Of a DNA stretch of 64,000 nucleotides, positions 1 through 64,000 are shown in pieces. Numbering within the stretch: the stretch's first letter is position 1; each line of letters begins with the position of its first letter. The notes under the pieces were generated by a model. That model did no database searches. It had not been told where the DNA came from and was given only the letters and a program-made list of their open reading frames with translations. This DNA is from Candidatus Woesearchaeota archaeon (GTDB taxonomy: Archaea > Nanobdellota > Nanobdellia > SCGC-AAA011-G17 > JACPIM01), in NCBI GenBank assembly GCA_016188045.1, contig JACPIM010000002.1, positions 108,737 through 172,736 on the forward strand, in the 5' to 3' direction. Made by a program: the position numbers and the translations under genes.

Positions 1-404
1 CCTAAGCTACTTCCAGTAACTTGAACAAAATAGTTTTCATCATTTAGTTTTATATTTAATATTTTTTCAAGTTTATTTTGTAATATGACGTCATCAACTT
101 TATCACTTCCAACTTCAACTACAAACCCAGATTGCTCATTTTCTATTCCTTCTATAGATCTAACCAAAACCTCATTTATAGAAAGTTCGTTTTTCAAACT
201 TTCAGCAATTTCATTAATGTTTACTTCTTTATCTAAATAAACAGTAGCACTAATTCCTCCCTTTAAAGAAACATCCTTGTACATTATATCCCCATTTTCA
301 GAATAAAAATTAATCATGAATAAAATGCCAAGAATAAACATTATTATTGGGATAACTAGTAAAATCTTATATCTTTTTTCATAAAACTCTTCAATTTTAC
401 TCAT
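1..404 (-). CDS. secF: Protein translocase subunit SecF, N-terminal part (runs off the window edge)
   Basis: Manual translation MSKIEEFYEKRYKILLVIPII...KDVSLKGG...VTGSSLG matches the archaeal SecF N-terminus; not in the ORF track. Confidence 0.8.
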   Translation of the reverse strand, partial: MSKIEEFYEKRYKILLVIPIIMFILGILFMINFYSENGDIMYKDVSLKGGISATVYLDKEVNINEIAESLKNELSINEVLVRSIEGIENEQSGFVVEVGSDKVDDVILQNKLEKILNIKLNDENYFVQVTGSSL

Positions 405-518
405 TCTTGATTGTTTTTTTCTAACATCCCCTTTATATATCTTGCTCTAGACCTTATTCTAAACACAAAAATTTATATATCTAAAATAGTCTTTTCTTAA
501 TAATTAAGAGGTGTATTC

Positions 519-3029
519 ATGTCTAAATCGCTTAAACTATTTTTGATAATATTCCTAATAGTTATATTTAATTCATTATTAGTCCTGGCCACAAAAGACC
601 CAATAGTAAATATTAGTTTAACAAAAACCGAATATGTCCAAAAAGACAAATTAATAGGAGATATAGTATTAACTTTCACAGATGAAGTGGAAGATAAAGA
701 ATTAGAAATAAGATTTGGGCAAAATTCAGATATAACCCCTTTATCCCAGATTCTTACCATCTTGGGCGAAAATTATGAAACAACACCAGGTAAAAAAGAA
801 TTAGTTCCATTGCAGCAACCAGATGATTCCATAACATTTCCTCCTTTAGTTCAAGAACTTGGAATTTCAGTTCCAAAAAATGCAGAAGACATTACAGCAG
901 TTGGAAACATTGGTGGCTGGGAATCCTTAGGTTCAGTTCCCAAATTTCCTTATTTAGATGTTGCCGGAGATGGTTTGATTGAGTGGTCTTACTTAGGTGA
1001 TTTATTAGGTTGGTCAAACATTATAAATTCAAATGACCTAGGAAGCGAAGCAGGTTTTGTCGATATACAAAATAAAGATGTTTTAGTATGCCAAAAGATC
1101 ACTTTAACTTCAAAAGTAAAAGCAGTTAATATTACAGCAAATTTTAAAGAGGTTTCATCAGGAGCAAAAGTTAAAGCCAGGTTATTAACAATGCCAGACA
1201 ATTCAAAAAAATCTTTTGGATCTTCAGATTGTGAGTTAAAAAAAGATAGCTATCAAACAAACCCTTATGGAAATTGTGTTATTACATTTGATGAAATTCC
1301 TAAAGTTAGGCAGGGAGATTATTTAGTTTGTATATTCCCAGAAGTTAGTGAGCCTACAACTACAACCACGACTCCAACTACAATTACTTTTTTTAAAATA
1401 GCAAAAGACAATAGGCAAACACAAAAATCTTATATTTGCACCCACAAACCAGAAGGTTATTCAGAATGCAATACAAATAATAATTATAATCACATAATCA
1501 AAGTGTCATTACCTATTTATAATGGTTCTTTAGATAGCAGCAGTATTCCGTTTAGCGAAGGAATTACAGAAGCAAACCTGAATAAAAGTATAAAAAATTA
1601 TCTTTCCTCTTCAGCTTGCCAGGATGATGACACAAGATGCATAGTTCCAATTGAAGTTGGTTCACAAACACCAGGAAGGTTATTTTTCAATGGATTCTCA
1701 ATAAAAATAAGGCGGCAAGGCATAGCAGAAGAAGCTTTAATGCAAAAATTAAGAAGCTTGTCTGACACAATAACAAAGATAGATTCAAAAAGCCTATCAA
1801 ATAACGAAGTAAAAGTTTCCATTCCAATAAGGAGCTTTTATAATTTCACAACACCACAAGTTACAACTTTACAAACCATTCCTTTAGAAGTCCGTTACGG
1901 TTCCTCCAGGGCAGTAGAACTAATAGAAATTTCTCCGTCATTATTAACAGGAAAAAAAGAGGTTAATACAACTATCTCAGAAACTTTAGATTTACTAGAT
2001 TCATATTCAAATACAGAGACAAAAGATTTGCTAAATAAAGTTAATATAAATATAGATTCATTAAAAACACAATTTTTAGCAATAAGAACAAGATTAAACA
2101 CAATAGAATCAAACAGCACAAAAACCCAGGTAGAAAAAGACAGGGAAAAACTAACCATATTAAGTGAAGTTGAAAATTTAAAAAAATCAGTTCCTCGCTA
2201 TTTTTATTTAGGTGATAAAGCATTCAACTTGCCTTCAATACCCCCATCTCAGACAGATATAAGTTCTTCTATATTAGGAAATCAAGCTTCAGATAATATA
2301 AAGGAATACATCTTAAGTTTACAAAGGTCAATATCAGTTTCATCAAATGCCAAGGCCTTTTCATTAAAAACATTTGGAAATCAATCTCATGATTACACAA
2401 TGATCACAAGAGTAGTTGCTGGAGCTCCAAGTGATGCTTTTATAGTTGATTTTATTCCGAAAGCAATAGCACAATCTTCTGTAGATTTAGTCCTAGATCA
2501 GTCTATAGAAATTTTAGAATCTGATCCAATAATAAAAAAACAATTATCTTCAGGTTCTGGAACCTTTTCTTACATGGCGAAAGGGAATATAATAGACCAA
2601 ATAACAGATATTAACACCCTGGTTGTTAGTTTAGCCAATGCTCCTTCAGGAACTCCAACAAGATCTGCTTCATACACAAATGTCGAATGTGGCAATAATA
2701 TTTGTGATGTTCCGTTGGAAGATGAAAAAGTATGCCCAGAAGACTGCAAGCCAAAAAGAAACTGGACTTTAATTATAATAGCGTTAGCTGTTTTTGTTTT
2801 GGGCGTTTTTTATATTAACTTTTACAAAGGCCCGGGAAACATTCAAAAATTCCTTACTCAGGTAAAAGAAAGATTATTTCATGTAGAATCAGATAAAGCT
2901 AATTTAATTAATTACATCAAAAGAGCAGCAAAACATAAATCAAAAACAGAAATTGTAAATATTTTGTTTTCAAAAGGATGGACTAGAGAGCAGATAGAAG
3001 AAGCATTCAAAGAAGCATTGAAAAAATGA
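519..3029 (+). CDS. Large secreted, C-terminally membrane-anchored surface protein
   Basis: Signal peptide, poly-Thr linker, CGNNICD...CPEDC box before a C-terminal TM helix, short cytoplasmic tail. Confidence 0.75.
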   Translation: MSKSLKLFLIIFLIVIFNSLLVLATKDPIVNISLTKTEYVQKDKLIGDIVLTFTDEVEDKELEIRFGQNSDITPLSQILTILGENYETTPGKKELVPLQQPDDSITFPPLVQELGISVPKNAEDITAVGNIGGWESLGSVPKFPYLDVAGDGLIEWSYLGDLLGWSNIINSNDLGSEAGFVDIQNKDVLVCQKITLTSKVKAVNITANFKEVSSGAKVKARLLTMPDNSKKSFGSSDCELKKDSYQTNPYGNCVITFDEIPKVRQGDYLVCIFPEVSEPTTTTTTPTTITFFKIAKDNRQTQKSYICTHKPEGYSECNTNNNYNHIIKVSLPIYNGSLDSSSIPFSEGITEANLNKSIKNYLSSSACQDDDTRCIVPIEVGSQTPGRLFFNGFSIKIRRQGIAEEALMQKLRSLSDTITKIDSKSLSNNEVKVSIPIRSFYNFTTPQVTTLQTIPLEVRYGSSRAVELIEISPSLLTGKKEVNTTISETLDLLDSYSNTETKDLLNKVNINIDSLKTQFLAIRTRLNTIESNSTKTQVEKDREKLTILSEVENLKKSVPRYFYLGDKAFNLPSIPPSQTDISSSILGNQASDNIKEYILSLQRSISVSSNAKAFSLKTFGNQSHDYTMITRVVAGAPSDAFIVDFIPKAIAQSSVDLVLDQSIEILESDPIIKKQLSSGSGTFSYMAKGNIIDQITDINTLVVSLANAPSGTPTRSASYTNVECGNNICDVPLEDEKVCPEDCKPKRNWTLIIIALAVFVLGVFYINFYKGPGNIQKFLTQVKERLFHVESDKANLINYIKRAAKHKSKTEIVNILFSKGWTREQIEEAFKEALKK

Positions 3030-4726
3030 GACTAAAAATTTTAATATTATTTTTATTAATAATTAATATAGCAAGCGTTAGTGCTCTTTTAACAGTTCCT
3101 TTTAAACCGTGCAGCGAATCCTATTACAAACAATTATGGGAAACAATACTTAAAGAGCCATACGATACAATAAAGCCAGCAATTTATCATGAAGGACCAG
3201 ATATAAATGGAAACTGTTCAAATTTCGATCTTAGTTTAGTTAAATCAACTTCAAACTATAAAGAAGTTTATTTTTTATTAGTAACAATCTCAAATGCAGA
3301 TGAAAAAAGATTAATAGCTGGAAATTTCCAGATTTCAGATCCAGAAAATGAATGGATTTTACCAACTGATTTTCAACAAAGATATTATACCTATTTTTTG
3401 CCAGGATTTGATATAAGAGACAGAACTACAGTATTAACAACAAAAGAAGATGCAAAGATAGAGCATGAAAGATATCTAAAAGGTTTAACAAATTTAAATC
3501 AATGGATCGTTCCTTCAGGATTGGCAGGGGATTTTACTTATGAAGATATTTTACTTCAAAATCAAATTGAAAAAAGAGAAAGAGTTGAAATCGACAAAAG
3601 ACAAAGATATTTAATTTACAAATACTCAGAATCAAACCTTGCTTCAGACACATCAACAACTACATCTTCCTCTACCTCATCAACATCAGCAGTAATATGT
3701 TCTAAAGGAGAAATAAGAAGTTGTCCCTTGCCTGGCATATGTTCTTTAGGTTCACAAACATGTATTAACAATTATTGGTCAGATTGTTCAATAGGCCCAA
3801 GAAAAGAAACCTGTTTTGATAAACTAGACAATAACTGTGATGGTATAGTGGATGAAAATTGCATATGTAAGGAAGGTTCAACTAAGTCCTGCGGTCCAGG
3901 AATTGGAATTTGTAACCAAGGAACACAAATATGTGCAAATGGAACCTGGTCTCAATGCCAAAACACAATCCAGCCATTAAATGAATCCTGCTCAAACCTA
4001 TTAGATGATGATTGTGATGGTCTAATAGATATACTAGACCCAGATTGTAAACAGCCACCAGTTATTAATCTATGTAATAATAATAAAACAGATTTTGATG
4101 AAACCGGCATTGACTGTGGTGGTTCTTGTTCTCCTTGTTATTCATGTACAGATGGAAAATTAAATCAGGGGGAAACAAAAGTTAATGTTGTAATAGATGC
4201 AACAGGCAAAAAATCAGATTGCGGAGGTTCAAATTGTCCTGCTTGTCCAACTTGTAATGATAACATAAAAAATCAAGATGAGCTAGGTGTAGATTGTGGT
4301 GGCTCTTGTTCAAAAAGTTGTGATGAGTTAAAGGATTCTGATGGTGATGGTGTAACAGACGCTCGCGAATTATCAATAGGAACAGATCCAAGTTTAATGG
4401 ATACAGATAATGACGGTCTTGATGACTTGCAGGATACAATGCCTCTTTGTCCAAATAAGCAATGCAATACAAATTTCAGGGAAGATCCAGATACCTGTCC
4501 GCAAGATTGTAGTTCAATACCAGTTTTTCCAATAATAGTAGTATTTTTTATATTTATTCCAGGAATAGGTTTATTATTATACTTTTTAATCAAAAGACAA
4601 AATAAAACAAAAAAGCAACAAGGACAACAAGTTTTTAAAATACATCCTTCTTTTCTAAAATCTCAGGAAAGAAAAACAAGAGCGGATAAAGTAACAGAAG
4701 AACTTAAAAAGATTAAAGGGAATTGA
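3026..4726 (+). CDS. Cys-rich surface protein with DNNCDG/DCGG and Ca-binding DxDxDG repeats
   Basis: Signal peptide; ETCFDKLDNNCDG, ETGIDCGG, DSDGDG and DTDNDG repeats; CPQDC box then TM; ATGA overlap with the upstream gene. Confidence 0.8.
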   Translation: MRLKILILFLLIINIASVSALLTVPFKPCSESYYKQLWETILKEPYDTIKPAIYHEGPDINGNCSNFDLSLVKSTSNYKEVYFLLVTISNADEKRLIAGNFQISDPENEWILPTDFQQRYYTYFLPGFDIRDRTTVLTTKEDAKIEHERYLKGLTNLNQWIVPSGLAGDFTYEDILLQNQIEKRERVEIDKRQRYLIYKYSESNLASDTSTTTSSSTSSTSAVICSKGEIRSCPLPGICSLGSQTCINNYWSDCSIGPRKETCFDKLDNNCDGIVDENCICKEGSTKSCGPGIGICNQGTQICANGTWSQCQNTIQPLNESCSNLLDDDCDGLIDILDPDCKQPPVINLCNNNKTDFDETGIDCGGSCSPCYSCTDGKLNQGETKVNVVIDATGKKSDCGGSNCPACPTCNDNIKNQDELGVDCGGSCSKSCDELKDSDGDGVTDARELSIGTDPSLMDTDNDGLDDLQDTMPLCPNKQCNTNFREDPDTCPQDCSSIPVFPIIVVFFIFIPGIGLLLYFLIKRQNKTKKQQGQQVFKIHPSFLKSQERKTRADKVTEELKKIKGN

Positions 4727-4746
4727 TAAGAACCGTAGGTGCTTAT
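4725..4746 (+). repeat. GNA-triloop hairpin repeat copy (ATAAGAACC-GTA-GGTGCTTAT)
   Basis: Imperfect stem preceded by ATTG; resembles copies at 5169, 5265, 8403 and 10282. Confidence 0.55.
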
Positions 4747-4990
4747 GATGGCAGAAGAAAAAATTGATATACTAGAAGGAGCAATTAAAATAGAATTAAA
4801 AGCAGGAAGAAAATGTAGTTTTTGTACTTGTGGGCATAGTAAGAAAATACCCTATTGTGATGATTCTCATAAAAAAATAAATGAGGAACAAGGAACTAGC
4901 TATAAACCATTTAAGATAATACCAGAAAAAGATTGCACCCTCTGTGTTTCTTCAAGCAATTGGCCAAATCAAAAAAATAAAAGTTTATAA
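4739..4990 (+). CDS. CDGSH-type [2Fe-2S] domain protein
   Basis: CTCGHSKKIPYCDDSH motif; the true start may be one of the downstream ATGs. Confidence 0.85.
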   Translation: MLMMAEEKIDILEGAIKIELKAGRKCSFCTCGHSKKIPYCDDSHKKINEEQGTSYKPFKIIPEKDCTLCVSSSNWPNQKNKSL

Positions 4991-5017
4991 ACTAATTTTC
5001 TAAGGATTATTCTTAAT

Positions 5018-5110
5018 GCGCCGATAGTTTAGTGGTTAGAATCTCGGCCTTCCAAGCCGATGACCTGAGAAACAGTATACTGTTCAGGATTTCAAATCTC
5101 AGTCGGCGCA
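5018..5110 (+). tRNA. tRNA-Gly(TCC) with a 21-nt intron at position 53/54 (5070-5090)
   Basis: Acceptor stem GCGCCGA/TCGGCGC, anticodon loop CTTCCAA, T-stem CTGAG/CTCAG; intron forms a BHB with central helix CCTG/CAGG. Confidence 0.93.
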
Positions 5111-5131
5111 GATTCTATTAAAATTAAAAAA

Positions 5132-5305
5132 CGGGCCTGATCGGACTTTCATTAAGTCTTGCAGGTTGATAAGGATGCAATCCTTATTTTTGAACCGACA
5201 ACCCCAAGCTAAATCCTAGGATTAGGACGCTTGTGCTCTATTTACTTAATAAGTTTGCAGGTTGATAAGGATGCAATCCTTATTTCCAAGTTGAGCTACA
5301 GGCCC
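5132..5305 (-). tRNA. tRNA-Arg(CCT) with three introns: 19/20 (5242-5285, 44 nt), 37/38 (5211-5222, 12 nt) and 59/60 (5146-5188, 43 nt)
   Basis: Removing the three segments gives a 75-nt cloverleaf GGGCCTG...GGATAGAGC...GTCCTAA...TTCAAAT...CAGGCCCG; each junction has a BHB-like 4-bp helix (ACTT/AAGT, GTCC/GGAT, TTCA/TGAA); A20 fits Arg identity. Confidence 0.88.
5159..5285 (+). repeat. Identical 31-bp direct repeat (5159-5189 and 5255-5285) forming the cores of two tRNA introns
   Basis: TTGCAGGTTGATAAGGATGCAATCCTTATTT occurs twice. Confidence 0.95.
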
Positions 5306-5338
5306 ATAAAGTATATCTTTTTATTTTTATATATAAAA

Positions 5339-7117
5339 CTATAGGTTGCGGAGCTTTTGTAAATAAGGAATTAGAAATCTGCTCCAAGTTTCATATTTTT
5401 TAGTATAATCTGGATCGCCAACCAAGTCAGGAATAGCAATCATTTTCCCAGAAACAATTGAGGCCTCTTTTGGCCTTACAGTCCCATTAGTATGCATAGT
5501 AAAAACCAATCCAAAATGAACTGTATCAACTTCTTTATCATAAGCCATAAGAGTTCCAACTAATTTTGATCTAGTAATCTCACCCAGCATTTCAACCTCT
5601 TCCTCCATAACTTCTCTTTCTAAACATCTTTCAACATATCTTGGACCATCAGCTTTGATGATATGACCACCAGGACCTACAGAATGTTTTCCAAATAACC
5701 TTTCATCACCATAATCCTTGATATCTTTTGATCTAACATACGAAAATACATTTCCATTAGAATCAAATATTACAATATAAGGGATTGGTTGCAATACTTC
5801 AGTATCAAATTCACAATCATATCTAGATTGAAAAAATCCATCTTCTATATCTTTATTTAATCTCTTAGCCTCTTCTTCTGTTATAAACTCAAGACCTTCT
5901 TTAGTTCTTCTATGCTCCATTAAAATTCTGGCATCCTGCACTAATACCATTCTATCAAGTTTTTTATAATTTTTAGCAGCAAAAGCAAAATCAAATCGCC
6001 TAAAATGTTTTGAAGGTCTTGAACCAACCTGGTCCTGGTAATGAGAACCTATATCTACCCCATAAAACTTATCTGGCATTCCAGTTCTAAAAATATCTAA
6101 TTTACTAATAGGCATACCATCTTGTATTTCAATATTAGACAACTCGTCTGATCTCACTTCATAGACGAGAGCACCAAAAAAACGATTATCCACATAGCCC
6201 GAGAGGTGTAATGGCCCGGTAAAACCCACATGAGAATGGCTTTTTAGTTCCATATTAAGATGATCTGGTACTTTTATAACTTCCCTAGATGAAAGCAAAT
6301 AGTGTTCTGATCTGTTAATCATAATTTTACTACCTTTCAAAGGTTCAAAAAAATCTTCCGCCTTGTACTCTCCTTCCTTACTTAAGTCAATTGGTGTTGG
6401 GTTATGCCTAGCTCTAAGTCCGGTAATACCCCAGGTATGTTTTCCCTGCAAGTCAACATGAACTAAAACCGTATCAGTTATAATAGGTTCAACCGGTACC
6501 AATTCATCCTTTTCTTCTACAAATAAGAAGGGGTTTATCTTAAATTCTTCAACTATCTCAGCTGAAGTTAATTGTGAACAAGAACCAATATGAAATCTCA
6601 ATTGATTTAATGAAATACCAGGATATAATATAAGATTAAACGCTAAAGGTTGCAATAGTAACCAAAGCATTAATTCAGAATCAGATTTATACTGAGAATT
6701 TATCTCATCAAAAGAAGGATTATAATCGGCAAGCAGTCTCGTATTTAAGAATAATCTACCCAAACTGCTTTTTGGTGAAGATTTTATATACTCACTAGCA
6801 CTAAGAACAACTCTCTCTTCTAAAGGAACTAAATAAGAATAACCTCTTTTTATCTCAAAACCACCACTAATTTTAACTTTGGGTCTTTGTCCGCCAGGAA
6901 GTTGTAGAAGAGTTCTACGAACGGTTTCATTTATTTGTGGCCTAAATAACCAATTAGTTTCGGTTAGAATATATAACTCATCACTAACAACAGGATCAAA
7001 TGAAGAAGGTTGAATTCTAGATTCATCGACTCTAGGAGTAACTATTCTTTTATTAATAATCCGATCTCTAATATCTTGCGATGGCAAACAAAAACCCATT
7101 TTATTATCCAAAGACAT
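5339..7117 (-). CDS. dcd: dCTP deaminase (dUTPase-fold, duplicated-domain type) fused to a C-terminal NUDIX-like domain
   Basis: IQPSSFD, SPKSSLGRL and GYVDNRFFG motifs; C-terminal LQPIPY...GGHI...LEREVMEE...VHFG resembles COG4112 NUDIX proteins. Confidence 0.8.
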   Translation of the reverse strand: MSLDNKMGFCLPSQDIRDRIINKRIVTPRVDESRIQPSSFDPVVSDELYILTETNWLFRPQINETVRRTLLQLPGGQRPKVKISGGFEIKRGYSYLVPLEERVVLSASEYIKSSPKSSLGRLFLNTRLLADYNPSFDEINSQYKSDSELMLWLLLQPLAFNLILYPGISLNQLRFHIGSCSQLTSAEIVEEFKINPFLFVEEKDELVPVEPIITDTVLVHVDLQGKHTWGITGLRARHNPTPIDLSKEGEYKAEDFFEPLKGSKIMINRSEHYLLSSREVIKVPDHLNMELKSHSHVGFTGPLHLSGYVDNRFFGALVYEVRSDELSNIEIQDGMPISKLDIFRTGMPDKFYGVDIGSHYQDQVGSRPSKHFRRFDFAFAAKNYKKLDRMVLVQDARILMEHRRTKEGLEFITEEEAKRLNKDIEDGFFQSRYDCEFDTEVLQPIPYIVIFDSNGNVFSYVRSKDIKDYGDERLFGKHSVGPGGHIIKADGPRYVERCLEREVMEEEVEMLGEITRSKLVGTLMAYDKEVDTVHFGLVFTMHTNGTVRPKEASIVSGKMIAIPDLVGDPDYTKKYETWSRFLIPYLQKLRNL

Positions 7118-7153
7118 ATTAGACCAAACTTTACTATCATTGTTTAAATAGAT

Positions 7154-7200
7154 TTATGTTTGCAAAAGTTATATTCTTAATATAATAATTAAAATTGCAG
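7154..7200 (+). repeat. 47-bp direct repeat, copy 1 (flanks the fic gene)
   Basis: 43/47 identical to 8420-8466. Confidence 0.85.
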
Positions 7201-7306
7201 CTTAACCTTTCACCTAATAATACTCAAAATCCCATACATTGATACTTAGAGTTAATTAATCATATGCGTAACTCAAATATCAACGTTATTACTTTTCAAT
7301 ATGAAT

Positions 7307-7411
7307 ATGGGCACATAATAAATTTTATAAAACTTGTGCCCACATAATATCAGCTTCTTAATAACACAACTATATGGGCACAAATAGATATATTTATAAA
7401 TATGTGCCCAT
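7307..7411. promoter_or_regulatory. Two tandem inverted-repeat units TGGGCACA-N19/20-TGTGCCCA, each bracketing a TTTATAAA TATA-like box
   Basis: Half-sites at 7307-7315, 7335-7342, 7374-7382 and 7403-7411, upstream of fic. Confidence 0.65.
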
Positions 7412-7421
7412 ACTAATAATT

Positions 7422-8348
7422 ATGGTATATCACGAAATTAGGGTTGTAAAAGGAAAGAAGCAAAATTACTTAGTTTATAATAGAAGAAAAAATGGAAAAT
7501 GGCTCAAGAAGAGTAGATTTATTGGAACAGGCAACATACCGCAACAAGAAATAAAAAGATTAAAAGAAGAATTTGAAATTAAAACAATAGCAAGCTACCA
7601 ATTTGATTATCTTAGTAAAGAGCAGGTTTTAGAAATAGAAAAGCTAAAACAAGAGTATAACAAAAAAATAAGTTCTTTAACTAAAGAGGAATTTGAACAA
7701 TTTGAAACCTCTTTTTTTACAGAATTAACTTATAACAGCAATGCAATTGAAGGCAGTTCTTTATCTTTGCAAGAAACATCATTAGTGATTAATGAAAATC
7801 TCGTGCCGGAAGGAAAAACATTAAGAGAGATATATGAAGCAAAAAACCACAGAAAAGCGTTAGATTTCATTAAGGAATATAGCGGGGAGTTAAGCGAAGA
7901 ATTTATACTAAAACTTCATGCCATTGTTCTAAGGGATATTTCTGAAAGATTTGCTGGAAGATATAGGGAAACTACCGTAAGGATTTTTGGAAGTGATGTT
8001 AAATTTCCTGATTCGGCAGTTGTTCCCCAACTAGTCAAGAATTTAGTCTATTGGTATAACAAAAATAAAAAGAGATATCATCCATTTGAAATGGCGGCAA
8101 TATTCTCTATGAAACTTGTTTCAATACATCCATTTGTAGATGGTAATGGAAGGATTTCAAGGTTGGTTATGAACTTTATCTTAAAAAAGAGGAGATATCC
8201 ATGGATTAATATTTATAATAAGCAGAGGGCAGAGTATCTTAAAGCAGTAAGAAAAGCAAACAATGAAGAGTACAAAGAAATATTATCTTTTTTAATCAAA
8301 AGTTTGAAAGAAAATTTGAAAGATCTTGGGATCACAACAGATCTCTAA
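7422..8348 (+). CDS. Fic-family AMP-transferase (class II, with N-terminal inhibitory motif)
   Basis: HPFVDGNGRISR catalytic motif and SNAIEG inhibitory motif; start placed downstream of the TATA box. Confidence 0.9.
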   Translation: MVYHEIRVVKGKKQNYLVYNRRKNGKWLKKSRFIGTGNIPQQEIKRLKEEFEIKTIASYQFDYLSKEQVLEIEKLKQEYNKKISSLTKEEFEQFETSFFTELTYNSNAIEGSSLSLQETSLVINENLVPEGKTLREIYEAKNHRKALDFIKEYSGELSEEFILKLHAIVLRDISERFAGRYRETTVRIFGSDVKFPDSAVVPQLVKNLVYWYNKNKKRYHPFEMAAIFSMKLVSIHPFVDGNGRISRLVMNFILKKRRYPWINIYNKQRAEYLKAVRKANNEEYKEILSFLIKSLKENLKDLGITTDL

Positions 8349-8402
8349 ATCCATAGCCCCTAGTTTTATTATTGTTATCTAAGAAGGTTCATTAGGAAGA
8401 TG

Positions 8403-8423
8403 ATAGGAAACGTAGTTTCTTAT
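8403..8423 (+). repeat. GNA-triloop hairpin repeat copy (ATAGGAAAC-GTA-GTTTCTTAT)
   Basis: 9-bp stem with one G-T pair, preceded by GGAAGATG. Confidence 0.7.
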
Positions 8424-8466
8424 GTTTGCAAAAATTATATTCTTAATATAACAATCAAAATTACAG
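8420..8466 (+). repeat. 47-bp direct repeat, copy 2
   Basis: 43/47 identical to 7154-7200. Confidence 0.85.
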
Positions 8467-8467
8467 A

Positions 8468-10243
8468 TTAACTCATCAACTCAATTTTCTTTCCAGAATG
8501 TAATGCGTCCAATATCTTTCTTCCAACCTGGCTTTCTTTATGTATCTTAATTTCTCCTTTCCTGCTTGAATAAGCAGTCAATAATAGTTTACCAGATATT
8601 AGTACCTGTACTTCTCTCCCAGGTTCTATAAAAAACCTAATAACTTTTTTATCTTCACCTATCTTAAAATTAATCTCCCTTTTCTCTTCTTTCAACTCTT
8701 TAATCTCTATGCTAATTCCTAAATCTTTCTCAATTTGAGATATTACTTTGCCGTCTTTTCCGATTATTCTTGCAATATCTCTTTCAGGAACTTGAACTAC
8801 AACTCGGTTGTTACTAACAATATCTACATTACATTCCTTGCAATATTTTTTAAATTCCCTTTCAATAGCAACTCTAGCTAAATTTTTAACGCTATCTTTA
8901 GAAACAGTTTCTCCAACAGGAATAACAACTGTTTGCTCTCCATAACTGTAGATCTCATATTCAAGTTTTTCATTTTCAAAATCCCTTACTTCAACAACAG
9001 GTCTGGCTAAATCACTCTCAGTCATTCCAGTAGGAACTTTAACAACCATCTTTAATCCTAAAACCTTTCCTATGCTACCCTTCTCAACAAACAAGATAGT
9101 ATCAACAACACTAGGTATCATTCCAACTTCTAATCTTGAAATAAATCTCTGAACAGCATCTATCGGACTACTTGAGTGAACTACCCCAATACACTCAGCT
9201 CCTGCAAGTCTTAAATCGCTATACAACTCAAAATCAGGAGTGTCTCTCATTTCATCAAAAATGATGTTATCTGGTCTGCTTAAAAATAAAATATCATGAA
9301 TTTCTTCACTAGATGTAAAATTCTTGCTATATTGTGTTATCTCATCCGGTACTTGTAGATCTCTAGGACTTTCAACGGTTTTTATAATCTTGCCTTGCTT
9401 CAAATAAAACTCAGCTAAAGCCTGTACGAAAGTTGATTTACCACTGCCGGGCTCTCCAGCAACAATTATTCCTCTGGATTTTTCCTTTATTCTTTCAAAT
9501 AATTTTTCCTTCAGATGATATTCTTCTAATCTTAATTTCTTTAATGGTTTAACAACAGTTATTTCCCAACCATCTGAAACAGGCGGTCTTACAATAACAA
9601 TTCTATAGTTGTTACATTGTACTATGGTGCTGCCTCTCCTGGAAATTTCAATAAAAGTCTTGGGATCTATTCTAGATTTTTCAATTATCTCTTTGGACAT
9701 TCCTTCTATTTCTTTAGAAGTCAATCTTGTATCATTAACTTTAGTTAGTTCCCATTCACCAGGCTTTCCTTTTTTGGCATAGCAAAAACTATCCTCTTTT
9801 AAGTGGATGCTCATGGTTTTATCATCAAAGAATTTTTCAAACTCTAATTTTTCTTTAATTTCCTTTTTCTCTAGGTAAATAACATCCAATCCAAAAGCTT
9901 TGGCAGATTCAGCTTGGACTTTATCACCAGTAATTAACTTTGCTTTTTCTTTGTAGGCAATTTCCCTTATAAAAGCATCAATCTCTCCTGATTTAGCAAA
10001 CTTAATCTGTTGCTCATTCGGTCTTGCACCAATAAACTCTAGTTTGATTTTCTTTAGTTTTCTTATTTCCTGAATCTCTTCTAAACCCAAAAAACCAATT
10101 TCTAATCCTTTATTTGCCTGATTTTCTAATTCAGCTATTACAGCATTGGGAATTAACACAGTTCCCTCTATTTTTTTCTCACTAGATAATCTAGTAACTG
10201 CCTTCTCTATTACAGCAGACGTATCTACAACATATTTCATCAT
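8468..10243 (-). CDS. PINA ATPase (PIN, P-loop ATPase and KH domains; COG1855)
   Basis: N-terminal VVDTSAVI PIN motif, GEPGSGKST Walker A, C-terminal IIGKDG KH motif. Confidence 0.92.
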   Translation of the reverse strand: MMKYVVDTSAVIEKAVTRLSSEKKIEGTVLIPNAVIAELENQANKGLEIGFLGLEEIQEIRKLKKIKLEFIGARPNEQQIKFAKSGEIDAFIREIAYKEKAKLITGDKVQAESAKAFGLDVIYLEKKEIKEKLEFEKFFDDKTMSIHLKEDSFCYAKKGKPGEWELTKVNDTRLTSKEIEGMSKEIIEKSRIDPKTFIEISRRGSTIVQCNNYRIVIVRPPVSDGWEITVVKPLKKLRLEEYHLKEKLFERIKEKSRGIIVAGEPGSGKSTFVQALAEFYLKQGKIIKTVESPRDLQVPDEITQYSKNFTSSEEIHDILFLSRPDNIIFDEMRDTPDFELYSDLRLAGAECIGVVHSSSPIDAVQRFISRLEVGMIPSVVDTILFVEKGSIGKVLGLKMVVKVPTGMTESDLARPVVEVRDFENEKLEYEIYSYGEQTVVIPVGETVSKDSVKNLARVAIEREFKKYCKECNVDIVSNNRVVVQVPERDIARIIGKDGKVISQIEKDLGISIEIKELKEEKREINFKIGEDKKVIRFFIEPGREVQVLISGKLLLTAYSSRKGEIKIHKESQVGRKILDALHSGKKIELMS

Positions 10244-10281
10244 TTTTTCTCCATTAGCTTTCTGCCCATTAAAGGAAGTTG

Positions 10282-10302
10282 ATAAGAAACGCAGTTTCTT
10301 AT
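10282..10302 (+). repeat. GNA-triloop hairpin repeat copy (ATAAGAAAC-GCA-GTTTCTTAT)
   Basis: Perfect 9-bp stem preceded by GGAAGTTG. Confidence 0.75.
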
Positions 10303-10452
10303 TTGCGAAAGCTTTTTAAACTACTTTTATTTAATTATATATAGGCTAGATTATTAAGAATAAGCACCTTAACTAATCTAGCATTAACAAATATTCCTTT
10401 TTAAATCTTTCTACAAAACATTATTAAATAAATTTGTAAAGCAAAGAAGGTT

Positions 10453-12450
10453 ATGGAAAAGATCAATAAAAAGGTATTTTATTTCATATTATTGATATTC
10501 TTAAATTATGTACTTATACCTGCTTGGTTATTGATTAGAGATACAAAATTTAGGATATTATACTTCATTATTCTAATATTATTTCTCCCATTTTCTGCTG
10601 TATTTTTAAGATATTTATTAAATAAAACACAAATTAAAACATTTGAAAAGCCAGAAAAGAATTTTAAATTGAAATTTTTATTAGTTTCATTATTTGCATT
10701 TTTATCCCAGATATTCCTTATATTCCAGCCAATAACGTTTACAGACGAAATTGCCTATGTTAGCGAAGGAATGTATTCATTTACAATTTTAAATAATTTA
10801 AGTCATTCATTATTTGGTTTTTCTATAATAGTTTTATCTTATCTAGTATTAGCATTATTATTGCTTTTATTTATTATATTCAGAAAAATTAATTTTAAAA
10901 AATATTTTGAGAAAAAAAATTTTATTTTATATACTTTAATAACCTTCATAGTTATATCAGTAATAATTTTCATTTTAATCAATTCATATTTAGAAGTTTT
11001 CCTATCCAAGGCATTCACATCAAAATCTTTGGATTATAAGTTATCGTGGTTAGTCGCAGGGATTCAAATAATATATTACACATTACCAACATTATTCCTA
11101 AATCTAAGTGAATTTTCATTTAGAATAACTTCTCTTTTGATATTTATAGCTGCTGGTTATTTCTTCATAAAGTTACTGCAATTATTAAATATAAGAAGAA
11201 ATATTTTCTATACTTTATTGATTTTCTTTTTTATCCCTTCTTTCTCGTATTTTGCAAACTTAGCATTTGGAACAACAGAACTGATATTTTTCACAGTATC
11301 AATTTCATATTTCTTAGTAAGATACGAACAGCATAAAGATCAGAATTCTTTATTTTATTTCATCCTATTATCAGTTCTTATGGTCTTTTTTGATAAGAAA
11401 GCAAATGCCTTTATCTTGGGATTATTAATTTTTTACATCTTAAAATTAATCATAATTAATAAATTTAGAATAAGAGAATTTTTACAGCAAAATAAAATTA
11501 TTCTTTATTCATTATTATTTATATCTATCTTAACAATACCACAAAACCTAATACGAAGCGAACAGTTTTATCAGACATCATTAAACGAATTAAACCCATA
11601 TCTTGATAATCAAGAAAGTAAATTCTTGAATCTAAGCAACTGGCTAAGTCTATTTCAGTCAACAAGAGTATTATCTAACTTGCCAAATCAGATAACAATA
11701 CCTATGCTTATATTATCCATATTTTCGTTATTTATTGTTATACCTCAAATTTTAATAAGAAAAAACCACCAATTATTGCTCCTAATTTCAATATTTCTGG
11801 GCTATTACATATTCTTCACTTCTTTAATCTATAATGGTTCGCCCAGATATACAGTCCCTATGCTTTTTATTTTTCCAATATTTTATATATATTTTATAAA
11901 AATAATAATTCTTAAAAAACCAAACTTGGCTAATTTTCTAAATATTTTTACTCTAATATTATCTGTTTTCGTAATAGTTTTTACTCTTTTTTTAGCATAT
12001 CACAATTATCAAGATCGTTATCTTCCTGCAGACCAGTTATTTTCATACATCAAACAAGAATTGCCTAATGAAAAATTCCTAAAAACAATGACACCATCTT
12101 CATATAATTTTTATATCATAAAGAATAATCTAAATTTTAATAATTTTGATCCAACAATATGGGAAAAAGCAGAAAATCAAACCTTTGATAATCTTTATGA
12201 TTATATGTCTGAAAATAATATTACTTACTTTATATTACTCTTACCGAATTATTCTTATGATTCTTATTATCCAAGAAAATACACAACTTGGCTGGATTTA
12301 TCAAACTATAAAGATTTAACTTCATTTCCGATTTTAAATCACTCTTTAGTTAACGATTTGTATAATGAAAAAAGCAGCAAGTTCAAAAAAATTAAAGAGT
12401 TCGCTTTTGGCAAAAATGTTATGTTTATTATAAAGAGAATAGATTCATAA
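10453..12450 (+). CDS. Polytopic GT-C fold glycosyltransferase (ArnT/PMT-like)
   Basis: Many TM helices, an early DE motif (TDEIAY), SEFSFR and a late PRY motif. Confidence 0.65.
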   Translation: MEKINKKVFYFILLIFLNYVLIPAWLLIRDTKFRILYFIILILFLPFSAVFLRYLLNKTQIKTFEKPEKNFKLKFLLVSLFAFLSQIFLIFQPITFTDEIAYVSEGMYSFTILNNLSHSLFGFSIIVLSYLVLALLLLLFIIFRKINFKKYFEKKNFILYTLITFIVISVIIFILINSYLEVFLSKAFTSKSLDYKLSWLVAGIQIIYYTLPTLFLNLSEFSFRITSLLIFIAAGYFFIKLLQLLNIRRNIFYTLLIFFFIPSFSYFANLAFGTTELIFFTVSISYFLVRYEQHKDQNSLFYFILLSVLMVFFDKKANAFILGLLIFYILKLIIINKFRIREFLQQNKIILYSLLFISILTIPQNLIRSEQFYQTSLNELNPYLDNQESKFLNLSNWLSLFQSTRVLSNLPNQITIPMLILSIFSLFIVIPQILIRKNHQLLLLISIFLGYYIFFTSLIYNGSPRYTVPMLFIFPIFYIYFIKIIILKKPNLANFLNIFTLILSVFVIVFTLFLAYHNYQDRYLPADQLFSYIKQELPNEKFLKTMTPSSYNFYIIKNNLNFNNFDPTIWEKAENQTFDNLYDYMSENNITYFILLLPNYSYDSYYPRKYTTWLDLSNYKDLTSFPILNHSLVNDLYNEKSSKFKKIKEFAFGKNVMFIIKRIDS

Positions 12451-12482
12451 GATATTTAAATCTAAAAAAAGCAACTCTTTTT

Positions 12483-13100
12483 ATGAACTTAGATTTATTT
12501 TTACTATATCTCGCAAATTATTCTTATTTATCAATAGCTGTTCTTATGTTACTATCATCAATAGGTTTTCCATTTCCAGACGACTTAATCATGATTTCAG
12601 TAGGGTATTTATCTTATTTAAAACTAATAAATCCTTATATTGCCGGTTTTGAAATTATTTTTCTGGGTTTACTATTAGACAATATCTATTTTTTTCTTGG
12701 GAGATACAAAGGAAAATCAATCTTGGATAGATTATCAAATAGATCAGAATTTATTAAGAAAATAGCCCAACAAAACGAATCTTATGTTTTAAGACCAAGA
12801 AAAGTATTCATAGCAAGATTTGTTCCAGTCTTAAGATCTGTAGTCCCGTTCGCGGCAGGAACATCTGAAATAAAATGGAAAATATTCTTCATGTACAATC
12901 TGTTTGCTCTTTTAATTATGACCCCAATTATAATAATATTGAGTTTTCATTTTAGCAGGTATCTTGTAGTATTTTTCAATCTTAATGAAAAAGCAGTTGG
13001 TATAGTTTTATTGCTGCTGGTTTTTTTAGGCTTAATCATAACAATAATAAAAATATTAATTAGGTTATTTAAAAAATCAAATATTTCTCAAAAAAACTAA
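12483..13100 (+). CDS. DedA family membrane protein
   Basis: GFPFPDD and ARFVPVLRSVVPFAAG motifs. Confidence 0.9.
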   Translation: MNLDLFLLYLANYSYLSIAVLMLLSSIGFPFPDDLIMISVGYLSYLKLINPYIAGFEIIFLGLLLDNIYFFLGRYKGKSILDRLSNRSEFIKKIAQQNESYVLRPRKVFIARFVPVLRSVVPFAAGTSEIKWKIFFMYNLFALLIMTPIIIILSFHFSRYLVVFFNLNEKAVGIVLLLLVFLGLIITIIKILIRLFKKSNISQKN

Positions 13101-13775
13101 AAACCCGGTATGTCCAAGAATTAAATTCTTTGGCCTTAATCTTATATCATCAACAATCCATTCTCTTTCAATATTTTCCAAAACTTTTTCAACATAAAAA
13201 CCCATAGCTTCCTTAACTAAAAGATCAACTTGGTTTATATTAGGTAAATAGCAAACTAAAAAACCACCAGATTTCAAGCTTTTTTTAGCGTGTTTTAAAA
13301 CTTTCCAAGGTTCATTTAAATCCAAGGTTATTAAGTCTAAATCATTTTCATCAATTCCTTCATAAATATCTTTGTTCTTTAATTTAACTTTTATACCTAA
13401 AAATTCTAAATTTTTTTTAGCTAGATTAAAAAAGTCTTTATTTTTTTCATAACTTGTAACCTTTTTGCTTATATTACCTAAAAATCCAGCCAAAACCCCG
13501 CAACCAGATCCAGCATCAACAACTTTGCTTTTTGAATTAATTCCAGTATAAGATAAAATTAAACCAATATCTTTAGGAAGCATTATGGCAGGTCCTCTTT
13601 TTATTTTATTTATTTTATCAACAAAACCGCCATCAAAAACAATAAACTCTTTTCCTAAATGACTTTTTACAACTCCATTTCGAATATATTTTTCTTTAAT
13701 AACACCAAAAGAAGTATGCAAATCTCCACCATCCCAATAGTGTTTATTTCCTTTAGAATCTATGATTACTTTCAT
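13077..13775 (-). CDS. trmI: tRNA (adenine-N1)-methyltransferase TrmI/GCD14
   Basis: KRGPAIMLPKD, VVDAGSGCG, LDLNEPW and GHTGFL motifs; start set at MKVIIDSKG. Confidence 0.9.
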   Translation of the reverse strand: MKVIIDSKGNKHYWDGGDLHTSFGVIKEKYIRNGVVKSHLGKEFIVFDGGFVDKINKIKRGPAIMLPKDIGLILSYTGINSKSKVVDAGSGCGVLAGFLGNISKKVTSYEKNKDFFNLAKKNLEFLGIKVKLKNKDIYEGIDENDLDLITLDLNEPWKVLKHAKKSLKSGGFLVCYLPNINQVDLLVKEAMGFYVEKVLENIEREWIVDDIRLRPKNLILGHTGFLVFLRNI

Positions 13776-13776
13776 A

Positions 13777-13998
13777 TTATCTTCTTTCAGTAAAAAAATA
13801 AACCAACATTTTTTTATCAGGAAATCCATTTTTTTTGATAATTAATCTGTATAAATCTATATTATGGGTTCCATACCATGCATAAATTGGATTACCATTA
13901 AACTCTTGACCAACCCTTACAAGTCCATATTTATCTGCATCTCCTAAACTAAGTTCAAGTGGGGGTACTTTTTTATCAGACATTTTGCTCCTAATCAT
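13777..13998 (-). CDS. Small hypothetical protein
   Basis: ORF between tRNA-Leu and trmI; no recognisable motif. Confidence 0.5.
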   Translation of the reverse strand: MIRSKMSDKKVPPLELSLGDADKYGLVRVGQEFNGNPIYAWYGTHNIDLYRLIIKKNGFPDKKMLVYFFTERR

Positions 13999-14012
13999 TT
14001 CTTATGAATATT

Positions 14013-14176
14013 TGCGGGGAACAGGATTCGAATTCGCAACCCTTTTCCGTGAACGCTTTTCCTAAAAGGGTTCCTGCGTAGGCACTAAGCCAATACGTCT
14101 TGAGCGTATCCCGTCAAGTCGATTCTTTCCGAGGTTTCTTCCTAAGAAAGCTCTTTGACCACTCCGGCATCCCCGC
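14013..14176 (-). tRNA. tRNA-Leu(CAA) with two 40-nt introns (D-loop 14115-14154; position 53/54 14033-14072)
   Basis: GCGGGGA/TCCCCGC acceptor stem, CTCAAGA anticodon loop, long variable arm; BHB helices GGTC/GACT and CGCA/TGCG. Confidence 0.92.
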
Positions 14177-14279
14177 ATATAAGGAATTATTCCTTATCAA
14201 CCATAAATAAGTAAGAAAACCTTTATAAATCTTACAATGCAAAAAAGCAAGTAATAGAAAATAGTTATTGGGGGGACAA

Positions 14280-14858
14280 ATGCTAGAAGAATTAACCTTT
14301 TTAGAAGAAGGCAAATTTACTCAAAGAGATGAAGTAGTAAAAAAGAAAGCAAGAGAATTAGCGGATATTGCACAAGGTGAAGAACCAAAAATACTTCACG
14401 AAATATCTAAATATCTATTTAGAATTGCTCAAGAAGTAAGACCTAATTTATTTAGAAAAAGAACTGCTTCTCAAATAATATTATCAGGGTGTACTACGGG
14501 TAGCACAGATAAAGTCATAGTATTTCTGGCATTGGCAAGAGAAAACGGAATACCATCCGCATATATTGAGGCATTTGAAAAATATTGGTTGCAAGAATTA
14601 AGATTTCCAATACAAGGTCATGTTTTTGCTCAAATACTCTTTGCAGATCAGTGGAGAATAGTCGAACCGACAAGGGGCGTATCTAGGGAAAATGAATATA
14701 GGTTTAATGATAGAACTTATATTGAAGCAGGAAAAGGCATTGATTTTTCACAATTATATGTTAAACAAGGAGAAGTTTATGCTCCAAACCCAGAAGGATT
14801 TGCAAATAAGCAAGCACTTATGGATTTAGCACGAAGAATAAAATGTCAGAACAAATAA
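14280..14858 (+). CDS. Transglutaminase-like domain protein (expected catalytic Cys appears replaced by Ser)
   Basis: TGSTDKVIVFLALARENGIP...GHVFAQI...WRIVEPT. Confidence 0.7.
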   Translation: MLEELTFLEEGKFTQRDEVVKKKARELADIAQGEEPKILHEISKYLFRIAQEVRPNLFRKRTASQIILSGCTTGSTDKVIVFLALARENGIPSAYIEAFEKYWLQELRFPIQGHVFAQILFADQWRIVEPTRGVSRENEYRFNDRTYIEAGKGIDFSQLYVKQGEVYAPNPEGFANKQALMDLARRIKCQNK

Positions 14859-15556
14859 TAAAATTAAAAGATGTTTGTAAAATTTACCAAATGGGGGAAA
14901 CAGAAGTTAAAGCTTTATATAATGTATCAATAGATATAGAAAAAGGAGATTTTGTAGCAATAATGGGTCCATCTGGATCAGGTAAATCAACAGGCTTAAA
15001 TCTCGTAGGTAGCCTAGATCTTCCAACTCTCGGAAATATATATCTTGACAGCCAAGACATTTCACATTTAACAGAGTCAGAATTAGCCCAGATAAGAGGT
15101 CAAAAAATAGGTTTTATTTTTCAGCAGTTTAATCTAATCCCAAACTTAACAGCAAAAGAAAATGTTATGCTTCCTTTATTATTTCAAGGAATTGATAAAG
15201 AAGAGCGAGAATCAAGAGCAGAAGAACTGTTAAATCTAGTAGAACTACAAGACAGGATGGAGCACTATCCAAATCAACTCTCAGGAGGTCAGCAACAAAG
15301 AGTAGCTATAGCGAGAGCATTAGCAAATAACCCGGAAGTTATTCTTGCAGACGAACCAACAGGAAATTTAGATACAAAAACAGGAGAAAAAGTATTAGAA
15401 TTTCTAAATAAACTAAATGAAAAAGGAACTACTATTATTATGGTTACCCATGATCAAGATCTAGCAAAAGAGCACGCAAAAACAATTTACTCATTAAAAG
15501 ATGGTTCTCTAGAGGGCGTTTATAAAAGAACTGGCAAAAGCTGGAAAAAATTGTAG
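14843..15556 (+). CDS. ABC transporter ATP-binding protein (LolD/MacB family)
   Basis: GPSGSGKST, LSGGQQQR and DEPTGNLD motifs. Confidence 0.95.
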   Translation: MSEQIIKLKDVCKIYQMGETEVKALYNVSIDIEKGDFVAIMGPSGSGKSTGLNLVGSLDLPTLGNIYLDSQDISHLTESELAQIRGQKIGFIFQQFNLIPNLTAKENVMLPLLFQGIDKEERESRAEELLNLVELQDRMEHYPNQLSGGQQQRVAIARALANNPEVILADEPTGNLDTKTGEKVLEFLNKLNEKGTTIIMVTHDQDLAKEHAKTIYSLKDGSLEGVYKRTGKSWKKL

Positions 15557-15635
15557 AAATTAGTAGTAACTTTATAGTAACAAAAGCTTTATAAATAAAC
15601 TGTATCTAAACTAGCTTAAATAATGAAAAATCAAT

Positions 15636-16469
15636 ATGAACCATAAACTTATCAGTTTTTTAGTATTTTTAATATTAAGCATTAATCTAGCTTCAGCAGT
15701 ATCAGTTAGTAATATTCAAGCAAGCACAATATTTCCAGGAGAATCAACCTATGTATCTATAACTTTAGAAAATAACTTAGATGATACAGTTGAAAAACTC
15801 TCAATTTCTTTAGTTTTAGATAAAACTCCATTCATCACAATAGGAAGCTCGGAAAAAAGTATAGATGAATTAAAGGAAAACAGGCAAAGAAATTTTGAAT
15901 TTCAAATTAAAGCTCCAAACGATATTAAGCCGGGGAATTATAATATACCATATTCAATATTATATAATCTAAATGACCAATCAGAGCAAAAACAAGGAAC
16001 TTTCGGAATAACAGTGGATGCTAAAACAGAATTAAGCTTTTCAGGCGAAGTAGAAAATAATATTGTAGGTGAAAAAGGAAAAGTTTCTTTAAAAATAGTA
16101 AATAATGGATTAGCTGATTTAAGATTTGTTTCAGTTAAGCTTGTTCCAGTAGGTTTTACACTTACATCACCTGATGAAGTTTATATTGGAACAGTAAATT
16201 CAGATGATTTTGAAACAGCAAATTTTGATGTTATTTTTACAGGGGATAATTCAAAATTAAGTTCAATAGTAAACTACAGAGATTTTAATAACAATGTAAA
16301 ATCTGAAGTTGTTGATATTCCTCTAAATGTTTACACAAGAGAAAAAGCATTGGAATTGGGATTAATAAAGAAAAGTTACATTTGGATATATGTTATAATA
16401 GTTTTAGCTGTTTTAGTTTTATGGTTTATTTATAGGAAAATTAAAAAAAGAAGAAGGCTGAATAAATAA
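15636..16469 (+). CDS. COG1361-like S-layer/Ig-domain accessory protein of the ABC system
   Basis: Signal peptide, beta-rich Ig-like repeats, C-terminal TM with basic tail; typical gene context. Confidence 0.75.
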   Translation: MNHKLISFLVFLILSINLASAVSVSNIQASTIFPGESTYVSITLENNLDDTVEKLSISLVLDKTPFITIGSSEKSIDELKENRQRNFEFQIKAPNDIKPGNYNIPYSILYNLNDQSEQKQGTFGITVDAKTELSFSGEVENNIVGEKGKVSLKIVNNGLADLRFVSVKLVPVGFTLTSPDEVYIGTVNSDDFETANFDVIFTGDNSKLSSIVNYRDFNNNVKSEVVDIPLNVYTREKALELGLIKKSYIWIYVIIVLAVLVLWFIYRKIKKRRRLNK

Positions 16470-16477
16470 ATTAAAAG

Positions 16478-17692
16478 ATGAAAGACTATTTCCTTCTTGC
16501 TTTTAATAATCTAAAGCACCGAGGTTTAAGATCCTGGTTAACTATCTTGGGAATTTTTATAGGCATAGCTGCAGTAGTTGCTTTAATTTCCCTGGGTCAA
16601 GGATTAAAAGAAGCAATCACCGGTCAATTTTCAACTTTATCAGCAGACAGGTTAGTTATTACAAGTGCAGAAACAGGTTTCGGACCTCCTGGATCAACAG
16701 CAGTTAAAAAACTTACAGAGCGCGATTTAGATGTAATAAAAGAGGTTCAAGGAATAGAAAAAATAATTTCAAGATTGCTAAGAGTAGTGAAAGCAGAATA
16801 CAATAATGAGTTAAATTTTATTTTTACGGCAAGCATACCAAATAACAAAGAAGGTGCTGAAGCAGTATATGAAGCATTTAATTTAAAAGTCGAAAAAGGA
16901 AAAAAGCTAGAAGCAGGAGTTAAAGGAAAAGTCATTTTAGGAAGTGATATTGCTTCTTCAAATACATTTGATAAAAAAATAGAAGTTGGAAAGCAAATAA
17001 AAATTCAGGATAAAGACTTTGAAGTTATTGGAATTCTAAAAAAATCTGGATCTTTTCAGGTTAATCAAGTTATTTTAATGAATGAAGAAGATATGAAAGA
17101 CATCCTCAATATAAAAGATGAAATTGATATAATTGCTGTCCAAGTTAGTGATAAAGACAGAATAGAAGACATGGCAGAAGAAATAAAAAGAAAACTAAGG
17201 CAGGACAGAAATCAAAAAGAAGGAGAAGAAGATTTTTCAGTTCAAACACCAGTTCAAGCCCTTTCAGCAATTAACACTATTCTTAACATAATTAATCTAA
17301 TTGTTACAGGAATAGCTGCAATTTCTTTATTAATAGGAGGAATAGGCATAGCAAACACAATGTTTACTTCTGTCCTGGAAAGGAGAAAGGAAATTGGTAT
17401 TATGAAAGCAGTAGGAGCAAAAAATAAAGATGTGCTTAAAATTTTTGTTATAGAATCTGGATTATTGGGCCTAGTTGGTGGCATAGGCGGAGCTTTAATA
17501 GGTCTTTCATTAGCTTATTTAACCTCATTTTCAGCAAATTCCGCTTTAAACACAGATCTATTCAAAGTATCGCCTTCAGTTCCACTGCTGGTTGCCTCAA
17601 TTTTATTTGCTATTATAATAGGAATTATTGCTGGATTAATTCCTTCATATCAAGCATCAAAACTAAAACCAGTAGATGCATTAAGACAATGA
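16478..17692 (+). CDS. MacB/FtsX-family ABC permease
   Basis: RSWLTILGIFIG, SVLERRKEIGIMKAVGA and KLKPVDALR motifs. Confidence 0.93.
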   Translation: MKDYFLLAFNNLKHRGLRSWLTILGIFIGIAAVVALISLGQGLKEAITGQFSTLSADRLVITSAETGFGPPGSTAVKKLTERDLDVIKEVQGIEKIISRLLRVVKAEYNNELNFIFTASIPNNKEGAEAVYEAFNLKVEKGKKLEAGVKGKVILGSDIASSNTFDKKIEVGKQIKIQDKDFEVIGILKKSGSFQVNQVILMNEEDMKDILNIKDEIDIIAVQVSDKDRIEDMAEEIKRKLRQDRNQKEGEEDFSVQTPVQALSAINTILNIINLIVTGIAAISLLIGGIGIANTMFTSVLERRKEIGIMKAVGAKNKDVLKIFVIESGLLGLVGGIGGALIGLSLAYLTSFSANSALNTDLFKVSPSVPLLVASILFAIIIGIIAGLIPSYQASKLKPVDALRQ

Positions 17693-18384
17693 AATTAACA
17701 AATCCATTAACCACAGAAGAAAGAATTCAAATTCCTAGATTAATAGATCATGATATCTTAAGTGCTCAGACGGACATTATAATCCATCTCAAAAATCCTG
17801 AAGGTTTTGAATCATATTGTTCGCGTGAAAAAGCTCTAGCTCTAGCAAACTTTACAAAAAGTGTAACAAGGGTAGTTTCATGGATTACTTACCCGCGTGA
17901 TATATGCACAGATAAAGAAAATATCAAAAAAGTCCTAGATAAGTTTAAAATACTGTCTGATAACAAATTACAGATTCCAGATGTAGATATATCAAAGCAG
18001 CTTGTTTCGTATTTTCCTTTATTAGAAACCGTGATATTCAATCTTTATAAAAACGCAAGAAACGCAAGTAGAGATAATCCTATTTCTTTAGAAGTTTCTC
18101 AATCTCCTTTCCCAGAAAACGCATTATATATTCCAGAAGGAGCAAGAGACCACAAAGATTTTACCATTTTTGCTCTTCATAGTTCAGGAAGAGCTTTTCC
18201 AGAAAATCCTTCTTTAATTGAAAGGTTAACAATCTGCCCACCCCTAGGACATCATGGTTTTGGATTATATTTCACAGGACTTGCTGCTAAAGTATTAAGG
18301 GCCCCAGTTCATATTCAATCAGCTCCCGATAACACGACAATCTCATTTTATCATCCTATTTATCCAGATGATGGATCAAAATGA
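17689..18384 (+). CDS. Sensor-less histidine kinase-like protein (GHKL ATPase domain)
   Basis: N-box IFNLYKNA, G2-box GHHGFGLY, possible H-box LIDHDI. Confidence 0.6.
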   Translation: MKLTNPLTTEERIQIPRLIDHDILSAQTDIIIHLKNPEGFESYCSREKALALANFTKSVTRVVSWITYPRDICTDKENIKKVLDKFKILSDNKLQIPDVDISKQLVSYFPLLETVIFNLYKNARNASRDNPISLEVSQSPFPENALYIPEGARDHKDFTIFALHSSGRAFPENPSLIERLTICPPLGHHGFGLYFTGLAAKVLRAPVHIQSAPDNTTISFYHPIYPDDGSK

Positions 18385-19589
18385 TATCTGACTATTTTAA
18401 GCTAGCATTAAAAAATCTAAGAAAGCGCAGATTAAGAAGTTGGTTAACTATAATTGGAATTATAATTTCCATAGCTACAATCTTTGTTTTAATAAGTTTA
18501 TCCTTAGGCTTGGAAAAAGCAGTTCAAGAGCAATTTCGTTTATTAGGAACTGATAAAATTTTCATTCAGCCAAAAGGACAAGCAGGTGGTCCAGGAACAG
18601 CAAGTTCAGTTTCTTTAACAAAAAAAGATGTTGACGTAATTGAAAAAATCCAAGGAATAAAAAAAGTAACTTTTTGGACAGCGGGAAATGCTAAAATAGA
18701 ACACAACAAAAAAATAAAATTCGTTCCTATTATAGGCATTGACCTTGATACAAGTGATTTGTTTACTGAAACAGGAGCTTATGAGGCGCAAGAAGGCAGG
18801 CTTTTGAAAAAAGGAGATTTTAAAAATATTATGATCGGTTCTAGATACAAAAATGATTTTCTCGGAAGACCAATTAAAATAGGAGATACGATTTTTATAA
18901 ATGCTGCTCCATTTAAAGTTAAAGGCATATTAAAACCGATAGGAAACCCAACAGATGATTCTTTAATTTACATGCCCCTTGAAGATTTTCGTCCTTTATT
19001 TGATATACCAGAAAGAGTTGATACTATTATAGCCCAGATAGAGTCTGGAAAAGATATAAATGAAATCAGTAGTTCAATAGAGAAAAAATTAATTAATTCA
19101 AGATCTTTAGATAAAGATAATACGGATTTTATAATACTAACTCCAGAAGAGCTTCTAGAAAGTTTTGGTTCAGTTCTTATTATAATAACTGCGTTCTTAG
19201 CAGGAATTGCAGGTATTTCATTGTTAGTCGGAGCAACAGGAATTGCAAACACAATGTATACTTCAGTATTAGAAAGAACAAAGGAAATAGGAGTTATGAA
19301 GGCAATCGGCGCTAAAAACTCTAATATATTAATAATCTTTCTGATTGAGTCAGGTCTTATAGGCCTTTTAGGCAGCGTTGTAGGTATTTTACTTGGAATG
19401 TTGATAGGCAAATCTATAGAATATTATGCTGTAGAATATTTAGATACAACATTATTGCAATTTTCATTTCCTTCTTACTTAATTATAGGTTGTTTGTTAT
19501 TTGGCTTTTTAATTGGAACAATTTCTGGCTCACTGCCTTCGTATCGTGCTTCTAAATTAAAACCAGTTGATGCGTTAAGATACGAATAG
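18381..19589 (+). CDS. MacB/FtsX-family ABC permease (second paralog)
   Basis: RSWLTIIGIII, SVLERTKEIGVMKAIGA and KLKPVDALRYE motifs. Confidence 0.93.
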   Translation: MISDYFKLALKNLRKRRLRSWLTIIGIIISIATIFVLISLSLGLEKAVQEQFRLLGTDKIFIQPKGQAGGPGTASSVSLTKKDVDVIEKIQGIKKVTFWTAGNAKIEHNKKIKFVPIIGIDLDTSDLFTETGAYEAQEGRLLKKGDFKNIMIGSRYKNDFLGRPIKIGDTIFINAAPFKVKGILKPIGNPTDDSLIYMPLEDFRPLFDIPERVDTIIAQIESGKDINEISSSIEKKLINSRSLDKDNTDFIILTPEELLESFGSVLIIITAFLAGIAGISLLVGATGIANTMYTSVLERTKEIGVMKAIGAKNSNILIIFLIESGLIGLLGSVVGILLGMLIGKSIEYYAVEYLDTTLLQFSFPSYLIIGCLLFGFLIGTISGSLPSYRASKLKPVDALRYE

Positions 19590-20111
19590 CTATTTACTAA
19601 CAAATTTATTATTTTTAATAAAAAATCTTAAATTCTTATACAAATCATTTTTTACACCAATTCTCTTGTTAGAAATAATCTCAAAGCTTTCCTTATTATC
19701 TTCAACATAAACTTCATTAGAAAAAATATTTTTTTTATGGAGTTTTTTATCAATTTGTAAAGCCTTAGTTAATAATCCAGGTCCACAACATCTCAAATTA
19801 AAATTTAAAGGCTCTAAAGCTCTTAATAAAACAGCTTCAGCTTTTCCATTTTCACCAGTAACAAAATTAAACATCCAGTTGTTGTGAATTCCATATACTA
19901 AAACAGCTCCCCCTCCCATCTTCATTGTCTCTCTTAAATCTCCGTTTTTACAAGCTCTTGAAGCAGGATCTTTTTCATCATAATAAGCTTCAGTTTCAAC
20001 TATCTTAGCTTTCATTTCCTTCCCGTTTAATTTTCTTATCAATATTTTTCCAAGTAATTCTTTAGCAACAGTTTCAGCATCTCTTGAAAAAAACTTTTTA
20101 TCTAATCTCAT
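19590..20111 (-). CDS. mpg: 3-methyladenine DNA glycosylase (MPG/AAG family)
   Basis: IVETEAY, AVLLRALEP, GPGLLTKAL and RIGV motifs. Confidence 0.92.
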   Translation of the reverse strand: MRLDKKFFSRDAETVAKELLGKILIRKLNGKEMKAKIVETEAYYDEKDPASRACKNGDLRETMKMGGGAVLVYGIHNNWMFNFVTGENGKAEAVLLRALEPLNFNLRCCGPGLLTKALQIDKKLHKKNIFSNEVYVEDNKESFEIISNKRIGVKNDLYKNLRFFIKNNKFVSK

Positions 20112-20161
20112 AAACTTAATGTAAAAACAAGCTTTATAAATAATTTACTCTTATTTATTTT

Positions 20162-21295
20162 ATGAAAAAAAGCAAGAGGAATGTGTTTCTTTTAGGCTTA
20201 GTAAGTTTATTCAATGATTTCGGCAGTGAAATGATATTTCCAATACTCCCAATATTACTTGCTTCTATGGGTGAAACAGGCCTTGTTATTGGATTAATCG
20301 GCGGTTTAAGAGATGGAATAGCAAGCGTTTTAAAATTGCTTTTTGGTTATTTATCAGATAAAAAAAACAAGAGAAAAGTTTTTGTAATTTCTGGATATTT
20401 TACTTCTTCAATCTCAAAGATTTTATTATCCTTATCAACGTTTTGGACCCATATACTCATTTTTACTTCTTTAGACAGAATAGGAAAAGGAATGCGTGAT
20501 TCTCCAAGAGATGTTATTATTTCAGAATCAATGAAGAAGCACAGAGGAGAAGGTTTTGGAATTCAAAGATCATTAGATACATTAGGTGCAGTTCTGGGAT
20601 CTTTTTCAGTCTTATTGTTAATTTGGTATCTAAACTTAAGTTTCAAAAAGATAATTTTTATAGCAGGTTTAATCTCATTATTATCTCTATTGCCATTAAT
20701 TTTTGTAAAAGACATTAAAACAAAAAATAAATTAAATTTTAGCATAAAAAACGTTTATTTATCAAGAAAAATAAAAAAATTCTTTATAGTTTCATCAATT
20801 TTCGCATTGGCAAATTTTAGTTACATGTTTTTTATTTTAAAGTCAAAAGCAAGCTTTTCAGGAAAATACGAAATAATAATCCCAATTATACTTTACATTA
20901 TTTTTAATATTGTTTATTCTTCTTTTGCTTTTCCATTTGGTAAAATTGCAGACAAAATAGGTAAAACAAAAGTTCTTTCTTTAGGTTATTTTTTCTTTTT
21001 CCTAGTTAACTTAGGTTTCTTGTTTTTAACCTCTGTTTATCATTATATTTTCTTATTTATTCTATACGGTTTGGTTTTTGCAGTAATTCAAGGAAATCAA
21101 TTTGCTTATGTTTCAGAATTGGCAGATAAGAAATCAAAAGGCACAACAATAGGGTTATTCCATGCTATAATAGGAATAACAGCAATAATTTCTGGTTTAA
21201 TAACAGGCCTATTATGGGATTATTCAAGAAATTCAATTTTTATTTTTTCAGCAATTTTATCTTTAATTTCCTTTACTATGATACTAAAAAAATAA
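20162..21295 (+). CDS. MFS transporter
   Basis: About 12 TM helices; GYLSDK and DRIGKGMRDSPRD motifs. Confidence 0.9.
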   Translation: MKKSKRNVFLLGLVSLFNDFGSEMIFPILPILLASMGETGLVIGLIGGLRDGIASVLKLLFGYLSDKKNKRKVFVISGYFTSSISKILLSLSTFWTHILIFTSLDRIGKGMRDSPRDVIISESMKKHRGEGFGIQRSLDTLGAVLGSFSVLLLIWYLNLSFKKIIFIAGLISLLSLLPLIFVKDIKTKNKLNFSIKNVYLSRKIKKFFIVSSIFALANFSYMFFILKSKASFSGKYEIIIPIILYIIFNIVYSSFAFPFGKIADKIGKTKVLSLGYFFFFLVNLGFLFLTSVYHYIFLFILYGLVFAVIQGNQFAYVSELADKKSKGTTIGLFHAIIGITAIISGLITGLLWDYSRNSIFIFSAILSLISFTMILKK

Positions 21296-21685
21296 TTATT
21301 TTTTCTTTTCTTTTTTAAAATTTAAAGCAAGAGAATTTACGCAATATCTTAATCTTGTTGGTTTGGGACCATCATCAAATACATGACCTAAATGACTGCC
21401 GCATTTACTGCAAATAATCTCTGTTCTGTTCATTAGAAAAGCATTATCTCCTTTTGTTTTAACATTTTTCTTAGAAATAGGATTCCAAAAACTAGGCCAA
21501 CCACTGCCGGAATCATACTTCTCATTAGAGCTAAATAATTCATTTCCGCAATTAGCACACAAATAAATTCCTTTTTCTTTATTATACAAATATTTTCCAG
21601 TAAAAGGAGGTTCCGTGCCTTTCTCCATTAGAATATGGCATTGTTCAGGACTAAGTTTCTTATTTTTTTCTTTTTTTGGTTTCAT
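21296..21685 (-). CDS. msrB: Peptide-methionine (R)-S-oxide reductase
   Basis: GTEPPF, GSGWPSF, HLGHVF and RYCVNS motifs. Confidence 0.96.
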   Translation of the reverse strand: MKPKKEKNKKLSPEQCHILMEKGTEPPFTGKYLYNKEKGIYLCANCGNELFSSNEKYDSGSGWPSFWNPISKKNVKTKGDNAFLMNRTEIICSKCGSHLGHVFDDGPKPTRLRYCVNSLALNFKKEKKK

Positions 21686-21693
21686 ATTAAAAA

Positions 21694-22011
21694 CTATTTT
21701 CTTTCAAATCTTTGATTATCCCTACCATAAAGTTTTTTCCCCATCATCTTATCCCATTCAGCCTGTAAATCAATGCCTTCTCTATTAGCTAGACAACATA
21801 ACGTAAACATTACATCAGTTATCTCATCTCCCAAATCGCCTTTAGGTTCAGTTTCCTTTTTCTTTTTTGCACCAAATCGATGATTTAGTTCTCTGGCTAA
21901 TTCACCTGTTTCTTCAACTAATCTAGCAAGAATCTCTAACGGCTGCCAATACGGTAGTTTAAATTGACTGGCCCATTCATCAACCTGTTTTTGAATATCT
22001 CTTAATGTCAT
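21694..22011 (-). CDS. MazG-like nucleotide pyrophosphohydrolase (YpjD-like)
   Basis: EETGELAR...DEITD acidic motif. Confidence 0.9.
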   Translation of the reverse strand: MTLRDIQKQVDEWASQFKLPYWQPLEILARLVEETGELARELNHRFGAKKKKETEPKGDLGDEITDVMFTLCCLANREGIDLQAEWDKMMGKKLYGRDNQRFERK

Positions 22012-22061
22012 AGCTAAATCAAAACAAAAACGAATTAATAAAGATTATTATCTTAAAATAA

Positions 22062-22421
22062 CTATTCCTGATAATACTCAGTTCCTAAAGTCAAGGCAAT
22101 TTCGGCTTTTTTTAATTCTTTGCCTAAATATGCAGCATGATCCTTCCTGTTAAACCATTTTAGGTTATTTTTTTCTTCATAATTAAAAATAGAAGTCCAA
22201 ATGTCTTGCGCCCTTTTTCCTCTAAATTCTTTTAATATCTCATGTTTATAATTACAAACAGCAACACTTATCTGCATCTTATCAAACATAACTTTAATCA
22301 AAACGTAACATCCCAAATCAGTTTTAAAATCTTTATAAGGATCCCAAGTAGGACATTCAATTACTTCAAAATCTTTATCTAATACCTTATCTTTTACCCA
22401 GCTTGGTCTTTCTTTTTCCAT
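22062..22421 (-). CDS. DUF4346-like protein
   Basis: C-terminal DHAAYLGKELKKAEIAL...YYQE; start set at MEKERPSW. Confidence 0.75.
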   Translation of the reverse strand: MEKERPSWVKDKVLDKDFEVIECPTWDPYKDFKTDLGCYVLIKVMFDKMQISVAVCNYKHEILKEFRGKRAQDIWTSIFNYEEKNNLKWFNRKDHAAYLGKELKKAEIALTLGTEYYQE

Positions 22422-22524
22422 ACTAAAATTGTAAAAATATCTCTTTTTAAGATTATCTATAGAAAGAGCACAGGAACATTTATATAATATAAAATATAGA
22501 TTAAAATAGAAAGGGGGTGCTTTA

Positions 22525-22719
22525 ATGAGCAACAAATCAGCGTTAGATTGGATAGCGATAATACTAGCAATTATTGGTTCAATAAACTGGGGTTTAGTTG
22601 GATTATTTGATTTGAACATAGTTGAATCAATTTTAGGTACTTCAATAATAGCAACAATAGTATACGTATTAGTGGGTTTATCAGGTATTTATCTAATATA
22701 TTATGCAACTAAAAAGTAA
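22525..22719 (+). CDS. DUF378 small membrane protein
   Basis: IIGSINWGLVGLF motif. Confidence 0.9.
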   Translation: MSNKSALDWIAIILAIIGSINWGLVGLFDLNIVESILGTSIIATIVYVLVGLSGIYLIYYATKK

Positions 22720-22754
22720 TTTTTCTTTTTTATTCTTTTTTTTCCAGTTTTTCA

Positions 22755-22985
22755 TTAAGAAGTTAATTGAATCTTAACTGGTAAATTTACGCTTATATCC
22801 TTTAATTTCTCGGTTCTTTTTTTAAAATTAAAAATAGCAAAACCCCTTATCTCTCTTGTTTTTTCATCTATTCGCTTAAATAAATCATCTCCCAAGTCTT
22901 CAAAATAGGCCTCGGTGGGTTTACCTATCCTTATCTCCAGAAAATCCCCTTCTTCATCATAATGCACATTTAAATTATCTTTCAT
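22755..22985 (-). CDS. DUF2283-like putative antitoxin
   Basis: YDEEGDFLEI...GFAIFNF; overlaps the upstream gene. Confidence 0.75.
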   Translation of the reverse strand: MKDNLNVHYDEEGDFLEIRIGKPTEAYFEDLGDDLFKRIDEKTREIRGFAIFNFKKRTEKLKDISVNLPVKIQLTS

Positions 22986-23271
22986 TTTTTATATTACTTA
23001 CGTAAAAACTAGTTATAACAAATCCATTACCATTTATATATTTTACTGCAACTAACAAATATTTCCTTACTTTTTTAAAATGTTTATAATAAAAATTAAC
23101 TTTTTCGTCATTCTTACTTTGTTTTACGATTAATGGAGTAATAATCGCTTCTTTAATAATTTCTATATTATTAGATAATTTAGGATGCTCAGAAACTATA
23201 TGTTTCCATCTTTCCTTTGTCAAATAAATAATCCTGCCGGTTTTGTCCTTTATTTCAAATAGTTTATTCAT
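22975..23271 (-). CDS. Putative RelE/DUF4258-like toxin
   Basis: RWKHIVSEHP...GFVITSF; paired with the DUF2283-like gene. Confidence 0.65.
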   Translation of the reverse strand: MNKLFEIKDKTGRIIYLTKERWKHIVSEHPKLSNNIEIIKEAIITPLIVKQSKNDEKVNFYYKHFKKVRKYLLVAVKYINGNGFVITSFYVSNIKNER

Positions 23272-23421
23272 CTATTCTTTTATTTCAGTTCTTTTCTCTA
23301 TTTTCTTACATCGTAAACAATATTTTTGATAGTCCCTTATGTTAGAAGTTGCAGATGTCCAAAATTTTTCTTTGCTCCACTTATGAAATCCCAATTTGCA
23401 CAAAATCTTTCCAAAAACCAT
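23272..23421 (-). CDS. Small Cys/His protein (DUF1660-like), 49 aa
   Basis: Manual translation MVFGKILCKLGFHKW...YCLRCKK; not in the ORF track. Confidence 0.6.
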   Translation of the reverse strand: MVFGKILCKLGFHKWSKEKFWTSATSNIRDYQKYCLRCKKIEKRTEIKE

Positions 23422-23443
23422 ATTGTTTCAATATTTTAATAAT

Positions 23444-23872
23444 TTAAATATTTATTGAAACCAAATCACCTGTTTTTATGTTATTTTCCTCGCTAAAATT
23501 GGCATTTACTTCTAAAACATACATAGCAGGAATATCAGAACTATGAATATTACAAACTTTATTTTCACATAAACCGGCATATTCTATTTTAATTATACTT
23601 TTACTTTCGTTTATAAATAACATATCTAAAGGAAATTGCATATTTGCCATCCAGAAATTTCTTACTCTGGAATCATTATATACAAATAACATACCCGTAT
23701 TTTCATCCAATTTCTCCCTATACATCAATCCTTTTAATTGTTCTTCTCTTGTATCAGCAATTTCAACATTGATTTTTTTGCCTTTAATCTCAACATAATT
23801 GCTACTGGAACATCCGATTAACACAAGTAACAATAGGGCGAAAATTACGAATTTATACGACTTCATAACCAT
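23444..23872 (-). CDS. DUF192 (COG1430) exported protein or lipoprotein
   Basis: GLMYR, GMLFVY, FWMANMQFPLD and VLEVNA motifs. Confidence 0.9.
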   Translation of the reverse strand: MVMKSYKFVIFALLLLVLIGCSSSNYVEIKGKKINVEIADTREEQLKGLMYREKLDENTGMLFVYNDSRVRNFWMANMQFPLDMLFINESKSIIKIEYAGLCENKVCNIHSSDIPAMYVLEVNANFSEENNIKTGDLVSINI

Positions 23873-23944
23873 TATTCGTAAAGTTACAATTATAAATTTT
23901 TCTACAAAAAATATTTAAAACAAACAAGACGTTATTTTACTAAA

Positions 23945-24766
23945 ATGCCAATAAACGCAGATTATGAATACTCAAATGCTATGAAAGAGTATGAAAAAGC
24001 CCAAACAGATGAAGAAAGACTTCAATGTCTTAAAAAAATGCTTTCAGCAGCACCAAATCATAAATCAAGCCAAACTTTAAGAGCAGACATTAAAAACAGG
24101 ATATCAAAATTAAAAGAAAAATTAATAAAACAAAAAAAATCAACTAAAAAAACCTCCCAGATTTCAATAAAAAAAGAAGGATCTTCTACTATAGTTTTGG
24201 TAGGTACAGAACACACTGGAAAATCTTATTTGTTAAATAAACTAACAGGAGCTAAAACAATTACCGGGTTATACAAGCCGCAAGTGGGAATTTATGATTA
24301 TCACGGAATAAAACTGCAAATAATTGAAATCCCTTCTATAAAAGAAAATTTTGATCAAACAGACCTGGGCCCTTCCTTATCAGCAATAATAAGAACAGCC
24401 GATCTGGTTTTATTATTTTTTAACACACCGAAAGAAAAGAGTTTGTTAGACCACGAATTGGAAAAAGCAGAGATAAATTTACCAATATTAATTTACAATA
24501 ATCAAAAAAATATAGGTGACGAGATCTGGAAAAGACTGCCCATTATAAAAGTTCAGACTAAGCAACCAGGCAAAAAACCAGACTACCCCCTGGTTTCATT
24601 AAAAAAAGGATCAACAGTAAAGACCCTGGCGGAAAAAATACATAAAGATTTTGTAAAAAATTTCAAGTTTGCTCGTATCTGGGGCTCTTCTAAATTCCCC
24701 GGGCAAGCACTTGGCTTTAATCATGTTTTAAAAGATAATGATATAGTTGAATTTCATATAAAATAA
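23945..24766 (+). CDS. DRG/Obg-like GTPase with C-terminal TGS domain; G motifs degenerate
   Basis: GTEHTGKS G1, IEIPS in place of DxxG, TGS motif IHKDF...ARIWG...LKDNDIVE. Confidence 0.8.
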   Translation: MPINADYEYSNAMKEYEKAQTDEERLQCLKKMLSAAPNHKSSQTLRADIKNRISKLKEKLIKQKKSTKKTSQISIKKEGSSTIVLVGTEHTGKSYLLNKLTGAKTITGLYKPQVGIYDYHGIKLQIIEIPSIKENFDQTDLGPSLSAIIRTADLVLLFFNTPKEKSLLDHELEKAEINLPILIYNNQKNIGDEIWKRLPIIKVQTKQPGKKPDYPLVSLKKGSTVKTLAEKIHKDFVKNFKFARIWGSSKFPGQALGFNHVLKDNDIVEFHIK

Positions 24767-24922
24767 TGTTTGAAACAATTTATGAAAAGAAAAACAGATT
24801 AATGCTTGCGTTGTTTTTGAAGAAAGAAATATTTCATAGATATCTTGGTTAGTATAGCAAGGATTATATTAATTAAATAAATAGAAAATGATAAAAAAAT
24901 AAAAGATATCTACTTTTTCATC

Positions 24923-25747
24923 CTAATCAACCCATTTTTTACTTAATCCCTTTGGTAATTTTTTAATAAAATCAATTATCTTTTGAATTAAAGATTCTTG
25001 TTCATTAATTCTTTCTTCTAATTCGTCCACTCTATTTTCTAATTCTTCTAATCTTTCCTCTATATCTGGTTCAGGTTCGGGAGTTATCCCATTAATAGTT
25101 AATATTTTCACTTCATCAATAATCCCATTAAAAAACTGATTAAGACCAGGTTCCCCCCACGAAATAAAAATCTGTTGTGATACTTGTGGCATTTGTCCAA
25201 TCTTTGGTACACTTCCATCTAAAATATCATTTACATATACATTAATGCTAGTACCATTATACTCCATTTTTAGTTTATACCATACCTCCTGCTCTAGGAT
25301 GGTATTTCCATTAACAGCAGTCCATGTATTTGAAGTAATACAGCTAGTAGGACAATTTCCATCATTGGCATAAACTCCACCAGCGATTACATTATCTCTA
25401 ATAGCTAAATAATAAGGACCGTTCTTTGCAATAATACTACCATCGGTATTAGATTTTCTTTTTACGTAAGCTTCTAATACTACATTATCGGTAAGGTCAA
25501 CAGAGGAAGTTTTTATAATTGAAATTTTATCATCTACTCCATCGAACTCTAATGCATAACCAGATATACTATCTGTTGTCCATATCGCTTCACCATATAT
25601 CATTCCATGATTTCCGTTTGTTGTTTCATCAAATACGTTATTACCACTACCTTCGTCAAACTTCCAATAAGCTATTGTATCAGCTAAAACATAAAAAGAA
25701 CTTAAAATTAATATTAATCCCATCAATAATATTGGTTTTATTTTCAT
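24923..25747 (-). CDS. Secreted LamG/concanavalin-like domain protein
   Basis: AYWKFDEGSG...FDGVDD...FNGIIDEVKI; C-terminal coiled coil. Confidence 0.85.
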   Translation of the reverse strand: MKIKPILLMGLILILSSFYVLADTIAYWKFDEGSGNNVFDETTNGNHGMIYGEAIWTTDSISGYALEFDGVDDKISIIKTSSVDLTDNVVLEAYVKRKSNTDGSIIAKNGPYYLAIRDNVIAGGVYANDGNCPTSCITSNTWTAVNGNTILEQEVWYKLKMEYNGTSINVYVNDILDGSVPKIGQMPQVSQQIFISWGEPGLNQFFNGIIDEVKILTINGITPEPEPDIEERLEELENRVDELEERINEQESLIQKIIDFIKKLPKGLSKKWVD

Positions 25748-25803
25748 AGTTATAACCTCTCTAAAAACACAAAACAAAAGCTTTATATATTTTATGATTG
25801 TCC

Positions 25804-25819
25804 TTATGATATATCATAA
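25804..25819. promoter_or_regulatory. Perfect 16-bp palindrome TTATGATATATCATAA in a divergent promoter
   Basis: Lies between the lamG and wHTH genes. Confidence 0.55.
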
Positions 25820-25838
25820 AGAAGTATCATATACTAAG

Positions 25839-26048
25839 ATGGAAGAAATTCAAAAAAAGATAGTTGAATTTTTAGAAAAACAAGAATGGCCTGTAACGAC
25901 AGAAGAAGTAGCTAAAGAGCTTAAAATAAGTTGGAATACTGCGCAAGTTCATTTATTAAAATTAATTAATCAAGGAAAGATTAAATATAAAAAAGTTGGA
26001 AGACAAAATCAGTTTTGGTTAGTTAAGAAATATGAGAAGGAATTTTAA
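25839..26048 (+). CDS. Small winged-helix DNA-binding protein
   Basis: TTEEVAKELKISWNTAQVHLLKL helix-turn-helix. Confidence 0.85.
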   Translation: MEEIQKKIVEFLEKQEWPVTTEEVAKELKISWNTAQVHLLKLINQGKIKYKKVGRQNQFWLVKKYEKEF

Positions 26049-26065
26049 ATTAATATTAAGTTCTA

Positions 26066-26476
26066 TTATCTTCTATTAAATAATCTTAGAAAAAAATAGA
26101 TAACTTTTTTTGTAAAACTTTTAATAATCATTGGTGATAGTTTATCATTAAAATAACTTAAACATCTAGTAAGAGTATTAATTTTCAATTCTGATTCATA
26201 TTGTTTTTCCCAATATTTAAATAATGTAAGGCCTTTGGTTATATTTAAATGAGACTTAAATTGAAGTAATGTCTCCCTTATCTCTAAACCATCTATCCAG
26301 GCAATTAATTTGATATCATAATCCCCTCCTTGAAATGGTTTAGGTAATTTTAAAATAAACTCTAATCTTTTGCTAAAACTAGTTCTGGGTGGTATTGAAA
26401 ATTGCAGATCTTTTTTCACCCTATCCACTTTTTTTAATTCTAGAAGCAAGGGACTTCTAGAATATTTATCCTTAAT
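26066..26476 (-). pseudogene. 5'-truncated gene fragment of unknown function
   Basis: Open frame runs up to the TTAATTAA junction with no ATG start. Confidence 0.4.
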
Positions 26477-26900
26477 TAATTACAAAATAGGAACAATGAT
26501 AGAATTTCCAAGAGCAGCATTAAATGCAGATGAGTTAGCTCAAGAAGCAGAATTTATGAGTTTTGGAACTAATGATTTAACTCAAACAACATTGGGATTT
26601 TCAAGAGATGATGCTGGAAGATTCATTCCGCATTATTTAAGCAAAAATGTTTTTGAAAAAGACCCATTCCAGACAATAGATCAGGAAGGTGTTGGTAAAA
26701 TAATGAAACTTGCAGTTGAAAAAGCTCGTTCAGTTAATTCAGAAATTGATTTTGGGATTTGCGGTGAACATGGCGGAGATCCATCTTCTGTTAAATTCTG
26801 TCACAAGATAGGATTAAGCAACGTTTCATGTTCTCCATATAGAGTTCCAATTGCAATCTTGTCAGCTGCACAAGCAGTTATTGAAGAAAAAAATAATTAA
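26475..26900 (+). pseudogene. ppdK: C-terminal fragment of pyruvate phosphate dikinase
   Basis: [29 protein letters not shown] and VSCSPYRVP motifs; only the last ~140 aa are present. Confidence 0.9.
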
Positions 26901-27130
26901 TATTTTCTAGAATCAACAAGATAAACTCCAGGTTGTTCTATATCCTGGGCTGGCCTTTGTTCTAAAGTTCCAAGACTCTCAGCTATAGGTTTCATTATGT
27001 CCATAATAGCAGTATACCCACTACAAATACCATTTCTAAACTCACCTTCAATTTTTTTCTGAGCTAATATCATAAGTCCAGATCCAACTAAAAACGTCAA
27101 TCCCATTTCCAATAAATCTCTTCTGTTCAT
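26897..27130 (-). CDS. Small hypothetical protein with N-terminal TM or Tat-like signal
   Basis: MNRRDLL followed by a hydrophobic stretch. Confidence 0.55.
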
Positions 27131-27237
27131 CTTAGATCAATTAATATTCCATTTACAATATTTAAATCTTTCTATTTTAACTACTTAAAAGTAAATAATA
27201 AATTCATTTAAACCCATATCACCATATCAATAAAATC

Positions 27238-27324
27238 GCCCTGATAGCTCAGTTTGGCGGAGTAGCTGCTTCGTATTAAAAAAGAAAAAGCAGTTGGTCG
27301 CAGGTTCAAATCCTGCTCAGGGCT
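27238..27324 (+). tRNA. tRNA-Thr(CGT) with a 13-nt canonical intron (27276-27288)
   Basis: GCCCTGA/TCAGGGC acceptor stem, GCTGC/GCAGT anticodon stem, T-arm GCAGG-TTCAAAT-CCTGC, U73. Confidence 0.88.
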
Positions 27325-27626
27325 TATCTCTTAGAAAAAGGATATCTCTTTATTTTTTTACAATTTGTACAATAATAAATTAATTTTTTATTTTTTACTC
27401 TGGCCCTTAATGTTCTCCCCGGTATTAAATAAGAATAACAATATTTACAGATAAATCTTTTATATCCTAAAGGTATTTTTACCTTGTATTTCATAGAAAT
27501 TTTTCTTGCTAAAGTTACATACCTATTTGCCAATTCTAAATTATTCTTAGAACTTTTCTTAGCTTCATTAAATAAGGTTTCAATCCTTTCTTTAGCAATT
27601 TGTTTTTGTTTTGATTTTGGTATCAT
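27324..27626 (-). CDS. rnp4: RNase P protein component 4 (Rpp21)
   Basis: IAKERIETLF, RYVTLARKISMK, CKYC...CTNC. Confidence 0.95.
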   Translation of the reverse strand: MIPKSKQKQIAKERIETLFNEAKKSSKNNLELANRYVTLARKISMKYKVKIPLGYKRFICKYCYSYLIPGRTLRARVKNKKLIYYCTNCKKIKRYPFSKR

Positions 27627-27679
27627 TATAATTATAAAACAATAAAGAAATAATAAAGCTTTCTAAATTTTTAATAAAG

Positions 27680-27695
27680 GTGGGCAACTAACCAA
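27680..27695 (-). repeat. 16-bp duplicate of the 5S rRNA 3' end (att-like site)
   Basis: GTGGGCAACTAACCAA is identical to 29738-29753. Confidence 0.85.
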
Positions 27696-27718
27696 AGAAC
27701 CTATTTGGGAAGCTCCAT

Positions 27719-28030
27719 TTATTTTTTTGGTGGAAACCTCTGTGCATTCTTCTCCATTTTGCGTGCGAAAGCTTCCCCCAAATTAATATTACATTCATTA
27801 GACATTTTAAGCAAGAGATAAAGTAAGTCTGCTAACTCTTCATTCATATTAATGTCTTTTTCTGAGGTGTGTTGTCCACCATAATTTTTCATGTGTAAAA
27901 CATTTCTTGCTACCTCACCTAATTCTTCGATCATATGAGTTAGAATATCGCTAGGAGGCGTTTGCCAATCTCTTTCCTTTACAAAATTATCAATGTGGTC
28001 TTGTAGCTCCTTTATATTTTTATTTTCCAT
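27719..28030 (-). CDS. MazG-like nucleotide pyrophosphohydrolase
   Basis: EELGEVAR...EELADLL; start set at MENKNIK (track start 28054). Confidence 0.88.
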   Translation of the reverse strand: MENKNIKELQDHIDNFVKERDWQTPPSDILTHMIEELGEVARNVLHMKNYGGQHTSEKDINMNEELADLLYLLLKMSNECNINLGEAFARKMEKNAQRFPPKK

Positions 28031-28046
28031 TAGATATACACTCTCT

Positions 28047-28469
28047 CTATACAAATCTTTTCAGTATATTTTTTATTCCATCAATACTCGAACTCTTATT
28101 ATTGCCAGAAATTCTGTGCCATGCACCTTCTAGCATCATACCCAAGTTCTCAGAGTCAATGCTGGACTTTGACCTGTATCCAATTATAGGTTTTTGAGCT
28201 ATATAAATTCTTTGATATTCCATCGCAACTCCAGCACTAGCCTGGTCAAATACTATTAGCATTAAATCTGAAGTATCTACTGCTCTTTCGTTTGCTTCTA
28301 ATATCTCAATAGGACTCAATCTTGTGTCAATAGGTACCTCAATTTGAGGCAAGTAGGTGTCAAAACCCAGATCATTACATAATTTGAACAAATCCAGATT
28401 AAGCCTTTGTTGTTTGTAATCTCCAATTTTAGAAGAAATGAATATTCTTGAAGTTTTTCTTTTAGACAT
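28047..28469 (-). CDS. Nucleoside 2-deoxyribosyltransferase / N-glycosidase (NDT/Rcl family)
   Basis: IFISS, YLPQ, SDLMLIVFD, SAGVAME (catalytic Glu) and KPIIGY motifs. Confidence 0.8.
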   Translation of the reverse strand: MSKRKTSRIFISSKIGDYKQQRLNLDLFKLCNDLGFDTYLPQIEVPIDTRLSPIEILEANERAVDTSDLMLIVFDQASAGVAMEYQRIYIAQKPIIGYRSKSSIDSENLGMMLEGAWHRISGNNKSSSIDGIKNILKRFV

Positions 28470-29031
28470 TTATTCCCCTATCTCCTAGTATTTTTTTAGT
28501 CGTTGCAATTGATTCTCTGTAAAAATCCCTTAGGTTTCCGTTGTTACTTATTCTTGCATCAACAGTGATCAATAATTCATCTGTCCCTAAGGCTCTTTCC
28601 CTATCTTCTAATTCTAAGAAAGCTTCTAAAGTTAGAGGGTCTCCCTCTCTACCACGTAATACTGTTCTATTGTATCTAATATCCCTATCAGCATAAATTC
28701 CAATAGTTATCAATCCAGAAGCACAACTTTTGATAGATTGTTTATCTGCCAACTCCCTTAAAGAATCAACAACTATGACTTGATTGTCTACCAATAGTTT
28801 TTCAATATATGGCTTTGCAATGTCCATAAAATGGTTATTTGTTTCTTCCCTAATTTTATCGCTGACTCTTGCTATGTTTTCTACAGTTAGTTCTAAATCT
28901 CTACGTTTTACTTCAGCCCTCACAATATCTCCAGTAGATAACGAAGGTATTTTGAGATCTCTCTTTACAAAATGTGAATAAGTTCCTTTTCCTGAATTTG
29001 AATAACCCACCAATCCTATTACAAAGCTCAT
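28462..29031 (-). CDS. P-loop nucleoside/nucleotide kinase (UPF0200/dephospho-CoA-kinase-like)
   Basis: GYSNSGKGT, STGDIVR, VVDSLR and RGREGD motifs. Confidence 0.8.
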   Translation of the reverse strand: MSFVIGLVGYSNSGKGTYSHFVKRDLKIPSLSTGDIVRAEVKRRDLELTVENIARVSDKIREETNNHFMDIAKPYIEKLLVDNQVIVVDSLRELADKQSIKSCASGLITIGIYADRDIRYNRTVLRGREGDPLTLEAFLELEDRERALGTDELLITVDARISNNGNLRDFYRESIATTKKILGDRGINV

Positions 29032-29657
29032 CTTTTTCTCATTAAATAATGATCCAATTTAATTTTCGCAATTCCTACATCAACAGTTTGTTTTCTTTCT
29101 AAGTGAAAATATTTCTCTAGTTTAGAATCTAATTTTCGCAAGTTATGAAAATCACTTTTAACTTCATAAACTTCTCCTGTTAAAGACCTATATCTTAAAT
29201 TTTCTTCCCCTCCTCTAAATTGTATCATACTTTCAGCGTTAAAATTCGCCAAAATTAATTTTCCATTAGTTTTTAGAACCTTTGAAATTCCACCCAAAAA
29301 GGCTTGTAAATCTTGTACGTGATCTAGAACAAATGATGTATGTACAAGATCACTTATTCTAGTTTCCAGATGGACTTCTGGAAACTGTCCTAATATGTAC
29401 ATGGCTTTTGGAACCTGTCGTGAATTAAGTTTTATCATTTCAATAGAAACGTCTACTCCTATCTTATCCTGAGCCCTAATCTTTCTTAAAAATGAACCAT
29501 CAGCACAACCTATATCGATCACTGTATCATATATGCTTCCACTAATTATCTCTCCAGTTAATTCTTCTTCTAACTTTCTTACTGCGGCAGTAGTTGGATG
29601 GTTAACAGCATCGCTATATTCCTCAGCAATCTTGTCATAGAATTCCCTAACTTCCAT
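29028..29657 (-). CDS. Class I SAM-dependent methyltransferase
   Basis: VIDIGCADG, GVDVSIEMI and VLKTNGKL motifs. Confidence 0.88.
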   Translation of the reverse strand: MEVREFYDKIAEEYSDAVNHPTTAAVRKLEEELTGEIISGSIYDTVIDIGCADGSFLRKIRAQDKIGVDVSIEMIKLNSRQVPKAMYILGQFPEVHLETRISDLVHTSFVLDHVQDLQAFLGGISKVLKTNGKLILANFNAESMIQFRGGEENLRYRSLTGEVYEVKSDFHNLRKLDSKLEKYFHLERKQTVDVGIAKIKLDHYLMRKR

Positions 29658-29737
29658 ATTATTTCCGAAATTTCAAACTATTTAAAAAGATTAATCTATA
29701 ACCAACAATAATAAGTTACGGTGCCTATTTGTAAAAT

Positions 29738-29850
29738 GTGGGCAACTAACCAAGGTTCCCACGCGAAGCGCAGTACAGCTTGGAACGTGTACGGTCTTGA
29801 CTGCCAAGTTCGAAATGGGTTTGGGTAGAACCGTAGCTATGGTCGCCCTA
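29738..29850 (-). rRNA. rrf: 5S rRNA (stand-alone)
   Basis: Reverse complement GGGCGACCATAGC...CCCATTTCGAAC...AGTCAAG...GTACTG...GGGAAC...GTTGCCC; helix I GGGCGAC/GTTGCCC; ends approximate. Confidence 0.92.
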
Positions 29851-30132
29851 TTTTTTAAGTTTAGCAAGAGGTTTATAAAATTTTCTATCCCTATTTTCAA
29901 CAGCTTTGCCTATTGTACCACCAAGATAATTATGATCAATGAACCATGTAGGCCTTAATTCAGTAGTCTCTGGATCCTGGGTGTATACCATACCAGAGCG
30001 CGCCCCGTAAACTAGTTTAACTTCTGGCTGTATTTGTTCTTCATTTTTACTCATTAATTTACAATAAGTACCAACAGTTAAAACACCCAATAAAGTAACC
30101 AACCCAATATTTCTTATTCTTTCAGATATCAT
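29848..30132 (-). CDS. Small hypothetical membrane-anchored protein
   Basis: N-terminal TM; 3' end overlaps the probable 5S promoter. Confidence 0.5.
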   Translation of the reverse strand: MISERIRNIGLVTLLGVLTVGTYCKLMSKNEEQIQPEVKLVYGARSGMVYTQDPETTELRPTWFIDHNYLGGTIGKAVENRDRKFYKPLAKLKK

Positions 30133-30392
30133 AAGAATTCTCCTCTTCTTATTTTACTCATAACACCAAGCAATTCCCTGGTCCTCATATTGTAAAAACC
30201 GTTAGGCAAACCAACCTTATTCATTCTGCAATATTCTTTTACCCATTGTCTATATCCACCGACAGTAGAAGGGCCAACTTCCCATCTTGGCATTTTAACT
30301 TCTTGCCTTTGCGCTTGTTCTTCTACAGTTCTGTCTAAACCATTAAAATCCAGAAGCTCCAATTGCCCCATTATTTCTTTCCTTTTTGCCAT
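30129..30392 (-). CDS. Small hypothetical protein
   Basis: ORF with an upstream TATA box and an ATGA overlap. Confidence 0.55.
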   Translation of the reverse strand: MAKRKEIMGQLELLDFNGLDRTVEEQAQRQEVKMPRWEVGPSTVGGYRQWVKEYCRMNKVGLPNGFYNMRTRELLGVMSKIRRGEFL

Positions 30393-30515
30393 ATTTTTAT
30401 TTATACATTTAAAGTTTATAAATTTTTCTATTTTTATTTACCCCATAGTAGTAAATAAGATATATATAGCCTATTAGTCTTCTTTTTACTAAAATAAACA
30501 AGGGGTGCTATACTT

Positions 30516-31070
30516 ATGAAAGCAAAATCAAATAAACATGATCTTTCAGCTGTGTTAGTATTGTCTTTGGTTCTTACCTCAATATTAATAATAAATGGTA
30601 ACTTTAAAACAGGCCAAGTAGTTGGAGGACAAGGAAGCATACTGGCTGATTCAAATCCAGACGGAGCAAATATTTTAGTTAATGGAGTAAATCAAGGATT
30701 TACAGCAAGAACAGTTCCAGTTTCAGTAGGAACACATAACGTTGTTATAAGCAAAACAGGCTACTTAGATTATAGCACTACAGTTAACGTTGCTTCAGGA
30801 GAAATAGTAAGAGTCAATACAAATTTAATGGTTGATCCGAATTATTGGGACAGCACACAATATGGTTCTGTAACAGTAATGTCAACTCCGCCAATGTCAA
30901 ATGTATTCATAGACGATGTTTACAAAGGAGTAACACCAATTACAATAAGAAATGTTTCACCAGGAACTCATGGAATTAGAGTTTCAAAAGCAGGATACAA
31001 TGAGTACATAAATACAATCTACACATATGCTCAACAAGACAACAATTTCAATGTAAACTTAGTTCCTTAA
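30516..31070 (+). CDS. PEGA-domain membrane-anchored protein
   Basis: Two repeats of S.P.GA.V.VDG...G.TP...G.H.I.VSK.GY. Confidence 0.9.
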   Translation: MKAKSNKHDLSAVLVLSLVLTSILIINGNFKTGQVVGGQGSILADSNPDGANILVNGVNQGFTARTVPVSVGTHNVVISKTGYLDYSTTVNVASGEIVRVNTNLMVDPNYWDSTQYGSVTVMSTPPMSNVFIDDVYKGVTPITIRNVSPGTHGIRVSKAGYNEYINTIYTYAQQDNNFNVNLVP

Positions 31071-31137
31071 TTTCTATTTTTTATTTTATTTTTTCTAGTG
31101 TAATAATGCTTAAATACCCCACAACTAAATTATATCT

Positions 31138-31455
31138 ATGAGAAGTATAGCATTAACTTCAATAGGCTTAGCAGGATTATTAGTTTCTGGTTGTAGTAGT
31201 TTTTCTAGTGCTAATTATGGTTACCAGATAACTTATCCTAAATATGTTGAGATTTTAGCTAAAGATGCTGAAAGCTTAGCCCGTAGAGGTAATGCTGATG
31301 ATTTATATGAAGCTGGAAAGATCTTCATGAAAATTGGAAGAATAGAAAGAGCAGAGGGCGTTGCAGAAGCATTGTTAGAAAATAAAAGAAATTTCGCATT
31401 AAATTTGTATGATGAATTGCAAAGATATAGAGATTCACATCCATCAAAGAAATGA
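31138..31455 (+). CDS. Hypothetical lipoprotein
   Basis: Lipobox LVSGC; helical C-terminal half. Confidence 0.6.
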   Translation: MRSIALTSIGLAGLLVSGCSSFSSANYGYQITYPKYVEILAKDAESLARRGNADDLYEAGKIFMKIGRIERAEGVAEALLENKRNFALNLYDELQRYRDSHPSKK

Positions 31456-31456
31456 T

Positions 31457-31795
31457 TTAATACATTTTTAACTTTCCGGTTATCTTATCAATTTTATCCT
31501 CTTTATCAGGCCCAATGGCCAAACAAGTTTTGGTTGGTTCTTTAAAAAAAGTTTTTCCGGCATCAGTTATCAAAGAAGTTACTAATTTTAGTGCTTTGGC
31601 CTTTTTTTGAAAATCTAATAATTCTTTTTCATCCTTTACTTTAAGAATCACTTTTTTCATCCCCTGTTCTCGCCATTCTCTAACTATCATTTCAGAGGAT
31701 TTTAAAACTGCTTCAACAGAAGCATGGCTACATTGTGCTGCTAGCTTTCCCTTATCCATTCTCAAGTCCAGTCTACAGAGAATTACTTGTTTCAT
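31457..31795 (-). CDS. pth2: Peptidyl-tRNA hydrolase Pth2
   Basis: GKLAAQCSHA, DAGKT and TCLAIGP motifs. Confidence 0.95.
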   Translation of the reverse strand: MKQVILCRLDLRMDKGKLAAQCSHASVEAVLKSSEMIVREWREQGMKKVILKVKDEKELLDFQKKAKALKLVTSLITDAGKTFFKEPTKTCLAIGPDKEDKIDKITGKLKMY

Positions 31796-31869
31796 AAAAT
31801 TTTTATTACTTTGTCGTTTAAAAAACTTTTGAAGTAACTTTTATATAATATTAGATACTACATAAATGC

Positions 31870-32385
31870 ATGAAAAGGGGTTTATTTTTGTTATTTCTTG
31901 TATTATTTAGTGCTTTCGTTAGTTCAAGGTCTATTGATTTAATAACTAGCTCAAATTATCAAATTGAAGATAAGAATATTACCCTATTAAGAGTATATGA
32001 AGATAAGGCCTTGGTTTGCGTGAATGGATTCAAAACAATAGTAACAGAAAACGTCATAAAAAAAGTAAATGGTGTTAATATAGAATTAAGAAATACTAGG
32101 GATAGTATTGCAAATTTTGATTTTGATTATTCCTGCAAAGGCTCCTGTGTTTGTACAGATGATTGCAACAATAATCCCTGTCTTAAAGAAAGTAATGAAA
32201 TAATTCCAGAAATTAACCAGATCGAAGATGGTCAAGCCAGCAACGAAATAATAGATAACCTAGTTGAAACAGGAGAAGATGAAGTTGTAACAAGTGAAAA
32301 CATAGGTATTGGAAGCATCATAATTGCAGCCTTAATTATTATTGTCCTATTTCTAGGAGTAATCATATTATGGAAGGTATATTAG
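31870..32385 (+). CDS. Secreted, TM-anchored hypothetical protein with a Cys cluster
   Basis: Signal peptide, CKGSCVCTDDCNNNPC, C-terminal TM. Confidence 0.7.
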   Translation: MKRGLFLLFLVLFSAFVSSRSIDLITSSNYQIEDKNITLLRVYEDKALVCVNGFKTIVTENVIKKVNGVNIELRNTRDSIANFDFDYSCKGSCVCTDDCNNNPCLKESNEIIPEINQIEDGQASNEIIDNLVETGEDEVVTSENIGIGSIIIAALIIIVLFLGVIILWKVY

Positions 32386-32681
32386 CGTTTTAATTTTCTC
32401 TTTGCTTCTTCCTCAAGTTTATCAAATATCTTGTGCGTTACCTTAGCAATATCCCAGTCATCTGCCTGCGCAATTATTTTTATTTTCGGAGCCTCTATTT
32501 TTCCATTAATAGAAATTTTTGCTCTCGTTCCTTGGCTTTTTGAATGTGTCTTTATCACCAGAACCAAAGTTTCATCAGGATAATATCTTTCTAATTTTGG
32601 ATATGCTTTTTCAGAAATTTCAGTTAATTTCTCCATGTCTTTTTCATTTAAATTATCTAAACCCACATATTGAATTGGCAT
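32382..32681 (-). CDS. Possible HPF/RaiA-like ribosome-associated domain protein
   Basis: Length and beta-alpha-beta3-alpha pattern ending AQADDWDIAKVTHKIFDKLE. Confidence 0.45.
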   Translation of the reverse strand: MPIQYVGLDNLNEKDMEKLTEISEKAYPKLERYYPDETLVLVIKTHSKSQGTRAKISINGKIEAPKIKIIAQADDWDIAKVTHKIFDKLEEEAKRKLKR

Positions 32682-32694
32682 AATTTATCACCCT

Positions 32695-33378
32695 TTATTT
32701 AATCTCTTTTAATTTTCCAAAGTTATAAACTTTATCCTCCACAATAAATATTTCAAAATTTCTTAAATCTTTCAAATAAGGAGATAAAAACTTTTCTTTT
32801 GTTATATCAGATCCTTCTATTAAAGGATTAAATGAAGGCATTACTATTAAATTATGCGATTTATACTTTCCTTTCAAAAAACACTTAAATCTTTCATCTG
32901 GTCTTTCCTTGAATGAAATTGCAGGATGTTCGTGGCTTATTATTACTGTTTTTTTTAGGTTTTTTACTATAGCATCCCCGTGTATTATAGAAATACTATC
33001 TATATCTAGCTTTTCTTTTATTTCTATATCCCTCTTTCTTGCAATGGGCTCTAAAATAGTATCATGATTTCCCTTAATAAAAATTAATTTATATTTTTCT
33101 TTTAAAGAATCTATAAATTTTAATGAATCCCTCCATTCCTGTTGGCTTATTCTGCCGAATTCATCTTTCAAGTCACCATTTATGATTATTATTTTTGGTT
33201 TTGCTTTTTCTATTATTTTATTAACGCTTTTTATGACTTGATCTATCTGAGAATACGGAACTAAAATACCTTGATTTACTAAAGACTCTTCAAAACCCAG
33301 ATGCAAGTCACCAAATATTAAGTAATCTTTATATTTTAAAGCTAAATCAACTATTTCTATATTATCTAGTATTTTCAT
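32695..33378 (-). CDS. Metallophosphoesterase (COG1407, Lhr-associated)
   Basis: GDLHLG, NGDLK, KGNHD, IHGD, SHEHP and MPSFN motifs. Confidence 0.9.
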   Translation of the reverse strand: MKILDNIEIVDLALKYKDYLIFGDLHLGFEESLVNQGILVPYSQIDQVIKSVNKIIEKAKPKIIIINGDLKDEFGRISQQEWRDSLKFIDSLKEKYKLIFIKGNHDTILEPIARKRDIEIKEKLDIDSISIIHGDAIVKNLKKTVIISHEHPAISFKERPDERFKCFLKGKYKSHNLIVMPSFNPLIEGSDITKEKFLSPYLKDLRNFEIFIVEDKVYNFGKLKEIK

Positions 33379-33413
33379 TAATAAAAGAGAAATAAGAAAA
33401 AATAAAAAGGTTT

Positions 33414-34127
33414 CTAACCTCTTCTAAACAAACGCCTTGTTTGACCTGTTGTTAAATTACCCAATGGCTGAGTTGAAGTTGATGTAGATGAAGAAGTACT
33501 TGTCTCTGCGCTAGTGCTTGTAGTAAACTCCGTGGTTGAAGTTGTTATTTCTGTTGTTGTGCTTGTTTCTCCAGTTGTTGTACTAGTTAACTCTGTTGTA
33601 GAAGTGCTACTTGACGAAGTGCTTGTCGTTTCTTCAGTAGTGCTGGATGTTGTAGATGAAGTTGAACTTGTTGAGGTACTAGAAGTTGTTGTACCGGCCT
33701 CATTTCTGCAAATTTCTTTGCATTGTAAATCAGCATCTCTAACTTCTTCTTCACAAGATTTCTTCTCTTCCCTTGCTGATTTTCTACATTCCCTATAGTC
33801 TCCAATACAATCCATCTTTTGACTCAAATAATTTACCCTGCATACATTTCTGCTTTCACCTGAAGATTTACATTCCTCATAGTTATTGTTTGCTTCTTCT
33901 GTACAGGATTTATAAGTTTCTCTGCAATCAGAAGTATCATCTTTATACGTTTGTACACAGTCGCTTCTATCTGTTAATTTCTCTTCTCTGCATTCACTAT
34001 AGCAATCACGTATGAATCTTCCATGACCTTGGGAATCAAAATCGGTGTGGGGGTTTACAGCATAAACTGCAATTGCTGAGAGTATTATCATAGAAAAAAG
34101 AATATACAATATAGCTTTTCTTTTCAT
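33414..34127 (-). CDS. Secreted helical Cys-repeat protein with Ser/Thr-rich tail
   Basis: Signal peptide, periodic Cys in charged helices, long S/T tract; upstream GGAGG. Confidence 0.75.
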   Translation of the reverse strand: MKRKAILYILFSMIILSAIAVYAVNPHTDFDSQGHGRFIRDCYSECREEKLTDRSDCVQTYKDDTSDCRETYKSCTEEANNNYEECKSSGESRNVCRVNYLSQKMDCIGDYRECRKSAREEKKSCEEEVRDADLQCKEICRNEAGTTTSSTSTSSTSSTTSSTTEETTSTSSSSTSTTELTSTTTGETSTTTEITTSTTEFTTSTSAETSTSSSTSTSTQPLGNLTTGQTRRLFRRG

Positions 34128-34268
34128 AAACCTTACCTCCTTTTGTTAAAAAAGGCCCTTATTATTTTTAAATATTATTGTGATTAATTTATATATCAAA
34201 TTTTTTAGCAAGTGGTAGTAAAATTAAGCTCATTTTTGATAAATTTTTAAAAAATTAAATAAGCAAGT

Positions 34269-34814
34269 TTAGTCTTTTCGTATAAATAACGTAGCCCCGC
34301 TTTTTTCTTGATTAAAGTTTATTGGAATATCTCTAATCGCAAGTCTTATGCCTTCGCTTGCTTTAGGTGGTATCTTATCACCGAGCAAACATGTGACCAT
34401 TAATGTACTTTCAAAGCTTTGTCCAACATTATCAGGATCAATTATGACTTTAATAAGGGCTCTACCACCTTCAAAATTATCTGGTAAACCTTGTGAACCA
34501 CCGTTGCCATATGATTGGAAAGTTATTAACTTAGTAACAATCCACTTGCCGGTTCCAATAATTTCCCCATTTGAATTTTTATGTATAACAGTACCAGATC
34601 CAGTAATATTTTTTGGTTTTGTATTAAAGCTTCCTTCACCAACAAGTTCAATAGTATCCCCGTTTTTAGCTGTTGATATTACATTACCAAAGTCTCTCAG
34701 AAACCCGGTACCTATCATAAAATCATATTTAGAGTTTTCTCTTGCTGTTATAAAAGGCACTAATAAGCAAATCATTAAAAACAGAATAAGAATCTTGTTA
34801 ACAACGAATTTCAT
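34269..34814 (-). CDS. Secreted hypothetical beta-rich protein
   Basis: Signal peptide and Gly-rich beta strands. Confidence 0.65.
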   Translation of the reverse strand: MKFVVNKILILFLMICLLVPFITARENSKYDFMIGTGFLRDFGNVISTAKNGDTIELVGEGSFNTKPKNITGSGTVIHKNSNGEIIGTGKWIVTKLITFQSYGNGGSQGLPDNFEGGRALIKVIIDPDNVGQSFESTLMVTCLLGDKIPPKASEGIRLAIRDIPINFNQEKSGATLFIRKD

Positions 34815-34877
34815 ATATTTTAACAAGCTTTTTCTTTTTTTATATCCTTTGTTTAATCATAAAAAATATTTTAAAGC

Positions 34878-37451
34878 TTATTTTTGATAAATCTTAGCTA
34901 AGACCATATCGTGCATCCTTCTTATAAATTCTATTTTATCTTCCATCTTCATTACGTCTGTGTACCCCTGTAAAACTAAATTAAAAGCAAATGGTGTTGG
35001 TAATGTAGTATGGATTTGTTTTACTTCAACTTTTCCAGATTTTATCTCAGCTAAAACTTTTTTTGCATTTTCAATATCCATTAAATCCTGCAAAACTTCT
35101 CTTCTAGCTTCTTTCAATATTGAAAAGTCATTATCTATTGCTTTCACGGCCTTTAGTAATATCATTGAAGAAACAGTTTGTCTGCCAACTTTTTTAACTC
35201 TTCCTTTATAAGATCTCAATATCATTAAAGCCCTCATAGCACAATGCCTAAATCTTCTTTTCAATACTTCTGTTTTCTCAATCGCCCTCTTCATTACTTC
35301 TTCTAAATTCTCGCCAGTTAATAATTCGAAAGCCCTCAAAACCTGCATATTTTGATAAGAACTTAAATAAAAACCGTTGTCATTTATTCCAATTTCAACA
35401 TCTCTCTTTTGTATTTTAGCTATCGCATAAGCTACTGCTCTTGATAAGACATCATTAACCCTTCTTCCGTATAGAGAATGGAAAACAACATATTTTTTAT
35501 TTTTTTCGTCATGATAAAATTCTATTAATAATTTTCTATCATCCGGAATTTCAGAGTATAAATATTGCTCATTAAAATATTCATAAATTGCATTTGCCGA
35601 GTTATTATCTAAATATAAGTATTCATTGATAAACTTGATTATCTCTTCCTTTGTTTTTTTATTAACAAATAAATCTTCAACATATCTTCTAAATTTCTGA
35701 ATATCATTTGCTAAATCAAAGCTTAAAGGAAGCATTTCAGAAAACCAACTAGGAACCGTAGGGTTTTTTTCAGGAACAGCCTTAACTTGCGCTACTGTTC
35801 CTCTGGAAAACAGAAATTGGTAAGTGCTCCCCCCCAAAACAAATATATCTCCTCTTTTTAACCTCTCTAAAAACACTTCATCTATAGATCCAATAACTTG
35901 CTCTCCTATTTTGACTTTAACAGAGGTTTCATCAGGTATTGTTCCTATGTTGGTCATGTAAAGAACTCTTGCTAATTTACCCCTTTTTCCTATGTTCTTG
36001 GTTTTTTGATCATACCATATTTTAGCATAAATATAACGATTTTCTAAAGAGGAATATTCTCCGGCTAAATATTTTATAATCTCATCAAAATCTTTTCTTT
36101 GTAAATCCCTATAAGGATAAGCTTGTTTTATTAATTTGAATAAATTATCAACATTCCATATTCTTTGAATAGCCATACCAAATATTTGCTGTGCTAAAAC
36201 ATCCAGGCAATTTTTAGGTATGTGTATCTTGTCTATCTTTTTTTCTATTGCCGATTTTAATAAAACGGAGCATTCAACTAAGTCATCTCTGTCTAAAACT
36301 ATTAATCTTCCTTTAACAGTATCATGTAATGCATGTCCACTGCGACCCACTCGTTGGACAAAACGGGCAACTGACTTTGGTGAACCCAAGCAAATAACCA
36401 AGTCTATAAAACCAATATCTATTCCCAATTCTAAGCTTGTGGAGCAAACAACAGCTTTTAATTTTCCTTCTCTTAATTTCTGCTCAACATCTAGCCTGTG
36501 TTTTTTTGATAAAGACCCGTGATGTGCTGCGATATTCTCAATATATTTCTTGGGGAATTTCTCTTTTAAATGATGAACTACTCTTTCCGTTCCTGCTCTA
36601 GTATTTGTAAATATTAACGTTGTTTTATGTTGCTCTAGTAATTCATCAAGCAAAGAATAAAGTTTATGATGTAATTGATATTGTGTAATATTTATTAAAT
36701 CAGAAACCGGGGAAATTACTTTTAAATCATATTTTTTTAAATGTTGAACATCAGCTATTTTACAGTTTCTTTTAGAACCAACTAAAAATTGAGCAATTTC
36801 CTCTAAAGGAGCCACTGTTGCCGATAACCCAATTCTTATCATATCTTCAGACATTTTTCCCAATCTTTCTAACGAAAGTGATAAGTGCGTTCCTCTTTTA
36901 TTCTCAGCCAATGAATGTATTTCATCAACTATACAGTATTGAACATCTTTCAATAACTCTGAAAACTTTATTGATGACAGCATTAAAGCCAAGGATTCAG
37001 GGGTGGTTATTATTATGTGTGGGGTTGCTCTTAACATCTTTTGTTTATCTGCGGCTTTAGTGTCCCCAGTTCTAACACCGATTCTAATGCCAAAGGATTT
37101 ATTTGACTGAGAAGCCATTTCTTGTAAAGGTTTTATTAAATTAATTTCAATATCATTGGATAAGGCCTTTAACGGTGAAATGTAAACTACATAAACCCGG
37201 TTTTCCAATTTATTTTCTTCCGACAAATTAATTAATTCATTAATGATTGAAGTAAAAGCAGTTAATGTCTTACCAGAGCCAGTTGGCGCGGAAACCAAGA
37301 TATTTTCTTTTTTATGTATAGGAATTATAGCATATTTTTGTGGTTCTGAAAAAGTTTTAAATTTGTTTTTAAACCAAGTTCTAACTATAGGATTTAAAAT
37401 TTCAAATATTTCTTCATCACTATTTTGGTTTTTTATAAAGGTTAGAGACAT
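34878..37451 (-). CDS. lhr: Lhr-like ATP-dependent SF2 helicase
   Basis: APTGSGKT, DEIH, GLSAT, AHHGSLS and QRVGRSGH motifs. Confidence 0.95.
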   Translation of the reverse strand: MSLTFIKNQNSDEEIFEILNPIVRTWFKNKFKTFSEPQKYAIIPIHKKENILVSAPTGSGKTLTAFTSIINELINLSEENKLENRVYVVYISPLKALSNDIEINLIKPLQEMASQSNKSFGIRIGVRTGDTKAADKQKMLRATPHIIITTPESLALMLSSIKFSELLKDVQYCIVDEIHSLAENKRGTHLSLSLERLGKMSEDMIRIGLSATVAPLEEIAQFLVGSKRNCKIADVQHLKKYDLKVISPVSDLINITQYQLHHKLYSLLDELLEQHKTTLIFTNTRAGTERVVHHLKEKFPKKYIENIAAHHGSLSKKHRLDVEQKLREGKLKAVVCSTSLELGIDIGFIDLVICLGSPKSVARFVQRVGRSGHALHDTVKGRLIVLDRDDLVECSVLLKSAIEKKIDKIHIPKNCLDVLAQQIFGMAIQRIWNVDNLFKLIKQAYPYRDLQRKDFDEIIKYLAGEYSSLENRYIYAKIWYDQKTKNIGKRGKLARVLYMTNIGTIPDETSVKVKIGEQVIGSIDEVFLERLKRGDIFVLGGSTYQFLFSRGTVAQVKAVPEKNPTVPSWFSEMLPLSFDLANDIQKFRRYVEDLFVNKKTKEEIIKFINEYLYLDNNSANAIYEYFNEQYLYSEIPDDRKLLIEFYHDEKNKKYVVFHSLYGRRVNDVLSRAVAYAIAKIQKRDVEIGINDNGFYLSSYQNMQVLRAFELLTGENLEEVMKRAIEKTEVLKRRFRHCAMRALMILRSYKGRVKKVGRQTVSSMILLKAVKAIDNDFSILKEARREVLQDLMDIENAKKVLAEIKSGKVEVKQIHTTLPTPFAFNLVLQGYTDVMKMEDKIEFIRRMHDMVLAKIYQK

Positions 37452-37518
37452 TTTTAAAAGACGGGTGTAATAATGAAATTAGCTTCTTAAACTTATTGTT
37501 TCTATTTTAAGAAATTAG

Positions 37519-37803
37519 TTATACTACAACAACTGCCGGATTTCTTTGAAATTTTAATGCCCTTTCATAAATGTTCAATCTATTTATGAGTAAAAATCTT
37601 TCATTATAGTTAAGATCTTTTGTACAACCATTGAAAGGCACCACATCTCTTGAACCGTAAAGATCTAGATGTAAACGCAGAGATAATACATAGAAATCTA
37701 AAGCCCCGCCAGTTAATCCCTCTGGTTTGGGAAATGCCTCTTTCCACTCTTCTGGTTCTTCCTTAGTTAACTCTTCTGATGTAGGAATCGATTCTATTCC
37801 CAT
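37519..37803 (-). CDS. Hypothetical protein
   Basis: ORF with an upstream TATA box. Confidence 0.5.
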   Translation of the reverse strand: MGIESIPTSEELTKEEPEEWKEAFPKPEGLTGGALDFYVLSLRLHLDLYGSRDVVPFNGCTKDLNYNERFLLINRLNIYERALKFQRNPAVVVV

Positions 37804-37849
37804 AATAAATCTTAGAGAATAGAAATATATAAACTTGTTGTTTAATGTA

Positions 37850-38176
37850 TTACTGTTTTTCAGAAGATAAATTATTCTCTTTCTTACTTCTTCTTAAAGA
37901 CCCAACTAATTCTTCTAATTTTCTCATTATCTCATCTTTAGAACTAAATCTTTCTCTAGTTGACAAATTAGAGGGTGGACTTGAAATTGATTCAACATCA
38001 AGCTCTAATCCATTTGGGTTATGAATCCACTCTGTACTATCAAAAGTGTTTACTGAATATCCACTAGAGAGGATGCGCCTATGCTTTTCCACATATTCTA
38101 ATGCCTCATCAACTCCATCACTCGTAGATTTATACATTAGATTAAGAAAAGGCCTTCTTACCATATTATTTAACAA
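37850..38176 (-). CDS. Hypothetical protein
   Basis: ORF only. Confidence 0.5.
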   Translation of the reverse strand: MLNNMVRRPFLNLMYKSTSDGVDEALEYVEKHRRILSSGYSVNTFDSTEWIHNPNGLELDVESISSPPSNLSTRERFSSKDEIMRKLEELVGSLRRSKKENNLSSEKQ

Positions 38177-38276
38177 TTCTATAAAATTAATTAACCTTTC
38201 TCACCACAGCAGGTAGTGAATTTGGATAGATTATTTTATCATATGTTGAACAAGATTTATTAATAATCATTTAGTT

Positions 38277-38702
38277 ATGTTATATATGAACCATACAGCC
38301 TTAGAAGTCATAGCTGTCAAAGAAGACCCAATTGTTTTGGATTATGCTAAATCAGAAAAACCAAAAAGAAAATGGTATAACCCTTTAAAATATAAAGGAG
38401 CCGTGGTTGGTTTGGGATATAGCTTAATCTGGCCTGCAACTGTTTTAGCTTATATCTCCGGTTGTAAAGATCTTTATGATAAGTATTTACCACATGAAAG
38501 TTTTCAAGATAACGCTGTTTATTATTTATTCAAAACGCCATCAGAATTCGTAGCTGATTCTATTGAAAACCTAGTTAGAGATACTAACATGAATAATCGT
38601 TTTGTTGTACTTGGCGTTTATCTTGGATCATGGGCTTTAACTAGTCACATTATAGAGAAAACTGTTTCTTTCACCAAGAAAAAAATATTAAAGAGAAAGT
38701 AG
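38277..38702 (+). CDS. Hypothetical two-TM membrane protein
   Basis: Two hydrophobic segments. Confidence 0.55.
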   Translation: MLYMNHTALEVIAVKEDPIVLDYAKSEKPKRKWYNPLKYKGAVVGLGYSLIWPATVLAYISGCKDLYDKYLPHESFQDNAVYYLFKTPSEFVADSIENLVRDTNMNNRFVVLGVYLGSWALTSHIIEKTVSFTKKKILKRK

Positions 38703-39359
38703 ATTTTTATTATTAAAATTGCAATACTTCTCAATAGGACATTTAAAACACAAGGGTTTTATTGGTTTGCATATATTTTGGCCGTGAGATACAAAGGCCC
38801 TGTTAACATTTTTCCATTCGTTTTTAGGAAATAATTCTTCAAGTGTTCTTTCTACTTTTAATGGATTTCTTCCCTTTACAAATTCTAGTCTATTGCTAAC
38901 CGTCATGCAATGAGTATCAATACCTATAACATCTAAATTATGAACTTCAGCTAAAAAAACATTAGCTGTTTTTCTTCCAACACCAGGTATTTTAATTAAC
39001 TCATCAAACTTTTTAGGAACTTCCCCCTTATGATTATCTAATAAGTATTGTGCTGCTTTTTTTATTCTCTTCGATTTTTCTCTGTAGAATCCAATGGATC
39101 TTATTATTTTTTGCAGGTCATTTAAGGAAAGTTTAGCTAATTTATTAGGATTATCAGCATATTTAAATAAATCATTAGAAACTTTTTTTGTTTGTGTATC
39201 TCTTGCTCTAGCGCTCAATATTGTTGCTATCAAAACTTTAAATGGATCTTTTGTTTTCTCCTGTATTGAAGTTGAAACTGGTTTTTGGTATTTATTATAC
39301 TCTCTTTTTAGAATTTTTAATATAATCAACGCTCTCTGTTTTTTATCCATATTAAACAT
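38688..39359 (-). CDS. nth: Endonuclease III
   Basis: HhH motif IPGVGRKTA, IDTH, and 4Fe-4S motif CKPIKPLCFKCPIEKYC. Confidence 0.95.
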   Translation of the reverse strand: MFNMDKKQRALIILKILKREYNKYQKPVSTSIQEKTKDPFKVLIATILSARARDTQTKKVSNDLFKYADNPNKLAKLSLNDLQKIIRSIGFYREKSKRIKKAAQYLLDNHKGEVPKKFDELIKIPGVGRKTANVFLAEVHNLDVIGIDTHCMTVSNRLEFVKGRNPLKVERTLEELFPKNEWKNVNRAFVSHGQNICKPIKPLCFKCPIEKYCNFNNKNLLSL

Positions 39360-40236
39360 TAATGCTAAAAAACTTTCTTACTAATAAACCTATCAAAAAA
39401 GTTAATAAAGCTATTCCTAAACTAAGAAAAACCATCTCAAAAAATCTTTTCTTAAATGGTATGTCTTTTGCAATAGATGAATAAAAAGTAAATAAAAATA
39501 TTATTAATATTGCACTTGATACTGTCAAGGTTAAAGCTAAAAAGATGTTAGAAACCATAAAATAAGGCAGAACTAATATAAAAACAGTTACTATGTAAGT
39601 TATTCCAGTATATACTGCTGCTCTTACAGGATGTTTTTCATTGCCAGGTTCTGATTTTGTTGATAAATATTCTGAAGCCGCCATTGAGAAAGAAGCAGCT
39701 ATTCCAGTAATCAAACCAGTTATGGCAATTAGTCTTGTGTTCTGTAAGGCAAGAGTTAATCCTGTTAATGCCGCAGTTAATTCTACTAAAGCATCATTTA
39801 AACCAAGAACAATTGAACCTATGTAACTAAGTTTTTTTTCATTAATCATGGAAAGTAATTGTTTTTCATGCTTGTGTTCATCTTTTTCTATTTTCCTTGC
39901 ATTTGGTATGTATTTGGCTATTTTTTTATATGATTTCTGAGAAAATTCTTCTCCTCTTTCCATTAATTTTACGCCAAAAGTTAATCCTAGTAATTTAGAA
40001 AAGATGTAATAAAACCATATTTTAATTTTATTAGGCCTTACATCTTTATTTGTATATTTTTTCCATATATCGTGATGTTTTATTTCATCTTTTGAAATCT
40101 TTTCTAGGATTTTCTTATTTCCTTTGTTTTTTTCTGTTTTTGCTAGTTTATCATAAATATTATACTCGGTTAATTCACTTTTTTGTGCGGATAGAAGAAG
40201 ACTTAATACTTTACTATCTATTACCTCTTTTTTCAT
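39352..40236 (-). CDS. Rubrerythrin/ferritin-like domain fused to a VIT1/CCC1 iron transporter
   Basis: ExxH motifs (DEIKH, DEHKH), VLGLNDALVE and SMAASEYLS. Confidence 0.9.
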   Translation of the reverse strand: MKKEVIDSKVLSLLLSAQKSELTEYNIYDKLAKTEKNKGNKKILEKISKDEIKHHDIWKKYTNKDVRPNKIKIWFYYIFSKLLGLTFGVKLMERGEEFSQKSYKKIAKYIPNARKIEKDEHKHEKQLLSMINEKKLSYIGSIVLGLNDALVELTAALTGLTLALQNTRLIAITGLITGIAASFSMAASEYLSTKSEPGNEKHPVRAAVYTGITYIVTVFILVLPYFMVSNIFLALTLTVSSAILIIFLFTFYSSIAKDIPFKKRFFEMVFLSLGIALLTFLIGLLVRKFFSINV

Positions 40237-40278
40237 ATATAACTATCACAATTGATTATTTATAAAACTTTTTTATTT

Positions 40279-40716
40279 TTAATACTCTAACTTATTTGTC
40301 CAAGCAGGAACTTTTACATCTTTAGCAACATCATATTGTGGCGTATAGGGTTTTATATCTAAGATGGGGGTATTATCTATTATATCTAAACCTTTCACAG
40401 TTATGATATTATTGTCAATTGAAACTATTTTTGCAGTCGATATTCCTATTGGATTTGGTCTTTCAGCACAACGGCATGCAAAAATACCAACTTCAGGAAC
40501 TTCTTTAGTTTTTCCTTGCGGTACGTGCTTAATATCACATTTTTTAACTTCATGCATCCAATAAATAACAACGAGATGTGAATATTCATTTAAACCATCT
40601 AAGGCATCTTTGTATTCTTTATTAATAACTAATTTTGTAATAACGTTACGCCAATTACCAAAATGCTTTTTTTCTTGATTTTTTGCAATACCAATTGATT
40701 TTATTTTAATTTCCAT
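40279..40716 (-). CDS. tsaA: tRNA m6t6A37 methyltransferase TrmO/TsaA family
   Basis: GIFACR..RPNPIG and GLDIIDNTPILDIKPY motifs. Confidence 0.88.
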   Translation of the reverse strand: MEIKIKSIGIAKNQEKKHFGNWRNVITKLVINKEYKDALDGLNEYSHLVVIYWMHEVKKCDIKHVPQGKTKEVPEVGIFACRCAERPNPIGISTAKIVSIDNNIITVKGLDIIDNTPILDIKPYTPQYDVAKDVKVPAWTNKLEY

Positions 40717-40787
40717 AATTAATTTCGTTAAAGAAAAACCTTATATAAACCTATTGCTTAAATAAAAATTATGTCCTATAAATTAAA

Positions 40788-41309
40788 ATGAACAAAAAAA
40801 TATTAAATCTATTAATAGAATTAGAAGAGTTTGGTAAACTGAATTTTATGTTTAATGTTCCAAGAGAAACAGGAGAATTATTAAATTTATTAGTTAAAAT
40901 AAAAAAACCAAAAAAAATTTTAGAAATAGGGATGAGTAACGGATATAGTACAATTTGGTTGGCAGAACCAGGTTTTCCAGTTATTTCAATAGAGGCAGAT
41001 CCTAAAAAAATAATCCTGGCAAAAGAAAACTTAAAAAAAGCAAACTTAAAAAATATTAAAATTTTGCAAGGTTTTGCTTTGGATATTCTAAAAAACATAA
41101 AAGAAAAATTTGATTTTGTTTTCATAGATGCTACAAAAAAAGAATATTTGGATTATTTTAAATTATTAAAATTAAATAAAAGCGCAATAGTTGTGGCTGA
41201 TAATATCATTTCACATAATATATTACATTATCATGAATTTGTTAATAAAAAATATAAAAGTTGTTTAATCAAAATTGGTTCTGGGATTGAAGTTACATCC
41301 ATAGATTAA
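40788..41309 (+). CDS. O-methyltransferase (Methyltransf_3 family)
   Basis: LEIGMSNGYSTIW, FDFVFIDATK and VADN motifs. Confidence 0.88.
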   Translation: MNKKILNLLIELEEFGKLNFMFNVPRETGELLNLLVKIKKPKKILEIGMSNGYSTIWLAEPGFPVISIEADPKKIILAKENLKKANLKNIKILQGFALDILKNIKEKFDFVFIDATKKEYLDYFKLLKLNKSAIVVADNIISHNILHYHEFVNKKYKSCLIKIGSGIEVTSID

Positions 41310-41311
41310 AC

Positions 41312-41503
41312 CTATTTCTTCTTTCCAATATGTTCTAACAAATCTTTAGTAGCATAATAGCTCAATTGTTTCTTCTTTTGAAAAAGAGAATTATAACATT
41401 CCTTGCAAATCCAGTTTTTTCCGTCAACATCCGCTCTCAAATCGCCCATATTGGTTTGTTTCTTGCATCTGAAACAAGCGATTGTTGTATTTCTATCCAC
41501 CAT
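41312..41503 (-). CDS. Small zinc-finger protein
   Basis: CFRC...WICKEC; start set at MVDRN. Confidence 0.7.
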   Translation of the reverse strand: MVDRNTTIACFRCKKQTNMGDLRADVDGKNWICKECYNSLFQKKKQLSYYATKDLLEHIGKKK

Positions 41504-41648
41504 ACTTGTTATATATCTGAACAAATATTTAAATTTGATTATTTTTATTAAAAACTTATATTCTTTAATATCGATAACTTTAAATAGGGGTAAATAGTTG
41601 AGCCGTTTAATTAAAATTAGCATTTCGCTAATTAAGGGAGGAATTTCC

Positions 41649-41771
41649 ATGATAGAAGAACTTGAAAAAATCTATAGATTAGATGATGAAGACGACTCAG
41701 ATGATGACACAGATGATGATTCTGATGATGATACCGATGATGAAGACGAAGACGACTCAGACGAGGAATAA
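41649..41771 (+). CDS. 40-aa hyperacidic microprotein
   Basis: GGGAGG RBS; MIEELEKIYRLDDEDDSDDDTDDDSDDDTDDEDEDDSDEE; not in the ORF track. Confidence 0.65.
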   Translation: MIEELEKIYRLDDEDDSDDDTDDDSDDDTDDEDEDDSDEE

Positions 41772-41826
41772 TCAAAAACAAGGAGAATATGTTTCTAAAA
41801 AATCTTAGGTTCAATACCTATGATTT

Positions 41827-42804
41827 TTAAATATTTTTTATGAAGTAGTCTTCAGGCAAAAACTTTTTTTTATAAGTTTTGAACACCTGAAGGCTTTCAG
41901 AATCTTCTATTATATCTTCAAATCTTTCTCTTATAGAAATGTAAATATTCCTAAATTCTTCTTTCGTTTTGGTTTCAACAGTTAATTCTAAATCCCAGTC
42001 TCCTATTAATTTATTTAATTCAATTATATTCTGGTTTAATTTGCAAAAAGTCTGTAATTCCTGCTCTCTTTCAACAGATAAATGGTGATATTTTAATAAT
42101 ATCTTGTTAACAGAGAAATCAATTTTCTGTACATTCAACAAAGGCTTAAATCCTTTTATTATGTCTGCCTTCTTCATATTTTTTATCCTTAATATTACTG
42201 TTTTGGGATTAACTTCCAGATCTCTTGCAATTGAAACAGAACTCATTTTGGAATTTTCATTTAGATAAAACAAAATATTTTTATCTAATTCATCTATTGT
42301 TAATATTTCCCTGTCCCCACCAATAATTATATCTTCTTCTTTAACATCCCCCAATAAATAAGCTCTCGGGTAATGATGTGATACTACACTAGTGGTTATA
42401 TCATAATTTTTTAATTGTGGATTCTGTCCTATTAGTGCTTTGAACTGTTTGTTAAATTGTGAAGGATTTCTATTAGAAAAAACAGTCAATAAGTCATAGC
42501 TCCCACCGCATTCTGTTATTTCAGTTACATTTCCGGTTTTAGATATGTTTTTAATTAACTCAATAAATTTTTCTTTGCTTTGGTAGTTTATTTTGAATAA
42601 AACTCTGAAATTAAGAAAACCAAACTTAGCATAATCTATTAAAGAATAAAAGCCCAACACAAGTCCGTCATCAGTATAACTTTTAATCTTATGACTTACT
42701 AATTGCTGGCTCATTCTAATATTCTTACCAATTTGAGAGAGAGCCAGTCTAGCATCTAAATCTAGCATTGAAAGAAGTTTTAAATCCTTAATCTTGTTTT
42801 TCAT
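41827..42804 (-). CDS. Duplicated Lrp/AsnC-family transcriptional regulator
   Basis: Two HTH+RAM modules (DARLALSQIG...GSYD; NSKMSSVSIAR...GDWD). Confidence 0.9.
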   Translation of the reverse strand: MKNKIKDLKLLSMLDLDARLALSQIGKNIRMSQQLVSHKIKSYTDDGLVLGFYSLIDYAKFGFLNFRVLFKINYQSKEKFIELIKNISKTGNVTEITECGGSYDLLTVFSNRNPSQFNKQFKALIGQNPQLKNYDITTSVVSHHYPRAYLLGDVKEEDIIIGGDREILTIDELDKNILFYLNENSKMSSVSIARDLEVNPKTVILRIKNMKKADIIKGFKPLLNVQKIDFSVNKILLKYHHLSVEREQELQTFCKLNQNIIELNKLIGDWDLELTVETKTKEEFRNIYISIRERFEDIIEDSESLQVFKTYKKKFLPEDYFIKNI

Positions 42805-42898
42805 TAATTTGTATTAAAGTAATCTTATTTAAATATCTTTCCGATTTTACAAATTTTTTGTTAGTAATGTTATAATATAAGTAAAATAAAAAAGTATT

Positions 42899-43615
42899 AT
42901 GACAAGATACAAAGGACAAGAGGAAAGAAATCTTCACGATTACACAATACTAGATCGCGATTTAAGATTAGGGCAGACAGAAGTTAACATTTGGTCATCA
43001 AGTAATGTTTTTTCGGCTCTTCAAGAAGTAAGAGATGAACAGATTAGAAGAAAAAATAATAATCCTGTTAGATTAGTTTCTGCCTTAGGCAGATTATTTG
43101 GATATGAAAGAGCCGATTTTTCAAATTTCTCCCCGTACTTCATAGTTCTGGGCTATAATTCACAAAGCCAGGATCATGAAAGATGGGTTACACCAAAAGT
43201 AGATACGCCTCTAGTTGGAGAAAGATTTAGTAGTCTAAGGCTAGATGATAGACTTGATTTGGGTTTCGATTTAAAAGGACTTCCACTTATTTTAGATAAA
43301 GACGGAAAAATTGTTTATGTTGCTCCAACAATAAATATCCCAGGACTTAATGGTAATTCACATAAAAATGGAGTAGAATCTTCAAAATATCTTAAAGGAA
43401 CACAAGTATACACTATGTGTAGAGATAATGGTGCAATAAACAGATTTTCAGATGGTAAACTAACTTTCTCAACAGATCAAGAACAAATAGATAGAATAAA
43501 ACAAAGAATGTCGCTAGAAGATGTTAGGGCAATTACTCCTGGAATGGAAAGCCCACACGATGTTTTTTTAAGATTAGGTTACTCACAAGATGCGGCTTTT
43601 CTAGATGTTGCTTAA
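42899..43615 (+). CDS. Degenerate DAC/DisA_N-like domain protein
   Basis: ILDKDGKIV...GNSH...VYTMCRDNGAINRFSDGKLTFS follows DAC spacing but lacks the DGA and RHR motifs. Confidence 0.45.
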   Translation: MTRYKGQEERNLHDYTILDRDLRLGQTEVNIWSSSNVFSALQEVRDEQIRRKNNNPVRLVSALGRLFGYERADFSNFSPYFIVLGYNSQSQDHERWVTPKVDTPLVGERFSSLRLDDRLDLGFDLKGLPLILDKDGKIVYVAPTINIPGLNGNSHKNGVESSKYLKGTQVYTMCRDNGAINRFSDGKLTFSTDQEQIDRIKQRMSLEDVRAITPGMESPHDVFLRLGYSQDAAFLDVA

Positions 43616-44166
43616 TTATCAGTAAAAGTCTCAGTTTCATAAACATATATTTCAGAATTGGGATTTTTCCAAGCATCTTTATCCAAACCCGCTTTTTCGC
43701 ATATTAATTGTAAAAACTCAATTTTATTATCAGCTTTTTCCCATTCACCAGGCAATAAAGTGCCTATTCTAACACTATGTCTTACTATAACACCATTAAT
43801 CCCTTTATTTATTTGATCTAATAGCTCAACTTCAGATTCATAAGATAATTTTTTGATATTTTTAATAATAGATATCTCTATTTTAGCTATTTTCAAATCA
43901 TCAATATTTAAAGGCGCAAATCTTTTATCTTCAAAGGCAGCAATTTTGGCATTTTCAATTACATCTAAGAACAATTCTTGATGCTCAAATAAAGTGCCAA
44001 TAGAACCTAAGTTTTCATCATTAATTTTTATAGTAATGAAACTTGCTCCTCTGTTTTTAAGTTCATCTGGAATATCTTCAATATCAGATTCTTTTCCTTC
44101 CAGATGTTCTTCTAATGCTTTTCTCGCTAGATTAAGTAAAAATCTTTTATTTTCTTCTGAAACCAT
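43612..44166 (-). CDS. AMMECR1-domain protein (AmmeMemoRadiSam protein A)
   Basis: GASFITI, AAFEDKRF, IEISI, TLLP and LICEKAGL motifs. Confidence 0.9.
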   Translation of the reverse strand: MVSEENKRFLLNLARKALEEHLEGKESDIEDIPDELKNRGASFITIKINDENLGSIGTLFEHQELFLDVIENAKIAAFEDKRFAPLNIDDLKIAKIEISIIKNIKKLSYESEVELLDQINKGINGVIVRHSVRIGTLLPGEWEKADNKIEFLQLICEKAGLDKDAWKNPNSEIYVYETETFTDN

Positions 44167-44219
44167 GATAAAAACCTTAAAGAAAAGGTATTTAAATATA
44201 TTTAGTTTATTTATTATTA

Positions 44220-44723
44220 ATGAATAATAAGAAGCTCGGAATAGTTATTTTGTCAATTGGAGTTATCACATTAATATTATTAGTCAATTTAATAGGAAAA
44301 TATAATCAAGCCATAATAGACGAAGGTTGTTTTCCTTCTGAAGACTGTAAAAAAATTGAATCTTCACTTTCAATATCACATCTAGCTTTTGGTGTAATGG
44401 GTTTTGTTATTTCTTTGGGTTTTTACTTACTATTTTTTTCTAAAAGTGAAGAAGCCTTACTTAAAAGCCTTAATGAAGAAAAACAAACTAGAAATAAGGA
44501 AGATAGGTTTAGCATATTATTAAAAGCATTAGATCCATTTGAGCAAAGAATTTTAAAGGTTATTAAAGAACAGGATGGAATTACTCAAAATACGTTAAGA
44601 ATAAAGGCAGATCTATCAAAAGCAAAAACTAGCTATGTTGTTAATGATCTTGAGGATAAAGGACTGATAAAAAGAATTAAAAAAGGCAAGACTTTTTCTG
44701 TTTATTTAAGAGGCAATATCTAA
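44220..44723 (+). CDS. Two-TM membrane-tethered winged-helix regulator
   Basis: TM-loop(CFPSEDC)-TM, then EQDGITQNTLR...LSKAKTS wHTH. Confidence 0.8.
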   Translation: MNNKKLGIVILSIGVITLILLVNLIGKYNQAIIDEGCFPSEDCKKIESSLSISHLAFGVMGFVISLGFYLLFFSKSEEALLKSLNEEKQTRNKEDRFSILLKALDPFEQRILKVIKEQDGITQNTLRIKADLSKAKTSYVVNDLEDKGLIKRIKKGKTFSVYLRGNI

Positions 44724-44728
44724 ATGCT

Positions 44729-44803
44729 TCTATGAACGATATAACCTTAAAATATTGATATTTTTAAGTATTTTCAAGCAATAGTTCACAACCAAAAATA
44801 TAT
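44729..44803 (+). repeat. ~75-bp imperfect palindromic element, copy A
   Basis: Homologous to 53932-54006; ends in BRE/TATA-like CCAAAAATATAT. Confidence 0.8.
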
Positions 44804-44853
44804 AAACTACTTTATAATAAAAAATTCCATATAAAAGATAAATAGGGGGTTTA

Positions 44854-45594
44854 ATGATGGAAGAGAAGAAAGAAGAAACTGTTACGTTAAAAAAATCAAC
44901 TGTTTGGATGAGTATTTCTGGGGTTTTAGCGGTATTGTTAATAATCTCTGTATTTACCGCTGGTTTTGGGATTAGAGGAAATAGTATTACAGGAAAAACT
45001 GTAGATGTTCCTAGTCCAAGTCCCTCTCCTAGCCCTTCACCAAGTCCTTCGCCTTCGGGTATAGGCTTAGTTGATGCTAAAAAATGGGTTGATGATGATC
45101 CAAGTTTAGGGGATAAAAACGCAAAGTTAACTATCGTAGAGTTTTCAGATTTCCAATGTCCTTTCTGTGGTAGATTTAGAAGCCAAACTTTTGATCAGAT
45201 TAAAAAAGAATATATTGATACTGGTAAAGTTAAATTTGTTTTCAGAGATTTCCCATTAAACAGCATACATCCATATGCTCAAAAAGCTTCTGAAGCTTCT
45301 GAATGCGCAGACGAGCAAGGCAAATTCTGGGAATATCATGACAAGTTATTTGAAAACCAAGGAGCTTTAACTGTAGATAACTTAAAGAAATATGCTTCTG
45401 ATTTAAGTTTAGATACCAAGAAATTTAATGACTGCTTAGATTCAGGAAAAATGGCCAGCGAAGTTAACAAGGATACACAAGATGCTCAAGCTTCTGGTGG
45501 TTCAGGAACACCTTATTTCTTAGTAGGAAATAAGCCAGTTAGTGGTGCACAGCCATTTGCAAATTTCAAAGCTGCAATAGACACGCAGCTTTAA
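44854..45594 (+). CDS. Membrane-anchored DsbA/BdbD-like thioredoxin
   Basis: EFSDFQCPFC, GTP and VSGAQP motifs; (SP)n linker. Confidence 0.92.
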   Translation: MMEEKKEETVTLKKSTVWMSISGVLAVLLIISVFTAGFGIRGNSITGKTVDVPSPSPSPSPSPSPSPSGIGLVDAKKWVDDDPSLGDKNAKLTIVEFSDFQCPFCGRFRSQTFDQIKKEYIDTGKVKFVFRDFPLNSIHPYAQKASEASECADEQGKFWEYHDKLFENQGALTVDNLKKYASDLSLDTKKFNDCLDSGKMASEVNKDTQDAQASGGSGTPYFLVGNKPVSGAQPFANFKAAIDTQL

Positions 45595-45612
45595 TTTTTT
45601 AATTTTTTTAAT

Positions 45613-46104
45613 GTGGGAAAATTTGAAGAACGTTTAGGAAGAATAAAGGAAGTGACTTTAACAAGACCTTATGTTTATTATTTTATTTTAATATTTCTTG
45701 TTTATTTAATCATAAATATTATTGTAAATAAGGTTTATATAACAGCACCAACATTGCTAACAAATAACCTTAAGATTATTATCCCATATTTAATATTTAC
45801 CATCTTTATTGCTTTTTTAGTGGCTTTGAATATTAATCTTACTGTTAAAAAGTTTAAAGATTTAAGAAAAGTAAAAAAGGAAAGTGGATTAACATTTATT
45901 GGTATTTTTGGTGGTGTTTTAGGTGGTGCTTGTCCTAGCTGTTTTGTTGGATTATTTCCTGCCTTTTTAGGTTTGTTTGGAATTACAGCGACATTAAGTA
46001 GTTTGCCGTTTTTTGGTATTGAAATATTAGTTGGCTCTGTTATATTTTTAGTTATAGGTATGGTTTTATTAACCAGGGATAATGTTTGTAAAATTAAGAA
46101 ATAG
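45613..46104 (+). CDS. Four-TM membrane protein with CxxC
   Basis: GGACPSC in a TM segment; paralog at 56817. Confidence 0.75.
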   Translation: MGKFEERLGRIKEVTLTRPYVYYFILIFLVYLIINIIVNKVYITAPTLLTNNLKIIIPYLIFTIFIAFLVALNINLTVKKFKDLRKVKKESGLTFIGIFGGVLGGACPSCFVGLFPAFLGLFGITATLSSLPFFGIEILVGSVIFLVIGMVLLTRDNVCKIKK

Positions 46105-46168
46105 AGTTATATAATATTATTTAAGCGGTTTTATTAATCATTTTCTTAGATTTTTCCAAGAAAAAGCA

Positions 46169-46324
46169 TCATTCATTATATCCATTCATAAAGGCTTCTT
46201 CCTCACCAGAAATCTCATCATTTTCTAATAATTCTTCAGTATACCTCTGGTCATATATATCTGTCTCATCAATATAACTATCATCTTCTAAATTAAATTT
46301 TGCCTTCAAATGATGTCTTTTCAT
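46169..46324 (-). CDS. 51-aa acidic protein
   Basis: GGAGGT RBS; ...DIYDQRYTEELLENDEISGEEEAFMNGYNE; not in the ORF track. Confidence 0.7.
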   Translation of the reverse strand: MKRHHLKAKFNLEDDSYIDETDIYDQRYTEELLENDEISGEEEAFMNGYNE

Positions 46325-46356
46325 TTTAACCTCCCATATGTTTTTATAAATAAAAT

Positions 46357-46380
46357 AACCCTGACAAAAATGCCAGGGTT
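46357..46380. terminator. Hairpin AACCCTG...CAGGGTT (terminator or leader structure)
   Basis: 7-bp stem between a start-stop element and the 51-aa gene. Confidence 0.4.
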
Positions 46381-46549
46381 CTAGTGATTGAGTTTTTTAA
46401 GTTTGTTTTTACATTTTGCACCTCCGATGTTTATTTTAGAAAACAAGAGGTAATTAATTATTAAATACCCTATGAAAAACAAGTATAGAAAACTCTACTA
46501 GAGGTATCTTTCATAAGTCTTTTAAACAGAGCGTTAAAACAAATTAAAT

Positions 46550-47263
46550 ATGGTAATAGAGCTAGTCCATGGTCCGGGATGGTTTAATGGTGCAGACATA
46601 ATCATCGACTTGGTTAGCATCTTTGTTTTGTCATTGATTGCTTTCTTCAGTGCAAAATATTACAGAATTAATGAAAACAGAAATTATCTATACCTAGCAA
46701 TATCTTTTTCTTTATTAGCCAGTTCTTTTATCTTCAAAAACTTGATCAATTTTTTTATTTATTATAAATTTATTGAATTAGGCGGAGCCAAGATTATAAC
46801 TCTAACATTCAAGACAACAGAAATATTAGAAGATCTGCTCTTTTTTGGTGTTTTATTATACAGATTACTAACTTTGTTTGGTTTTTATATATTATATTCT
46901 ATTTATCAAAAACAATCAAAGGCTACTATCTTCTTGATAAGCTATTTAATTTTAGTGTCAACTTATTTTAGTAAAGAAATATATTATGTTTTTCACACAA
47001 CGGCTTTTGTTTTATTATTAACAATAATAATCAGTTATTATTGGAAACATTTAAATAGGCAGTATTCCTCAACAGGATTATTAACATACAGTTTTATGAT
47101 TATAGCAATAAGCCAAATATTTTTTATGGTTGCTGGCCTTGACAATCATTTCTACGTGGCAGGAAAACTTATACAATTGGTGGGATATATTTTGTTATTA
47201 ATTACATTCATCATAGTGATTAAGTATGGCAGGAAAAAGAACAAAAACAGACATCATACATGA
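46550..47263 (+). CDS. 7TM membrane sensor-like protein
   Basis: Seven hydrophobic helices; overlaps the downstream wHTH gene. Confidence 0.7.
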   Translation: MVIELVHGPGWFNGADIIIDLVSIFVLSLIAFFSAKYYRINENRNYLYLAISFSLLASSFIFKNLINFFIYYKFIELGGAKIITLTFKTTEILEDLLFFGVLLYRLLTLFGFYILYSIYQKQSKATIFLISYLILVSTYFSKEIYYVFHTTAFVLLLTIIISYYWKHLNRQYSSTGLLTYSFMIIAISQIFFMVAGLDNHFYVAGKLIQLVGYILLLITFIIVIKYGRKKNKNRHHT

Positions 47264-47498
47264 TATGCTGAGTTCTATAATTGATAAAGGCATGCAAATA
47301 AAGCCAACACACCTGATGTATAGGTCTAATCTTTCTCATTCCCAAATGACTTTATATCTTGAGGAGCTTGTAAGAAAGAATTTTATAAAAAAGATAGATA
47401 AATCAGGTTATGGGTATCTCATAATTACAGATAAAGGTTTGCGTTTTGTACAAAAATTCAGGGAAATGAAAGAATTTGAAAAAGCCTTTGGTTTATGA
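47226..47498 (+). CDS. Winged-helix regulator (COG3432/HTH_45)
   Basis: KPTHLMYRSNLS...YLEEL...ITDKG. Confidence 0.88.
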   Translation: MAGKRTKTDIIHDMLSSIIDKGMQIKPTHLMYRSNLSHSQMTLYLEELVRKNFIKKIDKSGYGYLIITDKGLRFVQKFREMKEFEKAFGL

Positions 47499-47548
47499 TT
47501 TTAGCATTAGAAATGTTTATAATGCTTTCTTCAGTGTAATTTAATAAA

Positions 47549-48088
47549 ATGAATAACAAAACTTTAGGATTAATTTTAATTGCAATAGCTTTAATTTTCA
47601 CAATACCGTTAATTATTTTTAAAATCCAAGTTAATGATTTAGTTGCAACTACGATGGAATTAAGCGGCGGAACTTGCATTAGAAATGGTATTTGCGAACA
47701 TCAGCAAAGCAATTTACCAATCTATATAGGTATAATTATCATAGTTCTCACTCTATCATTGGGTTTATACCTCCTATTTTTTGAAAGCGGCCAGAAAGTA
47801 TTACAAGAAACGCATGAAAACATAGTAAAAAGATTAGAAGAGACTAAAAAAGAAAGAAGTAAAAATGAGAAATTTGATATATTACTAAAAGGCTTAAATG
47901 AAGATGAAAAAAAAGTAATAACCGCAGTTAAAGAACAGGATGGAATAAAACAAAATACTTTAAGATTAAGAACAGACATGTCTAAATCCAAATTAAGTCT
48001 TGTTTTAACTGAATTAGAAAAAAAGAACCTCATTAAAAAAGTACCAGAAGGAAAAACCAATAAAGTTTACATCAAAACAGGTTTATAA
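47549..48088 (+). CDS. Two-TM membrane-tethered winged-helix regulator (paralog of 44220)
   Basis: TM-loop(CIRNGICEH)-TM, then EQDGIKQNTLR...MSKSKLS. Confidence 0.8.
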   Translation: MNNKTLGLILIAIALIFTIPLIIFKIQVNDLVATTMELSGGTCIRNGICEHQQSNLPIYIGIIIIVLTLSLGLYLLFFESGQKVLQETHENIVKRLEETKKERSKNEKFDILLKGLNEDEKKVITAVKEQDGIKQNTLRLRTDMSKSKLSLVLTELEKKNLIKKVPEGKTNKVYIKTGL

Positions 48089-48192
48089 ATAAAAAATACA
48101 AAGTTTAATTTATAAAAATAATAAAAAGAACCTATTATCTAAAAAAATTATTTGTCAATTAAAAGATCTCACTTTAAAATATCTATTCCTAA

Positions 48193-48624
48193 CTAAGGTC
48201 GCTGTTTAGAAGATAATTCTTTGTATTTTGATTTAGCCGCACTCAATAGATTAAGTTGCGATCTAACAATCTCTTTTTTTCTGTTTTGTATATAGGGAAA
48301 AGACCCTCTGACCCATTTAGTATGGTCTGCTAACAAATCTCTAAACTCCTCTTCTGAAGGATTGTTTGGATCTTTCCAATCTTGAAAAACTTTGAAATCA
48401 TTTAAATTGGATATTATAAATATTTTAACTAAATCTCCCAAATCTTGGGCCTTAGTCATCTTTTCCATTTGCTTCTGAGTAATCTCAAGTCTATATTCGG
48501 GATTTATTGCAAATTCTCCTGGGAATTTTTCTGGCCCCCATAACCTAAAACACCGTTTATATTTCATTCTTTGCTCATCAAGTGGGACTCCTGAATATTG
48601 CGTATAGTTTCTAACGTTTAACAT
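48193..48624 (-). CDS. Hypothetical protein
   Basis: ORF only; start uncertain. Confidence 0.5.
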   Translation of the reverse strand: MLNVRNYTQYSGVPLDEQRMKYKRCFRLWGPEKFPGEFAINPEYRLEITQKQMEKMTKAQDLGDLVKIFIISNLNDFKVFQDWKDPNNPSEEEFRDLLADHTKWVRGSFPYIQNRKKEIVRSQLNLLSAAKSKYKELSSKQRP

Positions 48625-48862
48625 AAAGATCCACCATAGATGATTATTTATAAATCTTTCTATTTTTAACTATCATATAGTAATTATTATTTTTAGTTTT
48701 ACTAAAATTATTAGCTAAAACTCATTTATAAACGGTCTAGTACCATTTCTTGAGGGTTATAAACGATAAGGCCCTTTCTGTTTCACAGGTTAATTATAAA
48801 TCAACTCTCTTTCTAGAAGAAGCATATGATTTTAGAATTATTTAAACATAGGAGGTTAAATA

Positions 48863-49531
48863 ATGGAAAAAAATGAAAAGTTTTTAGTTAGTTTGCTAGT
48901 AATAACACTGGTTATAGGGGTTTTTAACCAAATACAGCTTTTTTCTATGAAATCTGATGGCAGTATTGGCATTAATAATCCACTAAGTAGTGTTGGTAAT
49001 TTGCCTACGGGCGTATCTTTAGTGTCCGCCAGTGTTATTCCTGGTGGTGTGCCAAAAATATATGGCAAAGAACTGAATGTTAAATATGATGACATAAGCC
49101 CAAATGATCCTCAATTAGCAAATCAAAAAATTGCTGTTTTGGGTAATCTGGATAAAACAATAACGTTAACAGGAGATGATTTACAGAGATATATTAGAAT
49201 CGCCTCACAAATTAGTTGCGAATATTGTTGTGGTGCTAAATCAATAATATTTAGTACAGGACAGCCAGCATGTGGATGTGCTCACAGTTATGCAATGAGA
49301 GGATTAGCCAAGTATATGATTACAAAACACGGTAAAGAAGTTTCTGATGATGAGATTTTAAGCGAGATGGCCAAATGGAAAACTTTGTTCTTCCCGGGCG
49401 TAATGCAATCTAAAGCAGATGCACTAAAGCAAAATGGTATAGAATTTAATTACGTTAACTTGGGGAGCAACAAATACAGAGGCATAGAGAAAGGTCAAAG
49501 TTCCAGCGGTGGAATGGTAGGAGGTTGTTAG
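48863..49531 (+). CDS. Membrane-anchored Cys-rich protein ending in MVGGC
   Basis: N-terminal TM, CEYCCG...CGCAH cluster, C-terminus GGMVGGC; GGAGG RBS. Confidence 0.85.
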   Translation: MEKNEKFLVSLLVITLVIGVFNQIQLFSMKSDGSIGINNPLSSVGNLPTGVSLVSASVIPGGVPKIYGKELNVKYDDISPNDPQLANQKIAVLGNLDKTITLTGDDLQRYIRIASQISCEYCCGAKSIIFSTGQPACGCAHSYAMRGLAKYMITKHGKEVSDDEILSEMAKWKTLFFPGVMQSKADALKQNGIEFNYVNLGSNKYRGIEKGQSSSGGMVGGC

Positions 49532-49532
49532 T

Positions 49533-49787
49533 ATGGAAAAGAAAGATTATTTTATTATTTCTATGGTCACCCTATTAGCCGTAGTTTCGATTGTGCAGGC
49601 ATTTCAGATAGGATCGCTTAAACCTTCAGGTATAATAACCGGAAACGCTGTTGGTGGAGCTATTGATACAAGCGGATGGACAGAAACTGAGAAAATGAAT
49701 TATGAACACCATGGTATCTTGCCAGCAAGATTACAGGGAAGCGTAAAACAAAATGCAGCAAGCCCGACAATGGTCGGAGGATGTTAA
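49533..49787 (+). CDS. Small membrane-anchored protein ending in MVGGC
   Basis: TM ending VQAFQI, MNYEHHG motif, C-terminus PTMVGGC. Confidence 0.85.
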   Translation: MEKKDYFIISMVTLLAVVSIVQAFQIGSLKPSGIITGNAVGGAIDTSGWTETEKMNYEHHGILPARLQGSVKQNAASPTMVGGC

Positions 49788-49788
49788 A

Positions 49789-49995
49789 ATGAAAACTAAT
49801 CTACTTATGACAATTTTAATTATCGCCTTACTGGTATTAAGCGCAGTACAGGCATTTCAAATTAATACCATAAAAAGCGGATCTGGTGGTAGTATAGTTA
49901 AGTCTAGTAATAGCGAAGACAGTTATCCTAGTCAAACCCAGCAAACTACTAGGTATACACCAACAAGTTCTCCTCAAATGGTTGGTGGTTGTTAA
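49789..49995 (+). CDS. Small membrane-anchored protein ending in MVGGC
   Basis: TM ending VQAFQI, S/T/Q linker, C-terminus PQMVGGC; start set at MKTNLL. Confidence 0.85.
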   Translation: MKTNLLMTILIIALLVLSAVQAFQINTIKSGSGGSIVKSSNSEDSYPSQTQQTTRYTPTSSPQMVGGC

Positions 49996-51185
49996 TGAAT
50001 AAACTTTTTTTTATTTTATTTTTTATTTTATTTTTAATTCCGGTTAGTTATGCTGCTGATCAAGCAATCATATATAAAAATTCTGCTTGCGGTCATTGTA
50101 ACGTTTATCTTAAAGAACTTAATGATTTCTTAACCAGAAATAATATTGAAAATGTTGTCGAGAAAAATATATTAGAAGATCAAAAAGCACTGGTAGAGTT
50201 AGATAAATTTACTCAAGAAAAAAATATTCCATATGAATTACAAGGCCATATGGTTGTTGTTATTAATAACTTAATAATAGAAGGCCATGTTCCTATACAG
50301 GTTTTAGAAGAAATTTTTGAAAAATACCCCGATAAAAACTTTCCAAATCTAGTTTTATTCCAGGATTCAATGGATGAAAATGTTAAAACATATACCTTAT
50401 TAGATGAAAATGGCGATATAAAAGAATGTAATGTTGATAGTTTAGAAAATTGTAAAAATATTAAAACAAATAATAAGATTACAGGCAATGTTGTTAAAGA
50501 TGGTTTGATACAAAAATCCTTGCCTTTTTTAGTTATATTTAATGGTTTGTTTGCAGGTATTCACCCATGTACAATAAGTGTTTTATTGTTCTTTATAGCT
50601 TTCTTGTTTACACTAAGAAGATCGAGAGCAGGAATTTTTAAAGTTGGATTAAGTTATATCTTAGGTATATTCCTTGCATATTTTGGAATAGGTATAGGAA
50701 TTTTTAAAGCGGTTTCATTTAGTAATAACCCGCATTTTGCAGCAAAAATAGGAGCACTGTTAGTTTTATTGCTAGGTTTATTTAACATAATAGCTTTTTT
50801 TACAAAGAAAAAGAATGTTTCACTAGGAATACCTTCATCTAGTAAACAATATATTGTAGATTTAATCCAGAGAGCCTCTGTGCCAGCAGCTTTCATTGTC
50901 GGATTATTTGTTGGTATATGCTCTTTTGGATGCACAGCAGGGATTTATTTATCAATAATGAGTATGTTATTTGTAAAAGCCAATTACTTGCAAGGATTAT
51001 TTTATTTATTCCTTTACAACTTAATGTTCATATTGCCATTAATAGTAATCTTGATTTTAGCAGCCAATAAAAAAGTTGTAGAGAAAATAGAAAAATTAGA
51101 ACTAGCCAAAAAAGATTATATTAAATTAGTTGCAGGATTTTTAATGATAATCTTGGCCATAGCGATATACTTGATTTCAACATGA
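49995..51185 (+). CDS. CopG/DUF411-like thioredoxin-fold domain fused to a CcdA/DsbD transmembrane domain
   Basis: YKNSACGHC...IIEGHVP; then GIHPCT and CSFGCTAGIY in TM segments. Confidence 0.75.
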   Translation: MNKLFFILFFILFLIPVSYAADQAIIYKNSACGHCNVYLKELNDFLTRNNIENVVEKNILEDQKALVELDKFTQEKNIPYELQGHMVVVINNLIIEGHVPIQVLEEIFEKYPDKNFPNLVLFQDSMDENVKTYTLLDENGDIKECNVDSLENCKNIKTNNKITGNVVKDGLIQKSLPFLVIFNGLFAGIHPCTISVLLFFIAFLFTLRRSRAGIFKVGLSYILGIFLAYFGIGIGIFKAVSFSNNPHFAAKIGALLVLLLGLFNIIAFFTKKKNVSLGIPSSSKQYIVDLIQRASVPAAFIVGLFVGICSFGCTAGIYLSIMSMLFVKANYLQGLFYLFLYNLMFILPLIVILILAANKKVVEKIEKLELAKKDYIKLVAGFLMIILAIAIYLIST

Positions 51186-51727
51186 AAAAATATTATATAT
51201 TTGGAACTTTAGGATTTTTAATTTTGATTAGTTTTTACTTTTTAATTTTAAGCATTTTTAATTCATATTCTCATGCTATTGAACAATTCAAAGAAATGTG
51301 GTATTGGGTTTTATTATTGTCTTTAGGATTTGGAACACAAATAGGTCTCTATTTTTATATGAAAGAGTTAAGTATAGCTAACACAACATCTATGGCAAGT
51401 ACGGCTGGTTCAAGCGCTGTATCAGGAACATCTATGGTTGCTTGCTGTGCTCACCATTTATCAGATATTTTGCCTTTTTTAGGATTAACAGGGCTTGCTA
51501 TATTTTTAAATAAATACCAGTTATTTTTTGTTTTATTAGGTGTATTCTCAAGTGCACTTGGAATAATCTATATGTTAAATATTATAAAAAAACATCACTT
51601 TAAGCAGATTAAAAACAACTTTATGAAAAAAATTCTTAGTTTCAACTTAGATTTCTTATTTAAAACAAGTTTATTAGTCTCGTTAATAATATTATCATTT
51701 ACAATCATGATAAAGGTGAGAGCATGA
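51182..51727 (+). CDS. Membrane protein with a CCAHH motif
   Basis: SMVACCAHHL in a multi-TM protein. Confidence 0.75.
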   Translation: MKKYYIFGTLGFLILISFYFLILSIFNSYSHAIEQFKEMWYWVLLLSLGFGTQIGLYFYMKELSIANTTSMASTAGSSAVSGTSMVACCAHHLSDILPFLGLTGLAIFLNKYQLFFVLLGVFSSALGIIYMLNIIKKHHFKQIKNNFMKKILSFNLDFLFKTSLLVSLIILSFTIMIKVRA

Positions 51728-51951
51728 ACAATGAAAACCTCTTTTATATATTCCTCTTGATTATAGCTGTAGTCTTGTTGATCTATGGTGTTTGGTATAC
51801 AACCACATATAGAGGAACTAGTTACCAAAATGCATTGAATGTTGAGAATAAAGAAGATATATGTGCAACTCCAGAAGGCTATACAGACCAAGAATGGAGA
51901 GAACATATGGGCCATCACCCGGATAGATATAAAGATTGTTTGGGAGGTTAA
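51724..51951 (+). CDS. Small TM protein with C...HMGHH...C metal-binding-like motif
   Basis: DICATPEGYTDQEWREHMGHHPDRYKDC. Confidence 0.75.
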   Translation: MNNENLFYIFLLIIAVVLLIYGVWYTTTYRGTSYQNALNVENKEDICATPEGYTDQEWREHMGHHPDRYKDCLGG

Positions 51952-51952
51952 A

Positions 51953-52117
51953 ATGTTCGGTTTATTTAAAAGAAAGGATCCAATTTGCGGAATGAAAGAA
52001 GAAAAAGGAAAAGGAATAGAAAATAATGGAAATTGGTTTTGCTCTAATTCATGTTCAGAAAAATATGAAAAAGCAAGAAGCAAAATAATTAACAAAAAAC
52101 CAGGATGTTGCCATTAA
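51953..52117 (+). CDS. YHS/TRASH-like small metal-binding protein
   Basis: KDPICGM...FCSNSC...GCCH; GGAGG RBS. Confidence 0.85.
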   Translation: MFGLFKRKDPICGMKEEKGKGIENNGNWFCSNSCSEKYEKARSKIINKKPGCCH

Positions 52118-52452
52118 AGATGATAGAATTAGTTTTATTTTTAATTTTAGTATTATTTTTCATATTTATTATTTTAAAGCCTTACATAGTGAAACTTACA
52201 GGAAGATTCTGCTCAATTTGCTCCTCAGTTAGTTTAACCTGGATTATTTTGCTGTTATTAAAAATTTTAAACTATAACATTGATCCATTAATTGTTGGAA
52301 TATTGATGGGCGGTAGTGTTGTTGGAATAATGTATAAGTTTGAAGATTATGTTAAAAAACATAACAAAAAATTATTGCTATTTAGGATTGTTTTATTACT
52401 TATTGGCTTCCTAGTAGTATATTCCTTAATAAAATATTTATGGGAACTTTAA
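52105..52452 (+). CDS. Membrane protein with CxxC
   Basis: FCSICSSVSLTW and LMGGSVVG motifs. Confidence 0.7.
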   Translation: MLPLKMIELVLFLILVLFFIFIILKPYIVKLTGRFCSICSSVSLTWIILLLLKILNYNIDPLIVGILMGGSVVGIMYKFEDYVKKHNKKLLLFRIVLLLIGFLVVYSLIKYLWEL

Positions 52453-52453
52453 A

Positions 52454-52579
52454 ATGATATTGTTAATTATTTTTTTAATAATACTGTTAATAATCATAGT
52501 TACATTATTAAGTTTAAGAAAAAACAAAAAACACAGACTAATGAGAAAATTACAGGAAAAACTTGAAAATTGCTGTTGA
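52454..52579 (+). CDS. 41-aa TM peptide ending ENCC (possibly the frameshifted tail of the previous gene)
   Basis: Manual translation MILLIIF...KLQEKLENCC. Confidence 0.5.
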   Translation: MILLIIFLIILLIIIVTLLSLRKNKKHRLMRKLQEKLENCC

Positions 52580-52709
52580 TTAAATAATAAAAACTGCATT
52601 GTTTTGTTTTTTAAGTTGACTGATGTTTATACTTAAAAATACTAATATTTAATTATGATTCAAACAAAAAATAGAAAAATTAAAAAGAAGAAATCATCAA
52701 TCTATAATT

Positions 52710-53912
52710 ATGGGAATATTTAAATATTTTCAGAGGAATAAAGAAAAAAGTAAACTAATTAGAAAAGTTTCTCTAGAAGAAATTACTTACGATATCGAGA
52801 AGCTATTTAATGAATTAAAAGATAAAACTAAAATAATTAAAGAAGAGATAAATAAGAATCTAATTTTAATGATTAATGATATAAGAACCCAGATTAATGT
52901 ATTAAAATCCATAACCTTAGAAGAAAGAAGGGAAGATGAAAGATTAAAAAAAATAGTTCTGGAAAATCTCAAGTTCTATATAGATCATCTTGAAAAATTC
53001 ATAGGGGAGTTTGAGAAAATTGAGAATTTGGAGGTAAAAGAGTATATCTCTGAGATTCAACTTATTTTAGATAATTTTTATAAAAGATCCTTTAAAAGCT
53101 ATGAGAAAGCAACAATCTTAATTGGAGAAGAAATCAAGCAGATAAAAGATATTATTAAAAACTTTAATAAGGATTTTGTTAAAATACTACAAGAAAATGA
53201 GGTTGTTTTCATTAAAATGAATTCTATAAAGGAGTTTAAAGAATTGAATAACAAAATTAAAGATTTGGGAAAGATTAGAGAAGAGATAGATAAGCAAACA
53301 AATATTTTCAGAGAGTCAAGAATAAAGCTGGAAAAACAGAAGTCTTTTTTTGAGGAAGATTATCACAAATTTAAGCAGAGTGAAGAATTTAAAGAGGATT
53401 TATTGCAAGAGCAAAAATTTAAGGAGGAATTAAGCAATCTTAATAATAAAATTAAGGAGATTAAAGAGAAAATTGATATAAAACTTTTATTGAAGTGTTA
53501 TCATAATGACAACAAATATAATGAATTGCTAAAAAGTTATAGGGAAAATTTTATGGAAGCATTAGAAAGTGATGAAAATCTTGAAATTGTAAAATTGGTT
53601 GAAAAAGCCAGTTATACAAACATAAAAAAAGAAATTTTCGATTTAAAAGAAAAGATTGAAAAAATGAAAATAAGAAATAATAAACCTTCTCAAACCAAAT
53701 TAAAAATTTTCGAGGACAGGATAAAAAATGTTGATTTAGATATATCTGGGTTAAAAGAAAAAGAAATGACAGAAATAAAAAAATCTAAAAGGTTTAATGA
53801 AATGGAAACTTCTTTAGTAACCGAGAAGGCTAATAAAGCAAAGGATATATTTGAAAATATTGAAATCATAAATCCAAATGAAACTCAGGGAAGAAAAACG
53901 AATTGCTGTTAA
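52710..53912 (+). CDS. Coiled-coil hypothetical protein
   Basis: K/E-rich heptads; ends TNCC. Confidence 0.75.
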   Translation: MGIFKYFQRNKEKSKLIRKVSLEEITYDIEKLFNELKDKTKIIKEEINKNLILMINDIRTQINVLKSITLEERREDERLKKIVLENLKFYIDHLEKFIGEFEKIENLEVKEYISEIQLILDNFYKRSFKSYEKATILIGEEIKQIKDIIKNFNKDFVKILQENEVVFIKMNSIKEFKELNNKIKDLGKIREEIDKQTNIFRESRIKLEKQKSFFEEDYHKFKQSEEFKEDLLQEQKFKEELSNLNNKIKEIKEKIDIKLLLKCYHNDNKYNELLKSYRENFMEALESDENLEIVKLVEKASYTNIKKEIFDLKEKIEKMKIRNNKPSQTKLKIFEDRIKNVDLDISGLKEKEMTEIKKSKRFNEMETSLVTEKANKAKDIFENIEIINPNETQGRKTNCC

Positions 53913-53931
53913 ACATAATGTTTAAATAAGC

Positions 53932-54006
53932 TCTATGAACGATATAGCCTTAGAATTTGATGATTTTAGGTTATTTTTCAGTCATCGTTCACAACCAAAA
54001 ATATAT
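53932..54006 (+). repeat. ~75-bp imperfect palindromic element, copy B
   Basis: TGAACGAT...ATCGTTCA outer stem; homologous to 44729-44803. Confidence 0.8.
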
Positions 54007-54031
54007 TAATATGATAATGTGGGAGGTTAAT

Positions 54032-54235
54032 ATGAAAAAAGTAATAAAAGTTACAGGAATGCACTGCTCAAGCTGCGAATTTTTAATAAAAGACTCGTTA
54101 AATGATCTAGGAATTAAAGCAACAGCAGATCATAAAAAAAATGAAGTAATAATAGATAACTTTGATCCTAAAAAAATAGACTTAGAAAAAGTTTATAAAG
54201 CAATAGAGGAAAACGGGTATAAAATTGTAAAATGA
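54032..54235 (+). CDS. copZ: CopZ-like HMA metallochaperone
   Basis: VTGMHCSSC motif; GGAGG RBS. Confidence 0.85.
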   Translation: MKKVIKVTGMHCSSCEFLIKDSLNDLGIKATADHKKNEVIIDNFDPKKIDLEKVYKAIEENGYKIVK

Positions 54236-54735
54236 GAAAAATATTATTTACCATTTTAGTTGTAATCTTGCTTAGTTTCTTCTCTGTTTTTGCTCAAGAT
54301 AATCATGAAAATAAAATTGAAGAAGGAAAAAATCTAGTGCAGAGTAGTATTGATTGCAATGATTTAACAGAAGAACAACTTGAAGCCATAGGAGAATATT
54401 ATATGGAACAAATGCACCCGGGAGAAGCCCACGAAATAATGGATAATATGATGGGCGGAGAAGGTTCTGAATCTTTAAGACAAGTGCATATAAACATGGC
54501 AAAAAGAGTGTATTGTAATGATAAAATTTATATCGGATATGGAATGATGAGTGGTGGCATGATGAATGGTTATAATATGCCATATCAAGGAATGATGAAT
54601 AATTATAACTATGGCGCTTACGGATATTCATGGAATGTCTTTGGCGTACTTTACTTTTTTTTACTTTTGGGTTTGATTATCATTGTTGCTCTTGTTATTA
54701 TAAAACTATTAAAAGGGAATATTAAAAAATGGTAA
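54232..54735 (+). CDS. Exported Met/His-rich membrane-anchored protein
   Basis: MEQMHPGEAHEIMDNMMGG and GMMSGGMM; C-terminal TM. Confidence 0.8.
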   Translation: MRKILFTILVVILLSFFSVFAQDNHENKIEEGKNLVQSSIDCNDLTEEQLEAIGEYYMEQMHPGEAHEIMDNMMGGEGSESLRQVHINMAKRVYCNDKIYIGYGMMSGGMMNGYNMPYQGMMNNYNYGAYGYSWNVFGVLYFFLLLGLIIIVALVIIKLLKGNIKKW

Positions 54736-54941
54736 AAATCAAAAATAAAGAAAACAATACCTTGTTAATTGTTTTAGTTTTATTAGCAATATTTCTCTTT
54801 TTTAGTTTTGGTGGTAATATGATGCTAGGTACTGGTTATGGAATGATGGGAAACAGTATGTTTGTATTTGGCCATATTTTCATGATACTTTTACTTGTGC
54901 TAATAGTGTGGCTAGTTATATCTTTAATAAAAGACAGGTAA
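54729..54941 (+). CDS. Small two-TM protein with a Met/Gly loop
   Basis: GGNMMLGTGYGMMGNSM between two TM helices. Confidence 0.7.
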   Translation: MVKIKNKENNTLLIVLVLLAIFLFFSFGGNMMLGTGYGMMGNSMFVFGHIFMILLLVLIVWLVISLIKDR

Positions 54942-54948
54942 AACAAAA

Positions 54949-55866
54949 ATGAATATTTTAAAATTAAGAATTACAGGAATGCATTGTGAAGCTTGCGAAA
55001 AAACATTAAAAAAAGCACTATCAAAGCTAGATCATGTTAAAGATATTGATATTAAATATAGTAATGAACTAGCTAAGATAAGTTACAACCCTGAAATCAA
55101 TGTAAACCAAGCAATAGATATAATAAGGCAGGTTGGTTATGACGCTACTGTTGCTAATGGTGATTATTCTTCAGATAATATAAATATTAAAGGATATTTA
55201 AAAAACTTAAAAAATAAGGAAAAACTAGAAGGAAATTTAATTTATCTTGCTTTAGGCACTTTATTGGTATTGGGTATATTGGAAGTTATCGCGTATTATG
55301 GTTTTTTTATCGATATCCCTAATTTTTTTAATAGGTTTGGTTATTATATAATCTTCTTGATAATTAGTGTGGTAGTTTGCGGTACATCAATATGGCATAT
55401 AAAAGCATATGGAAACTCATTTAGTTGCATGAGTGGTATGATGGTTGGCATGACAATAGGCATGATAAGTGGATTTTTAATTGGTATGATAGTTGGCGCA
55501 ACAAATGGAATGTTTATTGGTTCTGTTGCAGGAATTTTGATAGGCATGTTTGCTGGTAGCTGGACAGGTAAATGTTGTGGTGTAATGGGTATAATGGAAG
55601 GCATGATGGCGGGTTTAATGGGGGGTTTAATGGGAGCTATGACAAGTTTAATGTTACTAAATGATAATCTTAAGATAATAATCCCAATATTAGTAACCTC
55701 CTCAGTTATGATACTAATAGGGCTAGACTACATGATATACAAAGAAACAGTAGACAAAACATTTAATAAACCAGGATTTATGCAGTTTATTACATTTTGC
55801 TTTATAGTTACAATGGCATTAACATTTTTAATGATATATGGTCCGAAATCATTACTATTTCAATAA
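54949..55866 (+). CDS. HMA domain fused to a Met/Gly/Cys-rich multi-TM domain (putative Cu transporter)
   Basis: GMHCEAC; SCMSGMMVGMTIGM; KCCGVMGIMEGMMAGLMGGLMGAM. Confidence 0.8.
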   Translation: MNILKLRITGMHCEACEKTLKKALSKLDHVKDIDIKYSNELAKISYNPEINVNQAIDIIRQVGYDATVANGDYSSDNINIKGYLKNLKNKEKLEGNLIYLALGTLLVLGILEVIAYYGFFIDIPNFFNRFGYYIIFLIISVVVCGTSIWHIKAYGNSFSCMSGMMVGMTIGMISGFLIGMIVGATNGMFIGSVAGILIGMFAGSWTGKCCGVMGIMEGMMAGLMGGLMGAMTSLMLLNDNLKIIIPILVTSSVMILIGLDYMIYKETVDKTFNKPGFMQFITFCFIVTMALTFLMIYGPKSLLFQ

Positions 55867-55875
55867 GGAGGAAAA

Positions 55876-56316
55876 ATGGCAGAAGAAGTAAAAATAAAAA
55901 AAAGAACAATATTCACGATTATAGGAATTGTATTAATCTTAGGTTTTGTTTTATTTGCATTTAAAAATATTCTTTCAACCAAGGGTAATGAGATTACAGG
56001 AGATTTAGTTAAAGGCGGAGAAGCCGGTTCCAATAAAGTCATAAATGAAGGAGATACACAGATTGTTAATTTGGGGGTTGCTAATTATAACTATGATCCC
56101 AATACCATAACAGTTGAATCTGGAAAAAAAGTAAAAATAATTGGTAATATGAATCAATTGCAAGGTTGCCTAAGGGCATTTAGAATTCCAAACCTTGGGG
56201 TTTCGAAAGTATTTAACTCAAATGATAATGTGTTGGAATTCACTCCAACATCAAAAGGAACATTTGGTTTTACATGTAGTATGGGTATGGGTACAGGAAC
56301 TTTAATTGTTAAATAG
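55876..56316 (+). CDS. Membrane-anchored cupredoxin (CupA-like)
   Basis: YDPNTITV...GC...FTCSMGM. Confidence 0.85.
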   Translation: MAEEVKIKKRTIFTIIGIVLILGFVLFAFKNILSTKGNEITGDLVKGGEAGSNKVINEGDTQIVNLGVANYNYDPNTITVESGKKVKIIGNMNQLQGCLRAFRIPNLGVSKVFNSNDNVLEFTPTSKGTFGFTCSMGMGTGTLIVK

Positions 56317-56369
56317 AAATCTGAATTTCAAGAGAAAGATTTATATATTAATATGTTCATAAATAACAT

Positions 56370-56672
56370 ATGTTAAAAAAGCCATATAAATTATTTTTTG
56401 GTACATTAGCTAATAACCAAAGGTTAGAAATAATAAACTTTTTGATAAAAAGTCCTAAAACAGTAACCCAAATTTGTAGAGAATTAAAGTTCAATCAAAC
56501 CACAGTATCGCATAATCTTAACATATTGAAAAAATGTAGTTTTGTATTTTTTAAGAAAAATGGCAAGGAGCGCATTTATTCAATAAACAAAGATACAATT
56601 GGGCCTTTGATGAAGCTTATCGATAATCACACAGAAAAATTCTGTAAATATTTATGTGGATGTAAAACTTAG
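56370..56672 (+). CDS. ArsR/SmtB family metalloregulator
   Basis: LANNQRLEII and QTTVSHNL motifs; C-terminal H...C...CGC. Confidence 0.9.
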   Translation: MLKKPYKLFFGTLANNQRLEIINFLIKSPKTVTQICRELKFNQTTVSHNLNILKKCSFVFFKKNGKERIYSINKDTIGPLMKLIDNHTEKFCKYLCGCKT

Positions 56673-56684
56673 GAGGCAAACAAA

Positions 56685-56813
56685 ATGGTAAAAAATTGTT
56701 GCAAAGGGGGAACTTGTCCAACATGTGATTGTTGTATATGTATCTGTACTAAAGATTTAAAAAAGAACTTAACACCAGAAGCCAAAGAATTATTATTAGA
56801 TATGCTTAGGTAA
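56685..56813 (+). CDS. 42-aa metallothionein-like peptide
   Basis: GGAGG RBS; MVKNCCKGGTCPTCDCCICICTKDLKKNLTPEAKELLLDMLR; not in the ORF track. Confidence 0.75.
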   Translation: MVKNCCKGGTCPTCDCCICICTKDLKKNLTPEAKELLLDMLR

Positions 56814-56816
56814 CAA

Positions 56817-57284
56817 ATGATAAAACAAGTTTTTAAAAAACCCTATTTGTATTTTTTTATTTTAATATTTCTTGTTTATTTAACATTGAATGTAATAATC
56901 AGCCAATTTTACATTACAATTCAATATATTCCAAAATATCTAGAGACTATAAACTGGTTAGAACTAATTCTGTCTGGAATCTTTAGTTTAATCATAGGAA
57001 TTTTAATCTCCATTAGTGCAGTTCTAGTTTATATTAAATATAAAGAAAGAAAAAAGATAAAAAAACAAACATTCTTGGCCAGCTTAGGAACAATTGGTGG
57101 ATTTTCAACAGGAATTTGCAGCGCCTGTGTTGCTGGTTTATTTCCTCTAATCTTCAGCCTATTTGGAATAAGCTTTAGTTTTCTTTCATTGCCATTTAAA
57201 GGAATGGAAATACAGCTATTAATTATATTAATCCTAACCAGTAATTTATATTTTTTAAATAAAGAGAAAAAAGTTTGTTCTTGA
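56817..57284 (+). CDS. Four-TM membrane protein with CxxC (paralog of 45613)
   Basis: TGICSACVAGLFP. Confidence 0.75.
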   Translation: MIKQVFKKPYLYFFILIFLVYLTLNVIISQFYITIQYIPKYLETINWLELILSGIFSLIIGILISISAVLVYIKYKERKKIKKQTFLASLGTIGGFSTGICSACVAGLFPLIFSLFGISFSFLSLPFKGMEIQLLIILILTSNLYFLNKEKKVCS

Positions 57285-57347
57285 AATAGTTCTAAATCAC
57301 CCAAACATTTATATATTCCATATATATACCAAATATATAGAGATAAA

Positions 57348-57593
57348 ATGGTACAGGCAATGATCGAAATTCCAAAGGAAGTAAATCAAGTTTTGAATAT
57401 TGTGAAAGCTAGATTCGGTCTTAAAACAAAAAGTGAAGCAATAGCAAAAGTTGTTATTGAATATGGTGTTGAAATTTTAGAGCCAGAATTGAGGCCAGAA
57501 TATGTAGAGAAATTAAAGAAGATTGAAAAAGAAGGAAAATTTATTAGTTTTGATTCTATTGAAGATCTAAAAAAGAGTATTGAAAATGCTTAA
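57348..57593 (+). CDS. DUF2683-like antitoxin
   Basis: VLNIVKARFGLKTKSEAI...EPELRPEY. Confidence 0.8.
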   Translation: MVQAMIEIPKEVNQVLNIVKARFGLKTKSEAIAKVVIEYGVEILEPELRPEYVEKLKKIEKEGKFISFDSIEDLKKSIENA

Positions 57594-57855
57594 GTTTGAC
57601 ATAGAAGAAAAACTCCACCAGACTCTTAAAAAGCTTTTTAAAAAAGATAAGGAAAGATATGAAATTGTTTGGAAAAAGATTAATGAAATTATAAATAGCT
57701 CAGATATAGAACATTACAAAAATCTTAGATTTCCCATGAATGAATTCAAAAGAGTCCATATTGATAAAAGTTTCATTCTAATTTTCAAATATGATAAAAC
57801 AAATGATAAAATAATTTTTTACGATCTAGACCATCATGATAAAATCTATAAATAG
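57586..57855 (+). CDS. RelE/YafQ-like toxin
   Basis: KNLR...KRVHI...DHHDKIY; overlaps the antitoxin gene. Confidence 0.85.
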   Translation: MLKFDIEEKLHQTLKKLFKKDKERYEIVWKKINEIINSSDIEHYKNLRFPMNEFKRVHIDKSFILIFKYDKTNDKIIFYDLDHHDKIYK

Positions 57856-58004
57856 CTTATTTGATCTAAAATAAATTTTATGTTAAATTGCAAACTTTAT
57901 TATCTCTAAATTACAGCTTTTATGTTCTTTACACCAAGCATAGCATTTCTCAGCAGTTTCTTTATCTTTATAATACAGTTTACATATTTTGCATTGATAT
58001 CTTT

Positions 58005-58697
58005 TCATGTTTTTATTACTCTTTTCCAGTTTATATGCTCATATAACCCAGCCCAGTACATTCCCAAAGTAAAAGCAAACATTAGTTCTTCTAAAGGTAT
58101 TCCGAATATTAAGATACCACTTATGGCTGAAAAATTCCACACATTACTAACGTAATTTGGATACATGGCAATAAATAAAATGAAAAAAATAAAATATAAT
58201 CCTAAAAATAGAAATCCTCCCTTTATTATCTTATCCTTTAAGTCTTTTCTACAATTAACAATCGCTATTGCACCCAAAAAAAGAGAAATCGCTGTAACAT
58301 AAATTGGATTTAAGTTAGTCATAAAATAAAAGAATAAAAAAACCAAAATAGGAACAAAAACATAAAAATAATGAAGCGTATGCTTTTTCCTTTCTTTTGA
58401 AGATAATGTGATGTGCTTGACTTTAAAAAGTTCTTCATATAATATAGACGCTATGCCCCCCATTGCAAAAGAAAAAATAAGACTTTCGATATCTAAACCG
58501 GTTGTTTTAGCCAAATTAAATATTGTTGGTGGATCCCAATATTCTGGTACAAAAATAAATTCTGTTAAGCCTAATGGAGCGGTAAAAATACTGGTTAATA
58601 GCATTTCTTTTCTAACTTCTTTTTTAATTTCAAATAATAGAATCCAAATTATTAACAGTATTAAAGAACCGATCAGATATTCATACAAAAATATCAC
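58005..58697 (-). CDS. Lycopene-cyclase-domain-like membrane protein
   Basis: Duplicated domain: PEYW...DIESLIF and W...GIPLEELMFAF. Confidence 0.7.
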   Translation of the reverse strand: MIFLYEYLIGSLILLIIWILLFEIKKEVRKEMLLTSIFTAPLGLTEFIFVPEYWDPPTIFNLAKTTGLDIESLIFSFAMGGIASILYEELFKVKHITLSSKERKKHTLHYFYVFVPILVFLFFYFMTNLNPIYVTAISLFLGAIAIVNCRKDLKDKIIKGGFLFLGLYFIFFILFIAMYPNYVSNVWNFSAISGILIFGIPLEELMFAFTLGMYWAGLYEHINWKRVIKT

Positions 58698-58757
58698 CCC
58701 ATATAAAATTTAATAATTTTATAACTAATTAAATCTTGCTTCTGTTAAAAATATAAC

Positions 58758-59021
58758 TTATTTCACAAATTTATTATAAATTGAAGCAAATACTGCACCA
58801 ATTAAATAACCACTAATAAAAACTACAATAAATCCTAATATGGTTCTTCCATCAAAACCGGGAGTTATTGCGATCTTTGTTATATCAATTCCATGCATAA
58901 AAGAGCCAAATAAACTCAAGGCAAATCCGGGTGCAATTAAAACTAACAAAAGACACACAACACTTACTATTAAAAATGTTAATCCAAGTGCAATTCCAGA
59001 TGCATTTACATCTTTCTTCAT
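58758..59021 (-). CDS. Small membrane protein (DUF5676-like)
   Basis: VVC...FMHGID between TM helices. Confidence 0.65.
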   Translation of the reverse strand: MKKDVNASGIALGLTFLIVSVVCLLLVLIAPGFALSLFGSFMHGIDITKIAITPGFDGRTILGFIVVFISGYLIGAVFASIYNKFVK

Positions 59022-59036
59022 TACTTTTCACCTCCT

Positions 59037-59237
59037 TTATTGACTTTTATTGTTTATTCTAAACTTATCATGTAGCCAACACCAGCCAGTAAAGCTTTCT
59101 ATTAAAGCAATCCACCCAATAATAATTATGATCCAGTTTACAAGTTCTGTGTTGGTTCTTAATGCCCACGGACCAAGCCACCAAAAAGCCAATGCAAATC
59201 TTAAAACTCTATCTAGTTTACCTAAATTTTGTTTCAT
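59037..59237 (-). CDS. DUF2892/YgaP-like membrane protein
   Basis: NLGKLDRVLR...GWC. Confidence 0.85.
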   Translation of the reverse strand: MKQNLGKLDRVLRFALAFWWLGPWALRTNTELVNWIIIIIGWIALIESFTGWCWLHDKFRINNKSQ

Positions 59238-59251
59238 AAATTTCACCTCCC

Positions 59252-59656
59252 TTAATGTTTTGCGCAATGTTCACAACAAAAAATTAATTTCTTTCCATTT
59301 ACTATTTTTTCAAAGCCATTTTTATAAATTTCACACTCACAGTTTGCGCATTTGTGTACTTTAGATTCAACAAAAGCACCTATTATATCATTAAACTTCG
59401 TCAATAAGTCATTAGTAAACTCTTTGCCTTTCTCAGTTATAAAATAACTCTTCTTGTCTCTTGAACCTGTTTTTTTAACTTCAACTAATTTATTTTTCTG
59501 TAAAACTTTCAAAAAGGGATAAACATGGGAAGTGCTTATTTCTTTTCCAAACAAATGCTCTAATTCTTTTATGAGTTCATAGCCATGTTTAGGTCCTTTA
59601 TTTATTAAAACCACCGTATAAAATTTTATTAAATTACCAACCTTTATATTTTCCAT
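59252..59656 (-). CDS. PadR-family regulator with C-terminal TRASH-like Cys domain
   Basis: HGYELIK...VYPFL...ITEKG; CANC...FCCEHC. Confidence 0.88.
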   Translation of the reverse strand: MENIKVGNLIKFYTVVLINKGPKHGYELIKELEHLFGKEISTSHVYPFLKVLQKNKLVEVKKTGSRDKKSYFITEKGKEFTNDLLTKFNDIIGAFVESKVHKCANCECEIYKNGFEKIVNGKKLIFCCEHCAKH

Positions 59657-59690
59657 CACCAATGTTAATATAGCACAAAGTTTATATACT

Positions 59691-59706
59691 TTTTGATATA
59701 TCAAAA
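59691..59706. promoter_or_regulatory. Perfect 16-bp palindrome TTTTGATATATCAAAA (candidate PadR operator)
   Basis: In the divergent padR/copA promoter next to TTTATATA; an extra half-site follows. Confidence 0.65.
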
Positions 59707-59714
59707 TTTGATAT

Positions 59715-59768
59715 ATGGTAAAAATAAGATTAATCAAGGAAAAATGCGAATATTGCAGGGATGACTAA
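59715..59768 (+). CDS. 17-aa CxxC leader peptide candidate
   Basis: MVKIRLIKEKCEYCRDD*, ending 1 nt before the YHS start. Confidence 0.35.
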   Translation: MVKIRLIKEKCEYCRDD

Positions 59769-59769
59769 A

Positions 59770-59922
59770 ATGTTTTGGAATAAACCTACTGACCCGGTAT
59801 GCAAGATGAAATTAAAAAAAGTAACACAATTTAAGAGCGAGTTTCAAAATAAGACATATCATTTCTGCTCTTTAAACTGTAAACAAAAATTTGATAAAAG
59901 TCCGCGAGAATATGCAAAATAA
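59770..59922 (+). CDS. YHS-domain protein (50 aa)
   Basis: TDPVCKM...TYHFCSLNCKQKF...PREY; not in the ORF track. Confidence 0.88.
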   Translation: MFWNKPTDPVCKMKLKKVTQFKSEFQNKTYHFCSLNCKQKFDKSPREYAK

Positions 59923-59926
59923 GACA

Positions 59927-60388
59927 ATGAGCAAAATGCATAATAAAAAACCAGTTTTCGAGTATTCAAAAATAACAGAATACATATACATAGGAACAAA
60001 CTTATGTTGTGCTGAACATTTTAAAAAAGTGCTATTAAAAAAAGGAATAAAGGCAGATATAAGTTTGGAAGAAAAAAGACTGGATCACCCTATTGGAGTA
60101 GATTATTACTTATGGTTGCCTACTAAAGATCAAACACCTCCAAGTTTTAACCAGCTTTTAATTGGCTCTAAATTCATTAAAGATTTAATTAAAAATAAAG
60201 TAAAAGTTTATATACATTGTGAATTTGGGCATGGAAGAAGCCCAACTTTAGTAGCAGCTTATTTTATTTCAGAAGGAAAAGAAGTAAAAGAAGCAATTAA
60301 AATAATAAAAAATAAAAGACCAAGTATTCATTTAAGCAAATCTCAAATTAAAGCACTAGAGAATTTTAGAAAAAGAATAAAATGGTAA
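59927..60388 (+). CDS. Dual-specificity protein phosphatase
   Basis: HCEFGHGRS (HCx5R) P-loop. Confidence 0.9.
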   Translation: MSKMHNKKPVFEYSKITEYIYIGTNLCCAEHFKKVLLKKGIKADISLEEKRLDHPIGVDYYLWLPTKDQTPPSFNQLLIGSKFIKDLIKNKVKVYIHCEFGHGRSPTLVAAYFISEGKEVKEAIKIIKNKRPSIHLSKSQIKALENFRKRIKW

Positions 60389-62799
60389 AAAAAGGAATTT
60401 TAAAAGTTACAGGAATGCATTGTGCTAGCTGTGCTTTGCTTATTGAAAAAAATTTGAAGAAAAAACCAGGAGTTATTAATGCTTCTGTTAATTATGGAAC
60501 TGAAAAAGCAACAATAGACTATGACGAATCTAAAGCAGATATAAAACACTTTGTTCATGCAATAAGGGAAGTAGGCTATGATGTTATTGAAGAATCTTCA
60601 AGTTCAAATGAAAGAATAGTTACATTAAAGATAATTGGTATGGATAATCCTCATTGTGTAAATGAAATTAAAAATGCCTTACAGCCACTAAAATCAAAAG
60701 GAATTCTTGATGGAGAATTAAATATTAATGAAAAAGCAGTAATAAAATATGATCCATCAAGATTAGGTTTAGAAGAAATAAAAAAAGCAATAAATAATGC
60801 AGGGTATAAAGCATTAGAAGAAACAAGTTTGGATAGAGAAAGAGAAGTCAGGGAAGAGGAACTAAGAAAACTTAAGAATTTGTTTTTAATAGGTTTAATT
60901 TTTTCCATTCCCATAGTAATGTTATCATTTCCTGAAGTTTTTAAAATTGATTTTTCTTTAAGGAATTTTGTTTTGTTAATTTTAACAACCCCAGTTCAAT
61001 TTTATGTTGGAGCAAGATTCTACAGAAGTGCTTGGGGTGCATTGAAAGCCAGAAGTGCAAACATGGATTCTTTAATAGTTGTAGGAACTACAGCTGCTTA
61101 TATTTATAGTTTATTTGTAACATTTACTACGTCAAATGGTGCAACTTATTTTGATACCGCTTCTGTAATTATAACTTTCATTGTATTAGGCAAGTTTTTA
61201 GAATCAAAAGCAAAGGGAAAAACCTCTGAAGCCATTAAAAAACTAATAGGATTGCAAGCTAAAACTGCAACGGTAATAAGAGACAAAAAAGAGATTAAGA
61301 TACCGATAGAAGAAGTGCGTGTTAATGACATAGTTATAATAAAGCCAGGTGAAAAAATACCAGTTGACGGCCTTGTTGTTGAAGGTGGCTCTAGTGTTGA
61401 TGAATCAATGATAACCGGCGAAAGCATTCCTGTTGAAAAAAAGATTAATAGCATAGTTATCGGAGGAACAATAAATAAAAATGGATTATTGAAGTTTAAG
61501 GCAACTAAAGTTGGCAAAGATACTACATTAGCGCAGATAATAAAAATGGTTGAAGAAGCCCAGGGAAGCAAGGCCCCAATTCAAAGATTAGCTGATAAAG
61601 TATCTAGCATATTTGTTCCTGTTGTTATTGTAATCTCATTATTGACCTTTTTTGTTTGGTTCTTCTTTGGACCGCAACCAGCATTTACTTTTGCCTTAAG
61701 TAATTTTGTTGCTGTTTTGATTATTGCCTGTCCTTGTGCTTTAGGATTGGCCACTCCAACTGCGATTATAGCAGGAACTGGCAAAGGAGCAGAGCATGGA
61801 ATCTTAATAAGGGGCGGTGAAGCCCTGGAAACAGCACATAAAATAACTACCGTTGTATTTGATAAAACAGGTACATTAACTAAAGGAAAACCAGAAGTTA
61901 CAGACGTTCTTGATATTGGAAAGGATAAAAATACTTTGAAATATGCAGCAATAGCTGAAAAAGGATCAGAGCACCCATTAGGAGATGCAATAATAAACGA
62001 AGCCAAGAAAAGAGAAATAAATATTCCAGACGGCACCAGTTTTAAGGCAATTTCTGGAAAAGGTGTTCAAGTTAGATACTTGAGCAAAAACATTTTATTA
62101 GGAAATAGAAAACTAATGGAAGATAATGAGATAGATATAAAAAATATCAATGATAAGATAAGCGAGTTAGAAGAGCAGGGAAAAACAGTAATGATTCTTG
62201 CTTTGGATAAAAAACTGTATGGTCTAATAGCCGTCGCTGATACTTTAAAGGAAAACTCAAGAAGTGCAGTTTATAGGTTGCAAAGAATGAATAAGGAAGT
62301 TGTTATGATAACAGGAGATAATAAAAGAACCGCCCATGCTATTGCAAGGCAAGTGGGAATTAGATATGTTCTTGCAGAAGTATTGCCAGGTGATAAGGCT
62401 AATGAAGTTAAAAAACTGCAAAAGCAAGGAAGAATAGTTGCAATGGTAGGCGATGGTATTAATGATGCTCCAGCCCTGGCACAAGCTGATGTTGGAATTG
62501 CTTTAGGTTCTGGAACTGATGTTGCTAAAGAAACAGGAGATATAGTTTTAATTAAAAGTGATTTGATGGATGTTGTTACCTCAATAGATTTAAGCAGTTA
62601 TACTATAAAGAAAATAAGACAGAATTTGTTCTGGGCATTTTTTTATAATTCAGCAGGAATTCCAATAGCTGCCGGAATATTATATCCTTTCTTTGGGTTT
62701 TTGTTAAATCCAATGATAGCTGCTGCAGCAATGGCCCTAAGTTCTGTTTCTGTAGTAAGTAATTCTTTATTAATGAGAAGATATAAAGGAATTAGGTAA
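60382..62799 (+). CDS. copA: Cu(I)-exporting P1B-type ATPase
   Basis: GMHCASC HMA, TGES, CPC, DKTGT, SEHP, GDGINDAP, YN and MALSS motifs. Confidence 0.96.
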   Translation: MVKKGILKVTGMHCASCALLIEKNLKKKPGVINASVNYGTEKATIDYDESKADIKHFVHAIREVGYDVIEESSSSNERIVTLKIIGMDNPHCVNEIKNALQPLKSKGILDGELNINEKAVIKYDPSRLGLEEIKKAINNAGYKALEETSLDREREVREEELRKLKNLFLIGLIFSIPIVMLSFPEVFKIDFSLRNFVLLILTTPVQFYVGARFYRSAWGALKARSANMDSLIVVGTTAAYIYSLFVTFTTSNGATYFDTASVIITFIVLGKFLESKAKGKTSEAIKKLIGLQAKTATVIRDKKEIKIPIEEVRVNDIVIIKPGEKIPVDGLVVEGGSSVDESMITGESIPVEKKINSIVIGGTINKNGLLKFKATKVGKDTTLAQIIKMVEEAQGSKAPIQRLADKVSSIFVPVVIVISLLTFFVWFFFGPQPAFTFALSNFVAVLIIACPCALGLATPTAIIAGTGKGAEHGILIRGGEALETAHKITTVVFDKTGTLTKGKPEVTDVLDIGKDKNTLKYAAIAEKGSEHPLGDAIINEAKKREINIPDGTSFKAISGKGVQVRYLSKNILLGNRKLMEDNEIDIKNINDKISELEEQGKTVMILALDKKLYGLIAVADTLKENSRSAVYRLQRMNKEVVMITGDNKRTAHAIARQVGIRYVLAEVLPGDKANEVKKLQKQGRIVAMVGDGINDAPALAQADVGIALGSGTDVAKETGDIVLIKSDLMDVVTSIDLSSYTIKKIRQNLFWAFFYNSAGIPIAAGILYPFFGFLLNPMIAAAAMALSSVSVVSNSLLMRRYKGIR

Positions 62800-62882
62800 T
62801 CGATGATTTGTCAAGTACGCTTTGGTGTATATATTAAAGATTAATAATTTATTTATACTGAAAATATTTGATTTAAATCAAC

Positions 62883-63437
62883 TTGTTAATAGACAGATTA
62901 AGAGAAAAAATAAACAAAATAGAGAAAGTTAGACAAATTTTTCTTATGTTATCTATAATTCTATCAGTATTACTAATATATTTTTCGTTACAATTTAGAA
63001 TAAACTTTATTTATATCGCCCTGTATATTTTATTTATAATAATAACATATATGTTAATAAAAGAAACAAGTGAAGTTTATTCTAAAAAAGAGCAGTTAGA
63101 TAAAAGAGATATTAAAAGAGAATTCATTAAATTTATTATTATCTATATGATTATAATTGTGTCATACATAATCTTGTTTTCATTTTTATTCTTTTTAACT
63201 GCGAAATTGAATATCGGACAAATTATATCAAATGACGGCATTAAACCAGTTGAAAACTTTAGAGACTTTTTATTCTTCAGTGGAATCACCTTCGTATCAT
63301 ACGATGCCGGTTTCTTCCCTACCCAACTTATGAAAATCTTTGTATTCATAGAATTGTTCTTATCACAAATTATAATTTTAGGATTTTTATTTATAATATT
63401 TGGACATTTAATGGAAGAAATAAAAGAAAAACTTTAA
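62883..63437 (+). CDS. Ion-channel-like (Ion_trans_2) membrane protein with atypical filter
   Basis: FRDFLFFSGITFVSYDAGFFP pore-helix-like segment. Confidence 0.5.
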   Translation: MLIDRLREKINKIEKVRQIFLMLSIILSVLLIYFSLQFRINFIYIALYILFIIITYMLIKETSEVYSKKEQLDKRDIKREFIKFIIIYMIIIVSYIILFSFLFFLTAKLNIGQIISNDGIKPVENFRDFLFFSGITFVSYDAGFFPTQLMKIFVFIELFLSQIIILGFLFIIFGHLMEEIKEKL

Positions 63438-63440
63438 TAA

Positions 63441-63737
63441 ATGATAGGAGCAGATAATTATAATATGAACAAAAAAGGCGAGATTATTATTATAAGTGGC
63501 ATAATAATTGTAGCTATAGCTTTTTTAGGGCTTTATTACATAGAAAATAAACTTATACCACAAAAAGAATTACAGTACATAGGAGATACCTCTACAAAGA
63601 TTGCTTATAATTTAAGAAGCGAAAATTCAGAGTGTAACTTAAATTTGATTAATATAGAAAAAAGAAATATTATCTTCTTTGAAAATATACAAGAGATTAA
63701 TTCAGAAGGATATATAGTAGACACAGTATGTTTTTAA
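63441..63737 (+). CDS. Small membrane-anchored hypothetical protein
   Basis: MNKKG followed by a hydrophobic segment (class III-like signal). Confidence 0.6.
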   Translation: MIGADNYNMNKKGEIIIISGIIIVAIAFLGLYYIENKLIPQKELQYIGDTSTKIAYNLRSENSECNLNLINIEKRNIIFFENIQEINSEGYIVDTVCF

Positions 63738-63868
63738 GTAATTTGAATAATAGCTAAAATAAATACTAAACTTAATAATATAACAATGGTAAAAAATAGA
63801 CCATAATCTATTCTTAAAGAAGGATCTCTTTCAAATTCATTTTTTAACATAGCTAACAATAATACCAT
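63734..63868 (-). CDS. Possible 44-aa single-TM peptide
   Basis: Manual translation MVLLLAMLKNEFERDPSLRIDYGLFFTIVILL... Confidence 0.35.
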   Translation of the reverse strand: MVLLLAMLKNEFERDPSLRIDYGLFFTIVILLSLVFILAIIQIT

Positions 63869-64000
63869 CTTGTTACATATACCTACTATTTGTATACTTA
63901 TATATTTTTTTATTTTTTATTATTCATAAACCAAAGATAAAAGTAGGATAAAATCAAATAAAAAAACTGATCATTTCTTGATCAGAATTTGAAGCTTTAT

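Follow-up and report, generated by a model that had tools for sequence, protein, structure and literature searches.

A dispersed hairpin module of about 30 nt in tRNA introns, gene junctions and coding genes of a Woesearchaeota-type genome, variable between close relatives

The 1.02-Mb Woesearchaeota-type genome studied here carries, according to a genome-wide scan, about 50 full copies of a hairpin module; a literature search found no paper describing this hairpin family. Close relatives differ by gain, loss or tandem stacking of the module, or by its replacement with another subtype at precisely the same position. Across the order, its B subtypes constitute the conserved core of bulge-helix-bulge (BHB) introns that many tRNAs carry in their T-loop and D-loop, always in one orientation. 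We consider it about an even chance that the copies are short (about 30 nt) non-autonomous DNA modules, spread and overwritten by templated copying, which form an exchangeable cargo of existing introns. The window is the whole stretch of 64,000 nt that was analyzed.

An earlier note on the window had listed five copies in the same orientation, and its strict pattern indeed matches exactly five times, always on the + strand (4724-4746, 5167-5187, 5263-5283, 8401-8423 and 10280-10302). The list was nevertheless incomplete, as the B-type model and folding reveal a sixth copy on the minus strand (14177-14209; B type, TAA loop), lying 2 nt upstream of a minus-strand Ser/Leu-type tRNA gene that was recognized by eye only. 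Shuffles gave a mean of 0.01 strict-pattern matches, and none of 100 reached five. Since this test is post hoc, the whole genome was scanned as well, using a loose rule (12 fixed letters with no more than one mismatch, plus three or more base pairs in the inner stem) that yielded 70 strand matches, against 2 in a reversed-sequence decoy and 5-9 in five mononucleotide shuffles. Covariance models, with which the note had suggested scanning the genome, recovered 36 full-length A-type and 14 B-type copies at E<0.01.

In each unit of about 30 nt, a purine-rich foot is followed by TTG and then by a perfect hairpin of 7-9 bp. The consensus of the foot is A-GG-RR-G-W-TG, and the outer stem (ATAAG/CTTAT, the outer five pairs) does not vary in any copy; inner stem and loop set the discrete subtypes A1, A2, A3, B1 and B2. 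All 38 aligned copies have the TG of the foot; this and the copy number support the description of the family as a REP-like dispersed mini-palindrome with a fixed foot. Of 278 stem cells, 99.6% are paired. The compensatory stem changes reported earlier are also real, both sides changing in three of the eight stem pairs (34 cells, a number that none of 500 shuffles reached) in an alignment that was fitted to the model and whose rows are related repeats. GNA triloops, put forward as a family feature, are found in A1, A3 and B1 but not in the other subtypes, which have CTTG, TTTA or TAA loops. As ssDNA, all six window copies fold into the stated hairpin at -2.8 to -5.7 kcal/mol (z-scores -2.3 to -5.0). 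Copies are arranged as direct tandems and half copies, not as inverted doublets. Neither terminal inverted repeats beyond the hairpin itself nor a target-site duplication was found, the best 3-mer match over all boundary choices occurring in 6 of 50 elements.

Three of the window copies belong to the A type. Copy 1 (4714-4746, +; subtype A3), detected by covariance model and pattern, has its foot at 4714-4725 and its hairpin, with one A.G mismatch, at 4726-4746. A 566-aa ORF (3026-4726) terminates at the TGA of this copy (4724-4726), and the 3′ arm contains the SD-like AGGTG, followed by the start of a zf-CDGSH gene at 4745/4748; from this A3 copy the preceding ORF obtains its stop codon and the following gene an SD-like box. 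Copy 4 (8391-8423, +; A1, one G.U pair) lies 52 nt past the stop of a Fic gene, at the right edge of a cassette of about 1.27 kb. Copy 5 (10270-10302, +; A1) is situated between a conserved promoter-like box and the start of a PIN-ATPase-KH gene (8468-10243, minus strand), to which it is antisense. Both are recognized by the pattern, the A-type model and the fold.

Genome-wide, A-type copies between co-directional genes are sense in 17 cases and antisense in 4, a count that rests on crude ORF calls and in which 4 of the 17 sense copies lie in tRNA or RNase P contexts. A-type copies occupy gene junctions, mostly in sense, and end 13-17 nt upstream of start codons with an SD in between. Other copies of the module precede promoter-proximal regions or follow convergent genes. 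The module is also translated in frame, as ..NKGKPLSTQ.. in a 751-aa PPDK-like protein and as ..DKGKPLSTQ.. in GluRS; ..KGKPLST.. occurs in three proteins, one of them read by eye. GluRS orthologues in five of five relatives lack the module, which takes the place of a stretch of similar length (27 nt, compared with 21 nt in G003). One further copy lies inside RNase P RNA (RF00373, 110 bits).

Copies 2 (5157-5187) and 3 (5253-5283), both of subtype B1 and both found by the pattern and the B-type model, had been assigned to tRNA-Arg introns. This assignment stands, except that the two introns belong to a single minus-strand tRNA-Arg(CCU) gene (5132-5305) and not to two genes. The gene, with three predicted introns, was recognized by ARAGORN after in-silico intron removal, all 36 boundary variants being called as a 74-nt tRNA-Arg(cct); with the unspliced sequence ARAGORN returned 0 genes, and in the raw window the gene was missed by both ARAGORN and Rfam. 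Copy 2 is the core of a 43-nt T-loop intron (5146-5188) and copy 3 that of a 45-nt D-loop intron (5241-5285), while the 12-nt anticodon-loop intron at the canonical position (5210-5221) is without the hairpin module; all three are on the minus strand, as is the gene, and the transcript consequently carries the reverse complement of copies 2 and 3.

The T-loop intron can be drawn by hand as a BHB made up of the T stem, a 3-nt bulge, UUCA:UGAA, a 3-nt bulge and UAAG:CUUA. Enforcing this BHB gives -13.0 kcal/mol, with -13.4 for the MFE structure and -9.3 for the conformer that retains the element hairpin. By eye the central helix covaries, UUCA with UGAA here and UUCG with CGGA in G013; in the D-loop intron it comprises 5-6 bp, which makes a relaxed motif. 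The splice motif is created by the pairing of a site-specific 3′ intron tail with the exon, and a second CUUA(U), located in the tail, offers the 5′ arm of the hairpin an alternative partner with which it can form the inner helix. This speaks against the claim that the insertion itself forms the BHB, as does a tRNA at C24 whose intron is shared by the relative G002 but lacks the hairpin there. From the tail-exon splice motif together with this hairpin-less intron we infer that the hairpin is exchangeable intron cargo. The enzymes for removal are encoded: EndA, the splicing endonuclease, is represented by PF01974 at C24:68968-69222 (one EndA gene detected), and the RtcB ligase by PF01139 at C6:27952-29294, in two pieces.

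A count of copies in other tRNA introns, proposed by the note as a check, revealed a strong link: B-type copies reside in tRNA introns in 6 of 18 cases in this genome and in 19 of 22 in its relatives. In the tRNA sense, the order is hairpin-then-CAAC for all 19 tRNA-borne B1 copies of the relatives and for all six of this genome; one A2 copy in a tRNA intron (C24:64495) has the opposite orientation. The constrained orientation of tRNA-borne B1, like the sense bias of the A type, could point to an RNA-level role or route, and counts against templated copying of DNA modules. The B1 core shows 87-100% identity in genomes that share 64-78% gene identity with the window; selection for function would explain this conservation as well as recent spread does, which again counts against the favored reading. 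The D-loop intron recurs with a single nucleotide different in the genome's own tRNA-Arg(UCU) at C9:212291, and is also present in G013 and at G002:C68; it is absent from tRNA-Arg(CCU) of G001, and L134 has it plus a nested 37-nt insertion. The hairpin is at most a candidate source of new tRNA introns; the one-nucleotide difference from the paralogue fits transfer between isoacceptors better than a de novo landing.

Comparison of filled and empty sites confirmed that presence varies between close relatives, the nearest of which are only 77-91% identical, with identical flanks in the T-loop swap pair alone, a distance that counts against the favored reading. The site of copy 1 is empty in three of three relatives (G001, L133 and L134), which have 15 nt in place of 30. 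At the site of copy 5 there is A1 here, A2 in G001 and a B1-like copy in G002, and none in six more distant genomes. The T-loop intron has B1 here and A2 in the orthologous intron of G001 and L134; the stretch that separates the T- from the D-loop intron (5189-5240) matches L134 at 52 of 52 positions. Subtypes are likewise exchanged at C13:1771 (A2 here, A1 in G001), in a tRNA leader (A1-like here, A2 in G002) and in the tRNA intron at C13:52991 (B2 here, B1 in G001). The copy at C13:5188 is present in G003 and absent from G001 and G002, three tandem units (C13:8075-8160) are missing in G002, and the pair at C24:65163-65228 is missing in both G001 and G002. Inside a tRNA intron, L068 and L069 form a clean 25-nt filled/empty pair with GTTGA on both sides. 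Hairpins are found in 16 of 41 relatives, the other 25 matching neither model, and the number of A-type copies within the genus ranges from 5 to 32. At C24:64670 the copy is conserved in place, the same subtype occupying the orthologous site in G002, an observation that counts against the favored reading.

The earlier note had envisaged a REP-like element moved by a RAYT/TnpA-type HUH enzyme, which creates tRNA introns through an insertion that itself folds as a spliceable BHB. The layout of foot and hairpin, the GNA loops of A1, A3 and B1, the L068/L069 pair and the lack of target duplication, a property shared with REPs and IS200/IS605, all agree with this, and ISDra2 integrates on the 3′ side of TTGAT, which would correspond to the letters of the module foot. 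Against it, the Y1 HUH transposase (PF01797) has 0 matches in this genome, which is 92.55% complete, and TnpB (PF07282) has none either; among the 41 genomes Y1 occurs in 2 of the 16 that bear hairpins, is absent from the other 14, and is present in 10 that are free of hairpins. With a BHB that requires an extra exon-complementary tail, and with the same intron lacking the hairpin in G002, we regard this mechanism as very improbable. A host-functional motif, in which hairpin and foot are bound as RNA or DNA by a conserved host protein and kept by selection rather than mobility, is also unlikely, but has more in its favor. It could serve in transcript processing, stabilization, translational coupling or as an aid to intron folding, and would account for the invariance of foot and outer stem over subtypes and genomes, for the near-identical B1 core with a single orientation in tRNAs across families of the order, for the spacing of A-type copies before start codons and for the orthologous copy kept in G002; the SD-like box in the A3 3′ arm and the stop at the hairpin base would allow coupling. 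Such a motif is hard to reconcile with copies that lie in frame in two enzymes, within RNase P RNA or, in either orientation, inside tRNA introns, with most tested sites being empty in congeners, with the 25 relatives that match neither model, or with the spread of A-type counts within the genus.

The strict B1 orientation in tRNAs, the A-type sense bias, the recurrence of one intron at the same T-loop position of many tRNAs with a tail that covaries (by eye) with the T-loop, and the presence of EndA and RtcB would all be expected if the B module and its tail were an RNA-level mobile intron core, reverse-spliced by these enzymes into BHB-like transcript sites and then copied to DNA. We nevertheless hold this to be improbable: no reverse transcriptase (PF00078) was found in this genome at 92.55% completeness, the A2 copy at C24:64495 is reversed in its tRNA intron, copy 5 runs antisense to the gene closest to it, and further copies are placed ahead of promoter-proximal regions or behind convergent genes. 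It is similarly doubtful that the B module plus tail is a self-propagating BHB intron core that spreads from RNA to RNA and gene to gene with host enzymes alone (EndA/RtcB or recombination), the A type being derivatives domesticated as stop-hairpin-SD modules for translational coupling of adjacent genes; if true, the B-type module would be a mobile intron carrying no gene. According to the reading we favor, templated copying between copies, by gene conversion or recombination, would spread and overwrite the module. The invariant foot and outer stem may guide this copying, perhaps after processing of a DNA hairpin, and the enzyme behind it would be one other than the Y1 HUH transposase. Whole introns could move between tRNA genes via the conserved D- and T-arm flanks, the module acting as exchangeable cargo and scaffold of pre-existing introns. 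It would persist where it is harmless: where splicing removes it, where its translation yields a hydrophilic linker, or in leaders and spacers.

The module resembles bacterial REP/REPIN sequences in being a multicopy palindrome, about 30 nt long, whose 5′ foot is fixed and which often lies between genes of an operon, and in lacking target duplication. It differs in its archaeal host, in the absence of a RAYT/Y1 gene here, in its direct tandems and half copies and in its occurrence in coding and RNA genes; REP/RAYT elements are expected to be extragenic, while the module lies in the PPDK-like protein, GluRS, RNase P RNA and tRNA introns. The 5′ tetranucleotides of REPs are GTAG or CGTC, and the letters of the module's foot are different. 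As in IS200/IS605 there is a subterminal hairpin beside a short fixed sequence, and as in MITEs the copies are small and non-autonomous, but TnpA/TnpB, additional terminal inverted repeats and target duplication are missing. In Thermoproteales, related BHB tRNA introns at non-canonical positions have been read as "intron transposition" (Fujishima et al. 2010, as cited in the available portion of bioRxiv 10.64898/2026.10.13.758758). There, too, near-identical cores recur at D-loop and T-loop and in different tRNA genes, are removable as BHB types (predicted here) and are gained and lost between relatives. In contrast, the core described here is a discrete 30-nt hairpin that also occupies gene junctions, ORFs and RNase P RNA, its subtypes replace each other within one intron, and the lineage is DPANN, with one EndA gene detected. 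For the arrival and turnover of archaeal tRNA introns the same preprint, in the portion available, found no general route (10.64898/2026.10.13.758758). The module gives a handle on such change, being a recognizable 30-nt core of many T- and D-loop introns that is found outside tRNAs as well; the T-loop swap, with its identical neighboring exon and anticodon-intron bases, and the shared intron without a hairpin are concrete before/after pairs.

Rickettsia palindromic elements (RPEs) are described, in the accessible part of PMC10969869, as sequences of about 150 bp that lie in frame in unrelated enzymes and encode a conserved peptide. The module is likewise palindromic and in frame in unrelated proteins with a conserved peptide (..KGKPLST..), but is about 30 nt long and has an archaeal host, and in GluRS it replaces a stretch of similar length instead of being a simple addition. 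It would represent a second, RPE-like case of selfish mini-palindromes in proteins, in an archaeon with a 1-Mb genome and no known transposase, and one that extends to RNase P RNA.

Five same-orientation copies of a small hairpin were claimed for the window in the earlier note, and a pattern drawn from them matches at exactly these five places, all on the forward strand; the expectation from shuffling is 0.01 matches, and none of 100 shuffles reached five. Since the pattern was derived from those same copies, a genome-wide test was added (1,021,983 bases, 24 contigs, ~30% G+C), in which the strict pattern gave 19 matches. A looser rule, allowing at most one mismatch across 12 fixed letters and requiring 3 bp or more in the inner stem, produced 70 strand hits, compared to 2 in a reversed-sequence decoy and 5-9 in five shuffles; because perfect palindromes score on both strands, the 70 hits represent about 50 loci. 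As a MAFFT alignment of all subtypes was not structural, two covariance models were built, each from a length-homogeneous subset (A type and B type), and the genome scan returned 36 full-length A-type and 14 B-type copies at E<0.01. The window contains a sixth copy at 14177-14209 (-), and the predicted single-stranded DNA fold is the expected hairpin for all six. When 42 matches (36 distinct rows) are aligned by fitting to the model, pairing is present in 99.6% of 278 cells and the outer five pairs are invariant. The compensatory stem changes proposed earlier were borne out, both sides being altered in three inner pairs (34 cells, a level that none of 500 shuffles matched), with the caveat that the rows are related repeats in a model-fitted alignment and that a DNA palindrome would look no different from an RNA stem in this respect.

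The module is made up of a foot and a hairpin with the outer stem ATAAG/CTTAT. When fifty copies are lined up on the hairpin, the foot (positions -9 to -1) reads A, G, G, R, R, G, T/A, T, G; the sequence 5′ of it is A/T, nearly without G or C, and 3′ of the hairpin there is a purine bias at +4 to +7 and otherwise no fixed letters. The foot varies with subtype and is thus part of the element, on which ground the idea of the SD as a target was rejected. No target duplication was found at any choice of boundary in 50 elements, the best 3-mer match being 6/50. The subtypes are discrete: A1 has the inner stem GAAAC/GTTTC and the loop GYA; A2, GAACC/GGTTC and four-letter loops; A3, GAACC/GGTGC with one mismatch; B1, GGAT/ATCC and the loop GNA; and B2, GGGT/ACCC and the loop TTTA. 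There are a few further subtypes. The GNA loop ascribed to the whole family holds for B1, A3 and A1 (as GYA), but not for B2 or A2. About a dozen half copies, consisting of the 3′ arm and the foot, are found near full copies. By-eye comparison of motifs revealed no fit to K-turns, C/D boxes, attC core sites or dif-like sites.

Two of the copies had been assigned to tRNA-Arg introns, and both are indeed intron cores, located inside one gene, tRNA-Arg(CCU), at 5132-5305 (-). This gene carries a D-loop intron of 45 nt (5241-5285), an anticodon-loop intron of 12 nt (5210-5221) and a T-loop intron of 43 nt (5146-5188), all on the minus strand. Neither ARAGORN nor Rfam detected it in the raw window; after in-silico excision of the three introns ARAGORN called tRNA-Arg(cct) in 36/36 boundary variants, whereas the unspliced sequence gave nothing. 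The B1 core of the T-loop intron, at 5157-5187, is the same over 31 nt as that of the D-loop intron. The predicted splice motif of the T-loop intron consists of the T stem, a 3-nt bulge, UUCA:UGAA, a second 3-nt bulge and UAAG:CUUA, where UGAA and CUUA come from the 3′ tail of the intron and the module contributes its 5′ arm, UAAG. The BHB is thus something other than the hairpin itself. With the splice-motif pairs enforced the segment folds at -13.0 kcal/mol, against a minimum of -13.4, and the conformer keeping the module hairpin reaches -9.3. In relative G013 the T-loop has UUCG and the tail CGGA, as against UUCA and UGAA here (by eye), which supports the central helix of this motif.

Both EndA, with its frame at C24:68968-69222, and RtcB are encoded in the genome. 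A single catalytic domain in a 217-aa frame suggests, from sequence, that the EndA is of the alpha4 type; alpha4 EndAs with an extra loop are reported to accompany disrupted tRNA genes in DPANN (PMC5829648). No more than 14 tRNAs are picked up genome-wide by the Rfam tRNA model, although the genome is 92.55% complete; heavily interrupted tRNA genes thus seem to be common, and most of the tRNA genes are probably interrupted past recognition by standard tools. Another tRNA gene, of the Ser/Leu type and carrying one insertion or more, was recognised by eye at ~14000-14176 (-); it begins 2 nt past the sixth hairpin and was missed by both ARAGORN and Rfam, and 33-61 nt inside 14092-14154 are exchanged for other sequence in contigs of other organisms. 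The tRNA-Gly(UCC) gene at 5018-5110 (+) has a 21-nt T-arm intron (5070-5090). Its intron sets vary among close relatives: the metagenome contig L134 lacks this intron and has a 22-nt D-loop intron instead, and the same-genus genome G001 has three, in the D loop, anticodon loop and T arm.

The contexts of the copies in this genome were read by eye, save for the RNase P RNA, PPDK-like and GluRS cases. Six of 18 B-type and two of 36 A-type copies are in tRNA introns, and three copies are located 1-2 bases upstream of a tRNA 5′ end. The RNase P RNA (RF00373, 110.4 bits; contig C14:83132-83542 (-)) has a 73-nt insertion, directly after the conserved GAGGAAAGUCC, which contains an A2 hairpin and a half copy. 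In-frame modules encode ..NKGKPLSTQ.. in a PPDK-like protein of 751 aa and ..DKGKPLSTQ.. in GluRS, and a third in-frame case was noted by eye. Between co-directional ORFs, A-type copies are sense in 17 and antisense in 4 cases, based on crude ORF calls and with 4 of the 17 beside tRNA or RNase P genes; in divergent spacers, 7/8 are sense relative to the nearer gene. B-type copies have no comparable bias in the same count. The 3′ end of A-type copies lies 13-17 nt ahead of the start codon, with the SD in between. A promoter reading of such copies was rejected by eye, the expected TATA position being occupied by the GGAAG foot. All three A3 copies (window 4714-4750; C6:64345-64379; C17:40349-40383) share one setting, in which the 3′ arm provides an SD-like GGTG and ATG follows one base past the hairpin; in two of them the upstream ORF ends at the foot TGA. 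Judging from sequence, A3 could be a ready-made translational coupling junction, because the hairpin would be melted by any ribosome that terminates upstream of it.

We compared those sites whose orthologous place was readable. The nearest species genomes, G001-G003 of the same genus, are about 68-91% identical over the tested stretches, mostly 77-86%; L134 has 83% identity overall and shows no difference over part of the tRNA-Arg gene. Occupied, empty and subtype-swapped states differ among these relatives. Where copy 1 (4714-4746 (+)) provides, as a 30-nt A3 module, a new stop and SD-like box, G001, L134 and a further relative's locus (L133) have a 15-nt spacer that includes a stop codon and an SD as well as a short gap. 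The T-loop intron of tRNA-Arg(CCU) is B1 here versus A2 in G001 and L134, and the 52 bases between the T-loop and D-loop introns are identical to those of L134. The D-loop intron is missing from the G001 gene. A version differing at one base occurs in the tRNA-Arg(UCU) of the present genome, and the intron is further found in G013 and G002:C68; in both G001 and G002, tRNA-Arg(UCU) is without it. At copy 5 (10270-10302 (+)) the module is A1 here, A2 in G001 and B1-like in G002, and the site is empty in six more distant genomes. On contig C13, position 1771 carries A2, with A1 in G001 and none in G002; the copy at 5188 is common to this genome and G003 only; and three tandem units at 8075-8160 are absent from G002. 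On contig C24, neither G001 nor G002 has the tandem pair that lies upstream of an Sm-like gene here, whereas one A1 copy is shared with G002, and a tRNA leader copy is A1-like versus A2 in G002, where the intron of this tRNA is present minus the 26-nt hairpin. The GluRS module is missing in the orthologues of 5/5 relatives, G003 having 21 other bases in place of 27. In this sample one subtype has been exchanged for another at exactly the same site in five places. Contigs of four public DNA runs break at the hairpins and thus provide no strain-level filled or empty alleles.

Of 41 genomes, 13 have A-type matches (E<=0.001), with 32 in this one and 5-15 in its congeners; 12 have B-type matches, and 16 have at least one of the two types. 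The B1 core is 87-100% identical in genomes whose genes are only 64-78% identical to the window. Twenty B1 places were fetched from relatives, and 22 instances came from 19 of these loci; as read by eye, 14 are in T-loop introns, 2 in D-loop introns, 3 at other tRNA positions and 3 outside tRNAs, and orientation is identical in all 19 tRNA-borne copies. Exact A1 and B1 cores have no match in IMG/VR, and among species genomes the exact A1 core is found only in two other MAGs, one Woesearchaeota and one Nanoarchaeota.

In its variable presence, its tandem stacking and its tolerance in introns, spacers, leaders, protein linkers and RNase P RNA, the family resembles small DNA modules of the REP/RPE kind, which are selfish or replaceable. 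Its distinguishing features are repeated same-site subtype exchange and its role as the conserved core of a widespread T-loop/D-loop intron family. Mobilisation by an HUH enzyme, as suggested in the earlier note, found no backing: PF01797 (Y1_Tnp) has no match in this genome at 92.55% completeness, and of the 12/41 genomes possessing it only G007 and G008 are among the 16 that bear hairpins. Profile searches of this genome revealed neither a TnpB nor a reverse transcriptase domain. The accompanying proposal that landing itself forms a spliceable BHB is unsupported, because the intron tail does that job and one intron occurs without the hairpin. We infer that one copy may serve as the template for another, with the invariant foot and outer stem as guides, and that whole introns may move among tRNA genes via their conserved arms. 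Two alternatives, that the module functions at the RNA level or that it spreads by an RNA-level route, are kept alive by the single orientation of the tRNA-borne copies, by the sense bias near gene junctions and by how highly B1 is conserved. A search of the full texts of main articles found no published description of the family. The nearest printed concepts are intron "transposition" in Thermoproteales (10.64898/2026.10.13.758758), REPs, MITEs and RPEs (PMC10969869), and a model of intron gain via integrating elements (PMC3293823).

The rtcB gene (C6:27952-29294) gives a Pfam match in two pieces with stop codons between, and its insert, being without the motifs of the hairpin family, was ruled out as a member. 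A Fic/DOC gene (7374-8348; PF02661, E 2e-21) lies within a ~1.27-kb stretch bounded by a ~50-nt direct repeat (7155-7205 and 8424-8475); two contigs of G001 end at that repeat, and the same neighbours are found there without the Fic gene between them. The stretch looks like an inserted cassette, with hairpin copy 4 (8391-8423 (+)) at its right edge. A second small repeat, which includes ..AAAGCGTT(G/C)ACGGAAA.., is present in tRNA introns of several relatives (L053, the tRNA-Arg of G001; L065, L077 and L087). It is also found in frame in the GluRS of G001 (L118), exactly where this genome has the B2 hairpin, and in L134, where 37 nt of it are nested within the B1 D-loop intron, after window position 5256.

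Follow-up and report, generated by a model that had tools for sequence, protein, structure and literature searches.

The window analysed here, a stretch of 64,000 nt (contig C9, positions 108737-172736, of the source genome G000), carries a tRNA-Arg(CCT) gene interrupted at three places, which we read, with a probability of about 0.75, as a working tRNA-Arg(CCU) gene with three BHB introns, the two larger of which would contain the same small mobile hairpin module set into site-specific frames. According to this reading the three introns would be cut from the transcript by a single alpha-type EndA and the exons joined by RtcB. Each large intron would be composed of a frame, i.e. a few terminal bases which pair with the local exon and thus form the splice helix, and of the common module, which would move at the DNA level between T-loop, D-loop and other tRNA introns, intergenic DNA and, in frame, protein genes. 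The genome has 1.02 Mb in 24 contigs, a G+C content of 30.4% and an estimated completeness of 92.55%. Its host is a tiny groundwater archaeon of the Woesearchaeota type of DPANN.

To resolve the gene, intron candidates were enumerated by the BHB rule (a 4-bp helix, each splice site lying two bases into a 3-nt bulge) and every spliced variant was run through ARAGORN without the intron option. One solution, with 44, 12 and 43 nt removed, yielded a 75-nt tRNA-Arg(cct) extending over the entire product (Table 1). The minimum free energy (MFE) fold of this product is exactly the cloverleaf, at -30.1 kcal/mol, with all four stems perfectly paired and the signature bases of the D- and T-loops intact, which bears out the triple-intron gene proposed in the first-pass annotation. 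The 12-nt anticodon intron and the unusual G32 described there were found as well. The anticodon loop is G32 T CCT A A; the ortholog of the congener G001 has G32 as well, in an uninterrupted loop GTCCTAA. The unspliced gene was called neither by ARAGORN nor by Rfam at the gathering score; the convergent neighbour tRNA-Gly(TCC) was called by both. The gene is flanked by a TATA-like stretch, likely a promoter element, and by a T-run which is likely the terminator. The sequence upstream of the gene, in the TATA-like region, is conserved in the G001 ortholog.

Table 1. Features of the tRNA-Arg(CCT) locus and related loci of G000. Positions are those of the window unless a contig (C) is given.
Feature	Position	Strand	Basis or remark
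tRNA-Arg(CCT) gene, three introns, 174 nt including discriminator G	5132..5305	minus	sequence, spliced-product call, cloverleaf MFE
G1	5305	minus	
Discriminator	5132	minus	
Exon 1: acceptor 5' strand, D-stem 5' strand, D-loop to conserved GG	5286..5305	minus	intron-less orthologs, CTTGG followed by ATAGAGC
D-loop intron, 44 nt	5242..5285	minus	gene positions 21-64; BHB and splicing solution
Exon 2: D-loop 3' end, D-stem 3' strand, anticodon stem 5' strand, loop G32 T33 C34 C35 T36 A37	5223..5241	minus	
Anticodon	5226..5224	minus	
Canonical 37/38 intron, 12 nt	5211..5222	minus	gene positions 84-95
Exon 3: A38, anticodon stem 3' strand, variable loop, T-stem 5' strand, T-loop TTCAAA	5189..5210	minus	
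T-loop intron at 59/60, 43 nt	5146..5188	minus	gene positions 118-160
Exon 4: T60, T-stem 3' strand, acceptor 3' strand, discriminator G	5132..5145	minus	
A/T-rich TATA-like stretch, about 19-33 nt upstream of G1	5324..5338	minus	seen in sequence
T-run right after discriminator	5120..5131	minus	seen in sequence
Core copy 1, inside T-loop intron	5159..5189	minus	hairpin ATAAGGAT-TGC-ATCCTTAT, then CAACCTGCAA
Core copy 2, inside D-loop intron	5255..5285	minus	31 nt identical to copy 1
tRNA-Gly(TCC)	5018-5110		convergent neighbour
tRNA-Arg(TCT) paralog	C9:212291-212421		
tRNA-Ser(TGA)	C9:12162-12286		
rtcB	C6:27952-29294		interrupted by a 29-nt insertion at C6:28102-28130
310-aa open reading frame	C15:58076-59005		
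Core copy within this frame	C15:58706-58730		on the other strand
Further core copies outside tRNAs	C2:310, C5:2915, C6:41395, C13:15499		

Each of the three introns can be drawn with a splice helix of four pairs. In the D-loop intron exon ACTT pairs with intron AAGT (4/4), with bulges GG^A and AA^A (the caret marks the cut) and an inner helix AATAAG/CTTATT of 6 bp; the 5' bulge is strict and the outer helix weak. The T-loop intron pairs exon TTCA with intron TGAA (4/4), has the bulges AA^A and AG^T, and uses the T-stem as the outer helix; here the 3' bulge is strict and the inner helix comprises 4 bp beyond one mismatch. For the 37/38 intron the helix is GTCC/GGAT (4/4 pairs, one of them G-U), with a strict 3' bulge TT^A and a 5' site within a small loop, a bulge-helix-loop type. 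All pairs of these hand-drawn helices are canonical, and each of the three motifs is relaxed on one side; HBh', hBH and BHL are the relaxed forms accepted for such introns. The earlier claim that the two large introns have 3' ends of their own, complementary to the local exon, holds: both pairings are present, the 3-nt bulges with the splice sites follow them, and the splice helix is site-specific at each of the two introns. The precursor folds with -53.9 kcal/mol (z = -4.2). Its MFE structure contains the D-loop and anticodon helices and lacks the T-loop BHB; this and the one-sided relaxation of all three motifs count against the main reading.

The predicted junctions could be compared with orthologs which lack the introns. 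All intron-less Arg(CCT) and Arg(TCT) genes of the family read CTTGG followed by ATAGAGC at the D-loop site, which is the predicted junction. The G001 ortholog, which has the same upstream flank and neither a D-loop nor a 37/38 intron, has the D-loop AACTTGGATA together with the uninterrupted anticodon loop given above; these are exactly the expected splice products and hence independently confirm the junctions. The D-loop helix covaries, with ACTT/AAGT in the Arg(CCT) gene, GCTT/AAGC in the Arg(TCT) gene and GCTT/GAGC in G002 and G013. Among 25 copies of the T-loop intron the helix pairs in register at 4/4 positions in 17 and at 3/4 positions in eight, as against 4/4 pairs in just 4 of 150 trials with six shifted registers. 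Where the loop is TTCA the intron partner is T-initial in 14 of 19 cases, and where it is TTCG the partner is C-initial in 4 of 6; the two were never crossed. In-register pairing and covariation are evidence that the T-loop copies are genuine BHB introns. Bulge and helix geometry, restoration of a canonical tRNA, a covarying splice helix and genes for EndA and RtcB, all characteristics of BHB introns, were found, and from these we infer splicing in vivo. Of the listed sequencing runs that contain the locus, none is of RNA.

The two 31-nt copies of the core lie 96 nt apart and their identity is far beyond chance; the identical stretch reported in the first-pass annotation was thus confirmed. 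The module itself can be described as a hairpin of about 27 nt, AAGGATTGCATCC, followed by TTATCAACCTGCAA. In the same genome the core is found in the D-loop and T-loop of tRNA-Arg(CCT), the D-loop of its tRNA-Arg(TCT) paralog and the T-loop of tRNA-Ser(TGA); sites in relatives are T-loop, D-loop, anticodon stem and 37/38. The paralog carries the same D-loop intron with 43 of 44 bases identical, and the first 73 nt of the two Arg genes have two differences, which form a compensatory pair (ACTT/AAGT versus GCTT/AAGC). The intron would have become common to both genes probably via conversion between their near-identical 5' halves. The copy in tRNA-Ser(TGA) has the same type of ends as the T-loop intron of tRNA-Arg(CCT), which would belong to the commonest subfamily and would fit any tRNA with a TTCAAAT or TTCGAAT loop.

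Outside the source genome the 174-nt locus gave matches in 12 of 41 related genomes. With 0-2 mismatches allowed, a 25-nt core is present in 16 of the 240 genomes of the order, which belong to 11 of 132 genera and to six families and include 8 of the 15 genomes of the family of the source genome; the reversed core, used as control, gave no match in the 240 genomes. Exact matches among 185,579 species representatives comprised 20 stretches, whose records are without exception titled as MAGs of Woesearchaeota, Nanoarchaeota or Nanoarchaeia, and the exact core was absent from the viral contigs. As the core is near-invariant across genomes while the DNA around the Arg(CCT) gene is just 72% identical to that of the congener G001, identity of the core dates nothing.

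A census of the source genome and the fetched loci, allowing up to 5 mismatches, yielded 61 distinct copies, 25 of which are in T-loops at 59/60, two in T-loops cut by contig ends, six in D-loops and 28 in other contexts. Inspection by eye placed four of the latter in tRNAs (L023 in a T-loop, L006 and L019 near an anticodon stem, L025 at 37/38) and about 23 outside tRNAs, often directly at stop codons or ahead of start codons. The copies occur in both orientations relative to genes, inside open reading frames and at their ends. The hairpin varies little, which tells against the main reading: 7 of the 61 copies show a compensatory change (AAGGGT..ACCCTT), always at one and the same stem pair, and pairing is broken in 14 of 488 stem cells. 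Some copies have the 3' motif ATCAACCTGCA duplicated in tandem. Rfam has no family for the intron, nearby weak matches being far below threshold (e.g. snoR101 on the other strand with 12.9 versus 40 bits), and no C/D-box motif was seen in the core by eye. A CRISPR repeat was dropped as an explanation as the copies do not stand in spaced arrays, and so was a promoter element, as they lie inside open reading frames and introns and in both orientations.

That the module is found as an insert in a protein gene is illustrated by the copy on contig C15. The 310-aa open reading frame which contains it has orthologs in G001 and G002 with 73% and 63% identity along the length, and both lack exactly nine residues at this place. 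The gap amounts to 27 nt against G001 and, in a noisier alignment, to 28 nt against G002. The 27 nt are in frame and consist of the hairpin and CAAYCTGCAA, with no intron-type tail. As the stretch is identical to a dispersed repeat, insertion is the simpler reading of this unrooted difference. A further core copy lies within an open frame longer than 1094 codons. Of the marks of a small mobile palindrome, dispersal outside tRNAs and filled and empty sites were found; a transposase or target duplication was not, no duplication being seen at the C15 site and neither a Y1 transposase (PF01797) nor TnpB (PF07282) being detected in the 92.55% complete genome.

A second line of evidence comes from five orthologs of tRNA-Arg(GCG), four from one genus (G011, G014, G015 and G006) and one from another (G008). 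They have one D-loop intron site and one common 3' end, and the interiors differ: G011 has the core hairpin alone, G014, G015 and G006 have a different hairpin, and G008 has the core hairpin beside a remnant of the other. The hairpin has thus been exchanged within one frame. Of the five, only G008 has the 43-nt T-loop family intron, and its absence from the other four is precise. With the core in both its D-loop and its T-loop, the Arg(GCG) gene of G008 provides twin copies independent of those in the Arg(CCT) gene.

Whole introns also appear to come and go. The Arg(CCT) gene of the source genome has introns in the D-loop, at 37/38 and in the T-loop; its ortholog in G001 has one of another family at about 29/30 together with a T-loop intron at the same site which contains a different hairpin, and that in G002 has a D-loop and a long 37/38 intron and none in the T-loop. 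The gene carries only a short 37/38 intron in G004, introns at other sites in G009, and no intron in G010, G006 and G007. The D-loop family intron interrupts Arg(CCT) in G000 and G002 and Arg(TCT) in G000 and G013, and is absent from Arg(TCT) of G001, G002, G007 and G012. A short T-loop intron with the same ends and lacking the hairpin was found in none of the 240 genomes by a narrow pattern, and the Arg genes of the family held no hairpin-less version of the D-loop or T-loop intron. The module may therefore have arrived together with the intron frames rather than later. The inner helix of the large introns draws on two or three bases of the module.

The first-pass annotation had explained the identical cores by very recent copying of an intron within one gene, i.e. 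one large intron would have been copied into the other loop, where its 3' end would then have been adapted. The identity over 31 nt is in line with this, as is the similar spacer behind the core (AAACTTATT versus AAGACTTAA), and 43 nt are too few to exclude a donor. The comparison of orthologs points the other way, with G001 having a T-loop intron at this site without a D-loop intron and G002 the reverse, and other sets elsewhere. The core is moreover equally identical in other genes, genera and families, so that its identity gives no date. T-loop-type ends are already carried by tRNA-Ser(TGA) of the same genome and by at least 23 T-loop copies elsewhere, and an intron newly landed in the T-loop with a D-loop tail would be unspliceable there. 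With the core present in 16 of 240 genomes, in Arg(TCT), in Ser(TGA) and in the insert of a protein gene, this part of the annotation did not stand, and we regard recent copying between the two loops as improbable. Somewhat less improbable, though still unlikely, is that the core is no selfish module and is retained for a cellular function of the hairpin or of the excised, probably circular, intron RNA, for example as a protein-binding site or as an aid to recognition by EndA. Near-perfect conservation of 25-27 nt across families, as against 72% in the neighbouring DNA, would be expected from such a function, and the compensatory variant and the occasional tandem arrangement of ATCAACCTGCA would agree with it. 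Such a role fits poorly with copies in both orientations, inside and at the ends of open reading frames, with the patchy occurrence in 16 of 240 genomes and 8 of 15 in the own family, and with orthologous introns which work with other hairpins; nor does any Rfam family match. Spread of the core, insertion in a reading frame, the intron sets of congeners and the hairpin exchange in tRNA-Arg(GCG) are together best read as the traces of a mobile module, and the identical 31 nt would then be two copies of this module and not evidence of fresh copying from loop to loop.

Two further explanations question the gene itself. It might be a decaying pseudogene which is left unspliced, with tRNA-Arg(UCU) reading AGG by wobble. 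A tRNA-Arg(CCT) can be dispensable where U34 reads A and G, and the unusual G32 could be a sign of decay. Against this, stems, signature bases of the loops, splice helices including the compensatory pair, and the promoter-like and terminator-like flanks are all intact, and the same intron family resides in tRNA-Ser(TGA) and many other tRNAs. A second tRNA-Arg(CCT) was also sought. A BLAST search of the 92.55% complete genome with the spliced product returned only the locus itself and the Arg(TCT) paralog, and a motif search combining a CCT anticodon arm with a T-arm gave four matches, of which only the locus at 5132..5305 was tRNA-like; the existence of another Arg(CCT) gene, which the first-pass annotation had named, together with an undetectable mature tRNA, as an argument against its interpretation, was thus not observed with these two queries. 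A pseudogene is accordingly very unlikely. The twin arrangement could finally be a misjoin induced by the repeat during assembly, a concern the annotation had raised as well. The word size of the public contigs equals the length of the repeat exactly; they end inside it for this reason, so that the repeat itself is not bridged. The junctions fared better: contigs of the runs X1 and X4 from one study and X7 from another cover 5082-5188, 5160/5167-5274/5284 and 5261-5700, and with these all four exon-intron junctions, which means that every unique tail and exon is attached to a core copy on the side where this was expected. An alternative path through the repeat would leave the gene without an anticodon arm, and the same sites are filled in independent genomes, the T-loop in G001, the D-loop in G002 and both loops of tRNA-Arg(GCG) in G008. 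A misjoin is therefore hardly to be believed and the least probable of these explanations.

Short dispersed hairpin repeats are familiar from bacteria, where REPs and the Rickettsia palindromic elements show insertion polymorphism, in-frame insertion into open reading frames and location at gene ends. The module of the Arg(CCT) introns resembles them in being a dispersed hairpin with filled and empty sites in close relatives, an in-frame insert and copies at gene ends. It differs from REPs in being archaeal, in its length of about 27 nt, in having no GTAG/CGTC tag and no Y1/RAYT-type transposase that could be found, and in its preference for protein-spliced tRNA introns.

Among archaea the closest parallel is found in Thermoproteales, for which tRNA genes with multiple introns and a "tRNA intron transposition" have been described (Fujishima et al. 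2010, Mol Biol Evol 27:2233, via PMC4033280). As summarized there, up to three BHB introns per tRNA gene occur at non-canonical sites, and similar introns in different tRNA genes and positions are read as copying between genes, both of which resemble the present case. Measured against that summary, the host here belongs to the Woesearchaeota of the DPANN and not to the Crenarchaeota, and EndA is of the plain alpha type and not an (alpha-beta)2 enzyme with a specific loop. The common part is furthermore a 27-nt hairpin which is near-invariant across families, is swapped within a persisting frame, and is found also outside tRNA genes and in frame in open reading frames. Many disrupted tRNA genes together with alpha4-type EndA have been reported for DPANN genomes, including MAGs of Woesearchaeota and Pacearchaeota, with tRNA sets that are incompletely predicted (Kaneta et al. 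2018, PMC5829648). The source genome shares the heavy disruption and the type of EndA with these; in the part of that paper drawn upon here disruption is linked to an "L3" insertion, unlike the EndA of the source genome, which aligns without gaps to the M. jannaschii enzyme. A census of Asgard archaea described heavily interrupted tRNA genes, with many D-arm introns that escape standard software, and introns gained repeatedly at BHB-compatible sites (bioRxiv 10.64898/2026.10.13.758758). The portion of the census considered here reports neither a general route by which introns arrive nor copying between genes nor mobile elements, in contrast to the present lineage, in which sequence comparison suggests both copying between tRNA genes and a mobile element. 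Multi-intron tRNAs, intron families across tRNA genes and heavy disruption of DPANN tRNAs are thus already known, as far as these sources go. A literature search brought up no paper on such a hairpin or intron family in DPANN, and a mobile hairpin of about 27 nt as the common part of introns, its swap within a frame and its presence in open reading frames were likewise not found in print.

The suggestion that the locus bears on how archaeal tRNA introns arrive is supported. The Arg(CCT) locus and its relatives give a readable series within one small lineage: a tRNA gene that has from zero to three introns depending on the genome, a frame occupied by different hairpins, a complete T-loop intron in one ortholog out of five, and the module as a plain 27-nt insert in a protein gene. 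With such a series two routes become directly testable, namely the copying of introns from one tRNA gene to another and their seeding or remodelling through a mobile element.

The enzymes required for splicing are encoded in the genome. A single match to PF01974 was found (E up to 1), in a protein of 175 aa with PF02778 and PF01974, residues 24-175 of which align without gaps to residues 20-171 of the alpha4 enzyme of M. jannaschii (1A79); the extra residues of the N. equitans alpha subunit are lacking. By gene count, length, domains and the lack of a second subunit gene the protein corresponds to a plain EndA of the alpha4 type, its oligomeric state being predicted. Cleavage of relaxed motifs has been tied to loop insertions in EndA, which in alpha4 enzymes of DPANN is the "L3" loop (PMC5829648). 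Judged from the ungapped alignment, L3 would be lacking. A plain EndA without insertions of the loop type counts against the main reading, and the fact that it apparently handles many non-canonical introns may be taken either as a tension with that reading or as a point of interest.

The second enzyme, RtcB, is encoded by a gene which is itself interrupted. Its 29-nt insertion is BHB-compatible, lies in the reading frame and is located at the T-arm-like sequence GGATTCGAT. It is tempting to regard the 27-nt hairpin as the agent which builds and rebuilds protein-spliced introns in this lineage. As a DNA mini-element it would land in loop-like A/T-rich sites of tRNA genes and survive there because a plain alpha4 EndA could excise the hairpin with a few flanking bases; spread from T-loop to T-loop would be favoured by the common TTCRAAT context, and the rtcB insertion at GGATTCGAT would show this process at work in a protein gene. 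This extension is tentative and in our view possible but doubtful.

The interruption of tRNA genes is widespread in the source genome. A first scan for T-arm and acceptor was much too permissive, giving 6631 candidates; a stricter one left 30, which have 29 distinct 3' ends. By this strict heuristic at least 21 of the 29 genes are longer than 95 nt, too long to be intron-less, and 8 of the 29 have an interrupted T-loop. A solver using the intron option of ARAGORN left anticodons ambiguous and was replaced by full intron removal followed by strict ARAGORN, with which several genes are still ambiguous. Two further "cct" solutions of the solver were spurious, being by eye a tRNA-Lys(CTT) and a Ser-type gene. 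In all, 32 candidate tRNA genes were located; as a full set comprises about 45, this census is incomplete. The combination of a strict-looking EndA of the M. jannaschii type with at least 21 long genes among 29 strains the published link to loop insertions, as far as the part of that work drawn upon here describes it. Standard tRNA finders miss genes of this kind, and tRNA counts for such genomes are affected as a result.

The rtcB gene of Candidatus Woesearchaeota archaeon (G000), of which a single copy was found in this genome and which codes for the ligase acting after EndA cleavage, lies outside the window and is split by a hairpin-forming insertion located between the GGIGFD codons and the INCG codons. 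The insertion includes a stop codon and breaks the frame, and a single long RtcB frame is regained once it is taken out. Its ends conform to the bulge-helix-bulge rule, with TTCG/CGAA as the helix and AT|T and AA|A as the bulges. The exon sequence that flanks it, GGATTCGAT, resembles a T-arm. The insertion may be a protein-spliced intron, here in the very mRNA that encodes the splicing ligase.

GFDINCG is interrupted in G000; it is continuous in six relatives. In the congeners G001 and G002 and the related genomes G006, G008, G018, and G021 the rtcB frames range from 831 to 1010 codons, and the match to the Pfam model is split around model positions 49–66, in G008 around positions 183–210. The extra parts look like inteins, the one of G018 beginning at the cysteine after GFDIN, and these intein-like parts are found two codons from the insertion site of G000.

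In addition to the hairpin core of the large tRNA-Arg(CCT) introns a second intron content recurs, a CTTTCTT..AAGAAA-type hairpin followed by CGTTCRCGAAAGAAA, which occupies T-loop, 29/30, and 37/38 introns in several tRNAs and genomes. Separately, units of the TTCTTATCAAC type form intergenic arrays in G000, and the unit AAGAACCAAGGTTCTTATCAACTCC, intergenic in G000, is found inside the T-loop intron of tRNA-Arg(CCT) in G001 as well. Two further tRNA genes of G000 apparently carry three introns, and tRNA-Arg(CCT) is therefore not alone in this respect in the genome.

Locations of recurrent intron contents and tRNA genes (C, contigs of G000; L, fetched loci)
Feature	Location	Strand	Remarks
rtcB insertion	C6:28102-28130		29 nt
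CTTTCTT..AAGAAA-type intron content	C6:324-554; C2:7-159; C15:61372-61504; also L013, L003		
Intergenic arrays of related TTCTTATCAAC-type units	C13:15440-15525; C2:230-340		core copy adjoining
Phe(GAA), apparent triple-intron	C17:28238-28361		introns 20, 16, 14 nt
Lys(TTT)-like, apparent triple-intron	C14:92619-92824		introns 11, 32, 90 nt
tRNA-Gly(TCC)	window 5018-5110	+	convergent neighbour of Arg(CCT); T-arm intron 19-21 nt, about 52/53-53/54
Type-II tRNA with intron(s), Leu-like by eye	window ~14176 downward	-	begins GCGGGGATGCCGGAGTGG
Diverged hairpin-family copy	window 14181-14205		7 mismatches; directly upstream of Leu-like tRNA

Within the window, the T-arm intron of the neighbouring tRNA-Gly(TCC) is unrelated to the hairpin family of the Arg(CCT) introns. 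The Leu-like type-II tRNA was called by neither ARAGORN nor Rfam. In the anticodon loop of tRNA-Arg(CCT) the G at position 32 (region of window 5226-5228; L013) is common to G000 and G001, and other family members have C32.

Follow-up and report, generated by a model that had tools for sequence, protein, structure and literature searches.

The window, the 64,000-nucleotide stretch of DNA analysed here, carries one intact 5S rRNA gene on its minus strand (29737..29850; Rfam RF00001, model positions 1-120, 53.8 bits against a gathering score of 38), the sole 5S match found in the 1.02-Mb, 24-contig genome (G000) of its host, a small groundwater archaeon. At the end of this gene lies a 16-bp sequence, GTGGGCAACTAACCAA as read on the plus strand, that occurs exactly twice in the window, at 29738-29753 and 27680-27695, and has no other exact copy in the genome. 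The original prediction was right about this exact recurrence 2 kb downstream of the 5S end and right that the proximal copy is a tail of the gene, but placing it at the very last 16 bp was off by one base: the repeat covers positions 98-113 of the 114-nt match and leaves out the final base. The proximal repeat (29738..29753, minus strand), by sequence match the last 16 nt but one of the 5S, resembles an attL core, and the distal repeat (27680..27695, minus strand), a displaced 5S tail 2,042 bp downstream of the 5S-end copy, resembles an attR core. Allowing one mismatch extends the pair to 20 bases, 19 of them identical. With as many as 2 mismatches permitted, the window holds the same number of matches, 2, where 0.01 are expected, and none of 100 shuffles contained at least 2; a third genomic match, with 2 mismatches, sits on another contig in what appears to be coding sequence.

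A direct 8-mer, CCTATTTG, lies just inside each end of the insert, 4 nt from the distal repeat (27700..27707, plus strand) and 6 nt from the proximal one (29724-29731). As a feature it is weak: in 3% of random draws, two 30-nt stretches lying 2 kb apart have a direct 8-mer in common. Around the 16-bp repeat no inverted core-binding pair stands out clearly, the flanking 8-mers being direct and weak. A decayed second 5S gene at the distal repeat was considered and rejected, as 23 nt separate the repeat from the end of the MazG reading frame described below, and no other similarity is seen. So was a diverged duplication reaching beyond the 16-mer: the 80 nt after the 5S are unlike the old spacer, the score of their alignment being equalled by 46% of shuffles and by 31% of 80-mers drawn at random from the genome. 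A whole-genome ARAGORN scan for tail repeats at tRNAs was uninformative, with just 5 tRNAs detected.

Between the repeats lie four co-oriented, overlapping reading frames on the minus strand, tightly packed, with non-coding DNA limited to 80 nt on the 5S side and 23 nt between the MazG stop and the distal repeat. The 80 nt (29658..29737, minus strand) supply the final 5S base and a TTTT run after the 5S, and an A/T-rich, TATA-like box, read by eye, stands about 30 nt before the ATG of the first gene. This gene encodes a class I SAM-dependent methyltransferase of 209 aa (29028..29657; Pfam Methyltransf_23 8.8e-13, Methyltransf_11 1.8e-11) that scores far below the cut-offs of all NCBIfam equivalog models. 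Its stop overlaps by 4 nt the start of a P-loop nucleotide kinase-like protein of 189 aa (28462..29031; Pfam AAA_17 2e-11, ADK 6e-06), whose best PDB matches, over the full length, are the AdkA-like/UPF0200 proteins 3lw7 and 3h0k (E 1.3e-08); only 7 relatives of it turned up in a collection of 5.8 billion proteins, some of them 62-75% identical and none above 75%. There follow a nucleoside 2-deoxyribosyltransferase-like (NDT-like) protein of 140 aa (28047..28469; Pfam PF05014 2.5e-07, 31.3 bits against a cut-off of 28.8), with no match among PDB sequences, and a MazG-type nucleoside triphosphate pyrophosphohydrolase (27719..28054; Pfam MazG 5.8e-10) that matches YpjD (1.5e-11) and dCTP pyrophosphatase 1 (1e-07) in the PDB. 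MazG translation probably begins with the ATG at 28030; alignments to homologues start at residue 9, and the 111-aa form is absent from the protein collection searched. Pfam thereby bears out the earlier description of a four-gene operon without an integrase, no recombinase being found among the four reading frames.

Judged from the families only, the cargo would be a nucleotide-pool sanitising or salvage module. The MazG protein might hydrolyse unusual (d)NTPs as a dCTPase does, the NDT-like enzyme might cleave or exchange bases and the kinase might re-phosphorylate, while the methyltransferase would add a methyl transfer. All four families are also clustered in a genome from another family of the order, G234 (identity to the cassette 36% for the methyltransferase, 39% for the kinase and 69% for MazG, with NDT-like pieces besides), and the cargo is therefore a functional module whose genes move or are rearranged together. 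Exact look-ups placed each cassette protein on 2-3 contigs and revealed no second context. A kinase-alignment scan of the genome collection returned only distant bacterial kinases (27-46% identity over the best segment) and missed the known G234 relative, so it is uninformative. A foreign composition of the insert was also considered and rejected: it is not atypical of the genome, at the 87th percentile for G+C and the 77th for tetranucleotides.

Beyond the distal repeat come a spacer (27627..27679, minus strand), which probably holds the rnp4 promoter, and rnp4 itself (27324..27626, minus strand; RNase P protein Rpr2/Rpp21, Pfam Rpr2 2.4e-17), the ancestral downstream neighbour of 5S; a tRNA-Ser(GCT) gene convergent with rnp4 (27238..27324, plus strand) also lies outside the insert. 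The spacer is near-identical to the one that follows 5S in a close metagenomic relative, L065, and its conserved block is present in G001, G013 and L066 too. In L065 the 5S end leads through this same spacer into rnp4 without interruption, at 91% identity to the window in 5S and 88% in rnp4. BLAST aligns window 27695..26837 with L065 312..1194 and the 5S side with L065 173..331, the homology breaking exactly at the repeats and resuming exactly at the distal 16-mer. Because the 5S gene of L065 runs straight into the spacer and rnp4 that the window has after its distal 16-mer, the cassette is a genuine insertion and 16 bp of its target were duplicated, in agreement with the predicted insertion at the 5S 3' end. 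The repeat pair is not a chance one, because it coincides with borders that the empty site sets independently. Together, the alignments show that in the lineage of this genome a 2,042-bp operon, acquired horizontally, entered the chromosome precisely at the final 16 bp of its only 5S gene. The event left an intact 5S at one border, and at the other a 16-bp copy of its tail beside the old spacer and rnp4.

Comparison of the 5S-rnp4 interval among relatives, which the original prediction had proposed, uncovered both an empty site (L065) and different cargo, for instance in L064. The latter is the closest relative, with a 5S identical to that of the window at 113/113 positions and flanks 86-94% identical; it lacks the cassette and carries a different filling without the old spacer. 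The cassette is found at 5S in none of 12 family loci and none of 30 metagenome loci, and the whole cassette in 1 of 240 genomes of the order, which is G000 itself, where it is single-copy. Vertical carriage of the same genes by all relatives, or a second 16-mer present regardless of cargo, had been named as outcomes that would speak against an insertion; relatives lack the cassette at 5S, and those without the cargo are also without the second 16-mer. The same-genus genomes G002 (81% complete) and G003 (71%) have neither 5S nor rnp4 assembled and offer no site to compare. Both sides of 5S are hypervariable among G000, L064 and L065, and 5S with its promoter is conserved. A decaying fragment of a PEP-utilising enzyme adjoins the locus, and L065 keeps only about 20 codons of it.

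Across the order, rnp4 lies downstream of 5S in the same orientation at 34 of 53 loci, with a spacer that ranges from about 0 to 5.6 kb. It measures 0-105 bp in 15 of these linked loci and 257-5559 bp in 19, with unrelated fillings, and the 5S-rnp4 interval is a variable slot, as the original prediction had suggested in one of its two readings. The tight pairs (gap of at most 105 bp) are spread over many families, and the empty site is therefore the ancestral state. No 5S-tail repeat accompanies the other slot fillings, which sit at different points, so the slot as a whole needs no att mechanism. A tail repeat above control level was found at none of the 52 other 5S loci (within 8 kb downstream), and two 16-mer copies on one contig, at up to 2 mismatches, in none of 239 other genomes.

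Public sequencing runs bear on the junctions as well. Both are contained within unitigs of public runs (k=31 assemblies), the 5S-side junction in X1, X5 and X6, which come from two studies, and the distal junction in X1 only. In Logan unitigs of four runs, examined for excised or empty-site molecules, the single joint, from 27315 to 29560, is weak (its shorter side is 20 nt) and lies off the repeats; steps in depth, located near 28,095 and 31,230 in run X1 as judged from assembled unitigs only, likewise do not coincide with the repeats. Unitig depths in X1 suggest that an identical 3.1-kb stretch (5S, methyltransferase, kinase and NDT) is common to a second, more abundant population.

Which enzyme could have served such an insertion? 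The genome encodes two tyrosine recombinases and one serine recombinase. Nearest to the insert, at 45 kb, is a 274-aa XerA/integron-type tyrosine recombinase (NF040815, 222 bits against a cut-off of 220) that adjoins an array of 76/93-nt repeats separating unrelated genes; the other tyrosine recombinase is a 428-aa integrase on a different contig, and the candidate repeat around it is a different 22-mer, unrelated to the 5S tail. A link between the insert and the integron-like array was rejected, as the 76-nt unit is absent from the insert and 75% of shuffles match or beat the best local alignment. The array unit shows weak similarity to the 5S-side junction, 2.8% of shuffles being as good. 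Terminal inverted repeats were sought between 27640 and 29800, where none of 14 inverted pairs joins the two insert ends, and Cas1, TnpB-type and Y1 transposases have no match in the 92.6%-complete genome. No trace of a decayed integrase was found in or beside the insert, nor any helper element, resident or nearby, of matching att specificity. The viral contigs scanned contain no relatives of the methyltransferase and kinase; the 16-mer hits 52 stretches in viral contigs, all unrelated phage coding sequence and none similar to the cassette or 5S. An attP-bearing circle, a second copy, a plasmid or viral form and a source element were likewise not found. Tyrosine recombinases near 5S, which the original prediction had proposed looking for, are missing within 15 kb in all of the 61 related genomes that were searched, 52 of which had a located 5S; the closest lie 16 and 23 kb away. 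The idea of a 5S-targeting, trans-mobilised mini-island has lost ground accordingly: the locus is the sole tail duplication among 53 loci, with no tyrosine recombinase nearby and no circle or second copy found.

The reading we prefer, with a probability of about 0.4, is that the operon arrived on circular DNA and entered by a single crossover between a matching site there and the 5S tail, by means of a recombinase supplied in trans or since lost. Islands at tRNA and tmRNA genes integrate by such a reciprocal conservative crossover between attB and attP. Here the chromosomal 5S tail would serve as attB and an identical 16-20-bp stretch on the incoming circle as attP, the element's copy restoring the 3' end of the RNA gene and bringing a T-run terminator. 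Because the insert encodes no recombinase, the enzyme would have acted in trans or been lost; the XerA/integron-type recombinase, the 428-aa integrase and the serine recombinase are candidates. The place is a safe one for an insertion, with 5S left whole and rnp4 keeping the spacer that probably bears its promoter. In many relatives too, the 5S-rnp4 spacer receives unrelated genes. Since an att site must rebuild the gene that it interrupts, this reading would account for a repeat that ends at the end of an RNA gene and for an insert that begins with TTTT after the restored 5S, features that a random staggered cut does not predict. At 16 bp, the repeat also has a length usual for an att core (8-60 bp; PMC5704250). 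Against the crossover stand the single case, the absence of a recombinase in or next to the insert and a composition that is not foreign, and the reading as a whole is tentative. A bolder version holds that the 5S 3' end is a genuine att site for small integrase-less cassettes in these DPANN-like archaea, captured and released by the host XerA/integron-type recombinase 45 kb away, with the 5S-rnp4 spacer serving as another promoter-proximal platform for cargo, after the array, and the window showing the one case young enough to keep both att sites; we regard this as quite improbable, a long shot.

Could the same structure have arisen without a site-specific enzyme or a circle? In a homology-facilitated, one-sided illegitimate recombination, linear DNA from a related strain with the cassette already just after its 5S would have exchanged homologously in or upstream of 5S, and its far end would have been joined illegitimately inside the recipient 5S, 16 nt before the end, leaving a stub of the old gene. 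This is unlikely, yet it deserves serious consideration: it explains equally well a repeat that ends at the 5S end, the missing recombinase and the lack of recurrence. Donors are plausible, as cargo without repeats is common downstream of 5S (19 of the 34 linked loci), hypervariable flanks around a conserved 5S and promoter are the pattern expected of a 5S recombination anchor, and the 3.1-kb stretch that X1 depths suggest is common to a second population fits as well. A donor with cassette, spacer and rnp4 would, however, far more readily recombine by homology on both sides and leave no stub, the identity of the 5S to that of L064 means that any donor-derived part is identical or very short, and the donor arrangement was not found in 240 genomes or 30 metagenome loci. 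A recombinase-independent or transposase-type insertion, in which linear DNA entered at a staggered break over the final 16 bp of 5S and the gap was then filled in, is less probable still, though it too deserves consideration. It would need neither circle nor recombinase, and could be likened to a casposon or transposon acting in trans or to the 'insertion with long target duplication' that Nobusato, Furuta and Kobayashi reported for restriction-modification operons, a class with which the cassette shares its operon size, its lack of mobility genes, a duplicated target and the evidence of an empty-site comparison (Furuta et al. 2010, PMC2853133). Unlike those insertions, it has a duplication of 16 bp where their operational criterion is more than 30 bp (PMC2853133), an RNA-gene end as its target, a cargo that is not restriction-modification and an archaeal host. 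The insert ends also lack terminal inverted repeats, none of the transposases sought has a match in the 92.6%-complete genome, and a random staggered cut would have had to hit the penultimate base of an RNA gene by coincidence.

Two further accounts do away with a recent insertion altogether. If the cassette were old and vertically inherited from the ancestor of the group, L065 would be the scar of a loss by recombination between the 16-mers, which would yield exactly the sequence that L065 has, and gene loss is common here, as the decaying fragment next door illustrates. Yet many families of the order show tight 5S-rnp4 pairs, with the cassette in none of them, L064 has another filling and no old spacer, and the distal repeat is still identical at 16 of 16 bases although it was free to drift while flanks came to differ by 6-18% between relatives; an original insertion that made the repeat is required even so, and we consider vertical inheritance very unlikely. 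Almost negligible is the chance that the cassette was mis-assembled onto 5S at a short repeat, or that the 16-mers pair by coincidence. The contig does come from a metagenome bin, and such repeats are not rare in an A+T-rich genome (G+C 30%), which has 124 exact direct-repeat pairs of at least 16 nt, 100-5000 bp apart. But only 4 of these 124 pairs reach a G+C of at least 0.5, the pair at 5S matches both borders of the L065 indel to the base, k=31 unitigs span both junctions, with the 5S-side junction recovered in a second study as well, and a 16-nt repeat is shorter than the assembly k-mers.

Among known systems, the crossover that we favour has its closest counterpart in the Islander-type islands that tyrosine integrases place at tRNA and tmRNA 3' ends, where an intact RNA gene and a displaced 3' fragment form a direct repeat (PMC4383910). 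The 5S locus shares with them the intact gene at one border, the displaced tail at the other, the restored gene and the empty site in a relative (PMC4383910); it differs in its 5S target, in an insert that has no integrase and measures 2 kb only, and in being a single instance without recurrence. CIMEs, or cis-mobilizable elements, are described as att-flanked remnants of integrative elements that have lost the integrase, and like them the insert keeps attL/attR-like repeats around cargo without integration or transfer genes (PMC5704250). Unlike theirs, its cognate helper was not found and no decayed integrase is seen; CIMEs have been described in bacteria. Integrons have been reported in Nanoarchaeota/DPANN (Ghaly et al. 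2022, PMC9668308), and small cargo captured close to a promoter, in a genome with a XerA/integron-type recombinase and a repeat array, recalls their cassettes. The 5S insert, however, has no array unit or attC-like element, holds four genes and is bordered by a target duplication. Recombination between attC and attI is not known to produce such a duplication. Casposons make target duplications of similar size and prefer the 3' ends of tRNA or protein genes. They are among the integrated elements of archaea (PMC6563490), but the insert lacks their terminal inverted repeats and polymerase gene, and the genome has no Cas1 match. Mobile DNA that targets 5S rRNA genes does exist in eukaryotes, as 5S-specific non-LTR retrotransposons (PMC5340908); these belong to another domain of life and are RNA-mediated, and the analogy is one of target choice only.

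As an integration target, 5S is unusual compared with tRNA genes. A search of the open-access literature found no case of it in prokaryotes, which does not prove that there is none, and in a 2021 review of archaeal tyrosine recombinases the words 'rRNA' and 'DPANN' are both absent. Whatever the mechanism, the locus records a recent gene gain that can be placed to the base in a genome of about 1 Mb, with the empty site preserved in a relative, and the conserved pair of 5S and rnp4 brackets a hot spot where over half of the linked loci surveyed have gained unrelated DNA. Should the att reading be true, site-specific integration would have 5S as a target alongside tRNA and tmRNA genes, and archaea with tiny genomes, whose routes of gene gain are poorly known, would have an integrase-less cassette that depends on a recombinase in trans.

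The 16-mer GTGGGCAACTAACCAA occurs twice in the window, at 27680-27695 and 29738-29753, with no further match there at up to two mismatches (0.01 expected); two matches were reached in none of 100 shuffles of the window. On the RNA strand it reads TTGGTTAGTTGCCCAC and makes up positions 98-113 of the 114-nt match to the one 5S rRNA gene found by Rfam (29737-29850, minus strand, 53.8 bits against a gathering score of 38). As the gene lies on the minus strand, "downstream" here means lower window coordinates. The genome (G000; 1,021,983 bases in 24 contigs, 92.6% complete) holds no other 5S match, and its only exact copies of the 16-mer are the two in the window; a third match, with two mismatches, lies on contig C24, apparently within coding sequence. 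In a longer form of the repeat 19 of 20 bases are alike. The original prediction of an exact pair, one member the 5S tail and the other a copy downstream, is thereby confirmed.

Between the repeats lie four ORFs, all on the 5S (minus) strand, whose ends overlap or almost abut: the first, at 29028-29657, is a class I SAM methyltransferase, and the second (28462-29031) is a P-loop kinase-like protein of the AAA_17/ADK type that resembles the AdkA-like/UPF0200 structures 3lw7 and 3h0k over its full length. Next come a nucleoside 2-deoxyribosyltransferase (NDT)-like protein (28047-28469) and a MazG pyrophosphohydrolase (27719-28054) whose closest solved relatives are YpjD and dCTP pyrophosphatase 1. 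None of the four is a recombinase. A 53-nt spacer directly follows the distal repeat, then come rnp4 (Rpr2/Rpp21; 27324-27626) and, convergent with it, tRNA-Ser. From its protein families we infer that the cargo is a predicted module for sanitising or salvaging the nucleotide pool. All four families cluster again in G234, which belongs to another family of this order: in locus L049 (G234:C34, 2379-3200) one ORF joins the C-terminal portion of an NDT-like domain to a methyltransferase homologue (36% identical to that of the cassette), the kinase is next (39%), and a convergent MazG gene (69%) and another NDT-like fragment are found beside them. A solitary, frameshifted MazG gene, 77% identical, is present in G006, and the kinase family is rare, with 7 relatives in 5.8 billion proteins (best 75% identical). 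Cassette composition (G+C 0.332 against a genomic 0.304 ± 0.024) is ordinary for G000, pointing to a donor whose composition was similar.

An empty site comes from metagenome contigs, where rnp4 as query yielded 30 loci, three of them (L064-L066) with a full 5S by Rfam. In L065, whose 5S and rnp4 are 91% and 88% identical to those of the window, the 5S tail TTGGTTAGTTGCCCAC is followed by CTTTATTAAAAATTTAGAAAG... and, after 52 nt, by rnp4; apart from a few substitutions this spacer is the window sequence directly after the distal 16-mer. BLAST aligns window 29891..29734 with L065 173..331 and window 27695..26837 with L065 312..1194, so homology ends with the proximal repeat and restarts at the distal one, the same 16 bases being used twice. 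Relative to L065, 27696-29737 (2,042 bp) is therefore extra and the last 16 bp of the target are duplicated. Sequence comparison establishes an insertion together with a 16-bp duplication, and it supports the claim of a cassette integrated at the 3' end of the 5S gene. The restored 5S is identical at 113 of 113 positions to that of L064, the closest relative, and the TTTT run that follows it is part of the insert.

A survey of 53 loci (50 species of the order including G000, plus L064-L066; up to 8 kb examined) places rnp4 3' of 5S and co-oriented with it in 34, often 4-70 nt apart, so that 5S and the gene for the RNase P subunit Rpp21 form a conserved linkage. The gap is at most 105 bp in 15 loci, and because these come from many families the tight pair is the ancestral state. 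When the 5S-rnp4 interval is compared among relatives, the empty site and other fillings are seen, and cassette genes are absent near 5S from all 12 family loci and all 30 metagenome loci; the sole related match is a MazG-like stretch in L065, 28% identical and 3 kb away. At the DNA level, G000 is the only one of the order's 240 searched genomes in which the whole cassette was found. In L064, whose flanking blocks are 86-94% identical, the slot is filled by 331 bp that hold a single small ORF, and the old spacer has been lost. In the simplest history an empty ancestor gave rise to the G000 line, which gained the cassette after the split from L064, and L064 changed independently. The distal repeat, under no obvious constraint, is still perfect.

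How could the cassette have entered? Our tentative preference, with a probability of about 0.4, is for a single crossover between the 5S tail and circular DNA. The circle would carry a stretch identical to the 5S tail, and one crossover between the two would bring in the whole insert, which would account for identity that reaches the end of the RNA gene and for a terminator carried by the insert. Islands at tRNA genes present the same picture, and 16 bp lies inside the usual range of att cores, put at 8-60 bp in a passage of PMC5704250. Counting against a crossover, neither the insert nor the DNA near it encodes an integrase, and no repeat-bounded insertion recurs among the 53 loci. The borders would fit equally well if one-sided homologous and illegitimate recombination had brought in DNA from a donor strain that already had 5S and cassette side by side, the distal 16-mer being the stub of the old 5S; this is less likely, as one end would have to be joined illegitimately although homology on both sides should as a rule be at hand. 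A staggered cut with fill-in, or transposition, is more doubtful still: the insert has no terminal inverted repeats, Cas1, TnpB and Y1 transposase were not found in G000 (92.6% complete), and only by chance would a staggered cut fall at the end of the gene.

Unlike the insertion itself, the enzyme responsible for a crossover is a matter of inference. Two further points speak against a crossover. Of the 61 relatives searched, 59 encode tyrosine recombinases elsewhere in the genome and none has one less than 15 kb from its located 5S, the closest being 16 and 23 kb away; and scans of viral contigs with cassette proteins and the 16-mer found no free form. G000 itself encodes three candidates for action in trans: 45 kb off, a 274-aa XerA/integron-type recombinase that passes NF040815 (222 bits; cut-off 220); on C24, an integrase of 428 aa; and on contig C15, a serine recombinase. 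The 5S-targeting, trans-mobilised element originally proposed is thus unproven, and weakened in that no second case was found.

Two of these recombinases have surroundings of their own. On contig C9 (~183,400-189,400; L177 9423-15388) the 274-aa enzyme is transcribed away from an adjacent array in which a unit of 76/93 nt occurs 4-5 times (L177 10401, 11445, 11521, 13538 (partial) and 15296) between unrelated genes in mixed orientation (PLP enzyme-like, peptidase E-like, Fic, glyoxalase-like and small ORFs). It looks like an integron-type cassette array, and its unit occurs in none of 239 other genomes of the order. On C24 (~8,600-15,300; L176 4674-11303) the 428-aa integrase is enclosed, along with a winged-helix protein and one of 479 aa, by a pair of exact 22-nt direct repeats spaced by 6.6 kb. 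Each repeat codes for CPNCGKT, a zinc-ribbon motif, and one of them falls in the gene upstream of aEF-1beta; they are either possible att sites belonging to an integrated element or just a common motif. Separately, Rfam detects a 93-nt tRNA at window 5018-5110 (49.7 bits) that ARAGORN misses; because ARAGORN detects just 5 tRNA genes in all of G000, many probably have introns or odd structures.

The cassette stretch is present in four runs of one groundwater study, a possible source, and in part in runs of a second study, with unitigs identical across the cassette and the 5S-side junction. In one public run (X1) unitig depth is about 71-89 over 25000-27312, 46 over 27283-28110, 131-144 over 28081-31244 and 60 over 31215-33000, stepping at ~27,300, ~28,095 and ~31,230 and not at the 16-bp repeats. 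This hints at a second, more abundant population (or copy) with an identical 3.1-kb stretch, which would take in three cassette genes (NDT-like, kinase and methyltransferase) along with 5S and its upstream DNA to ~31,244.

No case of a prokaryotic 5S gene as integration target was found in open-access papers and preprints, and the text of a review of archaeal tyrosine recombinases (PMC8371274) lacks "rRNA", "ribosomal RNA" and "DPANN". Known neighbours are tRNA/tmRNA islands (PMC4383910), CIMEs (PMC5704250), insertion with long target duplication (PMC2853133) and archaeal integrons (PMC9668308). Many relatives' 5S genes have internal expansions, to 133-178 nt from ~115 (loci such as L037, L039, L045 and L046; genomes G005, G007, G013, G014, G020, G027, G029, G031, G040, G042 and G045), and several of these score under the Rfam gathering threshold.

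Some stretches beyond the slot also differ among the nearest loci. A 176-aa ORF (26370-26900) is a gene remnant, matching only the C-terminal part of a PEP-utilising enzyme domain (PF02896, 174-290 of 293); about 20 codons are left in L065, and L064 has other DNA. A 528-bp stretch with a small ORF (22745-23272), missing in both, is bordered by an A-rich repeat of ~10-14 nt (AAAAGAATA...) of too low complexity to call a target duplication. Just 5' of the 5S promoter, two small ORFs of 87 and 94 aa without family (29848-30392), the end of the latter falling within the promoter and the 5S start, are replaced in L064 by unrelated DNA of like length that shares their first four codons. In L065 the sequence is different yet again, so that 5S has a second hypervariable stretch on its other flank.

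The original suggestion of a variable slot holds up, with gaps of 257-5559 bp in 19 of the 34 linked loci and mutually unrelated fillings wherever these were read: a 135-aa ORF on the other strand in G001, of the same genus; two genes in G011 and G014, the congener G006 being tight; a small basic ORF in G013; and an ORF on the opposite strand in L066. Insertion points differ, the filling lying beyond a conserved spacer block in L066 and G013 and within ~10 nt of the 5S end in G001. None of these other fillings has a 5S-tail repeat. Across the 53 loci G000 alone, at 16 nt, rises above the controls (internal 5S 25-mers and shuffled tails, both also up to 12 nt), the next best reaching 12 nt, and no other among the 240 genomes carries the 16-mer twice (up to two mismatches) on one contig. 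DNA 5' of the 5S promoter likewise varies among G000, L064 and L065. Because the DNA on both its sides differs among relatives, the 5S gene is a conserved island between fast-changing stretches.
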